DNA of 62,424 bases from IMG/VR virus record IMGVR_UViG_3300042397_000683, positions 1-62,424 of that record, one strand, 5' to 3'. Position 1 is the stretch's first letter, and every line of letters begins with the position of its first letter. The translations under genes and the position numbers were made by a program. Of the stretch, positions 1 to 62,424 are shown one piece after another. The notes beneath the pieces were generated by a model, which worked only from the letters and a program-made list of their open reading frames with translations, was not told the origin of the DNA and made no database searches. The DNA is from a virus (taxonomy: Duplodnaviria; Caudoviricetes).

Positions 1-97
1 AGCAAGAAAGAATCCAAATCAGAAAAGAAAAGCGAGTCCAAGAAATCGAACGCTGTGGCGAATCCGATTATATATAGCTCGGACTTTACGGTCGCTC
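1..97. repeat. Terminal direct repeat (copy 1), circular assembly overlap
   Basis: Bases 1-97 are identical to 62328-62424, and an ORF reads in frame through the junction. Confidence 0.97.
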
Positions 98-693
98 CAG
101 CAAGTGATGTCATTTCTATTATCGCAAGCGTAGGACTTAGTCAAAGTTCTCTAATGGGAAACTCTTCGTGGGGTATATCTTCTATGATATGGTCTACGTT
201 CGACCAGTTTGCTTTATCAGGTAGATACACCTTAATGAACTTCTCAGAAGGCAAGATGCAGTCCATCTCTAACTTCGGCGTCACAGGCGTCTATTTAGGG
301 GGCACAACGCTCGGATTTGTTACCGCTGCACATATCCAACCTTTAGGCAAATATGGTGTCTCAGGAGCCAACTATACGCTTAGTGTTGCAGGCGCAGATG
401 CTGGTCTCAACATCAGTAATAACGTAATGCTATTCTATACTATACCAGTTAAGATTAGCAAGAGACTGACAATATCGCCTGACATCTACCTATCAGGTAG
501 CTCAACAGGTTATTTAACGGCACAACAAAAGTTTATTACATCAGATGACATTGGGGTGCTTACAGGCGCATCCTTTGATATAGCGCTTACTAAACGCTTT
601 AAGTTTAATTTTGCGCTAAAGACTGGATTCAATACCAATCCAATTATTCCACAAAGTTATTTGGGTATGATTGGGACAAAGATAAATTTATAG
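1..693 (+). CDS. C-terminal part of a junction-spanning secreted protein (starts at 61749); predicted outer-membrane beta-barrel domain
   Basis: Frame is open from base 1 and continuous with the ORF starting at 61749; alternating amphipathic Gly/aromatic-rich strands; ends YLGMIGTKINL, resembling a terminal beta-strand. Confidence 0.7.
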   Translation, partial: SKKESKSEKKSESKKSNAVANPIIYSSDFTVAPASDVISIIASVGLSQSSLMGNSSWGISSMIWSTFDQFALSGRYTLMNFSEGKMQSISNFGVTGVYLGGTTLGFVTAAHIQPLGKYGVSGANYTLSVAGADAGLNISNNVMLFYTIPVKISKRLTISPDIYLSGSSTGYLTAQQKFITSDDIGVLTGASFDIALTKRFKFNFALKTGFNTNPIIPQSYLGMIGTKINL

Positions 694-721
694 GTATATT
701 TACCCAGCCAAACAATAGGAT

Positions 722-925
722 ATGATTCAATTTATGATTCCATCAGATGCCATCAGCGGAGACGAGATGGAGCATATTAAGTTTCTAGGAATCCAAGACT
801 CTAAAATTAAGTCTCTTTTAGATATATTAGACGGCATTTCTGAGATTCCTGTTGAGTCTAAGTTGGAGCTAGAAACTAATGTATTAGACGCCCTAGGCGA
901 AATTGTTAAAAGATTAAGAAAGTAG
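722..925 (+). CDS. Hypothetical protein
   Basis: 67-aa ORF with a TATATTTA promoter-like element upstream and a hairpin terminator downstream. Confidence 0.6.
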   Translation: MIQFMIPSDAISGDEMEHIKFLGIQDSKIKSLLDILDGISEIPVESKLELETNVLDALGEIVKRLRK

Positions 926-953
926 AATAATTTTTCATATAGGTTGTTTATCT

Positions 954-989
954 AATGCCTTGGTTCTGTGAGCCAGGGCATTGTCTTTT
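954..989 (+). terminator. Intrinsic terminator
   Basis: AATGCCTTGGTTC-TGT-GAGCCAGGGCATT hairpin followed by GTCTTTT. Confidence 0.6.
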
Positions 990-1012
990 ATAGATAAAAT
1001 TTCATAACTTTG
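981..1012 (+). promoter_or_regulatory. Bacteroidota primary-sigma promoter for tail/ejection operon
   Basis: TTG (981) N21 TAACTTTG (1005-1012) matches the -33/-7 consensus. Confidence 0.7.
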
Positions 1013-1035
1013 GATAAATATAACATTGTAGCATA

Positions 1036-1725
1036 ATGCCAATACTTATTAAAGATGCGCACGATTTCGTCCGCTCCATCATAAAAAAGAATAAAGGCGG
1101 ATTTGTCAGCCCAGGAGATATAGATATTGCGATTAATCGTAGCGTGTCTGACTGGATAAGCGGTATTGTATATAAGTATAAGAAATCTAATAAATTCCCT
1201 TTTGACCATTTATTAATTAAGAGAAAATCCTTCTCTGTAACAGCCTCTACGGCCGTTCAGAGCTTATCTACTGCTGATTATGTAGAAGCTTTGACTATTT
1301 ATTTGACTACAGGAGGAAGCACAAAAGAGGGTAGCGTATACAACTGGGATGATTTCCTAGAAATCCAAAACAGTAAAATCTTATTTCCTACAACAGATGA
1401 ACCTGCAGCCACCATTTATGTAGCTGAGGAATCCTCTGTTAATGTGCCAAAGATTCAGTTTGCACCTGTGCCTGCAAGTGGTGTTACTTATGATTATACA
1501 TTAGTGTATATGAGAAAGCCAGCTAAGGCAGTTTTTGCATTTACAACTAGCTCAGGAAACATTACTTATAATCCAACTGGAAGCGTAGATATTGATGTAG
1601 ACGATAGATACTTTACAGATATTTTAACTAGAGCTTTAATGTATTTAGGGATTTCGCTTAAGGATGGAGATGTTGCATCTACAGAGGCAATGAGAGATAG
1701 TAACCAACGCTCTGACCAACAATAA
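1036..1725 (+). CDS. Putative tail ring/tubular (head-tail adaptor) protein
   Basis: N-terminal helical 'GGFVSPGDIDIAINRS', 'LVYMRKP' motif, C-terminal 'EIL/DIL..AL.YLGI'-type helix; position before the muzzle gene as in crAss-like podoviruses. Confidence 0.6.
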   Translation: MPILIKDAHDFVRSIIKKNKGGFVSPGDIDIAINRSVSDWISGIVYKYKKSNKFPFDHLLIKRKSFSVTASTAVQSLSTADYVEALTIYLTTGGSTKEGSVYNWDDFLEIQNSKILFPTTDEPAATIYVAEESSVNVPKIQFAPVPASGVTYDYTLVYMRKPAKAVFAFTTSSGNITYNPTGSVDIDVDDRYFTDILTRALMYLGISLKDGDVASTEAMRDSNQRSDQQ

Positions 1726-1727
1726 TT

Positions 1728-2363
1728 ATGACGACTAAAAACATATTATCTGAGCAGATACAGAGGTTATATGCTCGTTTTATCGATAAAGAGAACTTAT
1801 CAGATGTAATTGATACAAGAGAGATTAATCTTCTTATGAATCAAAGCATCAATAAGGTTCTTAAACTACAGGTAGCTGATTCATTTAAGGCGGGAATGGT
1901 AGATGTCCCTAAGTGCAACTTACTTGAGTATACTTGTGCTGTAACAGCAGATGCAGGAAACAATCGTTCTTACATTACATTGCCTGCAATTCCATTAACA
2001 TTGCCTATGGATATGGGCATTTGGTCTATTGCAGCAGCTACAGGAGCAATGACTCCTTATATCCCTATTCCTTCTCAAGATGTACTTGTATTTCAAGGAG
2101 CTAATCTAAGTTATTTAGAGGGCAAGACGGGATACTATGTTCAAGGTAAAAAAGTTTACTTCACTAAGAATATTACATTAGCAGCTAATGGAACAGTTAC
2201 ATCTGTTGTAGTTAACTTGCTAGTTTCAGACTTTAGCCAAATTGGGGACAATGACGTATTGCCAATTTCTCCAGAAGTAGAGTCTACTATTATAGAGGAT
2301 GTGTTGCAGACAATTAGTAACGGGCGAGTATCTCAAGCGGAGCTTGCTAGTAAACAACAATAA
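1728..2363 (+). CDS. Putative tail ring protein
   Basis: Size, synteny and C-terminal 'DDVLPISPE'-like motif typical of ring proteins. Confidence 0.55.
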   Translation: MTTKNILSEQIQRLYARFIDKENLSDVIDTREINLLMNQSINKVLKLQVADSFKAGMVDVPKCNLLEYTCAVTADAGNNRSYITLPAIPLTLPMDMGIWSIAAATGAMTPYIPIPSQDVLVFQGANLSYLEGKTGYYVQGKKVYFTKNITLAANGTVTSVVVNLLVSDFSQIGDNDVLPISPEVESTIIEDVLQTISNGRVSQAELASKQQ

Positions 2364-2365
2364 TA

Positions 2366-3124
2366 ATGAAGACTAAGAGCTTAGATGTTATCGTAAGAGA
2401 TGTCCTGTTAGATAACGGACTTCCCTTGCATTACTATACTAGATATTTACACCACGGATTGCGATGCCTAGATGAACTCTCTATGGACTTTGATATGGGC
2501 AACGTTAAGACTGTTGTTCTTAGTGTTACTGATTATCGTCGCGCCATTCTTCCTGCTGACTTTGTTGATGTTGTGGCTGTATCTGGAAAGCACGCTGAGA
2601 AACTCCTTCCTTTAGAGCGAGTTCATAACTTAAATAAACTATATAATCGTGATTCGGAAGGTAATAAGATTCCTTATCCTGCAGAGCAATCAGTTAATTA
2701 CGATGCTGAATTTAATTATAACTTAATTAGTGGTGGTGCGACAATGAACTCCAGAGGCGAGTTAATTGGACGCTTCTATGGTCGTCAAAGAAATCCTTTA
2801 ATGACCTACGATATTGACACTATTAATTCGGAACTAGTGTTCAGCAACACAATGGACTTGATTGAGGTTACATTAACTTACATTACTACAGGAGTGTCTC
2901 GCTCTACAGCTAACGTTGTAACGCCATATGCTAATGACGTAATAAGTAAGTACATTGTAATGATGGCAGCAAAAGCCGAGAAGGCAAGATTAGGAGAGTA
3001 TCAATTAGCGCAACAAGATTACCTTAATGCTCGTAGAATTTTCAGAGCTAGAATGAATGCAATGGATTACGCAGAAGTAATTGCACTTATTAGAAACGGT
3101 ATCAACGGCGCACTTAAAAACTAA
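2366..3124 (+). CDS. Putative tail ring/adaptor protein
   Basis: 'ILPADFVD' motif; synteny. Confidence 0.55.
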   Translation: MKTKSLDVIVRDVLLDNGLPLHYYTRYLHHGLRCLDELSMDFDMGNVKTVVLSVTDYRRAILPADFVDVVAVSGKHAEKLLPLERVHNLNKLYNRDSEGNKIPYPAEQSVNYDAEFNYNLISGGATMNSRGELIGRFYGRQRNPLMTYDIDTINSELVFSNTMDLIEVTLTYITTGVSRSTANVVTPYANDVISKYIVMMAAKAEKARLGEYQLAQQDYLNARRIFRARMNAMDYAEVIALIRNGINGALKN

Positions 3125-3132
3125 TTAACATA

Positions 3133-6100
3133 ATGGCTAAAGTATCTTTAAAAGCTACAGGCGGATTAAATAAAGATGTAGACTTGAATTTATTGCCTGA
3201 AGGCGATTATTCAGATGCAACTAATATAATCTTTGATGCAGGTAAAACAGGTGGAGCTGGAGCAATTAAGATGCTTGAGTCTATTACAGCTGCAGGAATC
3301 AACTTTGGTTCTGATACAATTAAAGCTACGCACCAAGCTGCTGACGGACAGGTATACGTATTAACTGTTAACTCTAGTACGGCATACATTTATAGAATAC
3401 CTACAACACTCGATTCTAAGGCTACTATCCTTAGCTATCCACATAGCGTAAGCACAGACTTTGCTCCAGATATTAAGGTATTAGATAATTGCATTATTTG
3501 GAATTATCACGCTACAGGAACTCCGTTATTGTTTTCATTAGACGGATGGACGACTGCTGTCACACCTGCTATTGAGGATTTAAGATTAGCTAAGCGCACC
3601 CCTAATAACGTATTTACGGTTGAGAAAAACCAAAGCACACCTGATGCAGGATTAGAGTTCTTAGAAACTAAAGACTTCCAGTTTGCAGGTAGATATCAAT
3701 ATCGCTCAGGAGAATATTCTGCTTTAGGAGCATACTCTCAGATGTATAAAGGCGCTGAGGGTATTACTAGCTATACATTTACATACTCATTTACAGGAGC
3801 ACCTGTTTACGCAGAGTTCTTTGAACTATACACTAGAATAGGTAACGCAGGCGTTTGGAGAAGAATTGACACCGCTACAATCGGAACTGATACAACATTA
3901 AGTTGGACAGGTCAGATATATGAAAGCTTAGATATAGTTACGACTGGTAAGCCATTTGATTCTGTGCCTGTAAGTGCTAAGCACATTGAAGTTGCAAGAA
4001 ACAGAGTCTTCTTAGCTAACATTGTAGACGACTATGCTGTGTCTAGCGCTAACTTAGACTTTACAATTTCTGAGGTAACAGGAAGTGACTATCAGCCATC
4101 TACAACATCAGGTACTTACGGCACATACCTGACATCTAGCAACTTAGCAGAGGCAGGTATTAGCAGCCGAGAATCTACTTCTACAGCTTACTATAAACCG
4201 TTTGCTAATGATTCGACATACGGCGTTGGATTAGCTTACTACGACGAAGCTATGAAGACTCGTGGTGTGGAGAAATACGTTAAGTTTAAGACAGGAAAGT
4301 TTGCTTATCCTATATTGCCAACAATTAGAGTTGGGTTAAACGCTGGTTGGGCAAAGCCTAGCTGGGCAAAGTTTGCACAACTAGTATATACTAAGAATAT
4401 ATCTAAGTCGTATATCTACGAAGGATTTGCAAGCAATATCTTCTTTGAGCTAACATCTTTTACAACAGATGCTACAACAAAGGCTATTACTGAGATTACA
4501 ACTATCTCTCAATCAGCCACCTCAGACCAACTAAAGAACGTTAAGTTTATGGTCGTAGATTTGATGGGTATGTTTAGAGCAGGTTACATCTACAACTTCT
4601 CAGCTGACGATAGAATTGCTATTAATACCCCTAACGGCTTATTTGACTTTAAGATAGATAGCCAAAGCGATAACTTCTTATACTGTAAGTACGATAAAGG
4701 CACAATGGTTAACTCTATTGTACCTAACACTAAGAACTTATACTTCGAGATTTATACGCCTAAGCAGGTTCCAGAAGATGAATCATTATTGTTCTATGAA
4801 TATGGGAGCTTAATGGACATCTCTTCTTGGGCAGCGTCTACTAATAAAGATATGTCAGGAGGCGGAACGTTAAACACAAGCAAACTTTTAGGGGATATGG
4901 TGTTCTCTAAGATTGAATTACCTGTTTACTCTTCAGCTCCATTTATCTATAACACATCTAAATCTAGTCCAAAGGTATACGCAGAAGATGCTGTTACAGT
5001 TGCAAATACTGCGCTAACAGAAACAATGCAATCGTCTGTGACTGGCGCAGGAACACCTTCGGATGTATTGTTAATACCTATTTACACTTCATTTGGAACA
5101 AACACAGATGAAGCCGTATTTATTGATGCGCTAGGCGGCTCAAGCTCAAGCGGACCTGAGCTAAGAGTATCAGGCTATTATGATGCTGCAGACCAAGAGT
5201 CAACTAATAAATTAACTATTAATTACTTAGTTAAGGCAACGCAGACTTTTCAGTTAAACAATATGCTTCCAACACCTATAGGAAGTATGACTTGGGCTTT
5301 AAAATCACAAGTTTACAGAGTTCCTTACGATAACGCAACTAATGTTTATGGTTCTGCTGTAGCATATGGAACGGAGAATGTAATTGACACAAGAACATTA
5401 ACTTCTAATGCTTCAAGCGAAGTATTAAACATTACGCAAACACAAGAAATACTATTAAGCTCTTATGCTGACATTGCAGCTAATGATAAGTTCTATATTC
5501 AATTAAAGCTTACGTTAACTACATCAGGCGACGTACAAGCTGGCTTAATTAATATAGCAAAGCAAACCTCTGCATCTAACGGAATAGTTTCAACTCTTAA
5601 TGCAGATAGAATTAAACCTGTAGTATCTACCACTTACAATGCTAATTCTATTGTATCAGGTACGACTAGCAAACTTGTTATTCGCGCATCTTCTACAGCA
5701 ACTGCAAGACAGTTTTGGAATACATCGGCAGGTAAGCCTACGGTACTCGTATCTAAGAACCTTAATCCGACAGGGCGTAAGAACACAGTACGCTACGGAG
5801 GTAATTATGTGTCAGGCACTAAGATTAATAACATTAGCTCATTCTTTGCTTTAGATAGCGCAGATGTATCTGTAGACAATGGCGAGATTATGTCATTACA
5901 AAGAGTTTCTCGTTTACAGGGCAGTGGTAATATGCTACTAGCATTATGCAAGAATGAGGCAGCATATCTGCTGTTAGGGGAGCAAGAATTGACTCAAAGT
6001 AATAATCAGAGCATATTATCTATTTCATCTAATGTAATAGGAACCGTTCGCAACCTAGGATTTAACTACGGTCTACAAGAAAAGCAGTCCGTACTTAACT

Positions 6101-6813
6101 ACAAAGGAAACGTTTGGTGGTGGGATAACTACAACAAGAAGATTATTAAATACAATGACCAAGGGATTGATATTGTAAGCGATGTTTATATGCGCTCCCA
6201 TTTCTTAACTAAGTCAGGTAACGCTAAATTTGCGTTTGACCCATTCTATAATATGTGTTTTGTTTCTATTGGAAGCGAGACTACATCTATGGGGTATTCG
6301 GATTCGCTAAAGCGTTGGATATCTCCTTATACATTTAAGCCTGATTATGCTGAAAGCTATGGCGATAAGATGATATTATTCAAGAGTGGGGTTACTTACC
6401 TTTCTTTACAGTCAGGATATAACGCATTCTTAGGCGCTGCTGCTGTCGATTCTACGATTACATTTACACTTAACAGTAGATTACCTATTATGCCACTGAA
6501 CGTGTCTGTATCGCACAATATGAACGTTATGGACTACTCTCAATCTAACGGAGTAAAGGCGTCTTTATTGTCTATTGCTATAACAAATGAGAATGGACAA
6601 ACAAGCGCAATAAACGAAACGAACTTTATAGCAGAGGACAATAGATTGTATGCACATATATTAAGAGATAGCTCGTCTACTGGTGGCCTAATATCAGGTA
6701 ACTACATAATTGGCTATCTAAATAATTTTGTCGTATCTTTAAAGGATAAAACTCAGAATATGAGATTAAACTCCTTAGATATAGAAGTACAAGCAATATC
6801 AGGACACTCATAA
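3133..6813 (+). CDS. Tail muzzle / stabilisation protein (P22 gp10-like, crAss-like)
   Basis: N-terminal 'GGLNKDVDLNLLPEGDYSDATNI', 'ARNRVFLANIVD', 'SGTKINNISSF'; beta-rich, 1226 aa. Confidence 0.7.
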   Translation: MAKVSLKATGGLNKDVDLNLLPEGDYSDATNIIFDAGKTGGAGAIKMLESITAAGINFGSDTIKATHQAADGQVYVLTVNSSTAYIYRIPTTLDSKATILSYPHSVSTDFAPDIKVLDNCIIWNYHATGTPLLFSLDGWTTAVTPAIEDLRLAKRTPNNVFTVEKNQSTPDAGLEFLETKDFQFAGRYQYRSGEYSALGAYSQMYKGAEGITSYTFTYSFTGAPVYAEFFELYTRIGNAGVWRRIDTATIGTDTTLSWTGQIYESLDIVTTGKPFDSVPVSAKHIEVARNRVFLANIVDDYAVSSANLDFTISEVTGSDYQPSTTSGTYGTYLTSSNLAEAGISSRESTSTAYYKPFANDSTYGVGLAYYDEAMKTRGVEKYVKFKTGKFAYPILPTIRVGLNAGWAKPSWAKFAQLVYTKNISKSYIYEGFASNIFFELTSFTTDATTKAITEITTISQSATSDQLKNVKFMVVDLMGMFRAGYIYNFSADDRIAINTPNGLFDFKIDSQSDNFLYCKYDKGTMVNSIVPNTKNLYFEIYTPKQVPEDESLLFYEYGSLMDISSWAASTNKDMSGGGTLNTSKLLGDMVFSKIELPVYSSAPFIYNTSKSSPKVYAEDAVTVANTALTETMQSSVTGAGTPSDVLLIPIYTSFGTNTDEAVFIDALGGSSSSGPELRVSGYYDAADQESTNKLTINYLVKATQTFQLNNMLPTPIGSMTWALKSQVYRVPYDNATNVYGSAVAYGTENVIDTRTLTSNASSEVLNITQTQEILLSSYADIAANDKFYIQLKLTLTTSGDVQAGLINIAKQTSASNGIVSTLNADRIKPVVSTTYNANSIVSGTTSKLVIRASSTATARQFWNTSAGKPTVLVSKNLNPTGRKNTVRYGGNYVSGTKINNISSFFALDSADVSVDNGEIMSLQRVSRLQGSGNMLLALCKNEAAYLLLGEQELTQSNNQSILSISSNVIGTVRNLGFNYGLQEKQSVLNYKGNVWWWDNYNKKIIKYNDQGIDIVSDVYMRSHFLTKSGNAKFAFDPFYNMCFVSIGSETTSMGYSDSLKRWISPYTFKPDYAESYGDKMILFKSGVTYLSLQSGYNAFLGAAAVDSTITFTLNSRLPIMPLNVSVSHNMNVMDYSQSNGVKASLLSIAITNENGQTSAINETNFIAEDNRLYAHILRDSSSTGGLISGNYIIGYLNNFVVSLKDKTQNMRLNSLDIEVQAISGHS

Positions 6814-6825
6814 CAATACAATAAA

Positions 6826-7845
6826 ATGGCAGGATTAGATTCAGTAGTATCAGGACTTAACCCAATAGGCATGGAGCTTAATGTTGCTGGCGGAATTATG
6901 AACGTAATTGGTGCTTTTGGCGCCAAAAAAGAAGCTAAAAAACAGTTAGATGCTCAACGCGTTTACTCGCAACAACAAAGAAGCGCTTTTGATACTGGAT
7001 ACGGAGACTTAATGTCTCAAGCCAAAGGGGCTGCTACATACCAAGGAGATATATCACGTTTTACTAAAGCGGAGCAACAGGCTGAATTAGCTAAGCGTAT
7101 GGCATCAGGAATGTCACGCGGAGCTGGAGAGCAAATCGCTAGAGACCAAGCTGCACAAACATCTGCTAACGCATTAGCTGCAGCAACAAGAGGTGCGGGT
7201 AGCGGAACAGATATTATGACTGCCGCGCTATTATCTCAGCAAGGAGAAAATCAAGCTCAAAATGCTATTAGCCAACGTTCTGCACAAGAGCAAATGTTGG
7301 CACAGAATCAAGCTCAACAAAATCAATTAGCAGCACTTGGTCAAACAGCAGCTGCGGCAATGAGAGAAAGGGGTTTAGAGTTTTCTTCGTTAGCAAATAA
7401 ACAAGCCAATATTATGGGTGTTACCCAGGGAAGACTTGAAGGAGAAATGAACCTTAATCAAAACTTATTCGAAGGAGAGCAAGCTAAAGCAGCTGCATTA
7501 GCAGAAGCAAATAGAGCTCTTTATACTGGTTTTGGAAACATTGCTAGCGGTGTTGGTACTTCTTTAATGAATATGCAAGCACAAGACACTCAGATGTCTA
7601 ACTTGCAAAAACTTTATGGCGGAGGCGGAGTAGGCAATGCATTAAAAACTTGGGGTGGTGGTGGCGGAGGAGCTACGGCTGGCTCTTCGCTACTTGGCTT
7701 AAATTCATTCTTGGCAGGGCCAGGACGTCAAATTGGAGCAGTAATTCCTATGGCTTCGGCATCTTCATATTCAGCACCAAGTCCATTAGCCCCAACGCCG
7801 CAACCATCGTTTAATTTATTCGGTAACTTACCGCAACCTCGTTAA
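6826..7845 (+). CDS. Putative ejection (pilot/cargo) protein
   Basis: Ala/Gln/Gly-rich helical protein directly after the muzzle gene. Confidence 0.6.
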   Translation: MAGLDSVVSGLNPIGMELNVAGGIMNVIGAFGAKKEAKKQLDAQRVYSQQQRSAFDTGYGDLMSQAKGAATYQGDISRFTKAEQQAELAKRMASGMSRGAGEQIARDQAAQTSANALAAATRGAGSGTDIMTAALLSQQGENQAQNAISQRSAQEQMLAQNQAQQNQLAALGQTAAAAMRERGLEFSSLANKQANIMGVTQGRLEGEMNLNQNLFEGEQAKAAALAEANRALYTGFGNIASGVGTSLMNMQAQDTQMSNLQKLYGGGGVGNALKTWGGGGGGATAGSSLLGLNSFLAGPGRQIGAVIPMASASSYSAPSPLAPTPQPSFNLFGNLPQPR

Positions 7846-7847
7846 TT

Positions 7848-9476
7848 ATGGCAGGATTCGTTTATAACCCAGCAGAGAGCATTAGACAAGATTTCCAGCA
7901 AGCTGGGTCTTCTATTAGCAATATATTTGCGCAGGTAATTCAGCAAAAGCAAAGAGATTACTCTCTTGCCGAAAACACCTTTGCAAATATTGAAGCACTA
8001 AAGAAGGACTTAAATATTTATGGCCAAAAGAGCATAACTTCAAAAACAAACGCATTGCTAGGTAACGCTAGTGCGGCAATACTACAAGGAGGCAAGCTCG
8101 ATTATGATAAGCTAGGAGAGATTCGTCAAGCCGTTTCTGATATCAAAGACCTTAAGGCAGGATATGAATTAGGCTCAAAAGAGTACGAAAGAATGCTTCA
8201 AATCGGTTTAGCTAATAAAGATAATCTTGTTAGCTTTGAAAGCTTCTATAAAGATTTATCAGCTAAGATGTCTGACGAAAATCTAATTAAGAATCCTCGT
8301 GACTTGCAGGCCGCTTTAGCTGATACGTATACTAAAAGCTTAGACGCTACCAAAATGTTTAGTAAAGCATTTTTAACAGCAAATCCATATAAGCCTTTTT
8401 CTAAAGACGTTAGAGATAAAAATAATAATCTAGTTCGAGTTCAAGGAGAGTTGCCAGTTGGATGGGATGCGGATGCTGAAGGAAAACTTATTCCTCCTGC
8501 GCCAGTTGTTGTCACTAACCCTGATGGCACAACGTCTACTATTGATTATGCTGACAGAACGGTTTCTCAGCTTAAGGCAACTAATCCAGATGTTCTTTTA
8601 GCAATGCGTCGTCAAGCAGGCTCATTCGGAGCGGATTTAACTGACAAACAATTAGTGCAGTATTATACTACTCAAATACCAATGGTTGCTAAGCCCCAGC
8701 AAGTTAAATCTGCCAATCAAATTACGGCAGAAGAGCAAGCTGTTAAAAAAGGAGAAATAGAATTGCAGTATCTTCCTGAAGATATGAAGCAAAAGCAGAA
8801 ATTGGTAAAATCCCAAATTGCTCAAAATCAAGCGCAAACTTATAGAATCTACAATCCTATAGAGAAATCAGGGGGAGCATCAGGAAACTATGGAGGAGGA
8901 AGAACAGAGAAGAATATAAACAGCTTCTTAAAGATTACAGATAATAGCGGAAAATCAGGAAAGGCTGGCCCAGAATTATCTACAACAATTTCTAAGCCAT
9001 TCGCTATGAACTTAGAGAATTATCTTGTTTATTCGACTGACCCATTAAAGCCTGGTACAAAGAAAAAGGCGCCACTTGGAGACTTTGAAGTAAATGCAGT
9101 AAAGAAGATGCCTGATGGTAGATTTATGGTAAGCGGATTACAAGCTCCAACAAAAGCTCAAACTGACATCTATGCCCCTCTTGGTGCGGAAGTTCCATTA
9201 GCAAATAGAAAGCGAGTAAACATCTACTTAGACCAAAAAGGTTTTGACTCTATGTTAAATAGATTGCACGGACTAGGAAACGAAGACCAAGCTGAAAATC
9301 TTAACACAATTGAGATGATGCAATACTTATCTACTAGAGCAGAGGCTGGTAAAGCGCCAACCAATAAGCAGGTTCCTTTGAGTGCTGTATACGAAGAGTC
9401 TAGTAGAACTGGCAGACCTGTCTTAAGTGTCCTAGGCGAAGTTAGTAATGCAGGGTATAAAATTTTCCAAGATTAA
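7848..9476 (+). CDS. Putative ejection/cargo protein
   Basis: Helical 542-aa protein between the pilot and giant ejection genes. Confidence 0.55.
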   Translation: MAGFVYNPAESIRQDFQQAGSSISNIFAQVIQQKQRDYSLAENTFANIEALKKDLNIYGQKSITSKTNALLGNASAAILQGGKLDYDKLGEIRQAVSDIKDLKAGYELGSKEYERMLQIGLANKDNLVSFESFYKDLSAKMSDENLIKNPRDLQAALADTYTKSLDATKMFSKAFLTANPYKPFSKDVRDKNNNLVRVQGELPVGWDADAEGKLIPPAPVVVTNPDGTTSTIDYADRTVSQLKATNPDVLLAMRRQAGSFGADLTDKQLVQYYTTQIPMVAKPQQVKSANQITAEEQAVKKGEIELQYLPEDMKQKQKLVKSQIAQNQAQTYRIYNPIEKSGGASGNYGGGRTEKNINSFLKITDNSGKSGKAGPELSTTISKPFAMNLENYLVYSTDPLKPGTKKKAPLGDFEVNAVKKMPDGRFMVSGLQAPTKAQTDIYAPLGAEVPLANRKRVNIYLDQKGFDSMLNRLHGLGNEDQAENLNTIEMMQYLSTRAEAGKAPTNKQVPLSAVYEESSRTGRPVLSVLGEVSNAGYKIFQD

Positions 9477-9488
9477 TAAAAATTCATA

Positions 9489-12400
9489 ATGGCTAAAAGA
9501 CCAATAGATTTCAGCTCATTGACTGTAGCTGCAAGACAAGCTAGTGCTAATCAGAGTTCAGCACCGATAGACTTTAGTTCATTAACCGTTGCTGCAAGAG
9601 GTGGAGAAACTGAATCAGCTATAAAGCCTCTTGTAGAGGAAGACCCTTTTAAAAAAAAAGTCGATACGGGATTATCTGGAACGACAGGTTCTTTGGCTGG
9701 AGTTTCTAAGCCTATCAAGATTGCTACCCCTGTTGCAGAAGAAGGAGATGAGTCTTTTTTCGATAAGCTAAGCGGCATTGCTGGTTCAGTAAAAAATAGT
9801 TTATCTCCCGCAATGAGAGCGCTACCTGTTAATACTCTTGCAGGGGCTGTATCATTTGCTACAAATCTTGTTACTGGCGTTATTAAAGGCTCTATCAGCG
9901 AGCAAGACTTTAAAAGAGACCCATACTTACGCGACATCATTGATACGATAGAGCGCCCGTCTAAAAATTTATCAGAAGCAGCGGCTAGCGTTAATCGCGC
10001 TATAGTACCGCAAATCGAACTTGCTAAAAAACAAGCTGGAATCAAGCAAGAATACCTTAATGCCCCTATCTCTGAGGTAATGACCCAAGACGTTGGACAA
10101 GGGTTTAAAAAGCTTGCACTTGGAGCTATTGAGCAAATTCCTCAGCTTGGATTACTTATGGCTAGCGGAGGCGGAAGCAAAGCAAGAACATTTATTGCAG
10201 GAACAACTCTTGGCACTACTCAAGCTATGCAGCAAGAGTTCGAAAAAGACGGAGACATCTCAGGTATTGATTTGGCTCAATCTGCTATGAAAGGAGTTAT
10301 TGAAGGTCTAACTGAAATGATATTCAATACTGACCTTAAGACTGCTGCTAGCATAGGCAAATCTATTGTAGATGTTACTTTAGATGGTAGCAAAAAAGCC
10401 ATTAAGGATTTAATTGAGAAAGAAGGAAAGGTTGTTGCTAAGCAAATAATTACTCGTAACTACAAAGACGTTGCAAAGAATGGCTTAAAAGGTATGAGCG
10501 AGGAAAGCTTAGAAGAGGTTATTGCTACAGGCGCATCATTTGTTGTAGATACAATTGATTCAGGTAAGCTAAATACAAAGGATTACGAGAGATTAAAATA
10601 TGATTTAATTGACGCTGGTCTTCTTGGCGCAGCTATTGGCGGCCCAATATCAGTTTTCGGAGCAATAGCAACTAAAAAGAGTTTAACAGAAGAGCAGAAA
10701 TCTAGCATAGAAAGATTCCAAGAGGTTGCCAACAATACAGAATTTACGCCTAATCTTAGAAATGCCGCAAAAGAAAGAATAAAAGGTATTATTGAATCTG
10801 ATGCAGACTTAATAGATGAGCAATACAACAAATTGGCTTCACTTCCTCTTGAACAAAGAATAGAAGCTTTCAATCTGCTTGGCGCAATAAAATCGTCAGA
10901 AGCAGACTCTCGTAAGATTAAGGACATTGCGTTACAGGAAGATAATAACAAGATTATTGACGATTTCAAGTTAAGATTGGACGGCATATTTGAAGCCAAT
11001 AAGCCATCTGCTGAGGTAATCGAGAGCCCTAAAGTAGTAACTCCAGAACAAGTAGTAGATTTAGAAAAAGCTCGCCAAGAGGAGTTAGCAAAAGCAGAAG
11101 CTAGCTTTAAGGTTACTATGGGTGTACCTAGTGAGCCAATGAAGATTTCCCCAGAGTTCTCTGTTAAAGCAAAGGCTGAGGACTTAGGTATAAATACAGA
11201 ATATGAGCCATCTCCAAATATGCCACTTGATGTGGTTAAGAAAGAGCAGGCTAAGCCAGTGCAGTTTACTACTAAAGAGAGCCCTGATGCTTTATTGGAA
11301 GGAGATGTTTATGCCGTAAATCAAGGGAATAAGAAATTTGCTACTATCCTTTCTACTAATAGAAATGGCATACAAGAGTACTATGTTCCAGAGATGGATA
11401 ACCCTAAGCCATACTCAAACCTTGATGATGCTAAGTTTGCTGTAGAAGAAAAGCTTAGAGGTAGATTTATACCAGAAATTGAGCGTAGTGGCATTGATAG
11501 ATTGCGCGCTGATAAGTTTATACCTAAGACGGACATTGTCGTTAAAAATGACAATGGGGAGAATGTATTGCTTGATGCAGGTGCTAAGAAATCAATTCAG
11601 AACGCAGTTAAAGCGTTTAAGTCAGTTAGCACAGCCCCTGTATATCTTTATAAAAACACAGAAGACTTCAAGAAAGGCGTTTCCCTGGATTTAGGTCAAG
11701 ATAGCAAAGCGCTAGACGCAGCTGGACAAGTTGGTGGAGGGTTCTTTACTAATCAAAGAAACGAGGACTCTATACATATTAACCTAGCTAATCTTAATCA
11801 AACTACTATTGCTCACGAATTATTCCACGGCACAGTAGTAAACGTTGCTAGACAGAACCCATCAGCATTTGCTGAGATGAGAGATGCTATCGTTAACAAG
11901 CTTGGGGAAAATGACCTAATCAACGTTAGGGACGAGAAGGGTAATTTAGTTAATATGTCTGCTAAAGAGTATTTAGATAGTTATAGCAAGCAATATTCCC
12001 CTTCACAGCAGGCAGAAGAGTTCTTAGGAGAATTAACAGGATTATTAACTACCGATATAGCTAAGCTTAAAGACCCTACTATTTGGGAAACAATTAAGCT
12101 TGCGATTCGTAATTTAGTTAAGACTGCTGGCATCGATATTCCTTTGTTCGAAAAGACTGCCAATGTCAATGAAACAGTTAAATTCTTTAACGACTTAGCT
12201 AAATCATTGCAAACTGGAAAAGAGATTAACATAAGCAAACTTAAATTAAAAGATGAAAAACAAGCCGCTAAACAAGGAGATGCTAAAGGAAAAGCTGATG
12301 AGCAAAGCAAAAACAGAGAAAAAGATGAAAGTCTTCAAGATGATGTTAAGCGAGCTGTCAAAAAAGCAGCAGTAGCTCCTCCAAAAAGAGGTGGAAATCC

Positions 12401-15400
12401 TAATCCAACTACGGTAGCAACAGGTCTATCTAAAAAAGCCTTAGACATTGACCCTACTACTCCAGAGGATTACGCTCTACAATATTTTATTAAAGGTGGA
12501 AAGGTACTTAGAGGTAGCATTAAGCAAGGCACTCAAAAAGGCGCACTTGTATCTTTGTTTACTAAATCAAGACAAGGAGGAGATACAGAAGTTGTATCTG
12601 AGATGCGTCCTAGACTTGCGCTAACAAAAGGCGCTCCGTTTGGATTATCATTAGACGCTATCGCCGAAAGATTGTTTGGCGAATATCAAGCTAACGTATC
12701 TGGTGGAGATTTTGGCACAAACGTATCTTCTGCCTACGATTATATGAATTTCAGAGGAGCGGTTGAATCAGTCCTTATCGACAACAGAACTGCTGGAGAT
12801 ATGGCTGAATCTATCATTAAGTCTAAAGGCAAATTCACGCAAGCGGATAGCTTAGCTTTATCTGAGAACGAAGAATACGAAAAGCTTAGAATCAAAGCTG
12901 AGGCTGATGCTATGGGTATGACTGAGCAAGAGTTCTTAGACAAGGTTACTGAGCTAGAGGATACTCCAGAATTAGAAGCTGTAGAAGAAGCTTATTCTCA
13001 GGCATTAGATTTAATTGAAGACGAAGACTTTGCAAAGCTTTACGAGCTTGATGATAGTGATATTGCCAAGATTGACGAGTTAATGGCTGGAGTTGAGTCT
13101 ACTAATGGAGCGCTAGATGATAAATTAGCCGAGCAAAAGAAAGCTGTTCGCGACTTAGAGAGCGAGAGAAAGAAAGTTGTTTCAGCAATGGAGAAAGCTA
13201 GCAAAGAAACTCAGCTTGATATTACTGGCAAAGCTCCTATTCAAGAGCAGTTATTTGGCGCGGACACTAAATCTTTAACAGATAGATTACAGTCTGTTGA
13301 CGTGCAATTAGCGACTGCTAAAGCGGATGTTGCTGCTACACAATCTGCTATCGATTTCCAAGAAAGAGGAACGGTAGATATGTTTAGTGAGGATGAGAAT
13401 AACCTTATTAAGGAAAAGAGTACCGATATTTTAAAGACCCTTAAATTTGGCGGCAATGAACAATTAGAGGCTTGGACAGAAGAGCTAGAATTGCTTAATG
13501 AAAAAATTAGCAAATTAGAAAGTAGCGGCAAAGGTAGAGGGATGCAATCTTTGGATTTCTTCAAAGAGCAAGCTGACAAATACAGTAAATTGGTAAAAAA
13601 GAAAAAAGTCGAACTATCTAAAATTGAAGCTGAGTTAGCCGCTAGAGAGAAACTAGAAGAAGCTAAGCCGACTGAAGAAGTTGTGCCATCTGATGTATTA
13701 AAAGACGAGAATGGCAAGCCATTGGTTATGTATATAGATGGTAAGACTATTATAGGAACAGGACTTTCTTATGTAGAACTATCTACATTAGAGCCATCCA
13801 AGGAATCTAGTTTCGCCAAGAAAGTTGGATTCAATACAGCTACGGTATCTCTTACTAATTTCAAGAGATTAAACTACGCAGACATCATATTTAATAATAT
13901 TACTACTGAAAAGTTAGTCGGATTACTAAAACAGGCTAAAGAATCTGGAGCTGATGGTGTAATTGCTATAGATGGGGGAGGCAATATTAAAGCCGCCTAC
14001 GTATTTGACGAGGTAAACATAAAAGAGGCTAAGGTTGCCGAAAAACCACAAGCTAAAGAAAAAGCTGCGCCAATAACCTCTGAGCCAATCGCTCAGTTGG
14101 AGCAAAAGCTATATGAAGCAGAATCGGCATTAAGAACAGCTACTACAGGGAGAGCTAAGGTTACAGCGGAAAATAATGTAAACTATCTTAAGAAGGCTAT
14201 TGAGGACAAGAAAGCTGCTTCATTAATTGAAGTAGGCGAGGGTAAATATAATAATACTCAGATTAGACTTGCTGACAGCAAAAAGACTACACCTGAATTG
14301 CAGAGCAGATTAAATGATGTGAAGCAGGAGTTGGATGTCTTAACCGAGAAAATAGAAGTAAGAGAGGCATTAACTGAAGCTTTCCGTACTGGCGTAAATG
14401 CTAAGCAAGATGCAAGCTTAAACAAACTTGTTAATTCACGCATTGAGCTAAAGGCTGAAGAGGAAAATATCACTAAGGCTCTTGAGTTAAGAAAATCTCG
14501 TGAGACAAAGGCTCCTATTGAATCAAAAGCATCTAAAGAAATTGAATCTATTAATAGAGAGATTCAGCAATACGAGATTGAGATTGAAAATGCACTAGAG
14601 GAAATCGAGAACACTAAGTCTAATTACAAAGAGGACGTTAACCGTATCGCAATAGCGAAGATGGACTTAAAGGCAGCTAAGCTTAGTAGAGATGAAAAGG
14701 CTGATAGATTAGAGGAATTAAAGGCGGAAGTAGAGGATTTAGCAGACGAAAGAGATACTTATATTGAGCAATACAAAGATGATATAGCTAACGCTAAAGC
14801 GGAAATTAAGAAACTTAATAAGCGTTTAGCTAAGTTACAGGAATCAACTCCTTCTGCTAAATTCCAGAAGCAAGGCATATCTGTAGCACCTAAATCTGCT
14901 CAAGAAACTAATGCGCAATTCCTTGCAACTAGAAACGGTACTCCTATTGGCTTTAACTATGACACAGACTTAGTAGCTAGAGAGCGCTTTAATATACCTA
15001 CTCTTAAGAAAATTGGAGAAGGTAGCGATAGAGTTGTATTTGACTTAGGAGACAACAAGGTGCTTAAGGTTGCTAAAACTGCTCGTGGTTTAGCTCAAAA
15101 CATCCACGAAGGAAGCTATGATTTGGTAGAAGAAGGCATATTGCCAGAGGTATTTGAAAGCGGATTAAACTACATTGTAGCTGATAAAGTAGAGCCAGCG
15201 AAAGGCAACAAAGCTGTAAATGATTTAATTCGCGACCTAAAGAACTTTACTCAAAGCGATTTCGATACGCGTAATTCTAGGCTACAAGATGTACTAGAGG
15301 CTAACGACTTAAGCTATGTAATGAACTATGATGTTCTTTACGGAGATTTATCTGCGGCAAGAAACTGGGGCGTTAAAAACGGAAAACCAATCCACCTTGA

Positions 15401-18185
15401 TGGCGGAACTTTTGGTGGCGTACAAATGATAAACCAGTATAAAGGCATTAAGAACCTTGAAGACAGCGACTTTAGAGATGTTTATAATAAGAGTCGTCAG
15501 GCTAAAACTAAATTTGGAGACAAAGACACATTTACTAAATTCCAGAAGCAAGGCGTATCTGTTGCTCCAACGTACAAGTATCAAATGAACGAAATGTTCA
15601 AAGACCCTCAGCGCCTAACAAGAGACGTTGCGGCGAAATATGATATCCGTACAACACTTAATGAGAGAGGCAAGATTGAGGGTAGTCTTATCGAGGTTGA
15701 ACGCGCTATTACAGACCAGGTTGTCACAAGAGCCTTATCTAAGGTCGGCGTTGCCACATTTAAAACTATTGGCGCAATTGAAAATGCTCCATTATTTAAA
15801 GCAGGTACAGGAAAAACTGTTAAGCTTAAAGATGCTTTAACAGGATGGGCTGGATATACTGGCAATAATTTACGCAATGCTACATTAAAGGCTATCCAAA
15901 GCAACAACAAATATGCTGCTTCAACAGCTAGAGTTGCTGCATCACTTATTGGGAACTTAGCTAAGTCGGATGTATTACAACAACAAAGAGCATTAAGAAG
16001 TGGCTCTCAGTTAGATGCCAACAACTCTATTGCAATGCTGTCAAAAGGATTGAATGGAATGATTGGATTTGACGACAAGGCATTGATGCGTGTGCATTCA
16101 TTACTTGACCCAGAGGCATTTGAGATAATGGGAAGCGAAGATGCTGTTACGTCTCCATCTGACTTATCATTACAGGAACTTAGGTTGTATAATACCTTAC
16201 GCGATATGAATGATTTCATTCACGAATGGCATTATCAAAACGAGTTTATCGACCAGCCTACCTACGACAAGCATAAAGGCAAATACTTTGCTCGTATGTA
16301 CGAGGAGATTGAGAGAAAAGAGTTTGCTGATTTGCACGATGCTATTGACAAGATGCCGTCTGGCGCAGACTTCAGAATGTTTAAGGCGCGCAAAGACTTC
16401 TCTGAAATTGAGCTTACATTAATGAATGACCCTATTTATATTACATCTAAGCGTTTAGCTACGATGTTGCATAATAAGGCTACATTAGAGTTCTGCAACG
16501 CAATGGCTGCTGACCCATCTTATACTACATATAAGAATGCCGCAGATATTCCAGAGAACAACATAAGAGGATTTAAGTTATTAGATTCTCGCGGAGGAGG
16601 AAAGAGATACGGAGACTTAACAAACAGATATGTGCCATTAGCCTTATACGAAGAGCTAAGAGGGACTACTTTTGCTAACAAATTCGTGTCAGCATCTTAC
16701 GACGCATTGCGTATGTATGATGGATTAGCTATTCGCCAATTCTTTAAGAAGACTAAAACATTATACAACCCGACAACACGCCTAGGTAACATTACTACCA
16801 ACTTTGCGTTTGCTTGGCTTGCAGGCGTTGACCCCTTTACAATGATGAAGAATCGTGTTAAGGCAAAAGATTCATTAGATAATTATGATGATTTTGCTAA
16901 GGATTTAGCTGTAGCTGGTGTCCTTGGAACAGATGTTATTGTGGCTGATTTGTCTCAGAAAAAAGATGCAGCTGGAGTGACTGGATTCTTAGAGAAAGTT
17001 GGCCTAAATAAAGAGATTGCTGATAAAGCTAGAGCGGTAGACAAGTATATGATTGAGTCTTACGGAAGAACCGATGATGTAGCTAAGATTTCTTTATACC
17101 GCTCACTAATCGAAGACTATGGAAAATCTAAAGAAGAGGCTTTACGCACCGTAGGGGAATCAATGCAGAACTACGCGACAGTAGGAAAGGCTTATCAATA
17201 CTTCTCTAAGATGCCATTGATTGGAAATCCATTCGTTAAGTTTAGCTCTGATATGGCTAGAATCGTAGCTAACGGATTTGCTAAAAGACCTTTGTATATG
17301 GCTTCATTCTTAGGTATGATGTATGGCACAGCTAGATTACTATCTAACTTATCTGGAGAGCCAGAGGAAGAAAGAGAGGCTCGCGAATCTCGCGCGTTTA
17401 TTCCTAAGATTCCTTTAGGATTCACAGATATTCCATTGACTTGGAAAGTTGGCAAGTATGAGGTTAATGCCGCGCGCTTTATTTCTCCTTACTATGTGTA
17501 TGATGCTGGATATCGCTCTAATACACTAGCTGAGCTAACTAAGTTTGCGCCAATCCAGTTGTCTTATGAGAATAAGGTTGGAGTTGCATCTGATTATATG
17601 CCACTAATGAGTGACCCATTCATTGCTCCATTGGCGCAGGTTTTATTAGATAAAGACTTTAGAGGATTGCCTATTGCAGACCCCAATGGAAGCAAGTATA
17701 CTGCTCAAACAGTTACTGAAGGAGAAGCACTTTGGAATCGCGCAAATTATTTAGGCAATAGCTACGCGTCTCCTATTTGGGGATATGTATCAAACTTGTA
17801 TGCAGCAGCGACTGGACAAGGAGATATTTATGGAAGAAGAAGAGATATACCTAGTGCAATCCTCAATAGCGTAATTAAGGTTCAAGAAATGGAATCTAAG
17901 GACGTACAGAAGGCGGTAATCAATCAGGTTAAGTATATTGACTCAGAGTACAAGCAGATTAAGACTGACATCACTTCAAGAAGAAATGACGACATCGAAA
18001 AGATTCAAGAAGTAGTTGGCTCTGATGCTACAGAAGCTCAAAAGGAAAACCAAATCTTAAACATAAGAGCGTCTTATAGCAATTTTGTTGAAGAAAGAGT
18101 TAATAGAATGAATGAGCTTAAGATAGACAGACAGCTTCCGATAGAGAGATTGTACAAAATCCAAAACCCAAAGAAGAATGATTAA
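9489..18185 (+). CDS. Giant polyvalent ejection protein (zincin metallopeptidase, degenerate ART-like, kinase-like and LPD38-like domains)
   Basis: HELFH plus downstream EEF (zincin); 'KDENGKPLVMY...GADGVI...YVFD..NIK' (ART-PolyVal-like); 'IGEGSDRVVF...VLK...GDL...RNWG...LDGG' (kinase-like); 'PLAQVLLDKDFRGLPI' (LPD38-like). Confidence 0.75.
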   Translation: MAKRPIDFSSLTVAARQASANQSSAPIDFSSLTVAARGGETESAIKPLVEEDPFKKKVDTGLSGTTGSLAGVSKPIKIATPVAEEGDESFFDKLSGIAGSVKNSLSPAMRALPVNTLAGAVSFATNLVTGVIKGSISEQDFKRDPYLRDIIDTIERPSKNLSEAAASVNRAIVPQIELAKKQAGIKQEYLNAPISEVMTQDVGQGFKKLALGAIEQIPQLGLLMASGGGSKARTFIAGTTLGTTQAMQQEFEKDGDISGIDLAQSAMKGVIEGLTEMIFNTDLKTAASIGKSIVDVTLDGSKKAIKDLIEKEGKVVAKQIITRNYKDVAKNGLKGMSEESLEEVIATGASFVVDTIDSGKLNTKDYERLKYDLIDAGLLGAAIGGPISVFGAIATKKSLTEEQKSSIERFQEVANNTEFTPNLRNAAKERIKGIIESDADLIDEQYNKLASLPLEQRIEAFNLLGAIKSSEADSRKIKDIALQEDNNKIIDDFKLRLDGIFEANKPSAEVIESPKVVTPEQVVDLEKARQEELAKAEASFKVTMGVPSEPMKISPEFSVKAKAEDLGINTEYEPSPNMPLDVVKKEQAKPVQFTTKESPDALLEGDVYAVNQGNKKFATILSTNRNGIQEYYVPEMDNPKPYSNLDDAKFAVEEKLRGRFIPEIERSGIDRLRADKFIPKTDIVVKNDNGENVLLDAGAKKSIQNAVKAFKSVSTAPVYLYKNTEDFKKGVSLDLGQDSKALDAAGQVGGGFFTNQRNEDSIHINLANLNQTTIAHELFHGTVVNVARQNPSAFAEMRDAIVNKLGENDLINVRDEKGNLVNMSAKEYLDSYSKQYSPSQQAEEFLGELTGLLTTDIAKLKDPTIWETIKLAIRNLVKTAGIDIPLFEKTANVNETVKFFNDLAKSLQTGKEINISKLKLKDEKQAAKQGDAKGKADEQSKNREKDESLQDDVKRAVKKAAVAPPKRGGNPNPTTVATGLSKKALDIDPTTPEDYALQYFIKGGKVLRGSIKQGTQKGALVSLFTKSRQGGDTEVVSEMRPRLALTKGAPFGLSLDAIAERLFGEYQANVSGGDFGTNVSSAYDYMNFRGAVESVLIDNRTAGDMAESIIKSKGKFTQADSLALSENEEYEKLRIKAEADAMGMTEQEFLDKVTELEDTPELEAVEEAYSQALDLIEDEDFAKLYELDDSDIAKIDELMAGVESTNGALDDKLAEQKKAVRDLESERKKVVSAMEKASKETQLDITGKAPIQEQLFGADTKSLTDRLQSVDVQLATAKADVAATQSAIDFQERGTVDMFSEDENNLIKEKSTDILKTLKFGGNEQLEAWTEELELLNEKISKLESSGKGRGMQSLDFFKEQADKYSKLVKKKKVELSKIEAELAAREKLEEAKPTEEVVPSDVLKDENGKPLVMYIDGKTIIGTGLSYVELSTLEPSKESSFAKKVGFNTATVSLTNFKRLNYADIIFNNITTEKLVGLLKQAKESGADGVIAIDGGGNIKAAYVFDEVNIKEAKVAEKPQAKEKAAPITSEPIAQLEQKLYEAESALRTATTGRAKVTAENNVNYLKKAIEDKKAASLIEVGEGKYNNTQIRLADSKKTTPELQSRLNDVKQELDVLTEKIEVREALTEAFRTGVNAKQDASLNKLVNSRIELKAEEENITKALELRKSRETKAPIESKASKEIESINREIQQYEIEIENALEEIENTKSNYKEDVNRIAIAKMDLKAAKLSRDEKADRLEELKAEVEDLADERDTYIEQYKDDIANAKAEIKKLNKRLAKLQESTPSAKFQKQGISVAPKSAQETNAQFLATRNGTPIGFNYDTDLVARERFNIPTLKKIGEGSDRVVFDLGDNKVLKVAKTARGLAQNIHEGSYDLVEEGILPEVFESGLNYIVADKVEPAKGNKAVNDLIRDLKNFTQSDFDTRNSRLQDVLEANDLSYVMNYDVLYGDLSAARNWGVKNGKPIHLDGGTFGGVQMINQYKGIKNLEDSDFRDVYNKSRQAKTKFGDKDTFTKFQKQGVSVAPTYKYQMNEMFKDPQRLTRDVAAKYDIRTTLNERGKIEGSLIEVERAITDQVVTRALSKVGVATFKTIGAIENAPLFKAGTGKTVKLKDALTGWAGYTGNNLRNATLKAIQSNNKYAASTARVAASLIGNLAKSDVLQQQRALRSGSQLDANNSIAMLSKGLNGMIGFDDKALMRVHSLLDPEAFEIMGSEDAVTSPSDLSLQELRLYNTLRDMNDFIHEWHYQNEFIDQPTYDKHKGKYFARMYEEIERKEFADLHDAIDKMPSGADFRMFKARKDFSEIELTLMNDPIYITSKRLATMLHNKATLEFCNAMAADPSYTTYKNAADIPENNIRGFKLLDSRGGGKRYGDLTNRYVPLALYEELRGTTFANKFVSASYDALRMYDGLAIRQFFKKTKTLYNPTTRLGNITTNFAFAWLAGVDPFTMMKNRVKAKDSLDNYDDFAKDLAVAGVLGTDVIVADLSQKKDAAGVTGFLEKVGLNKEIADKARAVDKYMIESYGRTDDVAKISLYRSLIEDYGKSKEEALRTVGESMQNYATVGKAYQYFSKMPLIGNPFVKFSSDMARIVANGFAKRPLYMASFLGMMYGTARLLSNLSGEPEEEREARESRAFIPKIPLGFTDIPLTWKVGKYEVNAARFISPYYVYDAGYRSNTLAELTKFAPIQLSYENKVGVASDYMPLMSDPFIAPLAQVLLDKDFRGLPIADPNGSKYTAQTVTEGEALWNRANYLGNSYASPIWGYVSNLYAAATGQGDIYGRRRDIPSAILNSVIKVQEMESKDVQKAVINQVKYIDSEYKQIKTDITSRRNDDIEKIQEVVGSDATEAQKENQILNIRASYSNFVEERVNRMNELKIDRQLPIERLYKIQNPKKND

Positions 18186-18324
18186 GAAGATAAAAGGAGG
18201 CTACAAGTTAGTCTCCAAAACAACTGGCCGCAATCTAGGTACTGCTAAAACTAAAGCAGGTATAGAAAAGCGTGAGAAACAAGTAAATTATTTTAAGTAT
18301 CTTGCATCGAAAAAGAAAAAATAA
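18178..18324 (+). CDS. Small basic protein (48 aa, not in ORF track)
   Basis: MIKKIKGGYKLVSKTTGRNLGTAKTKAGIEKREKQVNYFKYLASKKKK; resembles a conserved 'RNLGT...E..V.YFK' small-protein family; overlaps the upstream stop. Confidence 0.75.
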   Translation: MIKKIKGGYKLVSKTTGRNLGTAKTKAGIEKREKQVNYFKYLASKKKK

Positions 18325-18328
18325 TACT

Positions 18329-18475
18329 ATGAAAAATGGGCTATACGCTAATATTCACGCTAAGCGGAAACGAATTGAAGCTGGTTCTGGAGAAAAAATG
18401 AGAGCTCCAGGCCAAAAAGGCGCGCCAACTGCTAAACAATTTAAGCAGGCGGCTAAAACAGCTAAGAAGAAATGA
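18329..18475 (+). CDS. Small basic conserved phage protein (48 aa, not in ORF track)
   Basis: MKNGLYANIHAKRKRIEAGSGEKMRAPGQKGAPTAKQFKQAAKTAKKK, a motif I recognise from aquatic phages; ATGA overlap with next gene. Confidence 0.8.
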   Translation: MKNGLYANIHAKRKRIEAGSGEKMRAPGQKGAPTAKQFKQAAKTAKKK

Positions 18476-18783
18476 TTAGAGATTCTATAAAAAATAAGTT
18501 ACAGAAGTACGGACTAGAGGGTGTTAATAAACCTAAGAGAAGTACTCAGGGCGGGAAGTCTCATATTGTTCTTGCAAAAGACGGAGACCGAGTTAAACTT
18601 ATCCGCTTTGGACAAGCTGGCGTTAGAACAAATCAAACAGTAGGTCAACGTGAAGCATTTCAATCTCGCCACGCAAAGAACATTGCTAAGGGTAAAATGA
18701 GTGCCGCATATTGGGCAAATAAAGTAAAATGGTCTCCAAGTAAAACAGCATCTCCATCTAAAAAATGGGTTAAAGGTTCATAA
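18472..18783 (+). CDS. Small basic conserved phage protein (DUF6321-like)
   Basis: 'KLIRFGQ...FQSRH...SAAYWANKVKW' motif. Confidence 0.7.
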   Translation: MIRDSIKNKLQKYGLEGVNKPKRSTQGGKSHIVLAKDGDRVKLIRFGQAGVRTNQTVGQREAFQSRHAKNIAKGKMSAAYWANKVKWSPSKTASPSKKWVKGS

Positions 18784-18785
18784 TT

Positions 18786-19298
18786 ATGTTATCTAACTTA
18801 TCAGATTTATTAATGAGTAGAGTGTCTCCTGACCCAGTTCAGCCGACAGCTACATCACAGACGTCTATGGTTGCTATGTCTCCACAGTCGCAAGCTCAAG
18901 CTTCGGCGCCAATGCCTCAAGCTAAGTATTTGCAGAAAGGACAGCCTGTTAAGCAGTTTAATGCAATGACAGCCAATATGAGCGCTGGCAACCCTACAGG
19001 AACTGCTGGCAAAGACAAATATAAAGCATTGCTTAAAGGAGACTATACTGCATTAAATCCTAAAGACTTTGGCGGCTCATCTGAAAAAGCTTTTATGGCA
19101 GAATCAGATGAAATGAAGTTTAAGCGCTCAAGAATGAGAGATAGCATATCTGAAGAGGAACTGAATGAGATGTTATATTTTAGAGAACAAGCAGACGCAA
19201 TGAGAGCAGAACTCCTTAAGTCAGGCAACTTGTCCAGAAAACAAATAGACGAAAAAGTGTTAGCGCACATCAAGTCTCTTGGATACAGAGGATACTAA
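18786..19298 (+). CDS. Hypothetical protein
   Basis: 170-aa ORF tightly packed in the operon. Confidence 0.6.
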   Translation: MLSNLSDLLMSRVSPDPVQPTATSQTSMVAMSPQSQAQASAPMPQAKYLQKGQPVKQFNAMTANMSAGNPTGTAGKDKYKALLKGDYTALNPKDFGGSSEKAFMAESDEMKFKRSRMRDSISEEELNEMLYFREQADAMRAELLKSGNLSRKQIDEKVLAHIKSLGYRGY

Positions 19299-19761
19299 AC
19301 CACATAAACGGAACTGCCCTATATGCCAAAGAGAACTTGGGTATAAGGACATCTCTGAAAGAAACAGGTCAGTAAAGAACAAAACTCCTTGCAGACCTTG
19401 CGCTAATACTATAAAGGGGCATAAGGGCTATTACGAAGATATTCCTATCTCTTGGTTTGCTGCTAAGGCTAGACGAGGAGGTCAAAGGAATTACGAGTTC
19501 ACGATTACTATAGAAGACGTTTGGGACATCTACATTGCGCAAGGAAAGGTTTGCGCTCTGACAGGTGTCCCAATTGATTTTAATGGCACAGCATCTTTAG
19601 ACAGGATAGATAGCGCAATAGGATATGTGCGCGAGAATATACAGATTGTCCACAAGCACATTAATTATATGAAATACATCTATTCACAGGATTACTTCAT
19701 TAAAATGTGTAATTTAGTAGCTCGAAAACATAAAGTTGATAGTGATGAAGAAAACGGCTAA
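19279..19761 (+). CDS. HNH-like endonuclease with zinc finger
   Basis: CxxC pairs; 'CALTG...ASLDRIDSAIGYVRENIQIV...IN.MK' motif. Confidence 0.7.
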   Translation: MDTEDTKPHKRNCPICQRELGYKDISERNRSVKNKTPCRPCANTIKGHKGYYEDIPISWFAAKARRGGQRNYEFTITIEDVWDIYIAQGKVCALTGVPIDFNGTASLDRIDSAIGYVRENIQIVHKHINYMKYIYSQDYFIKMCNLVARKHKVDSDEENG

Positions 19762-20011
19762 ATACTACGCTGCTAACCCAGAGGCTAAGGCCAAGAAAGA
19801 CGCATACAACAAAGAGTTTAATCGTAAGCCAGAACAGCGCGCTAAGAGAGCGGAGCTAGTAAAGGTTAATCGCGAGAAAGGAACTTATGGTAATGGCGAT
19901 GGCAAGGATGCTTCCCATACCAGTAAAGGGATTGTAATGAAAAAAGCCTCCACTAATAGAGGCTCTAAATCGGATTCAGCTGGCGACAGACGCGCGCGCG
20001 GAAAGAAGTAA
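19745..20011 (+). CDS. Small basic HNH-like protein
   Basis: 'GDGKDASH...STNRG' motif; ATG at 19745 preferred over 19736. Confidence 0.6.
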   Translation: MKKTAKYYAANPEAKAKKDAYNKEFNRKPEQRAKRAELVKVNREKGTYGNGDGKDASHTSKGIVMKKASTNRGSKSDSAGDRRARGKK

Positions 20012-20158
20012 TTACTTTGCATCTACATCTTCATCAAACAAATCCTCTCCTTTATAGTCAGGATGGTTCTTATGCATATAATCTATGCCGCTTACCCAGT
20101 TATGGGCAACAACAACTGCTACCCCTATTGAGATTAGAAAAATAATTAGATATGTCAT
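20012..20158 (-). CDS. Small membrane protein (48 aa, not in ORF track)
   Basis: MTYLIIFLISIGVAVVVAHNWVSGIDYMHKNHPDYKGEDLFDEDVDAK; fills the gap exactly. Confidence 0.65.
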   Translation of the reverse strand: MTYLIIFLISIGVAVVVAHNWVSGIDYMHKNHPDYKGEDLFDEDVDAK

Positions 20159-20161
20159 AAT

Positions 20162-20395
20162 CTATAAGTCTTCGTTAAATCTATCTGCTCTTGCTTCGCT
20201 ATTTACACTAGGGTCTGATGTAGCATAAATCTCAAATCGCACCTCTTGCCAATAGGCAGAATCCTGTTCTGAATCAGTCAGGTCGTCAATAATCTCATAC
20301 ACAGCCAACGCTGCTGCTTGCTTTGCTGCATCAAAATCTGGATAGATATTCTGATATTTTGCAATTAAATCTTTTGCCTTGTCGTAAGGTTTCAT
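20162..20395 (-). CDS. Conserved hypothetical phage protein
   Basis: 'AKQAAALAVYEII...YWQEV' motif. Confidence 0.65.
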   Translation of the reverse strand: MKPYDKAKDLIAKYQNIYPDFDAAKQAAALAVYEIIDDLTDSEQDSAYWQEVRFEIYATSDPSVNSEARADRFNEDL

Positions 20396-20399
20396 AATT

Positions 20400-20942
20400 C
20401 TATTGTTTATCGTTTAGTAAATCTTTTTCATAAATAGCGTGCGCTACAGTTTTAGCGTACACAGGTTTCTTATACATACCCTTTAGTTCAGTTGCTTTAA
20501 CAAAATAGCATTCGAACTTCTTGCTTACTGGCCTCAATGCAACAAATGCAACAATGTCATCTTCGGCTGGGCTATCTACCAAGGGGTCTTCTGTTGAAAA
20601 CAACCACGATGTCGCAATCCATTCTGTAGCATTACAACACTTAACGTGAATCTTCTTGCCGTCTGCTACTAAATCAGCCGCGTGAGAACGGTGTTCTTTG
20701 GCGTATATGACGACATCAGGAGGGGAGATGAACTTATACTTACCAGAGGATAAAAGCGTGTTAAATACGGCATATTCTCCCATCTTACCTAGGTAAGCAT
20801 ATTGCTCTATTTTCTTTGGCTCCCCAGTCCCTTTGGCAGAATAAATCCTACCTCGCTCAATTACACTTTCTTTTGCGAACAGGTCGCACAGCTTCTCTTG
20901 GTAACTGCTCGGCTCTATCAGACTTATCTTTTTTACTTGCAT
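20400..20942 (-). CDS. Putative PD-(D/E)XK-type nuclease
   Basis: 'GKMGE...ADL...IHVK' arrangement resembles the restriction-endonuclease fold. Confidence 0.45.
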   Translation of the reverse strand: MQVKKISLIEPSSYQEKLCDLFAKESVIERGRIYSAKGTGEPKKIEQYAYLGKMGEYAVFNTLLSSGKYKFISPPDVVIYAKEHRSHAADLVADGKKIHVKCCNATEWIATSWLFSTEDPLVDSPAEDDIVAFVALRPVSKKFECYFVKATELKGMYKKPVYAKTVAHAIYEKDLLNDKQ

Positions 20943-21324
20943 AGGATAAAATTGTAAATGTCATTTTATAATGTTTCTTCCCCATTGTTTCTACGGGAAT
21001 CATAGATACCTTCTTGCAATATTTCTTAGTGTCGTCCGTTAAGATATTAATATGGCGCAAAAAATCTTCGCCAATCTTAATCATAATGACTGTGTTAGTT
21101 GGGTCTAGACGAGAGTTGTACTCTAACTTAACCTCGTATAGCTCCACCTGTTTGTATTTCTTATCTAATAGTTTGGCAAATAATACGTGGAAAAAATCCT
21201 TGTACTTGTTTCTTACAGTCCAATGTTTGCCAGCAAAGAACTTATTTAAGCTGACGTCTACGTCGTGCCATTCAAATACTATTTCGTCTCGTTCCACGTA
21301 TCTAAATTTAGCAGTTCGTCCCAA
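20857..21324 (-). CDS. RusA-like Holliday junction resolvase
   Basis: 'SLNKFFAGKHW..R.KYK', 'RLDPTN...K..ED...ILTDDT' motifs; true start may be GTG 21297. Confidence 0.65.
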   Translation of the reverse strand: MGRTAKFRYVERDEIVFEWHDVDVSLNKFFAGKHWTVRNKYKDFFHVLFAKLLDKKYKQVELYEVKLEYNSRLDPTNTVIMIKIGEDFLRHINILTDDTKKYCKKVSMIPVETMGKKHYKMTFTILSYASKKDKSDRAEQLPREAVRPVRKRKCN

Positions 21325-21494
21325 TTTTGTTTAACTAACGCCCACCATACCCTATCGTCTTCGTGCTTAAATCTAATTTGTTCTATATCTTTTAGCAGGT
21401 AGTCGATAATCTTAGCAGGGTCTTTCCTTGTCAATAGCATAAACAGCAACTCTTCCGCTTTCTCATCGGGTTTCTTTGTTCTTATTTTGCTCAT
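21279..21494 (-). CDS. Hypothetical protein
   Basis: Overlapping, operon-packed ORF. Confidence 0.55.
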   Translation of the reverse strand: MSKIRTKKPDEKAEELLFMLLTRKDPAKIIDYLLKDIEQIRFKHEDDRVWWALVKQNWDELLNLDTWNETK

Positions 21495-21739
21495 TGATTT
21501 AGACGAATAACTCTTCCGTTAACCTTAACTTCTATCTTCATAGACACTCGGTATCCGCTATCCTTTAGTGTATCAACCATTCTCTTCAGGAGGTTGAATC
21601 CAATGCGACGTCTACCATTTTCCAACGCAGATAGTTGCGGAATTTTATTGATGCCGACTACTTCGACAAATTGAGATTGAGACAACCCAAGGAGGGTTCT
21701 AATCTGCTTTACTATGTTATCGCTGTTTGTATCTTCCAT
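21491..21739 (-). CDS. XRE-family helix-turn-helix protein
   Basis: 'IRTLLGLSQSQFVEVVGI...LSALENGRR' HTH signature. Confidence 0.8.
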   Translation of the reverse strand: MEDTNSDNIVKQIRTLLGLSQSQFVEVVGINKIPQLSALENGRRRIGFNLLKRMVDTLKDSGYRVSMKIEVKVNGRVIRLNQ

Positions 21740-21790
21740 TTTAGCATAAATGGTGCTACAGATTTACCCATAGCACCATCGGTTTGTTTA

Positions 21791-21901
21791 CTACTTATAC
21801 TGAGCAAGCTTCACTTTAGCTTCCTCTTTTTCTTTTTTGTAATGCTTCTTCAGCTCATTATCGATGTGCTGAACCCAAGCGTTGAAACTTAATCCTTGCA
21901 T
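21791..21901 (-). CDS. Small hypothetical protein (36 aa, not in ORF track)
   Basis: MQGLSFNAWVQHIDNELKKHYKKEKEEAKVKLAQYK fills the gap. Confidence 0.5.
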   Translation of the reverse strand: MQGLSFNAWVQHIDNELKKHYKKEKEEAKVKLAQYK

Positions 21902-21907
21902 AACTTA

Positions 21908-22378
21908 TTATTTAAGTGTGACACGAATGGTTGTAGAACTTGATTTGGCGGCAGGGAAGAACTCGTGGGTTTCTCCAGTCTCTTCATCTACTATAGTAGT
22001 CTTAGATTTAAGAGTCTTAATAAATGCTTCCACTTCTTTAAGCTTCTTAGATTCAGATTCTACTATTTTCTTTTGTTCAGACCAAGACCCAGTTGCACTA
22101 AAGTCAAACTTAGGCGCCGCCTCCACTACTTTTAGTGTAGCGCCTAGAACTTCATTCTCTTCCCTGTCATAGCCCCTTAACTCGGCAATAGCATATTCTT
22201 TTAAGCCTTTTTCTAGCTCCTCTAATAAGAAAATAAATTTCCTGCATAGTGCTAAATCTTTTAAAGGCTCTCCGCCATTCATAGCTAAGTCTTCAAGATA
22301 TGTATCCACCATCACAACCATACCAGCCTTGTCGGCTGATAAGATTGGGCTATCTTTTAATTTTACTAATTCATTCAT
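21908..22378 (-). CDS. Conserved hypothetical protein next to SSB-like gene
   Basis: Helical protein with 'VDEETGE' C-terminal motif. Confidence 0.6.
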   Translation of the reverse strand: MNELVKLKDSPILSADKAGMVVMVDTYLEDLAMNGGEPLKDLALCRKFIFLLEELEKGLKEYAIAELRGYDREENEVLGATLKVVEAAPKFDFSATGSWSEQKKIVESESKKLKEVEAFIKTLKSKTTIVDEETGETHEFFPAAKSSSTTIRVTLK

Positions 22379-22389
22379 ATCTATGATTA

Positions 22390-23088
22390 TTAAAATGGTA
22401 ATCCGTCAAATTCATCTGCTTGCACAACAGGTGCTACTTCTTCAGCTACTGCATCTACAATCGCTGGAGCGGGGCTTGGTGCACCTTCTCTTGACTTGAA
22501 GTACTCCATTAATGAATCATAAGCTTTATCAGAACTCTCTGATATATTCATTGATATAGCTCCACCTACTGCAAATAATGGCACAGAGTATTTAATTGCT
22601 CCGTTCTTTCTGTCATCAGCTCCTTTGATTTCGATATAGCTACCTAAGAAGCTCTTACGATTTGAAGTAGCAAAGTCAGACCATTCTTTCAGTGCAGCAC
22701 CCTTCATAGCGATGTTGATAACACCAAGCGTATCTGAGTAAGCATAAAGACTTACGTGGTAATCTCCACCGATATCGCCTAGCTTAGCTTTGATTTCTTG
22801 GTAGAATCCTTCCGCTAATGTAATTGGGCTCTTAAATGAACGAACTATAAATTTCTCATTCTTGGTATTCGATACGTCGTTTGAATAGATAGACGACTGA
22901 GTACCAGCGTGGAATCCCTTGATAGTTGCTTTCGCATCTAAAAAGATAATACTCATAGGCAACTCTACAAAAATATTACTGCCCTTCTCTTTGTCATAAT
23001 AGTAGAACTTTTTTTCTGGCGATGACCAGCTTAAATACTTCTGTACTGGGGATGACGCCCCTGTCTTGAACGCTTCTGCTCTTGGCAT
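22390..23088 (-). CDS. Putative ssDNA-binding / recombination protein
   Basis: Beta-rich core, Pro/Ala linker and acidic SSB-type tail 'DEFDGLPF'; has its own promoter. Confidence 0.55.
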   Translation of the reverse strand: MPRAEAFKTGASSPVQKYLSWSSPEKKFYYYDKEKGSNIFVELPMSIIFLDAKATIKGFHAGTQSSIYSNDVSNTKNEKFIVRSFKSPITLAEGFYQEIKAKLGDIGGDYHVSLYAYSDTLGVINIAMKGAALKEWSDFATSNRKSFLGSYIEIKGADDRKNGAIKYSVPLFAVGGAISMNISESSDKAYDSLMEYFKSREGAPSPAPAIVDAVAEEVAPVVQADEFDGLPF

Positions 23089-23112
23089 ATTGTTATTTGT
23101 TTGGTTACGATG

Positions 23113-23143
23113 TAAAGGTACAACATTAAATTAATAAAACAAA
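23113..23143 (-). promoter_or_regulatory. Bacteroidota-type promoter for SSB-like gene
   Basis: TTTG...TACCTTTA (variant -7) followed by a CGTAACCAAACAA leader. Confidence 0.55.
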
Positions 23144-23163
23144 ATGTTTATAGTTGAGGCTAG

Positions 23164-23195
23164 AAAAAAGACGGAAAACAAAGCTCTCCGCCTTT
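23164..23195 (-). terminator. Intrinsic terminator
   Basis: Minus strand AGGCGGAGAGC-TTT-GTTTTCCGTCT followed by a T run. Confidence 0.7.
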
Positions 23196-23231
23196 CAAAT
23201 TAACTTATTCAATCACAAAACAAAACTGTTA

Positions 23232-23591
23232 CTAATAATGCCAACCGTATTTTAGGTAATTTGGTTTCGGTTTATCTTCAGCAGGCTCCATATCCTTATC
23301 AAATCTTGTGCCAACCGTATAGTACTTAATGGATGTAGACTTAATGTCTCTTGCAATATCCATATCTGCCAATTGTTCTTCTAAAGCCTTAATGTCTTGC
23401 TTAAGACGCGTAAGATAAAGGATGTTATCCATTTGCTCTTCTATCGCGGCATCAATCCAATCGATAGTAGAGTAATCTGTTCTGTCCAGCGTTATGCCAT
23501 ACTTAGCAATTCCAATCTCTGAACGTGTTCTTATTTTATTTATTACGGCTTCTACAATTGAATCCACCGCTTGCTCTTTATTCGACTCCAT
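23232..23591 (-). CDS. Conserved phage protein, possibly MazG-like nucleotide pyrophosphohydrolase fold
   Basis: 'GIAKYGITLDRTD...W...AIEEQMD..LY' motif; start MESNK preferred over the ORF-track start 23630. Confidence 0.55.
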   Translation of the reverse strand: MESNKEQAVDSIVEAVINKIRTRSEIGIAKYGITLDRTDYSTIDWIDAAIEEQMDNILYLTRLKQDIKALEEQLADMDIARDIKSTSIKYYTVGTRFDKDMEPAEDKPKPNYLKYGWHY

Positions 23592-23937
23592 ATTCTTTAA
23601 AAATTTCTGATACCTTAGTTGCACATTCAATATTTTTATCGTTATCCAATAGTTGCATCTTTAGCCCTATCTCAAAAAAGTAATCCGACTGCTGTGATGC
23701 ATTAACGAATTGCTCTACAACAGATACAGAATCTCCGCCGTCTCCCGCTTTAATCAAAGCGTCAACCTGCGCCTCCATTTCCTTTACTAAAAGGTTTGAG
23801 TACTGCTTAATTTTGTGATAATGAAAATTAGATGGCACTACTTTTTCATCTATAAAATCTCGTAAAGACTGGCATTTTGCGTAGTAGCAAATCATATTCC
23901 GAATCTCTTGGTCGTCTAAGGGTCTTCTTTTTGTCAT
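23578..23937 (-). CDS. Hypothetical protein
   Basis: ATG 23937 is preceded by an AACCAAACAA leader (ORF-track start 23991). Confidence 0.6.
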   Translation of the reverse strand: MTKRRPLDDQEIRNMICYYAKCQSLRDFIDEKVVPSNFHYHKIKQYSNLLVKEMEAQVDALIKAGDGGDSVSVVEQFVNASQQSDYFFEIGLKMQLLDNDKNIECATKVSEIFKEYGVE

Positions 23938-23968
23938 TGGTATTGTTTGGTTTGCTTTAATTAATTCA

Positions 23969-24214
23969 TTAATACCAATCTGTATCAACAAACAAAGGAG
24001 AGCCTTCTCCTAGGCTACCTCTTACGTTGTATTCAAAGTGGTCGATAGCGTCATCTAAGCTCATACCTTCTTCCATTAGTATTTCTATACATAGCTGAAC
24101 AGAATATACTAACTTCATTTGCTGTTGCTCTAGTCCAATTACAGCGCTGTCGAATCCCTCTGCTTTTATAAGCTGTGCGTCTTCGTCTAAGTGCTCTAGT
24201 ATTTTATCTATCAT
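23969..24214 (-). CDS. Conserved hypothetical phage protein
   Basis: 'GFDSAVIG...VYS...CIEIL...A.DHFEYNV.GS..GE.SP.F' motif. Confidence 0.7.
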   Translation of the reverse strand: MIDKILEHLDEDAQLIKAEGFDSAVIGLEQQQMKLVYSVQLCIEILMEEGMSLDDAIDHFEYNVRGSLGEGSPLFVDTDWY

Positions 24215-24233
24215 AACTAAAATCTAATGGCAA

Positions 24234-24704
24234 CTATTGGTATTGTTTAGCTTTTAATCTTGCTATCATTGCATTCTTCCTAGCGTTATTTAACTCAAAG
24301 AATTTTAGTATTTGATACGAAGTATATCCCATCATATAGGCTTGGAACATAAAATCGTCTCGCATTAACTGCACTTGTTTCCTATTGCTATAATGCAAAA
24401 ACTCCTGCATATCAGCGTCTCGGAACTTCTTCTTTGCTTTGTTAGCCATTATGCATTTCTTGGCTAGGCTAAACAAGAAGTCATTATCTTTCTTAATCTG
24501 TTCTGCTTCAATTTCAAATTTGGTAGGCTTTCTTGGCTTAAATGGATACTTTTTAATGTATATTCTACACTTGGTATTCATCTTCACAACGCACCGCTCC
24601 TTGCAACTTTCGCAATAAACAACCCTATTAATCTTTTCTTCTAATAAATCTGGGTCAAACTCATTGAAGCAATAAGGGCATTTGGTTACATCTCCCCTAA
24701 TCAT
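24234..24704 (-). CDS. Zinc-ribbon protein
   Basis: N-terminal CPYC...CESC. Confidence 0.6.
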   Translation of the reverse strand: MIRGDVTKCPYCFNEFDPDLLEEKINRVVYCESCKERCVVKMNTKCRIYIKKYPFKPRKPTKFEIEAEQIKKDNDFLFSLAKKCIMANKAKKKFRDADMQEFLHYSNRKQVQLMRDDFMFQAYMMGYTSYQILKFFELNNARKNAMIARLKAKQYQ

Positions 24705-24706
24705 AT

Positions 24707-24898
24707 CTAAATGTCGCTAGAAAACTTACTTTTTTCAAGTTTACCAACCTTACCTAGTAGCCACTTCAACTCATCAATTCGCGTTACAAGCTCATCCTCT
24801 TTTTCAGGAGGAACCACTTCGGTTAACTTTAGTTTGCGCTCATCTTGAAGCTTAACTTTAAGGTCGGCAATCCTGTTAAATATTATTTTCTTTATCAT
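24707..24898 (-). CDS. Hypothetical protein
   Basis: Operon-packed ORF. Confidence 0.55.
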   Translation of the reverse strand: MIKKIIFNRIADLKVKLQDERKLKLTEVVPPEKEDELVTRIDELKWLLGKVGKLEKSKFSSDI

Positions 24899-24911
24899 AT
24901 TAATAATCTAG

Positions 24912-25036
24912 TAGCCAGGACAGGGCTCGAACCTGTAAAAATTAAATGCTTTATAGACTTATTACATTTAACGCGTCTACCATTATCAACCACATTGGCT
25001 TTTAAACCGCTATGGCAAATATTCCGCCACCTGACT
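24912..25036 (-). ncRNA. tRNA-like RNA (Leu-type scaffold) with D-loop insertion and non-canonical anticodon arm
   Basis: Acceptor stem AGTCAGG/CCTGGCT; T-arm ACAGG-TTCGAGC-CCTGT; D-arm halves TGGCGGAAT and GGTAGACGC separated by about 39 nt. Confidence 0.7.
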
Positions 25037-25097
25037 GTAAAATGACTGGAGCTCAGTTCTTATGGTATGAACTCCAGTACTGTTTTCAACCCTGACC

Positions 25098-25128
25098 CAA
25101 AGGTATGTAAACAAATTGTTTAATGCAA
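25098..25128 (-). promoter_or_regulatory. Bacteroidota promoter upstream of tRNA-like RNA
   Basis: TTG...TACCTTTG on the minus strand. Confidence 0.65.
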
Positions 25129-25135
25129 GAGTTTG

Positions 25136-25366
25136 TTAATTTATTTTTGTAACATAATTCTTAAATTCCCTAATCCGCCTGTATGCCGCTTGTTGCTCTC
25201 TTCCGCCAGCGTGTCGCAATCTTTCTAGTGACACAGATATAAAAAATAAGTCATCGTGAATAATCTCTCCCTGCTTCATTGACATCTGCTTTGGCTCTGT
25301 ATTGTTAGCTAGGTAGGCTTCTGCCCAGTCCTCTGCCATCTTATGGTACTTATCCTTCTCAGTCAT
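25136..25366 (-). CDS. Hypothetical protein
   Basis: Operon-packed ORF. Confidence 0.6.
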   Translation of the reverse strand: MTEKDKYHKMAEDWAEAYLANNTEPKQMSMKQGEIIHDDLFFISVSLERLRHAGGREQQAAYRRIREFKNYVTKIN

Positions 25367-25625
25367 TGCCTAAGTATTTTTTAACTAGTGCCACAATTTG
25401 GTAAACCTTTCTGCTTACAATTCTATGAAATGTAAACGGTTGCTTTTTATTAAACCAGTCTTCGCCCATTTCAAAAAACTCAATTGTACAATAATGGGAA
25501 GAGTTACTATTCCTAAGCACAACAAGATTGATTGAGTCGTCCACCTTCAGGTACGGTATTCCGTTTTCTTTTAGGTATTTTTCCACTTCTTTGCTGGCTG
25601 TCTTTAGTCCCCTAGTCGTTCTCAT
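25359..25625 (-). CDS. Hypothetical protein
   Basis: Operon-packed ORF. Confidence 0.6.
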   Translation of the reverse strand: MRTTRGLKTASKEVEKYLKENGIPYLKVDDSINLVVLRNSNSSHYCTIEFFEMGEDWFNKKQPFTFHRIVSRKVYQIVALVKKYLGND

Positions 25626-25896
25626 AGTCGTATATTAATAAAAATCTTGCTATTAAATTTTCGTCAAAATAAACGTAGTCGTTATCAGAGAATCTAATCT
25701 CTCCGTCAATAGATGTCATCTTGTACTTCTTGATGAACTTAATGAAATCACTAAGTATTAAATTAGGGTCAGATAGCTTAGCATTAACATTGCCTTGCAC
25801 TATCTTGCCGTGCTCATACCCTCTTTGGTATGCTGTTCGTACCGAAATCTCTGCTTCGTCTACGATGTCTTCTACTGGGTCATTTATCTTTTCCAT
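25612..25896 (-). CDS. Hypothetical protein
   Basis: Operon-packed ORF. Confidence 0.6.
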   Translation of the reverse strand: MEKINDPVEDIVDEAEISVRTAYQRGYEHGKIVQGNVNAKLSDPNLILSDFIKFIKKYKMTSIDGEIRFSDNDYVYFDENLIARFLLIYDYEND

Positions 25897-25898
25897 AT

Positions 25899-26141
25899 TT
25901 AAGCAAAGGGCTTAGGTGTTGGTTTGCCATAATTCACGTCGTAATATTGGACTGCATCATCGTGAGCTAATATCTGATAATCTAAGTAGCCGTAATTATA
26001 GGCATCTTCTATTTGCTCTCTCTCCTTAACTAACAAGGATTCAATCTTCTCTTCAATCATTCTTGGTGTGTCTAAGTCCATTGGTAATGTCCTCCTTGTC
26101 CACTCCAATAATTCTTGCATTGCTGTTTTATTCTCTCCCAT
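25899..26141 (-). CDS. Small protein, 'KTA..(E)...EKEQI...QYY...Y' family, paralogue 1
   Basis: Similar to the neighbouring ORF; start MGENK preferred over 26171. Confidence 0.65.
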   Translation of the reverse strand: MGENKTAMQELLEWTRRTLPMDLDTPRMIEEKIESLLVKEREQIEDAYNYGYLDYQILAHDDAVQYYDVNYGKPTPKPFA

Positions 26142-26373
26142 AAGTTTCGTTGTAGTATTGTTCTGCTTCATCTTTAAGGATATCTGTGCCTGTTTTACTC
26201 ATATCTACATTATGTAGATGCAAAGCAAATTTTATCATCTGCTCTTTCTCCCTTGCTTTGGCTCGCTCTCTAATTTCATATAATGTTAAATATCTGCCTC
26301 CAATAAAAATTGCATTTTCATTTTGTAGCATTTTATCCATTAACCATTCTACTGCTGTTTGTTTATCCTTCAT
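26128..26373 (-). CDS. Small protein, 'KQTAVEWL...EKEQ...AEQYYNETY' family, paralogue 2
   Basis: Motif I recognise from Bacteroidota-infecting aquatic phages. Confidence 0.7.
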   Translation of the reverse strand: MKDKQTAVEWLMDKMLQNENAIFIGGRYLTLYEIRERAKAREKEQMIKFALHLHNVDMSKTGTDILKDEAEQYYNETYGRE

Positions 26374-27001
26374 TATCTTCTTGTTTAAACTCCGTCATGT
26401 ATTTATAGTCCGTAGTATAGTTAGTCTTATTCTCAATAGAGTACACCGTCATGTCAATCCTATAACCAGGGTTGCCTGATATACGATTGTATGTCCAAGC
26501 GTTATCCATCCAAATGATTCTGTTGTTAGGATAGATAAAGTAATTGCCGTTATCCATCTTAAATACGTGCCCACACTTATGTTCAGGTGTCTCAGAGAAG
26601 TTGGTATCTAGCATACCTTTGTTCTCAAATGCCCAATCTAAAGTGAACAAGTAAATCCCTTGCCTCTTTACGCCTGTGATAGATATAAGGTCAGCCTTTA
26701 AGCCTGACATCCTAGCCCTTACTTGTACGTCTACGTATGAGCTAAAGCAGTCCCAATAGATGTGCTCACTAAGTGGTAATATCTCGGCATCTTCTTTCCA
26801 ACAGAATGCGTGGATAGGTCTTCTTGTCCAGTTGACTCCATTCTCAAGGAACGCCTCAAACAAAGGGACTCTCTTTTCAATTGATGCCACCGAGTGCACA
26901 TCGCATAGCGTGTGTTCCCCGTGTCCTGATTCGCCGTTAAACAAAAACTCGTTGCGAATAAAACAAGTTAGTGTTGGAATGTTATGATTCAAGTATGGCA
27001 T
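26363..27001 (-). CDS. Conserved hypothetical phage protein
   Basis: 'MPYLNHNIP...R.PIHAF...WDCFS...YLFTLDW...EHKCGH...YPNNRIIW'; ATG 27001 preferred over 27061. Confidence 0.7.
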   Translation of the reverse strand: MPYLNHNIPTLTCFIRNEFLFNGESGHGEHTLCDVHSVASIEKRVPLFEAFLENGVNWTRRPIHAFCWKEDAEILPLSEHIYWDCFSSYVDVQVRARMSGLKADLISITGVKRQGIYLFTLDWAFENKGMLDTNFSETPEHKCGHVFKMDNGNYFIYPNNRIIWMDNAWTYNRISGNPGYRIDMTVYSIENKTNYTTDYKYMTEFKQEDNEG

Positions 27002-27176
27002 CGTATTGTTCTTTATTGTTGTTATATCCTTCATTGTCCCAAAAATAATCGCATTGACCATCTTTAATGGGTGGATTCATAAAGAATGATTGGTAGTCAC
27101 TTGCTTTTGCTGTGTGCCTGTAGCAAAATTGCTTCTTTGGACACTCTTCGCCCCTACACATTGTTATATCAGGCAT
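26982..27176 (-). CDS. Small Cys-rich 'MPDITMC' family protein
   Basis: MPDITMC...CP....CYR...YQSFF..PP.....C.YFW. Confidence 0.7.
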   Translation of the reverse strand: MPDITMCRGEECPKKQFCYRHTAKASDYQSFFMNPPIKDGQCDYFWDNEGYNNNKEQYDAILES

Positions 27177-27561
27177 TATCTTGTTGTTTTAGTTTTTTAT
27201 CAGCATTAACAAACGCCAACTCTCTTAAATTTTCTTTTATTTTAGATATAAAAAATATATCTGATTTACCTCGATTAGAGTTTACTGCGTCATCAATTAT
27301 TTTAAAAACTTCTTTTCTCGATAATACTGGATTGTCCCAGCCAAAATATTCAGGATTAATGTCCTCCCTGTTCTGAGAAAAACCAGCTAATTTGTATTCC
27401 GTAAAAGATAAATCCCTTAGTAATACTCCCCAATAACGAACTCGTGTATTCGTACAGCTATCAAATTTCACGCAAACTGAAGAATCAACTTCTTCTACTG
27501 CCCCCCATCCGTATGTATAATCGAACACCCTGTCTCCTTTTTTAAAAACTGTTTCCATCAT
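27169..27561 (-). CDS. Hypothetical protein (SH3-like N-terminus)
   Basis: 'FKKGDRVFDYTYGWG.V...LSFTEY...GFSQ.R'. Confidence 0.65.
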   Translation of the reverse strand: MMETVFKKGDRVFDYTYGWGAVEEVDSSVCVKFDSCTNTRVRYWGVLLRDLSFTEYKLAGFSQNREDINPEYFGWDNPVLSRKEVFKIIDDAVNSNRGKSDIFFISKIKENLRELAFVNADKKLKQQDNA

Positions 27562-28337
27562 TTCCTTATTTTTAAATAGTCATCAATCATTAACATTACA
27601 TACTGCGTGTAATCAGGTATCTGAACAATCTGATACTTTTCTAGGCTCTCGTGAACGTGTATAACGTACATCCGACCTATCTTAATATTAGTCTTCTTCT
27701 CTATAATTAGCTTATACAAAGAAAGCTGAAGCCCGAACGATGTTATCTCGCAGTCGGATAAAAACGCAATAGGTGCTTTCATTCGTTTGCCGTACTTAGA
27801 TTTATCTCGAATCTCCTTAGAGGTCTTCCAATCATAAATCTGATACTCCTCCATTTTACTGTTCCAATACAATTGGTCAATCATACCTGATATTCCCCAG
27901 TCTTCATCTCCAATAACAAGCTCTGACTTAATTGGAACTAACGTAGCTGATGAATCTTGGTAGAACTGCATCCATAACTTAACGCAAGCATCGTATATGT
28001 CTTTGATTACATCTTCTTCAGCTACAATCTTAGCCGCCAAACTTGCGTCATACGGAAAGATTTTGTTGTTCAGGTAATTCTCAGCGTAAGCGTGAAAAAG
28101 CGTGCCTCTCGTGGAAGCTATCACTTTCTTCATATCCCATTCTGCTAGCAGTTCTTCGGGTTCAACGCCTTTCTTCTTAGCAGAAGATTTCGCCATCATA
28201 AGAGACTCGAACTTTGGTTTATATAAGCCGACGAATGTCGTGCCAGATATAAGCTCCTGCTCTCCGATGTAATACTTATGAGGCTCGTCAAAGTACTTGA
28301 TATGGTTGAATTTGGCTAACTCTAAGAAGATGTTCAT
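27558..28337 (-). CDS. PD-(D/E)XK exonuclease (Cas4/RecB-like)
   Basis: 'RGTLFH..AE', 'SE', 'SGMID', 'IYDWKT', 'QLSLY' motifs. Confidence 0.85.
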   Translation of the reverse strand: MNIFLELAKFNHIKYFDEPHKYYIGEQELISGTTFVGLYKPKFESLMMAKSSAKKKGVEPEELLAEWDMKKVIASTRGTLFHAYAENYLNNKIFPYDASLAAKIVAEEDVIKDIYDACVKLWMQFYQDSSATLVPIKSELVIGDEDWGISGMIDQLYWNSKMEEYQIYDWKTSKEIRDKSKYGKRMKAPIAFLSDCEITSFGLQLSLYKLIIEKKTNIKIGRMYVIHVHESLEKYQIVQIPDYTQYVMLMIDDYLKIRK

Positions 28338-28588
28338 TTGGTTTCGTTTATTTCGATTATGTAGTTTCCTTTAATGAGTATGGATTTCCCGTAGGCATCA
28401 AACAGTAGCTGTCCGCCCATTACCCTAAAATTATCTACACGATAGGTTTCTCCTTGCGAATAGATTGTGTATTTCGTATCATTATCTTTTCCGAAAACTG
28501 CTGTCAAAACAGCTAATCCTATTAATAAAATAATTGCTGTGTATTCAAGCCTGTATGGCTTATTTAAGTAATTGTGTAATCTTCTCAT
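28334..28588 (-). CDS. Small membrane-anchored protein
   Basis: One hydrophobic segment; operon-packed. Confidence 0.55.
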   Translation of the reverse strand: MRRLHNYLNKPYRLEYTAIILLIGLAVLTAVFGKDNDTKYTIYSQGETYRVDNFRVMGGQLLFDAYGKSILIKGNYIIEINETK

Positions 28589-28589
28589 A

Positions 28590-30011
28590 TTAAAATGGGG
28601 CTATAATGTCATCAAATTGTGGCTTCATCCTATCTAGCTCTGTGTCCTTGTACAGGATTTCAGGCTGAGTAAAACGATAAAGCTCTTCCTCACTATCAAC
28701 AATGCGATTCGTTTTTACGTCGCAATACCTATCAATATCTCCAACTGCACCGTCCCTATTCTTTAATAGAACATAGGTTAGCTTGTTGTCCATTGGTTGC
28801 GGAGGCGTATTGTTTGCTTTCGCATCAGTATACTTGTAGTAGTCATCTCGGTATAAACCGATGACCAGAATTGCATCCTGTTCAATGTTACCTGATGAAC
28901 GCAAATCAGATAGCTGTGGCAATCTATTGGAGCGCTTCTCAATGTCACGCGACAACTGAGACAGGCAGATAATTGGTATCTTTAATTTCCTAGACAGCTT
29001 TTGTAATTTGTTGCTGACTGACGACACCTGCGCAAAGTCGCTTTGGTCTTTAATCTGTACATCCCTGATTAATTGCATATAATCGATTACTACAAAGTCT
29101 ATCTTATTCTTCTTGCACTCTGCCGACAGCATCAGGCTTAAATAGTTTATGTCTCTGTTGTCTGAATCATAAAAGAATATAGGTAATGTCTTTAAGTCTT
29201 TGGCGTTAGACGCTCGAATCTTTGCTACATCAGCCTTGCTAATCTTATTAGACTTTAAATCAGAATACGCGAACTCGGTAATTTCCGATGATATGTATCT
29301 GTAAATCAAAGACTCCTTTGGCATCTCTAAGCTAAGAAACAGGACTCTTTTGCCAGCTTTGGCTCCTGATTTAGCGTGCTCTAATCCTGCAATAGTTTTA
29401 CCCATACCTGGCCTAGCCGCAATAACAGTCATTCCTTCCTGCCAGCCTCCTGTCATATAATTCAAGGTGCGAGAGCCTGTATCAATGCCTGAAATCTTAA
29501 ACACGCCAGCCATTTCATCCATCTTGTCCACCACTTTATCGTAGATTTCAGATAGAGAGAACACCTCTGAGGAGGCGGACGACGTTGTGACTTCTTCTAA
29601 CTTATTCTCGATTAACGAGACAATAGTAGATACATCATCATTAGACTCCATTGCAAAACTAACCTTAGCAGATAGGTCGTTAATAATTCGCTTGTTCTCT
29701 AACTCTTTTAGCTCTAAGCAAGCAGTCATTAAGTCGAAAACTCTGTTGGGGTGCATCTTCAGCACCTTCTCTACTGCTAACTTCGAACGCGTCTTTTCGC
29801 TTTTAAGCGTTCTAAATACATCGTAACGAGTAAAGACACTATTGTACGAATTCAACTCAACCATAGCCAAGAAAACACGCTTCATCAAAGGGTTAGCAAA
29901 GGAGTCTTCTCCCAGTATCTTAGATACCTCTGCTGTTAAGTGTGAATTATCTAATAGATATCCAATAACATCTTCTTCTAATAGGTCATCTAGTAATTTG
30001 CTCTTTACCAT
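28590..30011 (-). CDS. dnaB: Replicative DNA helicase, DnaB family
   Basis: Walker A 'AARPGMGKT', 'FLSLEM', 'VIDYMQL', 'LSQLSR', 'SDLRSSGNIEQDA', 'KNRDG'. Confidence 0.95.
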   Translation of the reverse strand: MVKSKLLDDLLEEDVIGYLLDNSHLTAEVSKILGEDSFANPLMKRVFLAMVELNSYNSVFTRYDVFRTLKSEKTRSKLAVEKVLKMHPNRVFDLMTACLELKELENKRIINDLSAKVSFAMESNDDVSTIVSLIENKLEEVTTSSASSEVFSLSEIYDKVVDKMDEMAGVFKISGIDTGSRTLNYMTGGWQEGMTVIAARPGMGKTIAGLEHAKSGAKAGKRVLFLSLEMPKESLIYRYISSEITEFAYSDLKSNKISKADVAKIRASNAKDLKTLPIFFYDSDNRDINYLSLMLSAECKKNKIDFVVIDYMQLIRDVQIKDQSDFAQVSSVSNKLQKLSRKLKIPIICLSQLSRDIEKRSNRLPQLSDLRSSGNIEQDAILVIGLYRDDYYKYTDAKANNTPPQPMDNKLTYVLLKNRDGAVGDIDRYCDVKTNRIVDSEEELYRFTQPEILYKDTELDRMKPQFDDIIAPF

Positions 30012-30715
30012 CCTTCGGGTATTTTAACTTTAAATGGGTTGTCTTCACTTGCCAGTATTGTTGGCTTCCTTACTTCTAGCTCATCGTTCCAGCATTCTCC
30101 GTTAAGGTAGGTAGTTGGCATTTTACGATACATCTTATCGGGATGAGCTAATACGTATGCATCTATGGTTTCTAATATCTTCTTCTTATCATCTTCCTTT
30201 AAGGTTCTCCATTTAACGAGAGCTTTCTTATGGTCTGTCTTCTTATCGTACTTGTTCCAAAATTCTTCAAACCCTTCGTCTTTATTTATAGTATTATTAA
30301 TATCTGTTTTATTGATATCAGTATTATTAATCAAAGCGGGTTTTCTTACGGTCTGTTTTCTGACTGTCTGATTCCTGATAGTCTGATTTCCTACTTTCAG
30401 GTCTTCGCCTACCTCTATCACTCTAAGTGATATCCTATGACTCCAGCCTACAAAACCTCCGTTCTCGTATATCCTTGTTGAAACGATATAGCCCTTCTCT
30501 CTAAGGTTTGCCCAGACTCGCTTGATTGTAGAGATTGACTCTCCTGTTAAATCAGGCAAGAACTTAGTGTAAATCTTAAAGTCATCAGGCTTCGAGTATA
30601 AAAACGCTAGCAACCCTCTCTCCTCCAATGTCAACTCTTTGCATTGCACAAAGTCGTTGGGCAGGATTGTGAAATTGCCTACTACGCTCTCACGAATAAT
30701 TTCTCCAGCATTCAT
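30005..30715 (-). CDS. Phage replication initiator (lambda O / replisome-organiser-like)
   Basis: N-terminal wHTH 'NFTILPND...LT...GLL.FL.SKPDD'; C-terminal 'FEEFWNKY.KK...P.TYLN...WNDE'; internal iterons; adjacent to dnaB. Confidence 0.85.
   Translation of the reverse strand: MNAGEIIRESVVGNFTILPNDFVQCKELTLEERGLLAFLYSKPDDFKIYTKFLPDLTGESISTIKRVWANLREKGYIVSTRIYENGGFVGWSHRISLRVIEVGEDLKVGNQTIRNQTVRKQTVRKPALINNTDINKTDINNTINKDEGFEEFWNKYDKKTDHKKALVKWRTLKEDDKKKILETIDAYVLAHPDKMYRKMPTTYLNGECWNDELEVRKPTILASEDNPFKVKIPEGW
30281..30400 (-). repeat. Putative replication origin: four 15-bp iterons plus AT-rich tract inside the initiator gene
   Basis: Minus strand CTGAAAGTAGGAAAT/CAGACTATCAGGAAT/CAGACAGTCAGAAAA/CAGACCGTAAGAAAA, then CCCGCTTTGAT and TAATAATACT repeats. 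Confidence 0.75.
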
Positions 30716-30909
30716 CTTAATTGCTTTAATTTGCCCAGCAGGTGGGCCTTCTCCTTGTTCAATTCTTCTACTTTGTTGATTAGAATATCGAACGCTTGCA
30801 TTTCATATGTTGCATACCCTAACGCAGTAGTGTACTGCTCTAAATCAGCCTCAATATGAGCCAATTTAACGTTACAGATAGCTGTGTCGCACATTAATTG
30901 TAAATTCAT
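30712..30909 (-). CDS. Hypothetical coiled-coil protein
   Basis: ATG 30909; overlaps the initiator start. Confidence 0.55.
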   Translation of the reverse strand: MNLQLMCDTAICNVKLAHIEADLEQYTTALGYATYEMQAFDILINKVEELNKEKAHLLGKLKQLR

Positions 30910-30915
30910 AACAGA

Positions 30916-31023
30916 CAAAAAAGCCCAAGACGATATGGGGGTATCAATCTTGGGCTCAGGCTATAAAACCTTTGTATAGAATCACATCCCCCAATGCAAT
31001 TCTTTACTAACAATGCAAATATA
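30916..31023 (-). promoter_or_regulatory. Promoter plus structured attenuator-like leader of the replication operon
   Basis: TATATTTG at 31016-31023; hairpin AGCCCAAGA...TCTTGGGCT followed by TTTTT just before the first ATG. Confidence 0.6.
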
Positions 31024-31025
31024 GA

Positions 31026-31337
31026 TTATTTTTCTGTACCTTTTACAGGAACTAGATATTTTATATTTGCAATAGGGATGCCCAGCGTTAGCGTTGGCTC
31101 ATCTTCCCTAAAAAACACTAGCGTACGTTCTGTTGCAAACCAAAACATTCCAAAGTCGCAAATCTCTTCATTTCGAAGCCTGTATTCATAATAATACTTC
31201 TGCCCCTCGATTAAATTATCTGCATCTCCTACGTTTTGGTTATAAACGGGAGCAAAAATATGCTTCTTGTCTCCCGATTTTGAAATGTAGCTACGTTCTA
31301 CCACTCTGCCAGTTTTTGGCTCTATTAAGTTACTCAT
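31026..31337 (-). CDS. Hypothetical protein
   Basis: Operon-packed ORF. Confidence 0.6.
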   Translation of the reverse strand: MSNLIEPKTGRVVERSYISKSGDKKHIFAPVYNQNVGDADNLIEGQKYYYEYRLRNEEICDFGMFWFATERTLVFFREDEPTLTLGIPIANIKYLVPVKGTEK

Positions 31338-31491
31338 ATCTCTGTCTTAGTCTTTTAATTTCTTCTTCGTGCTCACGAATTATTTGCTTTGCAATATCAT
31401 TGTCATCATTGTGCATCTTTAGGCACAATATTGATATAACAGTTAATACTGCCATAAAGAATGAGGTAATAATAATTGCTCCTACGTTCAT
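31330..31491 (-). CDS. Small membrane protein (53 aa, not in ORF track)
   Basis: MNVGAIIITSFFMAVLTVISILCLKMHNDD...; overlaps both neighbours. Confidence 0.55.
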   Translation of the reverse strand: MNVGAIIITSFFMAVLTVISILCLKMHNDDNDIAKQIIREHEEEIKRLRQRYE

Positions 31492-31727
31492 ACGACTTCG
31501 CATTTAGATTGTATATGGCCTATAATATCCCGAGGGGCGTCATCTCCAATAAGCAACCCCTCTAATTGCTTTTTGATATGGTAGTAGTTAATTATGGAGC
31601 GCAAGAATTTGGTACGCTCCAGTAACTCTCCTTGATGAAAGAAACTAAGTACTACCCAGTCTCTACTTACGGTTACTCCGATGTCTGTAATTAAATCAGA
31701 ATCGTCTTCTACTTCGAAAATTGTCAT
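31488..31727 (-). CDS. Hypothetical protein
   Basis: Operon-packed ORF. Confidence 0.55.
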   Translation of the reverse strand: MTIFEVEDDSDLITDIGVTVSRDWVVLSFFHQGELLERTKFLRSIINYYHIKKQLEGLLIGDDAPRDIIGHIQSKCEVV

Positions 31728-31731
31728 AGCT

Positions 31732-31995
31732 TTAATCTTTAAGCTTTAATGTTATTTTAGTCGGGAACGCGCCTTGCGTTACCCCGTTGTCTTCGGCACT
31801 AAAAACCTCAGCAGTAAACTCTCCGTCATAGTCAAAGTGTATATCGAATACATCTTCTCCCATTGAGAATGTCGCCCAGAAATCTGGCAACGTGTAATCT
31901 ACCTCCGTTTCATACGTGTCTTTTCCAATCTTAGCTCTAATGCTAGCTACGTAGGTAAATGGATTTACATCTACGTAAAATTTAGTTATCGCCAT
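31732..31995 (-). CDS. Hypothetical acidic protein
   Basis: Operon-packed ORF. Confidence 0.6.
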   Translation of the reverse strand: MAITKFYVDVNPFTYVASIRAKIGKDTYETEVDYTLPDFWATFSMGEDVFDIHFDYDGEFTAEVFSAEDNGVTQGAFPTKITLKLKD

Positions 31996-32584
31996 CTTTT
32001 ACCTTAATGCTTAATTCATCAAATAAATCATACACCGTATCAAAGCTGTACTTACTAGATAAATCGTGCCAGTATTTAGTACCCTGCTTGGTTTCCCTAA
32101 ATAAGAACGCGCTACCGATAAACTGCTTAAAGGAAACGTATGAGCCTGAAAGGTATCCATTTAAGTCTTCCCTCTGAGCATCAAACTCATCGTGAAAATT
32201 ACTGCGCTCTTCTCTGTTCATTAAAGCATAAAGCTCGTCCCCAGGAATTCGCTCAGCATCTTCTTCGTTGTTAAGAGAAAGCACTTCTTCTAGCGCCTTT
32301 TGTACTGCTTTTGATACAGCATAGGCAATCGACTGAGCTTTTGCTGTATTGACGTCAATGCCGTCCCTACAAGCGTCTCCAATATTATCCCAATAATCCT
32401 CGCCCATAATTGAACGCTCTGCCTCAAAGGCATTGAAGATAAACATATAGAATGAGGGGTATTCCTTTTCTAGGTATGATTCGTAAGAACAAGTTCCTCC
32501 GTTTTCAATTTCTGCTTTGAAATTAGCCAATTCCTCTTCTGTTAAGTACTTGGACATATGATGCCCGCTATATAGAGTATTCAT
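31982..32584 (-). CDS. Protein with two copies of an 'F..FI..AF....T.QG..YW' domain
   Basis: Internal duplication; the same domain occurs at the amidoligase N-terminus. Confidence 0.65.
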   Translation of the reverse strand: MNTLYSGHHMSKYLTEEELANFKAEIENGGTCSYESYLEKEYPSFYMFIFNAFEAERSIMGEDYWDNIGDACRDGIDVNTAKAQSIAYAVSKAVQKALEEVLSLNNEEDAERIPGDELYALMNREERSNFHDEFDAQREDLNGYLSGSYVSFKQFIGSAFLFRETKQGTKYWHDLSSKYSFDTVYDLFDELSIKVKDGDN

Positions 32585-32675
32585 TTCTATTGGATTAAAT
32601 GTTTATAGATTTGATTTGCCACCGCAACAAGCATTAGCAATGCTGCAAACGTGAGTATCAATTTCAGCGCTTTCA

Positions 32676-33116
32676 TTACTCTTCTCCAATAGGATTTCTA
32701 CGAGTAAACTTCAGCACCTCATTGCCATTGTAATCTACCTTCTCAATTTCGAAAATGTAATTCTCGTTCTCAAAATTGTATCCTAACTGGCTGAATGTAT
32801 CAGGAGTCTTGATAGCAAAGTATCCGATACCTGACTTAACAAATCGCGTAGAGCCAGTTGCTCCAGCAGGAGTGATAACACCATAGAATACGTTGTTGTC
32901 AGGCTGTACCGCATCGACAGCGATGGATAAGCCCTTTGAGCTACTGATTTCAAAGTCATCGATAAATAGCTTAGAAAAACCTAATCGACCTGTTTTTCTT
33001 AATTGAGCCGTTAAGCGTGCTTGCTTCTTGAAGCTTTTCTTAGTTTGCTTCTTTTTCTTCTCGTTAAAAATAAAACGTAATAACATAGTAATTGCTTGGT
33101 TGACCTTGTACACCAT
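32676..33116 (-). CDS. Hypothetical protein
   Basis: ATG 33116 lies downstream of the promoter and an AACCAACAACCAAAAA leader (ORF-track start 33191 overlaps the promoter). Confidence 0.6.
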   Translation of the reverse strand: MVYKVNQAITMLLRFIFNEKKKKQTKKSFKKQARLTAQLRKTGRLGFSKLFIDDFEISSSKGLSIAVDAVQPDNNVFYGVITPAGATGSTRFVKSGIGYFAIKTPDTFSQLGYNFENENYIFEIEKVDYNGNEVLKFTRRNPIGEE

Positions 33117-33188
33117 AAGGTTTTTGGTTGTTGGTTGTAAAAATGAGTTTTCCCTTTTCATAAAAATCGGTTTTCCCTTTTGTTGAAA

Positions 33189-33220
33189 CAAAGGTAAACC
33201 AAATGATTAATATATGTCAA
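33189..33220 (-). promoter_or_regulatory. Bacteroidota promoter for middle genes
   Basis: TTG N21 TACCTTTG on the minus strand. Confidence 0.7.
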
Positions 33221-33362
33221 TAGGTAAGGTAAAAGTTCTTTATAAAATACAACGCTTTCTTAGAATCACGCATATTTATTTTTAACATATTGCTTTACAG
33301 GCACATACGGGGATGTATACAAGCTGGGATAAAACTTAATCATTAAGCCTAAACTCTACAAA

Positions 33363-33403
33363 AAAATCACTATCAACTTTCTATATAAAATCACTATCAA
33401 CTT
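33363..33403. repeat. Tandem 17-bp direct repeat AAAATCACTATCAACTT x2
   Basis: Copies at 33363-33379 and 33387-33403. Confidence 0.85.
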
Positions 33404-33466
33404 AATTATAATAATAATAAGATAGCCCGCGCGCGCGACCCCCGAATTAACAGAACAGCCCGCCCC

Positions 33467-33515
33467 AAAAACAGAACAGCCCCCGCAAATGCTGTTAAAC
33501 ATCCGCGGAGGCTGT
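33467..33515 (-). terminator. Long-stem terminator ending the early operon
   Basis: Minus strand ACAGCCTCCGCGGATGTT-TAAC-AGCATTTGCGGGGGCTGT then TCTGTTTTT. Confidence 0.7.
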
Positions 33516-33544
33516 AAACTCCTGCAATAAACTAGGCTAAACGC

Positions 33545-34474
33545 CTATGCGCTGTATCCTAGCACGTTCTCCAAATGCCCCATTTCCTGAAATTCCGCAT
33601 CGGTTAAATCATTAAATGGGCGCGTAACAAGGTCGTTATATCGATGCTCGTTAACTAAGTCCTGCAAAGCGTAATACTCGCTTTTCTCGCTTGCGCTTAA
33701 CATTATAGCGGGCTTTTCATCTAATTCCTTGAAACGCGCTTGGGCTGTCTCAATGGGTAGGCTCGCGTAGCTTTCGTAGTAATTAGATTCTGTTTCCCAA
33801 TCCTTTCCGTAGTACGCTTCATCATCCCAATTTCCGTAGTATCCTCCCCAATCATAAGAGCTCCCAGGTTTAGACCCTTTGTCATCCTTCCAAACCTTAA
33901 CGCCTCCGCGGTCGTAATATAAACTAGGCTTATACGTGGTATTACTAAACCAACAATTTGCGTATTTTTCATCCTCCTTACCTAAATCCTCGTTTACTAT
34001 ATAGGCCTCATTCTTGGCGTTTAAAAAGACTAATTTACTGCTCCCTATATATTCCTCAATTAACGACATTATCGCGCTGTTACGCTCAAAGGAAACGGGT
34101 AGTTTCTGCAAGATACGCTCATTAAATAAATTAGTATCTGATTTCTTAGGATGTATCCCGTTTAACTCTGATATAATCCCGTTGTGGACAAATGCTAGAT
34201 TTTTATCTACGTTAAACGGGTGGCAATTATCCACGTTAATCCCTCCGCTTGTACCGATACGGAAATGAAGCACTATTTTAGACTTCGGGTATCTCCTGCG
34301 AACGTCTATATAATGATTGTAAAATTTATCCACGCTTTGCAATTCCTTGAACGTGTAAAGCGTTCCCGCGTTTGTGTAAATTAATCCCGCCCCGTCGCTG
34401 TTGTTGTCCCAACAATTAACAATTAAAGACTTTGGAAATGTTACGTTTGGTGTGTTTAAAATAGCTATGCACAT
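33545..34474 (-). CDS. Class II (Ntn) glutamine amidotransferase
   Basis: N-terminal Cys2, 'NSDGAG', 'HFRIGTSG', 'CHPF', 'HNGII', 'SDT'. Confidence 0.9.
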   Translation of the reverse strand: MCIAILNTPNVTFPKSLIVNCWDNNSDGAGLIYTNAGTLYTFKELQSVDKFYNHYIDVRRRYPKSKIVLHFRIGTSGGINVDNCHPFNVDKNLAFVHNGIISELNGIHPKKSDTNLFNERILQKLPVSFERNSAIMSLIEEYIGSSKLVFLNAKNEAYIVNEDLGKEDEKYANCWFSNTTYKPSLYYDRGGVKVWKDDKGSKPGSSYDWGGYYGNWDDEAYYGKDWETESNYYESYASLPIETAQARFKELDEKPAIMLSASEKSEYYALQDLVNEHRYNDLVTRPFNDLTDAEFQEMGHLENVLGYSA

Positions 34475-34516
34475 AATATATTTATTTTTATTGTTTGAAT
34501 AAGTTTTTAAAAAAAA

Positions 34517-36532
34517 TTAATTAATTGATTCGGCAAACGCGCTTAACTCCTTCGCAAGCGCCTCCATTTTCTTGGCATCCGCTTTGTTTAGTCTGCTTAC
34601 CTTTTTATTAATGGCGCGGACATCGGCGCGCATATCGACATTAAAGTAATTAGAATCGAATTTCTTCGCGTACTCTAAGGCCTTTTGCGCTTTGCGATAA
34701 ATTGCACCGCGGGAAAAGATTTTAGCGAAATGCTTGTGTAATTCTGTTCGGGAATTTGTTAGGGTCTTGATAACTTCTAACGGGTTTGCGCTTGGATTCT
34801 TCGCCATTATTCGAATTAAATCTACGCGCCATTCCATTACCTGCAAATTCTTAACAGCGGGAAAAATTCTAAATTCAATACGCCCGCGCATTACCTTTAC
34901 CGCTTGGTATTTATTATCGCTACGTTTCATTTCTTCCTTTTCTTTTACCTCGCAGAATGATTTATTGATTCGGTGCTCGTAGATAGAATATAAAATAGGC
35001 AAATACCCGCAAATACTTTCAAGCAAATCGCTCCCCATTGTTTCCGCTTTGGAAAAATGAACGTGGCCACCGCAAGCGCTGGACACAGCCCCGTTAATCA
35101 ATTTCGGGTACGCCTCTTCTATCTTTGTAGCGTCTTCCATTAACTTGGAGCTAAAAAGGTCGTATTGAGGCGTAACAAGTTCGAAGCCTATTTCGTCATC
35201 TAGCGAGCCGTCGCGCTCTTTAACCCAACCGAAGCGGGAGCGGATATGGTAATGAGAATGGGCGCACCCGTCCTCGCATTCCTTTTCTATTTCAAACCCT
35301 ACTTTGTATTCACTTCCCTCGGAATAGTCGTAATGCTCACAAGAATGATACCCAAACCGCGGATTATTACTATCGTTTTCGTCCTCTTCTTCATCGTAGC
35401 TATGGTCGTGCTCACCTCCGCAGTTTTCCGCGTCGTACCATTCGGAGCAATCCGAACAATAATACCAATTACAATAATTTGCGGAATCAGTATTTAAAAA
35501 TGTTCCGTCATCTGTATAGACTAAGCCGACCCATTGACGGTTTCCTCCTAATCGTATTTCACGCGCGTTCTCTATAAATTGTTCACTAAAATAAAATGTG
35601 CCGTGTATCCCGCAATTAATAGCTACCGCGTCATCTACTATTTCATCGTTATAATCGTAAGCATATACGCCACTAAAATCACTAGGGTCAAATTCTTCGC
35701 CCTCTATTACTTTTATAATTGTAGAGTCGTTCGCGGTATAATCGTAAACGCTAGATAAAGGCGTAAACCCTTTTAAGTCTTGCGGTATCATCTCGAACTT
35801 TACCCCCTCTTCTTTGTAATGAACAAACGCGGGGCGAAGTCCTGCAATATCCGCGCATCTAGTTAATTTACCTTCGTGCATTGTATAACCCGAACTATTC
35901 GCCGCTCTGCCATTAGGCCAAAAATTATGCCCTGCCGTTGGGTCGTATTCTTGCGCATCTTCGGGAATGGCTACAAAAAAATCCCTTATTACTCCTTCCC
36001 ATATGTAGCGCGTTTCCACGTTGTAATGCCTTCCCGAATGAGCTCCGCCCGCAAAGTGTGCAATGTTTACTACATCCGATTTTAGGGCGTATTCGTAGCC
36101 GTAAAAATCTGCCGTTAGTCTTACGTTTCCTATTTTTTTAAAAAGCCCCGTTTCGATATCTTCCTGCAATAAATACAGCCTTTCGCTCTCGTCAACTGCT
36201 CCGCCTTGCTTTCTAAGCCTTCCTATAATTTTACTCAAATCATCTATTCGCAGATATTCATCTGTTGCGCTCCATCGCAATGGCCTAAAGTCCCAAGGCG
36301 TTACCCTATAATACTTATTCGGTAGTCCTTCCCAATATTGTTGCCCCTGCGGGGTTTCGCTCCACCTAAATACGGTATCAATAAAATCCGCAAAAGAATC
36401 GTAATTTCTGTCACGCTCTAAATTCTGTTCTAACGTGTATCCCGTTCGGTTGCCTTGGCTATCCATAGCGCGGATAAATTCCGTCATTTCATTAGGGGAT
36501 AAATAGCTAAAATAATGCTTAAAAGTGTTCAT
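34517..36532 (-). CDS. Putative amidoligase (COOH-NH2 ligase superfamily)
   Basis: 'GFEIEKE', 'ERDGSL', 'GFELVTP', 'CGGHVHFS', 'IEFRIF'; paired with the GATase; Cys-rich linker. Confidence 0.85.
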   Translation of the reverse strand: MNTFKHYFSYLSPNEMTEFIRAMDSQGNRTGYTLEQNLERDRNYDSFADFIDTVFRWSETPQGQQYWEGLPNKYYRVTPWDFRPLRWSATDEYLRIDDLSKIIGRLRKQGGAVDESERLYLLQEDIETGLFKKIGNVRLTADFYGYEYALKSDVVNIAHFAGGAHSGRHYNVETRYIWEGVIRDFFVAIPEDAQEYDPTAGHNFWPNGRAANSSGYTMHEGKLTRCADIAGLRPAFVHYKEEGVKFEMIPQDLKGFTPLSSVYDYTANDSTIIKVIEGEEFDPSDFSGVYAYDYNDEIVDDAVAINCGIHGTFYFSEQFIENAREIRLGGNRQWVGLVYTDDGTFLNTDSANYCNWYYCSDCSEWYDAENCGGEHDHSYDEEEDENDSNNPRFGYHSCEHYDYSEGSEYKVGFEIEKECEDGCAHSHYHIRSRFGWVKERDGSLDDEIGFELVTPQYDLFSSKLMEDATKIEEAYPKLINGAVSSACGGHVHFSKAETMGSDLLESICGYLPILYSIYEHRINKSFCEVKEKEEMKRSDNKYQAVKVMRGRIEFRIFPAVKNLQVMEWRVDLIRIMAKNPSANPLEVIKTLTNSRTELHKHFAKIFSRGAIYRKAQKALEYAKKFDSNYFNVDMRADVRAINKKVSRLNKADAKKMEALAKELSAFAESIN

Positions 36533-36544
36533 TTTGTTTTGTGT

Positions 36545-36649
36545 TTAGTTTTGTGATACGTAATCAATAAAATAATCAAATTCGAAAGCTAAGCGCCATT
36601 CGTGCAAGGCTGTTTCATTCTCGAATTGCATTCCGTTGTATGTTATCAT
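36545..36649 (-). CDS. Small hypothetical protein (34 aa, not in ORF track)
   Basis: MITYNGMQFENETALHEWRLAFEFDYFIDYVSQN fills the gap and has an A-rich leader. Confidence 0.4.
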   Translation of the reverse strand: MITYNGMQFENETALHEWRLAFEFDYFIDYVSQN

Positions 36650-36676
36650 TTTGCTTGTGTTTATATAACCGTAAAA

Positions 36677-36865
36677 TTATTTTTCAGGGGTGCAAAGTTC
36701 GGCCGTAATGAAGAACAAAGAAGATAGGCCAAAAAAGATAGCAAGTAAAAGAAAATTAGGCTGGGCGTATTCCGTAGCCTGCGAGCCCATTGCAAACGCA
36801 ACAAGGAAACCAACAAGCGAAACAAATAAGCCTAAGAAGCGGGAATTTTTTTGAATGTTTTTCAT
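36677..36865 (-). CDS. Early small membrane protein (2 TM)
   Basis: Two hydrophobic segments. Confidence 0.65.
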   Translation of the reverse strand: MKNIQKNSRFLGLFVSLVGFLVAFAMGSQATEYAQPNFLLLAIFFGLSSLFFITAELCTPEK

Positions 36866-36898
36866 AATAAAGGATTGTTTAAAAATGGATAAATGGAT

Positions 36899-37198
36899 TT
36901 ATTTAGATAATTCAATAATACGTTTTAAAATGACTCTTTTGTCAGTAAACAAGCCGAAGCCGTAAGCGTCATAAATTACTTTTAGGTTTTGATTTACCTG
37001 CCTTTCATATTCGAGAGCGCAAATAAACAGCCATAAGCTAAGCGGAAGCAGGGCAAAAGACCAGAGTGCAGAAAGCCCGACTAATGGGGCTGTAAATGGG
37101 AGCGAAAGCCCTGCAATAAGGCAAGCACCTGCAAGCACATCTAATGCCCTTGCTTTGTTGTACGCTTTACGCGTTTGGATAAAAAAGGATTTTTTCAT
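36899..37198 (-). CDS. Early small membrane protein (2 TM)
   Basis: Two hydrophobic segments. Confidence 0.65.
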   Translation of the reverse strand: MKKSFFIQTRKAYNKARALDVLAGACLIAGLSLPFTAPLVGLSALWSFALLPLSLWLFICALEYERQVNQNLKVIYDAYGFGLFTDKRVILKRIIELSK

Positions 37199-37226
37199 TT
37201 GGATAAATGTTTAAAAGGTGGATGAA

Positions 37227-37430
37227 TTAAGATTTTGCCCATTTGATAAGCACCATAAAAACGAAAACAATTAAGCAGTAAATCCCGCCTAAATTAAAAT
37301 CGCTTTGAATGCAATAAACCGCCAACAACAGCGGAAGGGAAATAAGTGAATGATAGAAAAGAACGCTAAGAAAAGCGCCTATTTCTTTCAGGTTGTTCCT
37401 GATTATCAGGGAGTTAAGTAAATTTTTCAT
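37227..37430 (-). CDS. Early small membrane protein (2 TM)
   Basis: Two hydrophobic segments; first gene of the minus-strand arm. Confidence 0.65.
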   Translation of the reverse strand: MKNLLNSLIIRNNLKEIGAFLSVLFYHSLISLPLLLAVYCIQSDFNLGGIYCLIVFVFMVLIKWAKS

Positions 37431-37898
37431 ACTAATGGGGGTTTTGTGATGCGCTAAACTAACTATTTATCTGATATTAAACAAATGTTTTAGGGATTAT
37501 TTTTATCCTAGGGTTTCACGTTTGAAGGCTGGATGCGGGGGCGGATAAGTTAGCATTTATAAACCCCGGCGCGCGTTCCCTTTCCTGCCATTCTTCTGTG
37601 GTTTCTTTGCTGTCTGAGGGGCGCAATGGCCTGCGGTGGTATGATTGTGCAGGTATATGCAAGAGCGTGCCTTATTTGGAAACATATAATGCAGGAGCGT
37701 AGTAATGCTAGGCCAAATTTCAGTTTTCGAAATGCTAAATCGGATGCCACCCCGTTCAGGTTACTCGTTTGCCATTTGACTTCGCGACCCCGTCAATCAT
37801 ATATATAACCTGTTCCCAATAACTATACGCTTTCACAAAATAAACCGTGAAAAAAAACGTGAATAAAACGTGAAAGCATTTAGGCGAACTCCTAACTA

Positions 37899-37929
37899 TT
37901 GCTACTATGCAAACAGTTACCTAACTTTG
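37899..37929 (+). promoter_or_regulatory. Bacteroidota promoter starting the packaging/head arm
   Basis: TTG N20 TAACTTTG followed by an AACCAAACAA leader. Confidence 0.75.
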
Positions 37930-37952
37930 CAGATAACCAAACAATAAATAAT

Positions 37953-38606
37953 ATGCTTAAATACGATATTAAGCAAGCTCCTGTCAACACAGTAATTGTG
38001 GAAGTAGGTGCTACGCTAGACGATACTGTTACCTATGGTTCGTTAACTTTAAACATAGACCCAGAGTTTAATCCTACCCAGTACGCACGCATCTACGGTC
38101 GCGTCATAGCCGTCCCCGAAGGGAAAGCATATGCGACCAATGAACTTGAAATAGAGAAAGATGTTCAGGTAGGCGACATTATATACTTCCATTATCTTAC
38201 GACGACAGATGAAACGAACTGTATCCACGGCAACTATTTTAAAGTACCTTATTATTGGATTTTTTGTGCTATTAGGGACAATGCTATTATACCTATTGGT
38301 TCCTGGGCTCTATGTGAGAAAATTGTTGAAGAGGCGTTTAATGAAGTGGAGGTTAATGGTGTTAAGATTCAAGCAACGTTATCGCAGTCAGGCTTAGTAA
38401 CTGGTGTTGCTAAGAAGCCATCTGTTAAGTATGCTAAACTTGCGCACATAGGTAAGCCTTTGATGGGTGTTAATGCGCTAGATGCTAACGCTGGAGACGT
38501 AGTGATACTAGAAAAGAACTCGAACTTTGTTAACATAATTGAGGGTAAAGAGTACTATACGCTACAACAGGAGTACATATTAGGTACAAAAAGCAATGCG
38601 TACTGA
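37953..38606 (+). CDS. Tandem GroES-like co-chaperonin
   Basis: Two Cpn10-like units ('GRVIAVP...VQVGDIIYF'; 'PIGSWAL...SGLV...AGDVVI...IEGKEYY'); ATG 37953 lies downstream of the promoter. Confidence 0.7.
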   Translation: MLKYDIKQAPVNTVIVEVGATLDDTVTYGSLTLNIDPEFNPTQYARIYGRVIAVPEGKAYATNELEIEKDVQVGDIIYFHYLTTTDETNCIHGNYFKVPYYWIFCAIRDNAIIPIGSWALCEKIVEEAFNEVEVNGVKIQATLSQSGLVTGVAKKPSVKYAKLAHIGKPLMGVNALDANAGDVVILEKNSNFVNIIEGKEYYTLQQEYILGTKSNAY

Positions 38607-38768
38607 TAGTAGGATTTCCCACTTTCAGCTTATTACGTTTAAATGCACTTTTTATGGTAAAATCTGCGTTTAGAGCAAACTGACTGAAAGTAGGATTTCT
38701 GACAGTCAGAAAACCCGCTTTGATATATAATACTAGATATTAATAATACTAGAATATAATAATACTAG
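38603..38768 (+). repeat. Second, inverted copy of the origin-like iteron/AT-rich element
   Basis: CTGATAGTAGGATTTCCCACTTT (38603); CTGAAAGTAGGATTT-CTGACAGTCAGAAAA-CCCGCTTTGAT (38684-38724); TAATACTAG x3. Confidence 0.8.
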
Positions 38769-38922
38769 TGCGACCTATGTAAATAAGATTTTCGCATAAA
38801 GAAGTGAAGAGGAACTCTTCGCTAGTAGCCAAGTCCCCTTTAGGGGATTTAGGGGCTATGTGAGTACGTAGATATGAAAACAAAATTCGGCGCGCCGCCC
38901 GCCGCCGCAAAACCAAACAGTT

Positions 38923-39483
38923 ATGGCAATATTTTCGCAAAAAGATTTAGATAACCTAGCTATCCCTATTGGAGAGGATAGCCTGGAAAAGCATTCAGAT
39001 GTAATAGAAATTTTTGGTAAGCAATCAAAAGCTGATGTACCGTTAATTAAATACGTTGCATTACTATATGACCAGAAGTCTCCAATGCGATTAAAGATTC
39101 CTGACATCAATGAGCGTAAAAGAGAATGCGCATCTATAGCTGGGCTACCAAAGAACTCAGAAGAAATCTTCAATCTAAACGACGATAAAGTATTGGTGTA
39201 TATCAATGCTTACTTGCGCCATCAATCGTCCAAGGTATGGGCTATTCTGTCTGCTAACGAAGAGGTGTTATGGCAGTATCAGCAAGAATTGCTAACTCCT
39301 ATCAAGGATTTTAGAAGCGATAAGGATAAATTGCAGGCTCTTGAGATTAAGACTAAATTAATGCAAGAGTGCGATGCTATCATTAAGCGCATTGAAGCCT
39401 ACGAGGATAAGTTGTTTGGCGACAATAAGGATAAGAAGTCGGAGATATTGAAGATGTCGCCTGAATCAATTGCTAACATATAA
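38923..39483 (+). CDS. Putative terminase small subunit
   Basis: Helical 186-aa protein immediately upstream of TerL; 'YD.KSP' motif. Confidence 0.55.
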   Translation: MAIFSQKDLDNLAIPIGEDSLEKHSDVIEIFGKQSKADVPLIKYVALLYDQKSPMRLKIPDINERKRECASIAGLPKNSEEIFNLNDDKVLVYINAYLRHQSSKVWAILSANEEVLWQYQQELLTPIKDFRSDKDKLQALEIKTKLMQECDAIIKRIEAYEDKLFGDNKDKKSEILKMSPESIANI

Positions 39484-39525
39484 TTCAATACCACGTAACA
39501 TATAGTGGGTGTTAATATTTAAAGA

Positions 39526-41535
39526 ATGTATAGGAAACATAAAGGAAGTAAAGAGTTTCAGATAATGGGTGTGTCTTGTTGGCGTCCACCTGTTGGGATG
39601 GTTTGGAACGTAATGACGTCTCAATGGGAGCGCAGAGAGATGTATGAGCGTTCATCAAGAACCAATAACCAATACTGGGAAAGACCTTTGCCTCCAGTAG
39701 ATTACGACTTAAAACGAAAGAAAGAGATTGCTTCTCAACGACAAAATCCTGAGTATTATAACCCTGAGCTTCAGGAGTATCGTAATCAGGAGTGGGATAG
39801 ACGCTTAAACGGATTCTGGTTTTACAATAACGGCAAGCCCACTTACATAACAGGGCTTCATTATTTTTATTTAGTCCATTGGAAAATAGATGTAGGCTAT
39901 CCTGATTTCCGCGTTACTGACTTAGAGTTCTTTTATTTCTTAGAGTATGTTGTACAAGACCCTAATAGCTTAGGGATGATTGAGGTTACTAAGCGTCGTC
40001 AAGGTAAGACGATGCGCGCTGGGGCCTTTTTGTTTGAATTAACCTCTCGTAGCAAGAATAAGAATGCGGGGATTCAGTCTAAGACATACGAGGATGCCAA
40101 GGATAACGTATTTGCAAAGGGTGTCGTAATGCCATTTAAGTACCTACCCGATTTCTTTGTTCCGATTTACGATACCGAAAAGGGTATGACCCCCAAAGGG
40201 GATTTGCGTTTTTTCAAGACAAACAAACGGGGTGCTGTAGAAGACTCATTTGCTGAAAAGATTGAGCTTGAGTCAGCTATTACATTTAAGTCTTCAGATA
40301 AGTTTGCCTACGATGGTATGAAGATTCATCGTTACTTAGCTGATGAAGCAGGTAAAACTAAGAACGTAGACGTGTATGAGCGCCATCAAGTCGTGCAGTT
40401 TTGTCTTCAACAAGAAGAGAACATTATTGGCAAGGCACTATACACCACTACCGTAGAGGAAATGGAAGATGGAGGAGCTTCGTTTAAAGAGTTATGGAAA
40501 GCATCTAATCAGCTACATAAGAATGCCAACGGTAGAACAATGTCTGGCTTGTATCAATACTTTATGCCAGCTTATAGAACATTGTTTTATGATAAATATG
40601 GCTTTGCTGACGAAGAGAAGGCTAAAAAGTTTTATCTAGCAGAACGTGCGGCATTAGAGGTTGACCCGCGAGCTTTAGCTTCTTTTATCCGCAAGAATCC
40701 TTTTACAATTGAGGAGGCATTCTTTAGTGAAGCAGAAACTTGTTTATATGATGCAATGAAAATCAATAGACAGATAGAATCTATAACGTGGGTAAATGAA
40801 AAAGAATTATATTTGCGTGGAGAATTTGTTTGGGAAAATGGAGAACGCGACACTAGAGTCGTATTCAAGACTAGTTCCAATGGAAAATTCTTGGTACATT
40901 CGAAGGTAAATCCGTCTGATACAAGTTTTTATAATCAGGTGGAAAATTATGGAACTAAGAAGGTGCCTAAAAATAGCAACAAGTTTGCTATAGGTTGCGA
41001 CCCTTTTGACCATAGCATTACAACGAGTAAAGAACGCTCTGATGGCGCTGCTTACGTTTATCGTAAGTTTGATGCTATGGATGAGCTAAGTGAGACATTC
41101 TTAGTCGAATATCTTAATAGACCTGATAAGGCTGAGATATTCTACGAGGATATGATTAAGATGGCGCATTTCTTTGGTTGCGAATTGCTGTCAGAGGACA
41201 ACAAGGTAGGGTTAATTAAATACTTTGAATACAGAGGATACGATAGGTTCTTAACGAAGATGCCTAACTCCTCCAAATTTGGAGTATCCGCGTCTGTGAA
41301 GATGCATCAGCAGATAGCCGAGCAGACCGAAACCTACATTGAAGAAAACATCCACAAAGTTGTCTTCAAGAACCTGTTGGAGGATTGGTTGCATTTTGAT
41401 ATTAATAAGACTACAAAATTTGACGCCGCTATGGCAAGTGGGTATACGTTAATAGCCGCGAGTAAATCTAAATTTGCTCAAAAGATTGAAGAAAAACAAC
41501 ACATTTACGACGTAAGGGAGATATTCCCATTTTAA
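39526..41535 (+). CDS. terL: Terminase large subunit
   Basis: 'YITGLHYFYL', Walker A 'KRRQGKT', Walker B 'LADEAGK', nuclease 'IGCDPFD' and 'FDAAMA'. Confidence 0.92.
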   Translation: MYRKHKGSKEFQIMGVSCWRPPVGMVWNVMTSQWERREMYERSSRTNNQYWERPLPPVDYDLKRKKEIASQRQNPEYYNPELQEYRNQEWDRRLNGFWFYNNGKPTYITGLHYFYLVHWKIDVGYPDFRVTDLEFFYFLEYVVQDPNSLGMIEVTKRRQGKTMRAGAFLFELTSRSKNKNAGIQSKTYEDAKDNVFAKGVVMPFKYLPDFFVPIYDTEKGMTPKGDLRFFKTNKRGAVEDSFAEKIELESAITFKSSDKFAYDGMKIHRYLADEAGKTKNVDVYERHQVVQFCLQQEENIIGKALYTTTVEEMEDGGASFKELWKASNQLHKNANGRTMSGLYQYFMPAYRTLFYDKYGFADEEKAKKFYLAERAALEVDPRALASFIRKNPFTIEEAFFSEAETCLYDAMKINRQIESITWVNEKELYLRGEFVWENGERDTRVVFKTSSNGKFLVHSKVNPSDTSFYNQVENYGTKKVPKNSNKFAIGCDPFDHSITTSKERSDGAAYVYRKFDAMDELSETFLVEYLNRPDKAEIFYEDMIKMAHFFGCELLSEDNKVGLIKYFEYRGYDRFLTKMPNSSKFGVSASVKMHQQIAEQTETYIEENIHKVVFKNLLEDWLHFDINKTTKFDAAMASGYTLIAASKSKFAQKIEEKQHIYDVREIFPF

Positions 41536-41538
41536 GCT

Positions 41539-43839
41539 ATGATGGAACAAGATGTACCAAAGAATATGGACTTTCCAAGCCATTTAATCGACACCGATAA
41601 AAAGGATAAGAACTGGATTTCCCAGTATATTAAAGCAGCTTGGAGAGATTTTGGAACCTATTATCCTAATCAATTATACAACGGCCGAGAGAATTACCAC
41701 GAGATTAAGTTGTATATGCTTGGTAAACAGTCGATTAGCAGATACAAGAAGCTAGTTAATCCATCTTCTACTGCAAACGAAGACCAATCTACATCTAACA
41801 TAAGCTGGGACATCCTTCCTATTATCCCTAAGTTTCGTCGTATTGCACTAGCTACATTAATGAAGTCTGACTTCAATATATCTGTAGATGCAATTGACCC
41901 TATCGCGCAAGACGATAAGAATAAATTCTACGCTGATAACGCGGCTAAATTAATCCTTAAAGAAGAGTTTGAAAAGCAAGGTGTAGACCCCGATTTGATT
42001 CCAGGCCCCGATGTTGATGCAGCTAACCTTAAAGAGCTTGATATGTATATGAATTACTCATATAAGCATAGAATGGCTATTGAGATGGAGCAAGCTATTG
42101 ACCTTGTGTTAAATATGAATAGTTTTCCGCAAGAGCGCGCGTTAGTTATTGAAGACTTGCACGACTTTGGTATTGCAGGCTACAGAGAATACTTTGACGC
42201 TGCGGGCAACATTAAACTTCGTCGCGTAAATCCTTCTAATATGGTTATGTCTTATACGACTAGCCCATCATTCAAGGATGTTCAGTATATGGGCGAGGTA
42301 GTAGAGATGACAATATCTGACTTAAAAGAATTAGCTGGCGACCAGATTTCTGCTGAGCAGTATCAAATGATTGCCGAGAAATACACGAATAAGCTTGGTA
42401 ATCCAACATTAGTTAAGAATACTGGTTTTAATCAGACTCGTAACTACGATGGATTCCGCATCTCAGTATTAGATATTGAGTTTTACTCTGTTAATAGCAT
42501 TATCTTAGAGGAGCGCGTTAACTCAAAAGGTAACGTAGTTGTAGGCCGCGCGTCAAAAGTAAAAGGGAATCGCAAAGATAAGAAATACTCTAAGACAGAC
42601 TACAAAGTAGTTTACCAAGGCAAGTGGATTGTAGATAGCGATGTATTCTTTGATTGTGAGTTAGCAACAAATATGAAGCGCGCTAAGTCAGACTTGACTA
42701 ATACGTCTTTATCTTACCACGTTGTAGCACCTAACATCTATCAGATGGTTACTTACTCGTTAGGTAGCCAAATGAAAGCGATTGCTGACCAGATTCAGTT
42801 AGCTTGGTACAAACTACAGAACGTGATGCTACGCGCGCGTCCTCGTGGTATTATGATTGAAATTGGAGCACTAGAGAGTGTGCCTATAGGTAAAGGTGGT
42901 AAAGCACTTAAGCCAATGGAAATCATTGACCTATACAATCAGACAGGTAACTTAGTTTACCGTAGATTGTCTGACGAAGGTAATGCAAGCAATTATAAGC
43001 CTATTGAAGAGCTTGATAACGGTATTGGTAATGAAGCAGTGCAATACTTTAACATTATTACTAATAATATCCAGTTACTTCGCGACATTTTAGGATTTAA
43101 TGAGATTACGGACGGCTCAACACCTGACCCACGTACATTAAATGGTGTGGCGAAGTACGCATCTGAGTCTACTAACAACTCTTTGGACTTTATTAAACGT
43201 GCTGAGAGAGAGTTGCTAGAGAAATTATGCTACGCGCTAACACTTCGTATCCAAGATTCTGCAGAGAATGGGGCTATTGAAGGTTATATTCGCGCGCTAG
43301 GTAGTTCTTCAGTACAATTCTTCAAGTTAGACCCTAATACTAGTGCTCACGAGTGCGGTTTAGTGATTACTCAGAAGCCAACAGAGTTTGAAAAGGAGAA
43401 ATTCGCGCAAAGGGTTAATATTGCAATTCAATCTGGACAGATTACCTTGGCGGATGCTATTATGCTTGAGAATCTTGAGAATATGAAGTATGCTGAGGTA
43501 ATGCTTGCATACAAGATTAAGCAAAATGAGCAAGATAAGCAGAAGAAGGCTCTAGAGATGCAACAAATGAATGGACAGATTCAACAGCAATCTGCTCAAG
43601 CAGCTGAAGCCGCCAAACAGCAAACTCTTCAATTAGAAATTCAACTTAAGTCACAATATTTGCAGCTTGAAAAACAGCTTGAGAGTCAATTGCTAGCAAT
43701 GAAGCTTCAGAATGAAGCGATGATTGAGCAAGGTAAGCTTGAAGGTAAGATTAATACTGCAAAGATTGAGGCAGACAGCCGCGAGTACATAGCTCAAATT
43801 AAGAAGAGCGAAAAAGCAGTTGGAAATAAGGCTGAATAG
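41539..43839 (+). CDS. Portal protein
   Basis: 'SWDILPIIPKF...VDAIDP', 'RDILGFNEITDGSTPDP'; follows TerL; C-terminal coiled coil. Confidence 0.88.
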   Translation: MMEQDVPKNMDFPSHLIDTDKKDKNWISQYIKAAWRDFGTYYPNQLYNGRENYHEIKLYMLGKQSISRYKKLVNPSSTANEDQSTSNISWDILPIIPKFRRIALATLMKSDFNISVDAIDPIAQDDKNKFYADNAAKLILKEEFEKQGVDPDLIPGPDVDAANLKELDMYMNYSYKHRMAIEMEQAIDLVLNMNSFPQERALVIEDLHDFGIAGYREYFDAAGNIKLRRVNPSNMVMSYTTSPSFKDVQYMGEVVEMTISDLKELAGDQISAEQYQMIAEKYTNKLGNPTLVKNTGFNQTRNYDGFRISVLDIEFYSVNSIILEERVNSKGNVVVGRASKVKGNRKDKKYSKTDYKVVYQGKWIVDSDVFFDCELATNMKRAKSDLTNTSLSYHVVAPNIYQMVTYSLGSQMKAIADQIQLAWYKLQNVMLRARPRGIMIEIGALESVPIGKGGKALKPMEIIDLYNQTGNLVYRRLSDEGNASNYKPIEELDNGIGNEAVQYFNIITNNIQLLRDILGFNEITDGSTPDPRTLNGVAKYASESTNNSLDFIKRAERELLEKLCYALTLRIQDSAENGAIEGYIRALGSSSVQFFKLDPNTSAHECGLVITQKPTEFEKEKFAQRVNIAIQSGQITLADAIMLENLENMKYAEVMLAYKIKQNEQDKQKKALEMQQMNGQIQQQSAQAAEAAKQQTLQLEIQLKSQYLQLEKQLESQLLAMKLQNEAMIEQGKLEGKINTAKIEADSREYIAQIKKSEKAVGNKAE

Positions 43840-43842
43840 TTT

Positions 43843-43864
43843 ATACATTTGCGTAACCAAACAA
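43843..43864 (+). promoter_or_regulatory. Conserved promoter/leader ATACATTTGCGTAACCAAACAA (copy 1)
   Basis: Contains TACATTTG (-7 box); identical to 46369-46390. Confidence 0.75.
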
Positions 43865-43873
43865 TAATATAAT

Positions 43874-44947
43874 ATGGCAGAGCCGATTAACTTAGACGAA
43901 CTATTGTCTAAAGACGAACCAATTGAGAATACAGAAGAAACACCAGAAACTTCCGACGAAACTTCTAGTGCAGATGATAGCACTGAAGGCGAAGGAACTG
44001 ATGATTCTAATGAAGATAATGAGTCTCAGAACGATGAGACTCCTGTAGAAGATACCGAAACAACAGATGTTGAAGATGGGTATGCGGAAGAAACTGTAGT
44101 TCAACAGGCTGATACGACTCAGTCAGATGACACAGATAGCACACCTACTGATTCCCCTGTTGCTCAGTATCAATTTAAAGACCCGTTCATTGAGAAAGCT
44201 GTACAGTACTACGAGACGTATGGTACGCTTCAGCCTTTCTTAAGAGCAACCGAAGTCGATTATAGCGAGATGACTGACTTGGAAATCCTAAAAGTTAAGT
44301 TCGATACAGAGAACTATGACTTAAGTGATAAAGCCAGACAAAAGCTATTTGACAAGGAGCTAGAAAAATACGGGTTAGATGCGTATGACGAAGAAGACGT
44401 CGAGGTTGGACAAGCACTATTGAAGCGAGATGCTCAAAAGCTAAGAAAGACCTTTATAGAAGAGCAACAGCAATTCTTAAACAACGTTCAATCGCCACAA
44501 GCACAAACAGGCCCTTCGCAAGAAGAGCTAGCTGCTCAGCAAGAACAGAGCAGAAAAATTATTAGTGAAGGAGTCGCCAGTGTTGTCAATAACAACATCA
44601 TTAAAATTGGGGCAAACGGAGAAGGTATTAACTACCAGATTCAGGACCCAAATGTTGTAGTTGATTACGCTATGGATTCAAACAAGTTTCTTTCCATCTT
44701 TGCAAAAGACGGAAGTGTTGATTGGGATAAGTGGACAAAAACAGTTGCATTCGCACAGAATCCAACTCAATTTATAAGCGAATTAATTAAACACGGCAAG
44801 TCTTTAGGACGCAGAGCTATGGAAGCGGAGCTAAAGAATGTCGTTCCTCCTACAGTAAACAAAACGGTTATCCAGTCTAACAACATTGAAAGACCTTCAG
44901 ACGACCCGATTGCTTTCTTACAGGGAATGACTATTACAAAAAAATAG
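43874..44947 (+). CDS. Putative capsid scaffolding protein
   Basis: Highly acidic N-terminus; located between portal and MCP. Confidence 0.7.
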   Translation: MAEPINLDELLSKDEPIENTEETPETSDETSSADDSTEGEGTDDSNEDNESQNDETPVEDTETTDVEDGYAEETVVQQADTTQSDDTDSTPTDSPVAQYQFKDPFIEKAVQYYETYGTLQPFLRATEVDYSEMTDLEILKVKFDTENYDLSDKARQKLFDKELEKYGLDAYDEEDVEVGQALLKRDAQKLRKTFIEEQQQFLNNVQSPQAQTGPSQEELAAQQEQSRKIISEGVASVVNNNIIKIGANGEGINYQIQDPNVVVDYAMDSNKFLSIFAKDGSVDWDKWTKTVAFAQNPTQFISELIKHGKSLGRRAMEAELKNVVPPTVNKTVIQSNNIERPSDDPIAFLQGMTITKK

Positions 44948-44973
44948 TGTTTAACAATTAAATTATTTAAAAA

Positions 44974-46305
44974 ATGGCTATTGGAGCAGGTAACATCGAC
45001 AGAACATTCTTGTCGACTGTATCATTTACAAACACGTTAGAGCAACGTGAAATTTTAAAGGACGTTCTTGACATCTATGATGAAGAGGCGTCTATGTTGG
45101 ACGTATTAGATTGGACAGGTAAGGCTAAGGCTTCTGCTCAAACTGAGTTCTTCACAGTTCAAAACAACTTCTTATATGCAACTGCTACAGTTAAAACTCC
45201 AGGTACTTCTGCGGGTTCAGCTGGCGCTTCAGTTGACATCACTATTGTTGGCGCAACTTCTGTTAAGCCATTGGTAGGGGAATTGATTTTGTTCTCTAAC
45301 GGTGTAGTAGGTTATGTATCAGCTATTTCTTCTGCTACTGACGCTGTTATCACTGTTAAGCCAGTTAACTCTGCGGATGCAATTCCTGCTGCTACAACTG
45401 GTTCTAAGTTATCATTTATGTCTAACGCATATGCTGAAGGAACTGCTTCTAACCAAATGCGTAAGTCTGATTTGATTAAGCGTTCTAACAAGTTGCAAAT
45501 CTTCAAAACTAAAACTTCTATCACAGATATCGCTTACGGTTCTAAGATTGAGGTTGAGTTTAAAGGAAAGCCTTACTACTTCTTGAAGCAGCAGCACGAT
45601 GCATACTTGAAGCACCGTATGGATATTCTTTATTCTATCTTGTTCGGTCGTGAGTCTGCAGGTTTAACTGATGCTGCTGGTAACGCAATTAACACAACTC
45701 GTGGTTTACGTGACACTATCTTAAACGCTGGTGGTATTTCTTCTTCTACTGGAACTGGAAACACAGTTTCTTTAGCTGACTTATCTGCTTTATCTCGTTT
45801 GATGGATGCTAACCGTTGCCCTTCTGAGTACTTATTATGGGCTGGTGCTGATTTCGATAATGCATTTGATACTAGCATCACTGCTGCTACTCAATTCATT
45901 AACGGAGCTGTAAACTACGCTTCATTCGGTGGTAAGAAAGACGTTGCTCTTGCTTTAGGAGTTAACTCAATTGCTGCTTTCGGACGTACTTTCCACAAGA
46001 AGCGTCTTAACGCTTTATCTCACCCACAAATCACTTCAGTAGGTGGTGCTACAGTATTCTCTAAAGAGGCTTACTTAGTTCCTGCTGGAAAGATTAAGGT
46101 TGAGCAAGGTGGAGGTCAAGTAGACCGTATGATGATGCGTTATTTAGAGATGCCAGATGGCGTTAACTCTCGTTTCCGTGAGAAGATGTTGGGTGGTCTT
46201 GCACCAACTCCAACTTCAGACACTGATACTTTAGATATCGTGTACACTTCAATCGAAGGTTTAGAAACTGTAGGTAATGAGCACTTCATTAAGTACAACG
46301 TTTAA
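44974..46305 (+). CDS. Major capsid protein
   Basis: Synteny; 'SNKLQIFK' and 'TTRGL' motifs; strongly biased high-expression codons; terminator follows. Confidence 0.88.
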   Translation: MAIGAGNIDRTFLSTVSFTNTLEQREILKDVLDIYDEEASMLDVLDWTGKAKASAQTEFFTVQNNFLYATATVKTPGTSAGSAGASVDITIVGATSVKPLVGELILFSNGVVGYVSAISSATDAVITVKPVNSADAIPAATTGSKLSFMSNAYAEGTASNQMRKSDLIKRSNKLQIFKTKTSITDIAYGSKIEVEFKGKPYYFLKQQHDAYLKHRMDILYSILFGRESAGLTDAAGNAINTTRGLRDTILNAGGISSSTGTGNTVSLADLSALSRLMDANRCPSEYLLWAGADFDNAFDTSITAATQFINGAVNYASFGGKKDVALALGVNSIAAFGRTFHKKRLNALSHPQITSVGGATVFSKEAYLVPAGKIKVEQGGGQVDRMMMRYLEMPDGVNSRFREKMLGGLAPTPTSDTDTLDIVYTSIEGLETVGNEHFIKYNV

Positions 46306-46321
46306 TCTTAGATTAACTGAC

Positions 46322-46352
46322 AAAGAGAGGGGGAGCAATCCTCCTCTTTTTT
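46322..46352 (+). terminator. Intrinsic terminator after MCP
   Basis: GAGAGGGGGA-GCAA-TCCTCCTCTT plus T run. Confidence 0.85.
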
Positions 46353-46368
46353 GTTTTAATAATAATTG

Positions 46369-46390
46369 ATACATTTGCGTAACCAAACAA
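46369..46390 (+). promoter_or_regulatory. Conserved promoter/leader ATACATTTGCGTAACCAAACAA (copy 2)
   Basis: Identical to 43843-43864. Confidence 0.75.
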
Positions 46391-46398
46391 AATAAAAA

Positions 46399-47214
46399 AT
46401 GAAAGCATCAGATTTTAATCTTCTATCAGAGAAGATGATTAGAAAGCTCAAGCCAAACGAAAGAGCTATTTACCGAGTAAATAATGTTCGTCCTGACCCT
46501 GATAACGCAGGTAAGTTTTTAATGCCTTCTGCATTACAAATTCGTTCGACAGATATTGTTCTCGATAAAGGAACAAATGAGTTTGTGCCAATCGCAGCAA
46601 TTGAGCGTACGGATTTAGAAGGTAATCCTACATTTATTAATATTGTATTTAATGCAACCAACTTAGGGTACTTATTCCTGAACGGGAACAATCCGCTTCA
46701 TCAGAAAATTTATCAGTATGTTGAGTTATGCAACTGGAATGAATCAAATCCAGACAGGAATCAAGAAGAAGAGTCACTATTCTCTCGAATTGATGCTGTT
46801 AAAGAAGCTAAAGTAGAACGTAGTCTCCGCAAAACAATTGTTAAGGCTGTAAATATGGCGATTGAAATGGAAGACGCTAAGGCGAGAGAAGTTGCAATGG
46901 CATTGGGTATTGACGGAGAGACAATCGATGAAATCCGTAACGCATTAGAAGATTATGCAGAAGATAGCCCAGAAGAGTTTGTTGAAGTCGCAGAAAGAGC
47001 TAGCTTAGAGTTTGAATCTTTAATTAAAGAAGCGATTAAGCGCGGAATTATTAATAACAACATTAATAGCCAGGTATTTGAATGGGCAGAGACCAAAAAG
47101 GAAATCCTTAAATATAAAAAAGGCCCAGGAAGGAACTATATCAAAGAATTAGCCGATTACTTACAAGAAAACAACCCAGATGAGTTAAATGCCATCAAGA
47201 CCCGACTAGGGTAA
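46399..47214 (+). CDS. Conserved protein downstream of MCP (crAss-like synteny)
   Basis: 271 aa; own promoter and terminator. Confidence 0.6.
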   Translation: MKASDFNLLSEKMIRKLKPNERAIYRVNNVRPDPDNAGKFLMPSALQIRSTDIVLDKGTNEFVPIAAIERTDLEGNPTFINIVFNATNLGYLFLNGNNPLHQKIYQYVELCNWNESNPDRNQEEESLFSRIDAVKEAKVERSLRKTIVKAVNMAIEMEDAKAREVAMALGIDGETIDEIRNALEDYAEDSPEEFVEVAERASLEFESLIKEAIKRGIINNNINSQVFEWAETKKEILKYKKGPGRNYIKELADYLQENNPDELNAIKTRLG

Positions 47215-47250
47215 ATCCGATACAGGATAGGTTGTTTGGTTTCGGTTATT

Positions 47251-47285
47251 AAGAGAGGGGGACAATGTCCTCCTTTTCTTTTTTT
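47251..47285 (+). terminator. Intrinsic terminator
   Basis: AGAGGGGGAC-AAT-GTCCTCCTTT plus T run; TATATTTG promoter box follows at 47305-47312. Confidence 0.8.
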
Positions 47286-47333
47286 AAAGCAATATAAAAT
47301 ATCGTATATTTGAACAAATTATCCTAAGCTGGT

Positions 47334-48569
47334 ATGCCCGTAAATTTTAATGCTCAATTTATTGTAAACGAGAAGACTTCGACAAGGGTATTACGCCTAA
47401 CGGATACCTCTACAGATTTCGTTTTAGCAAAGGGTAACTTTTCAGTTACATTTCCTGATGGGTCACAAGTACTGCACACAGACTTTACGTCTCCCGATAT
47501 TACTGCTCCAGGCGGATTTACTAACATTTCCTTAATTACAGATATTGACAATACGATTCTTACAGGAACTTATGTTATCGATTTTGTCGCATTAAATGCT
47601 GCAGAAACGCAGTTTATTAAAGAAGAGACATTTGACTTCAACTGGGAGAAGCCTACTAAGATTATTACAAATGAGTCTGACGTAGTTTTACCCGACATTA
47701 GATTTGTAGATTCAACACCTTATGAAACATCGGGTAATTTTTCAGGCGTACTAACTAGAAACTTTTTTACTACAACCCCATCAACAAGTGAGGTAGGAGT
47801 AATTACAAAGACTGGCACAGGAGACGTTTTAATGCCCTCTCACAGCTCTAAATACTACGAGGGTATATATCTGGTCAAATCAGATATTTCCGTGGCTTAT
47901 ACGCACTCTTCTAAGTCTTGGTTAACCGTAAGTTACGTTGACTTATTACAAGAAACATATGATATCAGAGAAGCTCCTACTCAAGATGAGTTGGTTGCTT
48001 TAATGAATACGTACAAAGACCAGATTGAAGAGTTCAAAACTACTAATCCAAGTGAATATGCTAGGCTTAATGAGGAGTATGATTTAGTAGTTGGGCTGTA
48101 CTCTCACTTATTAGCTCGTTATGAAACAGGGACTTTAGATGGAGCTAAGCCAATCTTAGACCAATTAATAGGTTTGCTGCCTCCTTCAAGTTCTTATACT
48201 TACAAGGCTACTCAAATGTTGCCATTCTCGCTTAATATAGCAAGCAATACAGCATTTGTAATATCTAATGGAACTACTACAGATAGCATTGTTACTGGAG
48301 AGACATTAACTTTTGAATCCGCGAACTCTGGATTAGCTATTGCCGTAAGCAATAATAAACTTACTTTTACAGCAAAATTAGGATATGTGTTTACGCAATC
48401 CACTCCAGAAACCGTCTGGACAATTAATCACGATTTAGGCAAATACCCTGCCGTCAGCATAGTGGATTCTGCAAATGATGAAGTTATGGGCGAGGTTAAA
48501 TATAACAGCACAAGTCAAGTAGTTTTGACTTTTTCAGCAGCATTTAGCGGCAAGGCATTTTTAAATTAA
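47334..48569 (+). CDS. Virion structural protein (fibre-associated)
   Basis: Beta-rich; C-terminal 'WTINHDLGKYPAVSIVD...FSAAFSGKAFLN' module. Confidence 0.65.
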   Translation: MPVNFNAQFIVNEKTSTRVLRLTDTSTDFVLAKGNFSVTFPDGSQVLHTDFTSPDITAPGGFTNISLITDIDNTILTGTYVIDFVALNAAETQFIKEETFDFNWEKPTKIITNESDVVLPDIRFVDSTPYETSGNFSGVLTRNFFTTTPSTSEVGVITKTGTGDVLMPSHSSKYYEGIYLVKSDISVAYTHSSKSWLTVSYVDLLQETYDIREAPTQDELVALMNTYKDQIEEFKTTNPSEYARLNEEYDLVVGLYSHLLARYETGTLDGAKPILDQLIGLLPPSSSYTYKATQMLPFSLNIASNTAFVISNGTTTDSIVTGETLTFESANSGLAIAVSNNKLTFTAKLGYVFTQSTPETVWTINHDLGKYPAVSIVDSANDEVMGEVKYNSTSQVVLTFSAAFSGKAFLN

Positions 48570-48577
48570 CATAAGCA

Positions 48578-49789
48578 ATGGCAAAGAAGTTTTTAACCAG
48601 TTTAGATTTAACTAAGAATCAGATATTAAACGTCGCGATTCAGAATCTATCATCAGCTCCATCTTCTCCTGTAGTAGGACAAGTATACTTTGATACTACA
48701 GATTTACGTATGTATTTCTATAACGGAACTGCGTGGGTAGATATGTCAGGAGATATCCAAGATGTCCTTGGCGGTGCTGGATTAACAGCTTCTACAGCTA
48801 GCGATGTTGTAACCTTAGATATTAACGTAGACAACGCTACCATTGAAATTGACACAGATGCTATTCGTGTTAAAGACCTTGGTATCACTACCGCTAAGTT
48901 AAATAACGGAGCTGTTACAACAGTGAAAATTGGCGATAATCAAGTAACATTTGCTAAGATTCAAACTATTTCAAGCGGAAAAGTTTTAGGTAATGTATCT
49001 GGCTCAACTGGAGCTGTTGCTGAGATTTCTATTATTACAGCTACTGATTTAACAGGTTCAGCTAACACAAATATCCCATCTACTGCTGCTATCAAAGCTT
49101 ATGTTGATTCAGTAACAGGTGGACTAGGAAACTTAGAAGGTGCTTGGGATGCATCAGGTGGTTCATTCCCCGTAGGTTCTTCTCCTACAGCTGGAACTAA
49201 AAAAGGAGACTATTGGTATGTTAGTGTTGCTGGAACAGTAGACAGTGTAGCGTTCAATATTGGCGATGTATTAATCGCTTTAGTGGATGCTGCTTCGACG
49301 TCAACTTATGCAGGAAACTGGATTTCTTTAGAGGTTAATCGTGACCAAGCTACTGAATCAATATTAGGCTTAGTAACTCTTGCTACACAAACTGAAGTTA
49401 ACACAGGCACTAACTCAACAGACGCTGTTACACCTGCTACTTTAGCTGGTCGCACTGCAACAGAAACTCGTGCTGGTATTGCTGAGATTGCAACGCAAAC
49501 TGAGGTTAATACAGGTACTGATGATGCAACAATCGTTACTCCATTAAAATTAAAGACCTTATTAGATAACCGCACAGGTGGCTACGCTGCTAACGTAGGA
49601 GATGCTTCAGCGACTTCATTTGCGTTGACTCACGGTTTAGGCACAAGAGACGTTATCGTGTCAATTTACGACAATACAACATTCGAAGAAGTAATCACTG
49701 ATGTGGTTCTTACTTCAACTTCGGTAGTTACTGTATCATTTGCAGTAGCACCAGCTTCAAACGCATACAGAGTAGTTATTAAAAAATAA
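48578..49789 (+). CDS. Virion fibre protein
   Basis: 'ATQTEVNTGT...VTP' repeats, 'VTTAK' repeats, C-terminal 'THGLGTRDV' module. Confidence 0.7.
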   Translation: MAKKFLTSLDLTKNQILNVAIQNLSSAPSSPVVGQVYFDTTDLRMYFYNGTAWVDMSGDIQDVLGGAGLTASTASDVVTLDINVDNATIEIDTDAIRVKDLGITTAKLNNGAVTTVKIGDNQVTFAKIQTISSGKVLGNVSGSTGAVAEISIITATDLTGSANTNIPSTAAIKAYVDSVTGGLGNLEGAWDASGGSFPVGSSPTAGTKKGDYWYVSVAGTVDSVAFNIGDVLIALVDAASTSTYAGNWISLEVNRDQATESILGLVTLATQTEVNTGTNSTDAVTPATLAGRTATETRAGIAEIATQTEVNTGTDDATIVTPLKLKTLLDNRTGGYAANVGDASATSFALTHGLGTRDVIVSIYDNTTFEEVITDVVLTSTSVVTVSFAVAPASNAYRVVIKK

Positions 49790-49792
49790 TAG

Positions 49793-52700
49793 ATGACTAG
49801 GTTTTTAAAAAACGCAGATGTAACAGGTTATATCTCCCAAACGAGTGTAACCTCTTCTTTACTTAAAACTGATTCAGCAGGTAAATTAGTTGCTGCGGTA
49901 GCTGGCACAGACTATGCTACTCCAGGAACAATTGCTAGTGCAGATAAATTAATCCGCGAAGTTTATAATAAGACAGGGGCTACTCTTACAAAGGGCACTG
50001 TTGTTTACATTAATGACGGACAAGGAAACTTGCCTGCTGTTACCAAGGCAATAGCTTCTGGAGATTCCACTTCAGCGCAGACTTTTGGTGTTGTGCAAGC
50101 AGATATTACAAATAACAATAATGGATATGTTGTTGTTGCTGGCGGACTAGATAATATGAATACCAACGGATTAGGCGTTGGAACGGCACTATACCTTAGT
50201 TCAACAACTGCTGGAGAATATACTACTGTAAAGCAATCTGCGCCAAATCACTTAGTTTATATTGGTGTTATTGTAAGAGACCATCCTACACAAGGCGTTA
50301 TTGAGGTTCGTATTCAGAATGGATATGAATTAGAGGAGCTGCATAATGTAGCCATTGCTTCATTAGCCAATAATCATACTCTTGTTTGGGAATCAGCTAC
50401 TAGCCTTTGGAAAAATAAGACTATTGCGGCTGCGTTAGGGTATACCCCACAGCCTCAATTAAGCGGTACTGGATTTGTTAAAATTGATGGTACAACAATA
50501 AGCTATGATAATAGTACTTATTTAACTACAACTGCCGCATCTTCTACTTACCTACCTTTAGCAGGAGGAACACTTACGGGTGCTTTAATTGGCACAAGTT
50601 CTAGCTTTAGCGGAAATATAACTATAAGCGCAGCTGCTACAAACGGGTTAATTTTACAAAATTCATCTGGCGGAGAAAGTCCAAATGTTACATTTATAAC
50701 ACCTGTAAATAAGTATAACATTGACGCGAATGCACTTGGAGTTTTAAGGTTTTTTACAGAAAATACAGATGGTACTGGTGGAGTAGTAAGGGCGACTATT
50801 GATTCTAATGGCGCAGGAATGTTTATATCTAGCGTAACTGCAGCAAGTGGAATTTTTAATAATGGAGCAAATAGCACAGATGGAATTAAGGTAATATCCA
50901 CAACATCAAGTAGTCTATTTACTGGAGGCATTGAATTTATTAGAACAACGGTTGCTGGCGGCTCTAAAGTACAGCCATTAAGAGACGCTGCAATAGGCGG
51001 TGTAGGCTTCAATTTTTTAGTTACGGCAAATAATACTGCAGAAATAAATGCAACATATACTTCTGCTTTATCTATTTTAAATACAGGCGCTGCTACGTTT
51101 TCAAATAGTGTTACAGCAACATCTTTTATTAGGTCAGGAGGCACTTCGGCGCAATTCTTGAAAGCAGATGGAAGCGTAGACAGTTCTACTTATTTAACTT
51201 CTTATACTGAGACTGATACATTAGCAACAGTTACAGGAAGAGGAAACACAACCACAACTCGTATTGGCGTATTAACCTCTACTGCCATAAATCTTGCAGG
51301 AGCAGGTAATAGCGGAACCTGGGTTGGAGGAGTACAAGATGCTACTACTGGATGGTCTATATCCAATAATGGTATTGGCTTAAAGGCAGATGACACTACT
51401 TATGCTACAGTCGGAATTGATTCTTCTAATGGTATACTATATTTTGGTAGAACTACAGCTGGAGGTGTAGGTACATTGACATCGTGGTTGGAGGTTAATA
51501 GTGGTGGTGTAGCAAATTTTATAAGAGCTAGACCGCAACATAATGGAAGTAATTTAGCATTAGTAAGCGAAACACTACCAGTAGCTGGCGGAACAATGAC
51601 TGGGGCAATATTAATGGGTTCTACAGTAGCAGCTGCTGGAAATGCTCAACCAACTGCTTTGTCATATGGATTACTTCAAGGATTTGGAACTTTTAGATTA
51701 GCAGCTGATACAGACGAATCTCAATCTGAATTTGCTATTATTACAGCAGGGTATTCTCTAGCTAATGCAACAGCTGCCAATGGATTAGCAGTTGGTTATA
51801 ATACATTAACTTGGAAGAATAATACAGTTTGGCATTCAGGCAACTTTACGCCTGGCAATTATTTGCCACTTTCTGGTGGTACTATGACTGGAAACATAAC
51901 AATTACCAGTGCAGACATAAGAAGTAATGCTACATCTAACTGGACTGGAGACCCAGGTACACAAGGGAAGATTCAATACCATGCTTCTAGATGGTATATA
52001 GTTGCAGACCAAGATTCAAATAGAATAGTTCAGTTTAGAAGAAATGGAACTGACGTTTCACATATTGCTAATGATGGAACATATAATGGCAATATTACAG
52101 GAAGTTCAAGTACAGTTACACATTTTTCAGGCAGAGCAGATTTAGCTTGGTATAATATTATTTGGGGCGCAGGTAGTCCGTCCCATTTGTATTCAGCAGA
52201 TACCGTACAAATACAATCAAGTGCAGGGGCAATAAGAGCAAATATTTATTATGATAATCAAGATACAGGATATTACTTAGACCCCAATAATATATCTCGT
52301 ATCAGGGGATTAAGTATTGCTGGTAACGCTAGCTCTACAAGCACTTTAGACCAATTAGGATTTTGGGCTGTTGTTGACGGTGTTCCTAATACTACTTCTG
52401 CTATTGGTTTTAAGCAAGTATCTGGCATTTGGGCTGAACATGGAGTTACTAATGGCGCATATAATACGTACTTTACTATGGATACTCCTGGTAGAGGTTG
52501 GGTTTTTAGAAGAGCTACAAATGGGGGGAGTGATTATACAGCGGTCAATGTAGCTTCTATATCAAACACAGGTCATGCTCAATTTGATGGGTCATTACGT
52601 GCTCCTATATTCTATGATTCAAGTAATACGGCATTTTATTTAGACCCTAATGATACATCAAATTTAAGTAGACTTGTAGTAAATAATGCAATTTCAGGAG

Positions 52701-54145
52701 CAGCTCTTTTAGTTGGCTCAAATAGTACAGCACGAGTTCACGATGACAATGCAAGAAAAGCATTAGTTATAAATGCTGAATTTTATCCTGCTTTACAGAT
52801 TAATGCTTTCGCAGGTGGAAATACTACTCACGGAGGGTATATTACGATAAGCGGCAATTTAAGTAGTGGTGGTTATAGGCTTTGGACAATGGGTATAGCC
52901 AACCAAAACCCAGGTATTTTTAGCATAGGGTACAGTGATATGCAAGATGGGAATGGTCACTATGGGATTGGCGACGCTTGGTCAGGTAGTGATGCTCATC
53001 ACGGACGTTTAATAGTAGACACTTCTGGTAATACAAAAATTAGAGGAATGCTTTATGTTAATGGAACTAGTGGAGGAATAACTACAGGTAGCGCTGTAAT
53101 TCACGCTGGTAACATTGGTTCTCAATACGTAAGCCATGCTAATAATTTAAATTTACAGGGACTGGGAGATGGTTCTGTAAATGTAAGTAATGGTTCATCG
53201 GCTGTATACAGAAATGAAAATGGTAATGGTGGAAACTTAAGTTACGCCCCTGTATTACACTTAGGAGGTAGCGACACTATGTGGCAGATACAAGGCGACT
53301 ATTACAACAGCACTGACTTAAGATGGAGAGCAGGCTATGCAGGCACTTGGTATGCTTGGAGGCAAATTATACATACAGGTAATTTAGGTTCTTATGTATT
53401 GCCAATAACTGGTGGAACTTTAAGTGGTACACTTAATTTTACACAGCCTGTTGGTCTTGGATTTGCAAACGGACAATATATTAAAGACAATGGCACAGGT
53501 GGTTTAATTATTTCTAGTGGAGCTGCCATTAACTTGAATGCTACCTTATTAACATCAAACACTATTTTAAATTTTGCTCCTGGTGGTGCTACACCTTATG
53601 CAAATCCAACAGGATTAAATTGTGGTATTTCATTTGGTGGATATGAATCTTCTTCGTTAAGACAGTATGGTGTTTTTACAGAATTGGAAAATGTTGGCGG
53701 AAACTATACTAAACTAACATTTAACTGGCATACAGGTGTTAGAATAGGAGCTTCTTCATCTTATGGAGGTACTAGATTTTATAATGACGCGGCAGGGAAT
53801 GGTAGTAGTTCTATGATATTCTCAGTAGGTAACGGAGATTCTAATGTACGCGTACTAAATAACTTATATGCCGCAGCATTTTTTGAATCTTCTGATAGCA
53901 AATTAAAAACTCTTATTGAGGACAACTATCAAACAAAAGGAATAGAGGCAATAACTCCTAAACTTTATACCAAAAACGGAAAGATTGAATTAGGTTATTA
54001 TGCACAAGATTTTGTAGGAATACTAGATTCAGCTATTTCAAAAGATAATGATGATATCTTAAGCTTATCTTATCGTGAGGTTTTAGTGGCAAAAGTATAT
54101 GCTTTAGAGCAAGAGGTTGAACAATTAAAAGCAAAATTGAACTAA
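49793..54145 (+). CDS. Long tail fibre with C-terminal intramolecular chaperone (peptidase S74-like)
   Basis: Four 'LP..GGT.(T/S)G' junction repeats, 'YYLDPN' repeats, 'ESSDSKLK...GYYAQD...LSY' C-terminus. Confidence 0.85.
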   Translation: MTRFLKNADVTGYISQTSVTSSLLKTDSAGKLVAAVAGTDYATPGTIASADKLIREVYNKTGATLTKGTVVYINDGQGNLPAVTKAIASGDSTSAQTFGVVQADITNNNNGYVVVAGGLDNMNTNGLGVGTALYLSSTTAGEYTTVKQSAPNHLVYIGVIVRDHPTQGVIEVRIQNGYELEELHNVAIASLANNHTLVWESATSLWKNKTIAAALGYTPQPQLSGTGFVKIDGTTISYDNSTYLTTTAASSTYLPLAGGTLTGALIGTSSSFSGNITISAAATNGLILQNSSGGESPNVTFITPVNKYNIDANALGVLRFFTENTDGTGGVVRATIDSNGAGMFISSVTAASGIFNNGANSTDGIKVISTTSSSLFTGGIEFIRTTVAGGSKVQPLRDAAIGGVGFNFLVTANNTAEINATYTSALSILNTGAATFSNSVTATSFIRSGGTSAQFLKADGSVDSSTYLTSYTETDTLATVTGRGNTTTTRIGVLTSTAINLAGAGNSGTWVGGVQDATTGWSISNNGIGLKADDTTYATVGIDSSNGILYFGRTTAGGVGTLTSWLEVNSGGVANFIRARPQHNGSNLALVSETLPVAGGTMTGAILMGSTVAAAGNAQPTALSYGLLQGFGTFRLAADTDESQSEFAIITAGYSLANATAANGLAVGYNTLTWKNNTVWHSGNFTPGNYLPLSGGTMTGNITITSADIRSNATSNWTGDPGTQGKIQYHASRWYIVADQDSNRIVQFRRNGTDVSHIANDGTYNGNITGSSSTVTHFSGRADLAWYNIIWGAGSPSHLYSADTVQIQSSAGAIRANIYYDNQDTGYYLDPNNISRIRGLSIAGNASSTSTLDQLGFWAVVDGVPNTTSAIGFKQVSGIWAEHGVTNGAYNTYFTMDTPGRGWVFRRATNGGSDYTAVNVASISNTGHAQFDGSLRAPIFYDSSNTAFYLDPNDTSNLSRLVVNNAISGAALLVGSNSTARVHDDNARKALVINAEFYPALQINAFAGGNTTHGGYITISGNLSSGGYRLWTMGIANQNPGIFSIGYSDMQDGNGHYGIGDAWSGSDAHHGRLIVDTSGNTKIRGMLYVNGTSGGITTGSAVIHAGNIGSQYVSHANNLNLQGLGDGSVNVSNGSSAVYRNENGNGGNLSYAPVLHLGGSDTMWQIQGDYYNSTDLRWRAGYAGTWYAWRQIIHTGNLGSYVLPITGGTLSGTLNFTQPVGLGFANGQYIKDNGTGGLIISSGAAINLNATLLTSNTILNFAPGGATPYANPTGLNCGISFGGYESSSLRQYGVFTELENVGGNYTKLTFNWHTGVRIGASSSYGGTRFYNDAAGNGSSSMIFSVGNGDSNVRVLNNLYAAAFFESSDSKLKTLIEDNYQTKGIEAITPKLYTKNGKIELGYYAQDFVGILDSAISKDNDDILSLSYREVLVAKVYALEQEVEQLKAKLN

Positions 54146-54146
54146 T

Positions 54147-54581
54147 ATGTCTTGGGCAGGCTTAGCAAATAATCAAACTGTGAGTTGGGCAGACCTGCAA
54201 AGTGCTGTGGATAATAATGTGTTCATACAGATTGGTTTAATACCGCCATCTGGCATACCTAGCAATAGGGAGATAACAAAAACTGGCGCATTAGCAGCGG
54301 TTGATATTGAGTCATCTCCATTATCAGGGAAGAGCAATAATCAGTTGGTTGTAAAGAGTAATTTAGTAGCAGTAGCAGCCACATATTATCAGCTTAATAA
54401 TTGTTCAGGAGGCGCTGCTGCTTGGACAAAAATTGCACCTACTTTAGGATATGGTCAGCGGTATATTTTACCAAGCTCATCTCCAACCTATTATTGGTAT
54501 AATGGCATATCGCAAACGACATTGCCTGCTGGATACAATGGTAGCATTCAAATAGTATCAGGACAGACTTATTGTCCATAA
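54147..54581 (+). CDS. Tail-fibre-associated protein
   Basis: Directly follows the fibre; 'NNQLVVKSNL' motif. Confidence 0.55.
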   Translation: MSWAGLANNQTVSWADLQSAVDNNVFIQIGLIPPSGIPSNREITKTGALAAVDIESSPLSGKSNNQLVVKSNLVAVAATYYQLNNCSGGAAAWTKIAPTLGYGQRYILPSSSPTYYWYNGISQTTLPAGYNGSIQIVSGQTYCP

Positions 54582-54617
54582 TAATTATTAATTTTAAAAT
54601 TTAAACAATAAATAAAA

Positions 54618-55049
54618 ATGGCATTAAAAATCACTACCCAAATTGGGACTGACAAAGGCATCACATCAGAAGCCTATGTGCGTATCTCTAATTATCAATT
54701 GAGCAAATATGGCTCAGCAAATTTTCAAATTGAATTATATCAATCAGAAGAAGATGTACCAAGCCAATCTGGGCTATACACTCCTATGACAACAGAAATC
54801 GCTCGCAATCAGCAAGTCGGAGAGTATATAAGCGTACAGTTAACTGCGCAAACAGAAAGACAAGTATCTTATCCTGTCATTGGTGTTGACGCTGATGGAA
54901 ATGCATTACCTGACCGCGTAGAAACTATTACAGTATCTGTTCCAGATTTATCATCTGCTGAAGATGTAGATATTTTCACATTTGGATACTCTCACTTAAA
55001 GACTAAGCTAGTAGATTTGTTTGGAGAAGACAATATCGTAGACTGCTAA
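54618..55049 (+). CDS. Tail-fibre-associated hypothetical protein
   Basis: Position; 'AYVRI...Y.HLK...DC' pattern. Confidence 0.55.
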   Translation: MALKITTQIGTDKGITSEAYVRISNYQLSKYGSANFQIELYQSEEDVPSQSGLYTPMTTEIARNQQVGEYISVQLTAQTERQVSYPVIGVDADGNALPDRVETITVSVPDLSSAEDVDIFTFGYSHLKTKLVDLFGEDNIVDC

Positions 55050-55087
55050 TTATTGATTATATTTGTTAAAAATAACCAAACATAGAA

Positions 55088-55522
55088 ATGGAAAAAATTA
55101 AATTATCTATTACCGAAATTATTGGCTTAGAAGCCGAATTAAATGGCTTAGTAAATCAAAGCAATGGAGATGTAATTGCTAAGGGTTTATTTGGCGAAAA
55201 ATTAGACCTTGTCGTTAAATACAGATTAAAAAAACTATCTGATGCATTAGCAGCTGAGAAGAAAATTATCGAAGACTTAAGACAAGAGCTAATTAAGAAA
55301 TTCGGAAAAGAAGAAGAGGAAGGCAGAATTGTTGTTCCTATGTGGGAAGATGAAGCGCAAACAATTGAGCATCCAGATTTTGCTGAGTTCAAGAAGCAAT
55401 ACGAAGCTTTATCGCTAGAAGAAAAAGAGTTTGAGTACAATCCTTTATCTATTGAAGATTTAAAGGATATTAAGACTGACCAACGTTATGACTTAGTATT
55501 CCGTTTAATTAAAGAAGACTAA
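55088..55522 (+). CDS. Hypothetical helical protein (possible assembly chaperone)
   Basis: Own TATATTTG promoter box at 55058-55065 and AACCAAACA leader. Confidence 0.6.
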   Translation: MEKIKLSITEIIGLEAELNGLVNQSNGDVIAKGLFGEKLDLVVKYRLKKLSDALAAEKKIIEDLRQELIKKFGKEEEEGRIVVPMWEDEAQTIEHPDFAEFKKQYEALSLEEKEFEYNPLSIEDLKDIKTDQRYDLVFRLIKED

Positions 55523-55647
55523 TGGATATAGTAACATTTGGAATCATATACGGGGCGATTTGCATAGTAGCAGTCGCCCTTTTATCTTATCGGATTATTA
55601 AGAATCCTGATGGAGAGCACTTTACCTATAAAAAGGTTTTGCCTTAG
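55522..55647 (+). CDS. Small single-TM protein (41 aa, not in ORF track)
   Basis: MDIVTFGIIYGAICIVAVALLSYRIIKNPDGEHFTYKKVLP; TAATG overlap. Confidence 0.5.
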   Translation: MDIVTFGIIYGAICIVAVALLSYRIIKNPDGEHFTYKKVLP

Positions 55648-55687
55648 CGTAAAAGACTACTATCTTTGTTACAGATATCTTAGAAGA

Positions 55688-55978
55688 ATGGACAATCCTA
55701 TTGAGCAACTAAAGGCTTACCTATTCCCGACAGCAATAACAATCTTGTCGGTAATCATTTGGCACGACGTCAGCGAAATGAAAGCGGACATTAAGCAGTT
55801 AATTGTACAATCAAATGTAGACAAGACTAGGATAGATAATCTAGAACGCGAAGTCTACAAGACAGGGGTTAGAACCCCTACTCCTCCTTCTAAGCTACCA
55901 CTTCAGGTAGATATGCGTCAAGTTGTGGCAATCAGACCAGAAGAAGACGACGAAAAATACCGCCTTTATTACTTGTAA
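55688..55978 (+). CDS. Single-TM coiled-coil protein (lysis cassette, holin/antiholin candidate)
   Basis: ATG 55688 lies downstream of promoter TTTG N19 TATCTTTG (55638-55668); ORF-track start 55610 is unlikely. Confidence 0.55.
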   Translation: MDNPIEQLKAYLFPTAITILSVIIWHDVSEMKADIKQLIVQSNVDKTRIDNLEREVYKTGVRTPTPPSKLPLQVDMRQVVAIRPEEDDEKYRLYYL

Positions 55979-56012
55979 AAATTAAGCATTTATATACTAA
56001 CCACTAAAAATT

Positions 56013-56303
56013 ATGTCATTTATCAAGCAGTTGTTCTCTGACGACAACGACATCAACGAAAAATCCGTACTAGGATTCTTATCTTTTGCAGTATTGTTCT
56101 TTTATGGAATAGTAGACATTGTAACTGGATATGTAGGTCAACAATTCGTTATTGAGCCTATTATCCTTGAAGTGTTTGCAGCACTAACAGCAGGTTGTTT
56201 TGGTATCTCTTCTTATGAGAAGGTTCAAAACCGTAAGACCGATGCTGAGCGCGAAAAGAACTTACCTGGAGGCTTAGACCCTCTACCAGAAGATGAAGGT
56301 TAA
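56013..56303 (+). CDS. Putative holin (2 TM)
   Basis: Two TM segments and a charged C-tail; upstream of the endolysin. Confidence 0.55.
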   Translation: MSFIKQLFSDDNDINEKSVLGFLSFAVLFFYGIVDIVTGYVGQQFVIEPIILEVFAALTAGCFGISSYEKVQNRKTDAEREKNLPGGLDPLPEDEG

Positions 56304-56898
56304 TATAGCCCTCTTTGTGTGTTGTATGATTGCTCTCTTCTATGCTTATACAAAGCATATGGAAGCAGGAGAGCCACGTCCTAACGACACGCTAGTTGTG
56401 CACGACACATCTTGGATTAAGCACGACTCTATTATAGTGAAGACAAAGATTGCTTACAAGGAAGTAATTGTTAATGTGATGTCTAAACCAGAGATGTTAC
56501 CTGACACTAACTACGATAACTTGAAGCGTCAGTATATGGCATTGCTTCAGCTGTATATGAATAAAGTAATTTATTCGGATACGATTCGCGTAGGAAATTA
56601 CGGATACATTGCAGTTTTAGATACAATTAACGAGAACAAAATAAAATATAGGAGGACGCGCGAAAATTATGAGATTCCTGTCGTTAAGGAGACTAAAACT
56701 ATTACTAAGTATGCACCACCCACTCGTAATCTATATATTGGAGGTGGCGTCTTGGCTAACAATACCGTTGGGCTAAGAGGTGCTGAATTAGGGATTATGT
56801 ATAAAACCAAAAAAGACCAGCTGTATAATGTGAAAGCATCAGTTAATGTCGATGGGACATTGCTTTACGGTGTTGGTTATTACTATAAAATAAAATAA
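56293..56898 (+). CDS. Putative spanin-like envelope protein
   Basis: N-terminal membrane anchor, D(S/T)-hydrophobic repeats, C-terminal amphipathic beta strands ending GVGYYYKIK. Confidence 0.5.
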   Translation: MKVNIALFVCCMIALFYAYTKHMEAGEPRPNDTLVVHDTSWIKHDSIIVKTKIAYKEVIVNVMSKPEMLPDTNYDNLKRQYMALLQLYMNKVIYSDTIRVGNYGYIAVLDTINENKIKYRRTRENYEIPVVKETKTITKYAPPTRNLYIGGGVLANNTVGLRGAELGIMYKTKKDQLYNVKASVNVDGTLLYGVGYYYKIK

Positions 56899-56899
56899 G

Positions 56900-57088
56900 A
56901 TGAACTTATTACAAAGAATTACATTGTTCTTTTTTCCTGTAAAAAAGAAAACTATCGAGAAAATCGTAGAAGAAATTAAGGAAGCGGCTGTTGATAACGA
57001 AGAGTTTGAGAAAGCAGCTATTGATATTGCCGAGAGAATTGTAGCGACTAAGCCAAAGAAGAAATACTACGCTAAGAAAAAGAAATAA
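56900..57088 (+). CDS. Small basic protein
   Basis: Operon-packed, Lys-rich tail. Confidence 0.55.
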   Translation: MNLLQRITLFFFPVKKKTIEKIVEEIKEAAVDNEEFEKAAIDIAERIVATKPKKKYYAKKKK

Positions 57089-57089
57089 T

Positions 57090-57941
57090 ATGTTACTAAG
57101 AGTAGGTTCATTCGGAGAAGATGTTACTAAGCTTCAAGTTAAGCTTGGCGTAGACCCTATTGGCAAGTTTGGTCCTAAGACAGAGGCAGCAGTTAAAGGT
57201 TGGCAGTCAGCACACGGCTTAACACCTGATGGTATTGTAGGAGATGCAACGTGGTCAAAGATGTTTGCTCCAGTAGCAGAAACACCTGCACCAGCTCCAA
57301 TCGTCGCTCCTGCGCCAACTGTGGCGCCTGCAGCACAAGGATTCAAGCTAGATGCACTTAAAGGACACGTTCCTCAAACTGTTATCGACCAAATTCCTGA
57401 TACAGCAGCACGTTTTGGTATTACAACTCCATTACGCTTAGCTCACTTCTTAGCGCAATGCGGACACGAGTCAGGTGGCTTTAGAGCTGTACAAGAAAAC
57501 CTTAATTACTCAGCTAAGGGATTATGCGGAATCTTCCGTAAATACTTCCCTAGCGTAACGATTGCTATGCAATACGAACGTAAGCCTGAGAAGATTGCTA
57601 ACAAGGTTTATGCTAACCGTATGGGCAACGGCAACGAGGCAAGTGGAACAGGTTGGAAGTTTCGTGGACGCGGATATATCCAGCTCACGGGGACTGAAAA
57701 TTATAAATCATTTGACGCTACAGTCCCTGAAGACATTATAGCGAATCCTGATTTAGTAGCAACTAAGTATCCTTTAGCCTCCGCAGCGTTCTTCTTTAAG
57801 AAAAATAACTTATGGTCTATCTGCGACAGAGGTGCAAGCGCTGACGTTGTAACTGCTGTAACTAAACGCGTAAACGGTGGAACTATTGGTTTAGCAGACC
57901 GTCAGAAACATTTCAAGGAGTTTTATCATTTATTAGCATAA
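57090..57941 (+). CDS. Endolysin: peptidoglycan-binding domain plus GH19 catalytic domain
   Basis: 'GKFGPKTEAAVKGWQ..HGLTPDGIVG..TW'; 'HFLAQCGHESGG', 'FRGRGYIQLTG', 'VTKRVNGGTIGL'. Confidence 0.93.
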   Translation: MLLRVGSFGEDVTKLQVKLGVDPIGKFGPKTEAAVKGWQSAHGLTPDGIVGDATWSKMFAPVAETPAPAPIVAPAPTVAPAAQGFKLDALKGHVPQTVIDQIPDTAARFGITTPLRLAHFLAQCGHESGGFRAVQENLNYSAKGLCGIFRKYFPSVTIAMQYERKPEKIANKVYANRMGNGNEASGTGWKFRGRGYIQLTGTENYKSFDATVPEDIIANPDLVATKYPLASAAFFFKKNNLWSICDRGASADVVTAVTKRVNGGTIGLADRQKHFKEFYHLLA

Positions 57942-58066
57942 TGGCAAAGCAAAAACCATCATCGGAGAACAAAAAGGTTGTATTTGGTGTACGCCGTAAC
58001 GGCAAGCACAAAAAGACCAATGGTCCAAAAGAAAGTCCTTCTAAGAAATCTAGAGGGCAAGGGTAA
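57941..58066 (+). CDS. Small basic 'RGQG'-terminal phage protein (41 aa, not in ORF track)
   Basis: MAKQKPSSENKKVVFGVRRNGKHKKTNGPKESPSKKSRGQG. Confidence 0.7.
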   Translation: MAKQKPSSENKKVVFGVRRNGKHKKTNGPKESPSKKSRGQG

Positions 58067-58068
58067 TT

Positions 58069-58527
58069 ATGAGACTACTGCTCAGCATATTGTTATTTTG
58101 GACAATGCGTCCCACAGAAATAACTGTAGCATCTGTACAGAATAATGTACAGATTGGCGCTCTTGCTGGCAATAGGAACTTAGAGTTTGGTGTTAAAAAT
58201 ATGCTAGAGGAGTTCTTGCAAGAAGCAGGACACGATGTCTCCGATGATGCACCAACTCAGATTAAGGTAGAGATTCTTTATTTAGACGTATTAAAAACTC
58301 AGTCTAATCTATCAGTATTCCACAACAATAAGGAAGCTGTAGTAATTAGAATGAGGGGCAAATTAATACAGGATGGAAAGGTTAAAAAGACCGTTATCGT
58401 TGAAGAGCAAGCAGCTGAAGTTTCAATGTCTGCATTACTAATTGACGAGGGCGGTAAATTTAACCAAACCAACTTAAGCTCTGCATTAAAGAAATCTTGT
58501 AACACCTTAATCACTAAGCTCTTATAA
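58069..58527 (+). CDS. Exported protein, short CsgG/TolB-N-like paralogue
   Basis: Hydrophobic N-terminus; 'FGVKNMLEEFLQE' and 'KFNQTNLSSALKKS' align with motifs in 61042..61752. Confidence 0.6.
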   Translation: MRLLLSILLFWTMRPTEITVASVQNNVQIGALAGNRNLEFGVKNMLEEFLQEAGHDVSDDAPTQIKVEILYLDVLKTQSNLSVFHNNKEAVVIRMRGKLIQDGKVKKTVIVEEQAAEVSMSALLIDEGGKFNQTNLSSALKKSCNTLITKLL

Positions 58528-60302
58528 TGAAAAAACTATTGTTTGCCCTTGCAGCAATTCTGCTGCTTACCTACAGCACATCTGCTCAAACAGTTAAATT
58601 AAGTTTGCAAAATGCAAACACCAATACCAATGTTGACGGAAACGTTATCAACAAAGGGGATGAGTTCTTAGTAACGGTAATGGCAGATGGCAATAGCAAC
58701 ACAACTACCCGCGCTCTTTACTTTGATTTTGAATATCAGAATACTGCATTCCAGTTAATGACTGTTAATCATACAGGAACTATGGGCAACGGAGGCATTA
58801 TGCCAGCTGGCTCACAAATTTCAATAAGCCATTACGATTACCCAGGATATAGTTTTGCTAAGACTAGCTTAAATTCTACAGCTAACGGCAACACAAACTA
58901 TATTAACTCCCAATACAATTATACACAGGGAGGCTCTAAGTCAATTCTTCGTGTCTATCTTAACTGGGCTGTTAATAGCGGAGGTCTAGGTAACGATAGG
59001 TTATTAGTTCTTAAGTTCAAACTAAAGACAGATGCTCCAGGATTTGCTTGGAATCCTATTGTAATGAACTTTGCGGCAGCGTTTAATCAGAATGGCACTA
59101 GTGGCTCAACCTTGATGACAACGCCTCTTACAAGCGTTATTATGCTAGACCCAACTGCTACTAGATATATCAATCCAACGATTGATTACAACGCAAATGT
59201 GGACGTGCAATCTCTACATAGAATTGCATTTACAGACTCAGTTGCTAATACAACTTACTTAGTGGACGCCTTATCTGATGGTACAATACCTGTAGACCAG
59301 ACGCGCTTCAAGCCTAATACAGTCTACCACATTAGGACGCTATTTAATATGGATAGTATTAAAGACTTATCCGCGGCAGCAGTTACTGTTTCTGACTACA
59401 CTACTGCGCAGGCTGAGTTTGTTACACAAAACTTAGACGGAACATTCAAGAATCAAAGCATAATTACAGGTGCAGGATATTATGCCTCAGACGTTAACTT
59501 TAACAAGACGTTAGATGGAGGAGACTTAGTTAGATTGTTTGCGCAGGTATCAGGTGTAGAATCATTAGTTACGCTGCCTACTAGTTATGCATCAGGTACA
59601 GATATGTATATGAGTGTACCTACGTTTACGGATTCTACATTTAACGCTATGACGGCGTCTAGCTGGAAGACTGTTGCTAATAATTACGTTCGCTTTAAGA
59701 CAGCCGAAATCGGCAAGAACCTACCATTAAAGATTAAGTTCTTAATCCCAGGAGATATAAACAGAAGCCATAGCTCACAGGTTATTATTAATAATTCTAT
59801 TGCAACTAACGCTGTGCCTAGTTTAAAGAAAAACTTAGCTACAAAGCAGACAGCGCATCTTTTAATTAACACGCCTCAGCTTATTCCATCTATTAATGTT
59901 ACAATTTCAGGTAAAACTGTAACAACTAATAGTTTTGATATACCTGTTAAAGTTTCTTCTGGAGCAACAAGTGTATCAGCTCTGCAATTTGAGTTCGTTT
60001 ATGACCCAACAAAAGTTAAATTTGTAGCGCTTTTAAATGAACTGCCTAACACTTGGTATACCTTTGTGGATAATAAGGCAGGACGCGTAAGATTTGGGGC
60101 ACTAGATAAGGACTTAAAAAATCCAGTAGCAGGAGACCTTACTCCATTTACCTTAAAGTTTGAGACAATAGGTAACGGAGCAGACATTAATAGCTTTATT
60201 AAGGTGTCTCCTAATATGGATGCGGCATCAAAGACAGGATACCAACTAGGGATTAATTTAAACCTAGAGGTTATAAAATTAACGGGAATAAATAACTTTT
60301 AG
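58527..60302 (+). CDS. Secreted protein with two cohesin-like domains and a dockerin-like Ca-binding loop
   Basis: Signal peptide ending SA|Q; 'GDEFLVTV...LYFDFEYQ' and 'DIPVKV...SALQFEFVYDPTKVKF'; 'DVNFNKTLDGGDL'. Confidence 0.7.
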   Translation: MKKLLFALAAILLLTYSTSAQTVKLSLQNANTNTNVDGNVINKGDEFLVTVMADGNSNTTTRALYFDFEYQNTAFQLMTVNHTGTMGNGGIMPAGSQISISHYDYPGYSFAKTSLNSTANGNTNYINSQYNYTQGGSKSILRVYLNWAVNSGGLGNDRLLVLKFKLKTDAPGFAWNPIVMNFAAAFNQNGTSGSTLMTTPLTSVIMLDPTATRYINPTIDYNANVDVQSLHRIAFTDSVANTTYLVDALSDGTIPVDQTRFKPNTVYHIRTLFNMDSIKDLSAAAVTVSDYTTAQAEFVTQNLDGTFKNQSIITGAGYYASDVNFNKTLDGGDLVRLFAQVSGVESLVTLPTSYASGTDMYMSVPTFTDSTFNAMTASSWKTVANNYVRFKTAEIGKNLPLKIKFLIPGDINRSHSSQVIINNSIATNAVPSLKKNLATKQTAHLLINTPQLIPSINVTISGKTVTTNSFDIPVKVSSGATSVSALQFEFVYDPTKVKFVALLNELPNTWYTFVDNKAGRVRFGALDKDLKNPVAGDLTPFTLKFETIGNGADINSFIKVSPNMDAASKTGYQLGINLNLEVIKLTGINNF

Positions 60303-60307
60303 TTAAG

Positions 60308-60661
60308 ATGAAAAATACGATAGCGGTTTTGTTGATAGTGATGCTTGCAGCTTGCCAAGACATTGAAGTGTTAGAAAAGGAAACAAGCCTCGGTTCGATT
60401 CCGCAACTAACAGATATTACTAGTCTTGTAGTGGATAGCAAGCAGGCTACTATTGTAGCAAATACAACTGTAGGGGCTAAATACTCTGTGCAGGTGTACA
60501 AATTCGGAAGTTCCGAACCACTAAGAACTGTTGGATTTACAGCTACATCAGTAGCTACTATTAAGACTATTAAATTAGATACATTGTCTCGCGGGTTATA
60601 TGACTTAACTTTGACGGACGTATCAGGCGTAACAATTAAAAAACCTTTAATCATTAATTAA
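60308..60661 (+). CDS. Lipoprotein with small Ig-like (T9SS-CTD-like) domain
   Basis: Lipobox LAAC; C-terminus 'LSRGLYDLTLTD..G.TIKKPLII'. Confidence 0.7.
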   Translation: MKNTIAVLLIVMLAACQDIEVLEKETSLGSIPQLTDITSLVVDSKQATIVANTTVGAKYSVQVYKFGSSEPLRTVGFTATSVATIKTIKLDTLSRGLYDLTLTDVSGVTIKKPLIIN

Positions 60662-60662
60662 A

Positions 60663-60971
60663 ATGGCAGAAGAACAAGAAGGCGGAGGCTCATTAAAGAG
60701 CATCCTTATCGGACTAGCAAGTACTATCGCACTAGGTGTAGGTGGGTTTGTGACTAAACAATTAACAGGCGAAGAGGAAGCAGCGGCTGCACCAGCGGCA
60801 GTAACAGCTCCAGCACCCGTAATTAACATTACAACTAACAACACGCAACAGCAAAAGCAAGCTGCAAGCGCAGGTGGGGGAACTAAGGTTATTGAGCGCG
60901 TTGTAGAGAAGCCAGCAGCACCTAAGAAGAAGACTGAAAAGGAGGCGCTACAGGAAGAGCCTAAGTGGTAA
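60663..60971 (+). CDS. Single-TM protein with Ala/Pro linker
   Basis: 'ILIGLASTIALGVGGFV' TM segment followed by a low-complexity tail. Confidence 0.65.
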   Translation: MAEEQEGGGSLKSILIGLASTIALGVGGFVTKQLTGEEEAAAAPAAVTAPAPVINITTNNTQQQKQAASAGGGTKVIERVVEKPAAPKKKTEKEALQEEPKW

Positions 60972-61041
60972 AAATACAAACCAATATTGGCTTGTAAATG
61001 ATAATTATCCAAACCAATGGTTTGCATTACTAATATAAACT

Positions 61042-61752
61042 ATGAAGAAGATATTATTCTTGTCACTAATATTGACAACATTTGTTACAAAAGCACAAGT
61101 AGCTTCTGTTAAAACAGAAGCCTACACAGCATCGTTTGAGAAGAAGATTAATATCGATTCATTAATAAACTATGATGGTCCAAAGATTCCTATTCAGCTA
61201 TTGTCTTTAGGTATCAATGAAGAGGTATACGCGGCGTATCCTGAGCTAAAAGACAAGCGTGTGGGTCTTGGTGTCACTAACATTGTTATCGAGTTCCTAG
61301 AGGAAACTAATCGCTTCACGTTTACCGAAGACAAAGCTGAGATTAAGAACAGAATGGTCAAGCAGTTCCAAGCTTCACAGGCTGGAATCTCTGAGAATAA
61401 GCTAGATGGCAGAGGTAAAATCAAGTTAGCTCAATACTTTGTTTACATCGAATGCTACGACTTCTCTATTAGTGAAGATGAATCCATTTCAATTAAAGGC
61501 GACACAAAGCAAACTGTGGTCACGCGATTAGGTTTGCAGGTAAAATTCGTTAATGCAGAGACTGGAGAGTTTTTTACAGGCTCAGGATTAGGAGAAGCTA
61601 AAACTACGCGCGAGGCTACATTAATGAATGACGGCAACTTCGCGGAGGTTAAGTTTAATCAATCTACTATTGGTACAACAACCAAGAAGGCGCTAGAGAA
61701 TGCTTCAGCTAAGATTATCGTTCGAATGATTAAGAAGAAGATATTCAAGTGA
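61042..61752 (+). CDS. CsgG/HfaB-family exported protein
   Basis: Signal peptide KA|Q; 'YDGPKIPI', 'GLGVTNIVIEFLEETNRF', 'GKIKLAQYFV', 'VKFVNAETGE', 'IG..TKKALENA'. Confidence 0.72.
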   Translation: MKKILFLSLILTTFVTKAQVASVKTEAYTASFEKKINIDSLINYDGPKIPIQLLSLGINEEVYAAYPELKDKRVGLGVTNIVIEFLEETNRFTFTEDKAEIKNRMVKQFQASQAGISENKLDGRGKIKLAQYFVYIECYDFSISEDESISIKGDTKQTVVTRLGLQVKFVNAETGEFFTGSGLGEAKTTREATLMNDGNFAEVKFNQSTIGTTTKKALENASAKIIVRMIKKKIFK

Positions 61753-62424
61753 AATGGTTATGGCTTCTGATACTTATTCTGACATTCTTTGGTGCTAAAG
61801 GGCAGGTACTAACACAAGTATTCGTTGACCCTTGTAGCGGAAGAGTAACTACTGTAGTCGTACCAATTGCTAATGGAAAAACAACTGTCGTCTATCGAGG
61901 ACAATACAGAGTAGTAACGGCAAACGATATTACTTCAGGAGCATTACAAGCGTGGATTAACGATTTAACTATTAACTTCCCTTGTCCGCAAGCTACTGTT
62001 GCTGTACAACAAACCGTTACAAACGCAGTTCAACAAGCGGTAGCACAAGCCACAGCAGCAGCAACAGCAACTGCGACAGCGGCGGCTACTTCAGCAGCAA
62101 CATCTGCGGCAACATCAGCTGCCTCCTCAGCGGCATCAGGAGCAGCATCTTCAGCAGCAAGTAGTGCGGCATCGTCAACGCCAGCACCAGCAACGTCATC
62201 ATCAAGCAGTTCAAGTAGTTCATCTCAAGGCGAGAGTAGTTCTCCTAAAACGGAGTCTAAGTCAGAAACAAAGTCAGAGTCTAAAAGCGAAGAGAAATCT
62301 GAATCTAAATCCGAATCAAAAAGTGAAAGCAAGAAAGAATCCAAATCAGAAAAGAAAAGCGAGTCCAAGAAATCGAACGCTGTGGCGAATCCGATTATAT
62401 ATAGCTCGGACTTTACGGTCGCTC
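61749..62424 (+). CDS. N-terminal part of a 423-aa junction-spanning protein (signal peptide, small domain, Ala/Ser and SESK stalk), continuing into 1..693
   Basis: GTG start overlapping the upstream TGA; MKWLWLLILILTFFGAKG|QVLTQVFVDPC...; no stop before the window end; in frame with ORF 55..693. Confidence 0.8.
   Translation, partial: MKWLWLLILILTFFGAKGQVLTQVFVDPCSGRVTTVVVPIANGKTTVVYRGQYRVVTANDITSGALQAWINDLTINFPCPQATVAVQQTVTNAVQQAVAQATAAATATATAAATSAATSAATSAASSAASGAASSAASSAASSTPAPATSSSSSSSSSSQGESSSPKTESKSETKSESKSEEKSESKSESKSESKKESKSEKKSESKKSNAVANPIIYSSDFTVA
62328..62424. repeat. Terminal direct repeat (copy 2), circular assembly overlap
   Basis: Identical to bases 1-97. Confidence 0.97.

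Follow-up and report, generated by a model that had tools for sequence, protein, structure and literature searches.

Six adjacent genes (g1 to g6) in the genome of a freshwater, Flavobacterium-type phage form a conserved, mobile unit that has been inherited on different phage backbones. With a probability put at roughly 45%, their products would build an outer-membrane ring-and-barrel complex that places a binding protein on the surface of the infected cell. No published description of this cassette was found in the literature.

Layout and conservation of the cassette

The window (the whole stretch analysed, 62,424 nucleotides) begins and ends with the same 97 bases, so the record represents a circular phage genome, of 62.3 kb. 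As the initial annotation had claimed, six packed, co-oriented + strand ORFs follow the endolysin gene, from position 58069 through the circular junction to 693, with intergenic gaps of -4 to 70 bases. The endolysin (57090-57941, +; PG_binding_1 E 1.5e-12, GH19 E 1.7e-7, phrog_181 E 2.9e-68) ends 128 bases before the cassette, and only a Lys/Arg-rich ORF of 41 codons (57941-58066, +) lies between them. Since no promoter room is left between endolysin and g1 in this phage, the cassette is probably switched on late, together with the lysis and virion genes, which would leave little time for surface display. Antisense ORFs longer than g3 and g4 overlap these two genes; among relatives, the frame stays open in 10 of 58 cases for g3 and in 15 of 69 for g4, so that neither ORF is judged to be conserved.

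By eye and hydropathy, all six products bear Sec-type export or membrane signals, as had been proposed. In g2, g5 and g6, a hydrophobic N-terminal stretch is followed by A|Q or G|Q, in line with the Gln described after signal cleavage in Bacteroidota (the Q-rule; PMC5837995, PMC10653852). The suggestion of a Bacteroidota-like host thus holds, on the basis of the Q-rule, of T9SS sorting domains in relatives and of the presence of the cassette in a cultured Flavobacterium phage. Curlin repeat families gave no match to the six proteins at E <= 1, and the absence of such repeats, already remarked upon, was borne out.

A set of 81 related loci was compared, 58 of which are well flanked (at least 5 kb upstream and at least 2 kb downstream of g5). 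Homologs of g1, g2, g3, g4 and g6 are present in 68, 75, 58, 69 and 77 of the 81 loci, respectively. The gene-neighbourhood check suggested at the outset found g1, g2, g4, g5 and g6 to be co-conserved, with the order g1<g2<g4<g5<g6 in 54 of the 58 well-flanked loci; the other four (L046-48 and L081) hold the same families in a different order. Downstream virion genes are common only to the closest relatives (L001-L010 and L059), and the flanks differ at the other loci. A search of 185,579 species, with one genome per species, gave five matches in total, all on MAG contigs titled Flavobacterium, Sediminibacterium, Bacteroidetes or Thiobacillus; each has further cassette genes, most being incomplete and all six being found in L082 alone. 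Concerning sequence variation, g5 is the most conserved gene (median identity 81%), and g2 (61%) and g3 (44%) are among the least, in keeping with a conserved machine whose binder varies. Backbone relatives without the cassette possess a complete lysis set of their own, so the cassette is best regarded as accessory rather than essential.

Two further genes, up_96 and up_201, appear to be linked to the cassette, and neither gave a family match. The former (56013-56303, +; 96 aa) is holin-like, with TM segments at 19-37 and 45-63, and has a homolog in 56 of the 81 loci, placed between g4 and g5 or else ahead of the endolysin. The latter (56293-56898, +; 201 aa) encodes an N-terminally anchored envelope protein, with a homolog in 43 loci that stands directly after g5 in L046-48 (alignment A9). 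The Lys/Arg-rich ORF is conserved in 41 of the 42 loci with the endolysin ahead of g1, and the cassette-less relative L098 has a similar Lys-rich ORF. The cassette had been called self-contained, which stands as far as the co-conserved block of exported proteins is concerned, but holin-like and endolysin genes accompany this block or sit inside it. They join it in three arrangements, an observation that points to lysis and counts against a surface complex.

Predicted properties of the six products

The g5 protein (61042-61752, +; 236 aa) has a type I signal peptide, neither lipobox nor lipid anchor, and a predicted CsgG fold. It gave no match itself among Pfam, NCBIfam or PDB profiles; Pfam CsgG was matched by 15 of the 38 members of its family (best E 1.9e-17). 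For the AF2 model (pLDDT 79.9), the top Foldseek match was CsgG (E 1.4e-7), and comparison by VIA gave Z 13.8 (rmsd 3.5, 177 aligned) and Z 13.3 (rmsd 3.2, 192 aligned), the next families reaching 10.3 or lower; the CsgG fold named in the initial annotation is therefore upheld for this protein. When four copies were co-predicted, as had also been recommended for the CsgG-like protein, the score was 0.72 vs. 0.00 for the best of three controls. In the calibration, which did not use four copies, this level was attained by 20 of 30 proteins with structures solved as same-chain pairs and by 1 of 23 solved as single chains; the pass may also stem from the model's memory of solved CsgG rings. At least 90% of contacts agree between runs, the partner pLDDT is at least 77, and the contact uses two different faces, as in a ring, with the invariant N80, I81 and E84 in the interface. 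Self-association of g5 is thus predicted. Its long hairpin is polar (S-E-D-E), which makes membrane insertion doubtful; this, like the missing lipid anchor and the lack of a direct profile match, counts against a surface complex.

The g6 gene (423 aa; +, from 61749 across the circular junction as far as 693) is split by the ends of the window. Positions 61749-62424 encode the signal peptide, a small N-terminal domain and stalk, and positions 1-693, of which bases 1-97 repeat the last 97 of the window, encode the stalk end and the barrel. The N-terminal domain of about 65 aa contains two conserved Cys, in a pattern kept by 74 of 77 homologs, and is followed by an Ala/Ser/Thr-rich stretch, then by a Ser- and Lys/Ser/Glu-rich stalk. 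The AF2 model (pLDDT 84.4) has 12 long strands and is matched by known 12-strand barrels at Z 17-18 (VIA: KdgM 17.8, NalP 17.6, EspP 17.3, FapF 17.1). The stalked beta-barrel proposed earlier is thus well matched by the model, in which g6 ends in a 12-strand outer-membrane barrel.

As for g1 (58069-58527, +; 152 aa), it encodes a small exported protein whose N-terminus is short and hydrophobic, the signal peptides of its relatives being clearer and ending in AQ. It matched Lipoprotein_16 (PF03923) at E 2.9e-4 with 21.1 bits, below the cut-off of 25, and this family was matched in 5 of 17 g1 relatives. Profile comparison with g5 (hhalign) gave 59% over 60 columns and 30% over 33 columns, in short end motifs. 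At most, g1 is weakly YajG/CsgG-like, and possibly a short relative of g5; of the two CsgG-like proteins claimed in the initial annotation, g5 is retained but g1 reaches sub-threshold matches only. The g4 product (60663-60971, +; 102 aa) is a bitopic inner-membrane protein, with a single TM segment at 13-31 by hydropathy, in agreement with the anchor described before. Its periplasmic spacer is Ala/Pro-rich, its C-terminal Trp is invariant (a P-x-W end), and the invariant residues in alignment A8 are M1, E3, E4, G36, P52, I54 and W102.

The g2 gene (58527-60302, +; 591 aa) encodes a secreted protein of several domains, with cohesin at the C-terminal end (458-546 and onward). This domain scored 23.7 bits against a cut-off of 24.1 in the window, and the family was matched in 11 of 14 g2 relatives (best E 4.8e-10). 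One EF-hand-like loop is conserved (D322-D333). Dockerin families gave no match in the 14 relatives at E <= 0.01, so that the cohesin half of the supposed cohesin-dockerin protein is supported at family level, but not the dockerin half. A T9SS C-terminal sorting domain (CTD) was found above Pfam's cut-off in 3 of the 14 relatives (L057, L062 and immuto gp015), and Lectin_C and GEVED domains are present in extra g2 paralogs of other phages. The g2 protein of the window has no sorting domain; this, and the lack of a dockerin partner for the cohesin, count against a surface complex.

The g3 product (60308-60661, +; 117 aa) is a lipoprotein, as had been read from its lipobox LAAC, and all 16 of the relatives aligned keep the Cys of this lipobox. 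Its domain is, by profile comparison, homologous to the T9SS CTD, since hhalign reached 91.8% (E 7.3e-7, 72 columns) when it was compared with the CTDs found on g2 relatives. Acidic residues stand at +3 and +5 from the Cys, like the F. johnsoniae SDDFE, described as a surface-export signal in that species (PMC5080379). A g3-type lipoprotein without a CTD on g2 occurs in 60 loci, a CTD on g2 without g3 in 13, both in none, and two loci are cut off, this exclusivity resting on few lineages (about three with a CTD) and not on 73 independent events.

Proposed function and alternative readings

In the proposed surface complex, the cassette products would use the host Sec pathway to leave the cytoplasm and would then come together in the outer envelope of the infected cell, a member of the Bacteroidota (Flavobacterium-type). 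The g5 protein would form a ring beneath the outer membrane, perhaps with g1, g6 would sit in this membrane with a small disulfide-bonded head on a long flexible stalk, and g4 would tether the complex to the inner membrane via its conserved P-x-W end. The payload would be g2, a binding protein ending up on the cell surface, with g3, as a separate sorting-domain-like lipoprotein, acting as its anchor or escort. The cell surface would thereby be re-dressed late in infection. If this is true, receptors may be masked, which would keep progeny and competing phages from attaching to the infected cell or to its debris; alternatively, cells might be stuck together.

The main rival, less probable but live, is that the cassette is part of the lysis machinery. 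With g4 as tether in the inner membrane, g3 as lipoprotein of the outer membrane, g5 as ring and g6 as barrel, it would be an envelope-spanning device that breaks or opens the outer membrane after the endolysin has cut the wall and that fills the spanin role in these Bacteroidota phages. The short distance to the endolysin, with no promoter-sized gap, favours it, as do the GH19 endolysin and holin-like up_96 homologs in 42 and 47 of the 58 well-flanked loci, the endolysin between g5 and g6 in L065-type loci and the holin-like gene between g4 and g5 in L045-L061-type loci. The topology of g3 and g4 resembles an o-spanin/i-spanin pair, and no recognisable spanin was found elsewhere in the window. 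In L098, which has no cassette, the endolysin is followed by a u-spanin-like gene whose product has a lipobox and, at its C-terminus, a TM segment; however, this gene lies upstream of the conserved Lys-rich ORF and g1-g6 lie downstream of that ORF, so that the natural spanin counterpart would be up_201 and not the cassette. Moreover, g3 is missing from the 13 loci whose g2 bears a CTD, the periplasmic part of g4 is not a coiled coil, and the neighbours of the immuto cassette are genes of early or middle type. T9SS sorting signals, like cohesin, lectin and GEVED domains, are typical of surface proteins and need a living, energised cell, and six proteins of up to 591 aa far exceed any known outer-membrane-disruption step.

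Considerably less probable is an open outer-membrane channel, in which g5, with or without g6, would alter permeability, so that small molecules pass in or out, or would adjust lysis timing, the rest being accessories. The fold and predicted self-association of g5 would suit it, as would the 12-strand barrel of g6, whose best matches include the porins KdgM and NanC, and similar proposals exist for CsgG/CsgF of pelagimyophages and phage Melnitz (PMC9004378, PMC9599517). But g5 has a polar hairpin and no lipid anchor, no CsgF-like or CsgE-like family was matched among the six proteins, and the co-inherited cohesin, CTD and lectin proteins, the tether and the stalked head of g6 are left unexplained. 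That g1-g6 are ordinary virion or assembly components of a late structural operon is very improbable: the cassette does lie on one strand between tail-fibre-like genes (upstream) and PHROG 'virion structural protein' matches (downstream), but all six products have export or membrane signals and, barring low-complexity matches, none matched a PHROG structural family at E <= 0.1. The cassette also sits on different backbones with other virion genes, the immuto cassette is away from structural genes, and backbone relatives are entirely without the cassette.

Comparison with known systems

The same cassette is present in a cultured phage, Flavobacterium phage vB_FspM_immuto (gp013-gp019; NC_055915; host Flavobacterium sp. 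LMO8), where no annotation of its genes goes beyond 'hypothetical' or a domain name. It comprises three g2-type proteins (lectin C-type; unnamed; cohesin with T9SS CTD), one protein each of the g4 and g1 types, and homologs of g5 (55% identity) and g6. Immuto differs in being a 160-kb myovirus with the cassette among replication and nucleotide-metabolism genes, in lacking g3, in having the CTD on the cohesin protein and in having g1 last. In a Baltic Flavobacterium phage paper (PMC7077304), the words cohesin, lectin, immuto, lysis, secretion and membrane do not occur.

csgG-like genes of pelagiphages, mentioned in the initial annotation, are indeed in print (PMC9599517, PMC9004378). In pelagiphages and in OM43 phage Melnitz, curli-type (type VIII secretion) clusters are described with CsgG, CsgF, CsgA/B, FecR, a kinase and a cyclase (PMC9599517, PMC9004378, PMC7029224), and aggregation, superinfection defence, import or lysis control have been proposed as their roles (PMC9599517, PMC9004378). 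As far as these clusters are described there, the cassette is likewise multigene and horizontally moving, with a CsgG-fold protein at its centre and a host without it. In contrast, CsgF, CsgA/B, FecR, kinase and cyclase are absent, and g5, which is no lipoprotein, is accompanied by a cohesin protein, a lipoprotein resembling a T9SS CTD, a tether in the inner membrane and a stalked barrel of 12 strands; the host, too, is of another phylum, the Bacteroidota.

With E. coli CsgG (PF03783; PDB 4uv2, 4uv3, 6l7a), g5 shares the predicted fold, a transitive profile link and the predicted head-to-tail self-association, whereas, where CsgG has a lipobox, g5 has a type I signal peptide with Gln at +1, and it is about 45 residues shorter, with polar hairpin tips, no curli partners and no direct profile match. 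The ring-or-plug plus barrel pairs PelC-PelB (PDB 9h80, 5t0z) and LptE-LptD (5ixm) combine a small alpha/beta lipoprotein of the CsgG/LptE/PelC fold class with an outer-membrane barrel encoded beside it, and PelC and LptE are among the g5 structure matches (VIA Z 9.6 and 8.9), but PelB and LptD are much larger and the 12-strand barrel of g6 is too small for a plug.

T9SS cargo of Bacteroidota carries a C-terminal sorting domain (PF18962; PMC11285876), as do the g2 relatives that end in a CTD, and the g3 domain is homologous to it. In the literature consulted for the cassette, no described case of a CTD-like domain as a separate lipoprotein was met; here, this domain is on g3 and not at the cargo C-terminus. 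Type Va autotransporters (NalP, EspP, AIDA-I) and FapF share with g6 the succession of N-terminal domain, long linker and terminal 12-strand barrel, but g6 matched no Pfam autotransporter or FapF family and its barrel Z ties with plain porins (KdgM, NanC).

Finally, spanins are either two-component (Rz/Rz1) or unimolecular (T1 gp11); their genes follow the endolysin and, in the former case, encode an inner-membrane-anchored protein and an outer-membrane lipoprotein. The cassette likewise follows the endolysin, with an inner-membrane-anchored g4 and a lipoprotein g3. Unlike spanins, it has the lipoprotein first and no coiled coil, 13 loci do without g3, and the unit includes another four large proteins.

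Layout and conservation of the cassette

The window is circularly closed, its 97 first bases being identical to its 97 last, and has a G+C content of 38.9%. The late operon runs on the + strand from ~37.9 kb across the junction to 18.2 kb, and contains the terminase, the portal and members of PHROG 'virion structural protein' families. The structural region also holds a single ORF of 2898 aa (9489-18185, +), whose sole PHROG match is weak (residues 1833-1988). Within the late operon, upstream of the cassette, are found a holin-like ORF with two TM segments (up_96; 56013-56303, +), an N-terminally anchored ORF of 201 aa (up_201; 56293-56898, +), a 62-codon ORF, the endolysin, with PG_binding_1 and GH19 domains (57090-57941), and, between the endolysin and the first cassette gene, a Lys/Arg-rich ORF of 41 codons (57941-58066, +). 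The six co-oriented cassette genes are g1 (58069-58527, 152 aa), g2 (58527-60302, 591 aa), g3 (60308-60661, 117 aa), g4 (60663-60971, 102 aa), g5 (61042-61752, 236 aa) and g6 (61749 through the junction to 693, 423 aa), with intergenic gaps of -4 to 70 bases. The initial annotation had described six packed genes, all with an export signal or membrane anchor, and both the coordinates and an examination by eye and hydropathy bear this out. The signal peptides of g2, g5 and g6 end at A or G followed by Q, as in the 'Q-rule' of the Bacteroidota (PMC5837995, PMC10653852). As for g1, its N-terminus is short and hydrophobic, with clearer signal peptides in its relatives.

Two slightly longer antisense ORFs (60271-60654 and 60647-61027), favoured by a simple gene caller over g3 and g4, were rejected since they are open in just 10/58 and 15/69 relatives; the + strand g3 and g4 are thus considered as the real genes. 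The 97-base repeat (1-97 and 62328-62424) belongs to the part of g6 that encodes the Lys/Ser/Glu repeats. This puts the assembly junction inside low-complexity coding sequence, and the number of g6 repeats at this point could be mis-assembled.

Family searches returned little. In a DNA search of phage records with the window, the endolysin was the sole match. No PHROG family was found at E ≤ 0.1 for g1, g2, g3 and the C-terminal part of g6, and only weak or low-complexity matches for g4, g5 and the N-terminal part of g6. NCBIfam gave nothing beyond sub-threshold or low-complexity matches, and the sole PADLOC match was a low-complexity one on the g6 stalk (E 0.009). Concerning PDB profile searches, the profiles of g5 and of the C-terminal part of g6 gave no match, that of g2 one chance match (E 0.75) and that of g1 two chance matches.

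When viral contigs were scanned with g5, 123 stretches matched, and a relative is encoded in 115 of them. The best 80 of these 115 and the cultured Flavobacterium phage vB_FspM_immuto (immuto), for which four records match g5 at 55% identity, made up a set of 81 loci. Among them, g1 is present in 68, g2 in 75, g3 in 58, g4 in 69 and g6 in 77, many of the absences being due to contig ends that cut the locus short. In 54 of the 58 loci whose sequence extends 5 kb or more upstream and 2 kb or more downstream of g5, the order g1, g2, g4, g5, g6 is kept, and the remaining four (L046-48 and immuto) have the same families in a different order. The gene-neighbourhood comparison supports the self-contained module proposed in the initial annotation. 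The median identity is highest for g5 (81%), the most conserved cassette gene, with 61% for g2 and 44% for g3.

The surroundings of the cassette vary between loci. The downstream virion genes are common only to the closest relatives (L001-L010 and L059), and other flanks are found elsewhere: in immuto, a 160-kb myovirus, the block (gp013-gp019) has a nuclease on one side and, on the other, small genes close to those for ribonucleotide reductase and helicase. Conversely, among 22 loci related by the downstream structural protein (~70% identity), nine carry none of the series of genes that runs from the holin-like ORF through g6, and in six of these nine the upstream sequence is 6.5 kb or longer. 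Across 185,579 species genomes of cellular organisms, a single scan found five matches, on MAG contigs that bear the titles Flavobacterium, Sediminibacterium, Bacteroidetes or Thiobacillus. All five hold further cassette genes, with the full six only in L082 and most others ending at contig ends, and they are likely binned phage contigs. More widely, 5908 proteins match g5 at E ≤ 0.001. Lake and freshwater runs from 15 studies contain part of the cassette, with no RNA run among the 24 runs listed.

Several other ORFs are seen at these loci. In some close relatives, ORFs of 190-220 aa that resemble GIY-YIG homing endonucleases by eye (L004:7029-7619, L005:3894-4463, also L006, L008 and L059) are inserted at g4/g5, g3/g4 or g5/g6; they are absent in the window. 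A NUC1-type nuclease that carries a signal peptide of its own, ending in A-Q (L081:4202-4780, which is immuto gp012, and L050:16041-16625), adjoins or is near the cassette in immuto and ~10 loci. In L065-type loci, two proteins, neither with a Pfam match, border the embedded endolysin: a 139-aa signal-peptide protein with an aromatic last residue and the look of a small outer-membrane barrel (L065:5626-6045), and a 300-aa protein whose N-terminal half is rich in Ala and Glu and whose C-terminal half is hydrophobic (L065:6950-7852).

Predicted properties of the six products

By itself, g5 has no Pfam match at E ≤ 1, no NCBIfam match and no PDB profile match at E ≤ 10. Its family is more informative. 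Among the 38 full-length members of the alignment, 15 match Pfam CsgG (PF03783, best E 1.9e-17) and seven LpoB, some homologs bear the JGI name CsgG, and Atlas neighbours named CsgG/HfaB were obtained at 0.92-0.94. When searched against 1.84 billion representatives, the g5 profile found 282 clusters at E ≤ 0.001. The distant bacterial relatives are lipoproteins with G-C, some of them fused to extra C- or N-terminal regions. The AlphaFold model made from the 38-member alignment (pLDDT 79.9) has CsgG as top Foldseek match (E 1.4e-7, TM ~0.5). VIA-align gave Z 13.8 to pre-pore CsgG (4uv2_O; rmsd 3.5, 177 aligned) and 13.3 to membrane-bound CsgG (4uv3_C; rmsd 3.2, 192 aligned), the next-best families being Cj1090c (10.3), PelC (9.6) and LptE (8.9). 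The model contains three strands of 16-19 residues, and its long hairpin has a polar invariant S-E-D-E stretch. No lipobox was found, g5 and 14 close relatives having no Cys and a signal peptide that ends in A/G, followed by Q/V.

A complex prediction with four mature copies of g5 scored 0.72 (best of three controls 0.00), a mark reached by 20/30 proteins solved as one-chain pairs and 1/23 solved as single chains, to be read with the caveats that solved CsgG rings may be remembered and that four copies are unlike the calibration. The runs had at least 90% contact agreement and a partner pLDDT of at least 77. In the model, one copy meets two neighbours via two different faces, at an interface that includes the invariant N80, I81 and E84, which supports self-binding of g5 without demonstrating it. 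g5 is thus a CsgG-fold protein that probably oligomerises.

The initial annotation had counted two CsgG-like proteins, and the claim stands for g5. As for g1, the matches are sub-threshold: 21.1 bits to Pfam Lipoprotein_16 (YajG, PF03923; cut-off 25), which 5/17 relatives match at E ≤ 0.01, and 17.1 bits to NCBIfam PRK11627 (cut-off 242). In a profile comparison with g5, g1 reached 59% at the N-terminus (60 columns) and 30% at the C-terminus (33 columns), and two short motifs occur in the same order in both. An Atlas search for g1 found viral clusters of unknown function only, one with PF03923 on 18% of its members. As these matches are sub-threshold or short, a second CsgG-like protein is to be taken as a lead and not as a finding.

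A similar division applies to g2, which had been called a cohesin-dockerin protein. The cohesin part was retained: the C-terminus of g2 scores 23.7 bits against Pfam Cohesin (PF00963; cut-off 24.1, E 6.1e-5), 11/14 relatives match it (best E 4.8e-10), and it is the sole family, in precomputed matches, on most of the best 120 g2 homologs. The dockerin part was not, since no dockerin family matched in the 14 relatives at E ≤ 0.01 and a single clear EF-hand-like loop is invariant (D322-x-N-x-N-x-x-x-D-G-G-D333). Extra g2-type paralogs located 3' of g6 carry C-type lectin or GEVED domains. Another family, of ~190 aa and without a Pfam match, occurs between g4 and g5 in L016 (7426-8004) and 28 further loci, and is absent in the window; TM segments lie at its N-terminus, and its acidic C-terminus contains D-x-D-G-D-G repeats. 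By eye these look calcium-binding and dockerin-like, which makes the family a possible partner of the g2 cohesin.

A C-terminal sorting domain (CTD) of the type IX secretion system (T9SS; PF18962) ends 3/14 g2 relatives, with 39.5 (L062), 27.8 (L057) and 22.0 bits for a cut-off of 27, and immuto gp015 combines a cohesin with a CTD (34.6 bits). The g2 of the window has no CTD match, either to Pfam or to a CTD profile built from the relatives. Its neighbour g3 has a lipobox (LAAC) with a Cys invariant in 16/16 and a hydropathy of 3.28 over residues 5-15. The match of g3 to the Pfam CTD is weak (E 0.099), and when the g3 family was compared with the CTDs of the relatives by hhalign, it reached 91.8% (E 7.3e-7) over 72 columns; g3 would thus carry a domain homologous to T9SS CTDs, placed on a lipoprotein and not at the end of a cargo. 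The CTD profile was then applied to all 75 loci with a g2-family gene: 60 have a g3-type lipoprotein and no CTD on g2, 13 have a CTD on g2 and no g3, none has both, and two are cut off, a pattern that corresponds to a few lineages (~three with CTD) and not to 73 independent events. Read at face value, it says that a sorting-domain module would be needed once, in cis or in trans. To our knowledge, no split sorting signal with the CTD on a separate lipoprotein has been described. Acidic residues are also present at +3 and +5 from the Cys of g3. They resemble SDDFE, the surface-export signal derived for F. johnsoniae lipoproteins (PMC5080379), and this likeness suggests that g3 is surface-exposed.

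The two remaining products appear to be envelope-spanning or outer-membrane proteins. g4 opens with an invariant M-[SA]-E-E, followed by one TM segment (13-31) and an Ala/Pro-rich spacer that contains a conserved P-V-I-N-I motif, and closes with a P-x-W end whose Trp is invariant; we read g4 as a putative inner-membrane tether that would span the periplasm and dock by its tail. The signal peptide of g6 precedes a domain of ~65 residues that contains two Cys (pattern in 74/77 homologs), after which comes a stalk of ~125 residues, Ala/Ser/Thr-rich, then Ser-rich, then made of Lys/Ser/Glu repeats, whose length is very variable among relatives. The final 210 residues are predicted to form a barrel of 12 long strands (pLDDT 84.4). 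Its best structural matches are KdgM (Z 17.8, rmsd 2.3, 166 aligned), NalP (17.6, rmsd 3.1, 195 aligned), EspP (17.3), FapF (17.1, rmsd 3.2, 204 aligned) and AIDA-I (16.6); the first four are 12-strand barrels, tied in Z. No Pfam autotransporter match was found for g6, and among its BFVD matches are phage proteins annotated as outer-membrane or autotransporter beta-domain proteins.

Neighbouring lysis genes and possible roles

A GH19 endolysin homolog is present in 42/58 well-flanked loci and a holin-like ORF in 47/58, in three arrangements. In the window, the holin-like ORF, up_201 and the endolysin are all upstream of g1; in L045-L061, the holin-like gene is between g4 and g5; in L065-L077, it precedes g5 and the endolysin lies between g5 and g6. 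The Lys-rich 41-codon ORF, which overlaps the endolysin stop, ends in G-Q-G and has no family match, is found between endolysin and g1 in 41/42 loci, and its product could act in lysis as a small basic peptide, bind DNA or have some other role. In L098, a backbone relative without the cassette, the order is two small TM proteins, an endolysin (M15-type by eye, from motifs), a 179-aa protein, a Lys-rich 45-codon ORF (8249-8386) and the shared structural genes. The 179-aa protein (7741-8280, +), directly after the endolysin, combines a lipobox (F-A-S-C) with a TM segment at its C-terminus, a topology that would fit a u-spanin-like (unimolecular) protein. Relative to the Lys-rich ORF, the lysis genes appear to have been swapped upstream and g1-g6 inserted downstream. 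As g1-g6 and the u-spanin-like gene are on opposite sides of this ORF, the spanin counterpart in this phage group is more likely up_201, a candidate present in 43/81 loci, located directly after g5 in L046-48 and provided with a canonical lipobox in L046.

The reading we prefer, at a probability of about 0.45, is an outer-envelope complex that places or holds a binder on the surface of the infected cell. The complex would consist of a g5 ring, perhaps with g1, the g6 barrel and the g4 tether; the binder would be g2, which g3 would serve to sort or anchor, and the pay-off may be receptor masking, exclusion or aggregation. The main competitor is an outer-membrane step of lysis, a less likely role that is kept alive by the holin-like and endolysin genes accompanying the block in its three arrangements. 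It is opposed by the Lys-rich ORF, so regularly retained and also found after the u-spanin-like gene, with g1-g6 on its other side, by T9SS sorting signals and lectin or cohesin domains, which suit surface proteins of a living cell, and by the immuto block, which lies outside the late region. It is judged improbable that the block forms a permeability channel of the kind suggested for phage CsgG/CsgF (PMC9004378, PMC9599517), and very improbable that the products are parts of the virion.

A fuller version of the surface-complex reading, itself unlikely, would be an outer-membrane display system that the phage builds in Bacteroidota. A cohesin or lectin binder would be held in position on the infected cell by three parts together: a CsgG-type ring lacking a lipid anchor, a stalked barrel of 12 strands and a tether in the inner membrane. 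The system would feed into the host T9SS, with a sorting domain that either belongs to the cargo itself (in cis) or is provided by a separate surface lipoprotein (in trans). Many Flavobacterium phages use T9SS-exported surface proteins as receptors. Because of this dependence, such a display could also act by occupying or re-routing the T9SS, thereby shielding the infected cell and its debris from adsorption.

Phage genes that remodel the host surface determine which phage can infect next, how much progeny is wasted on debris and how far cells aggregate, and each of these affects bacterial mortality in lakes. The present cassette is widespread, moves between unrelated phages and is nearly absent from cellular genomes. 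With the domain in cis in some phages and in trans in others, T9SS sorting can be studied in it as a natural experiment, and it contains a CsgG-fold protein that occurs without lipid anchor and without curli. Since the cultured pair of immuto and Flavobacterium sp. LMO8 carries the cassette, it is testable now.

Comparison with known systems

The initial annotation had stated that this is not a curli system, and we agree: none of the six proteins matched CsgF, CsgE or the curlins CsgA/B in Pfam at E ≤ 1. Compared with CsgG, g5 has no lipid anchor and is ~45 residues shorter. The domain order of g6 is that of both type Va autotransporters and FapF. A two-component spanin would call for an i-spanin with an N-terminal TM segment and a periplasmic coiled coil, and for a small lipoprotein, the o-spanin, after the endolysin. 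In g4 the TM segment is followed by an Ala/Pro-rich spacer; g3 is a lipoprotein, yet it is missing from the 13 CTD-bearing loci, and the g3/g4 gene order is reversed. P. gingivalis phages are reported to encode Q-rule secreted proteins of unknown role (PMC10367356). A literature search, with most subscription journals outside its reach, found no published description of the cassette. The CsgG clusters of pelagiphages and Melnitz have curli partners and none of the partners seen here.
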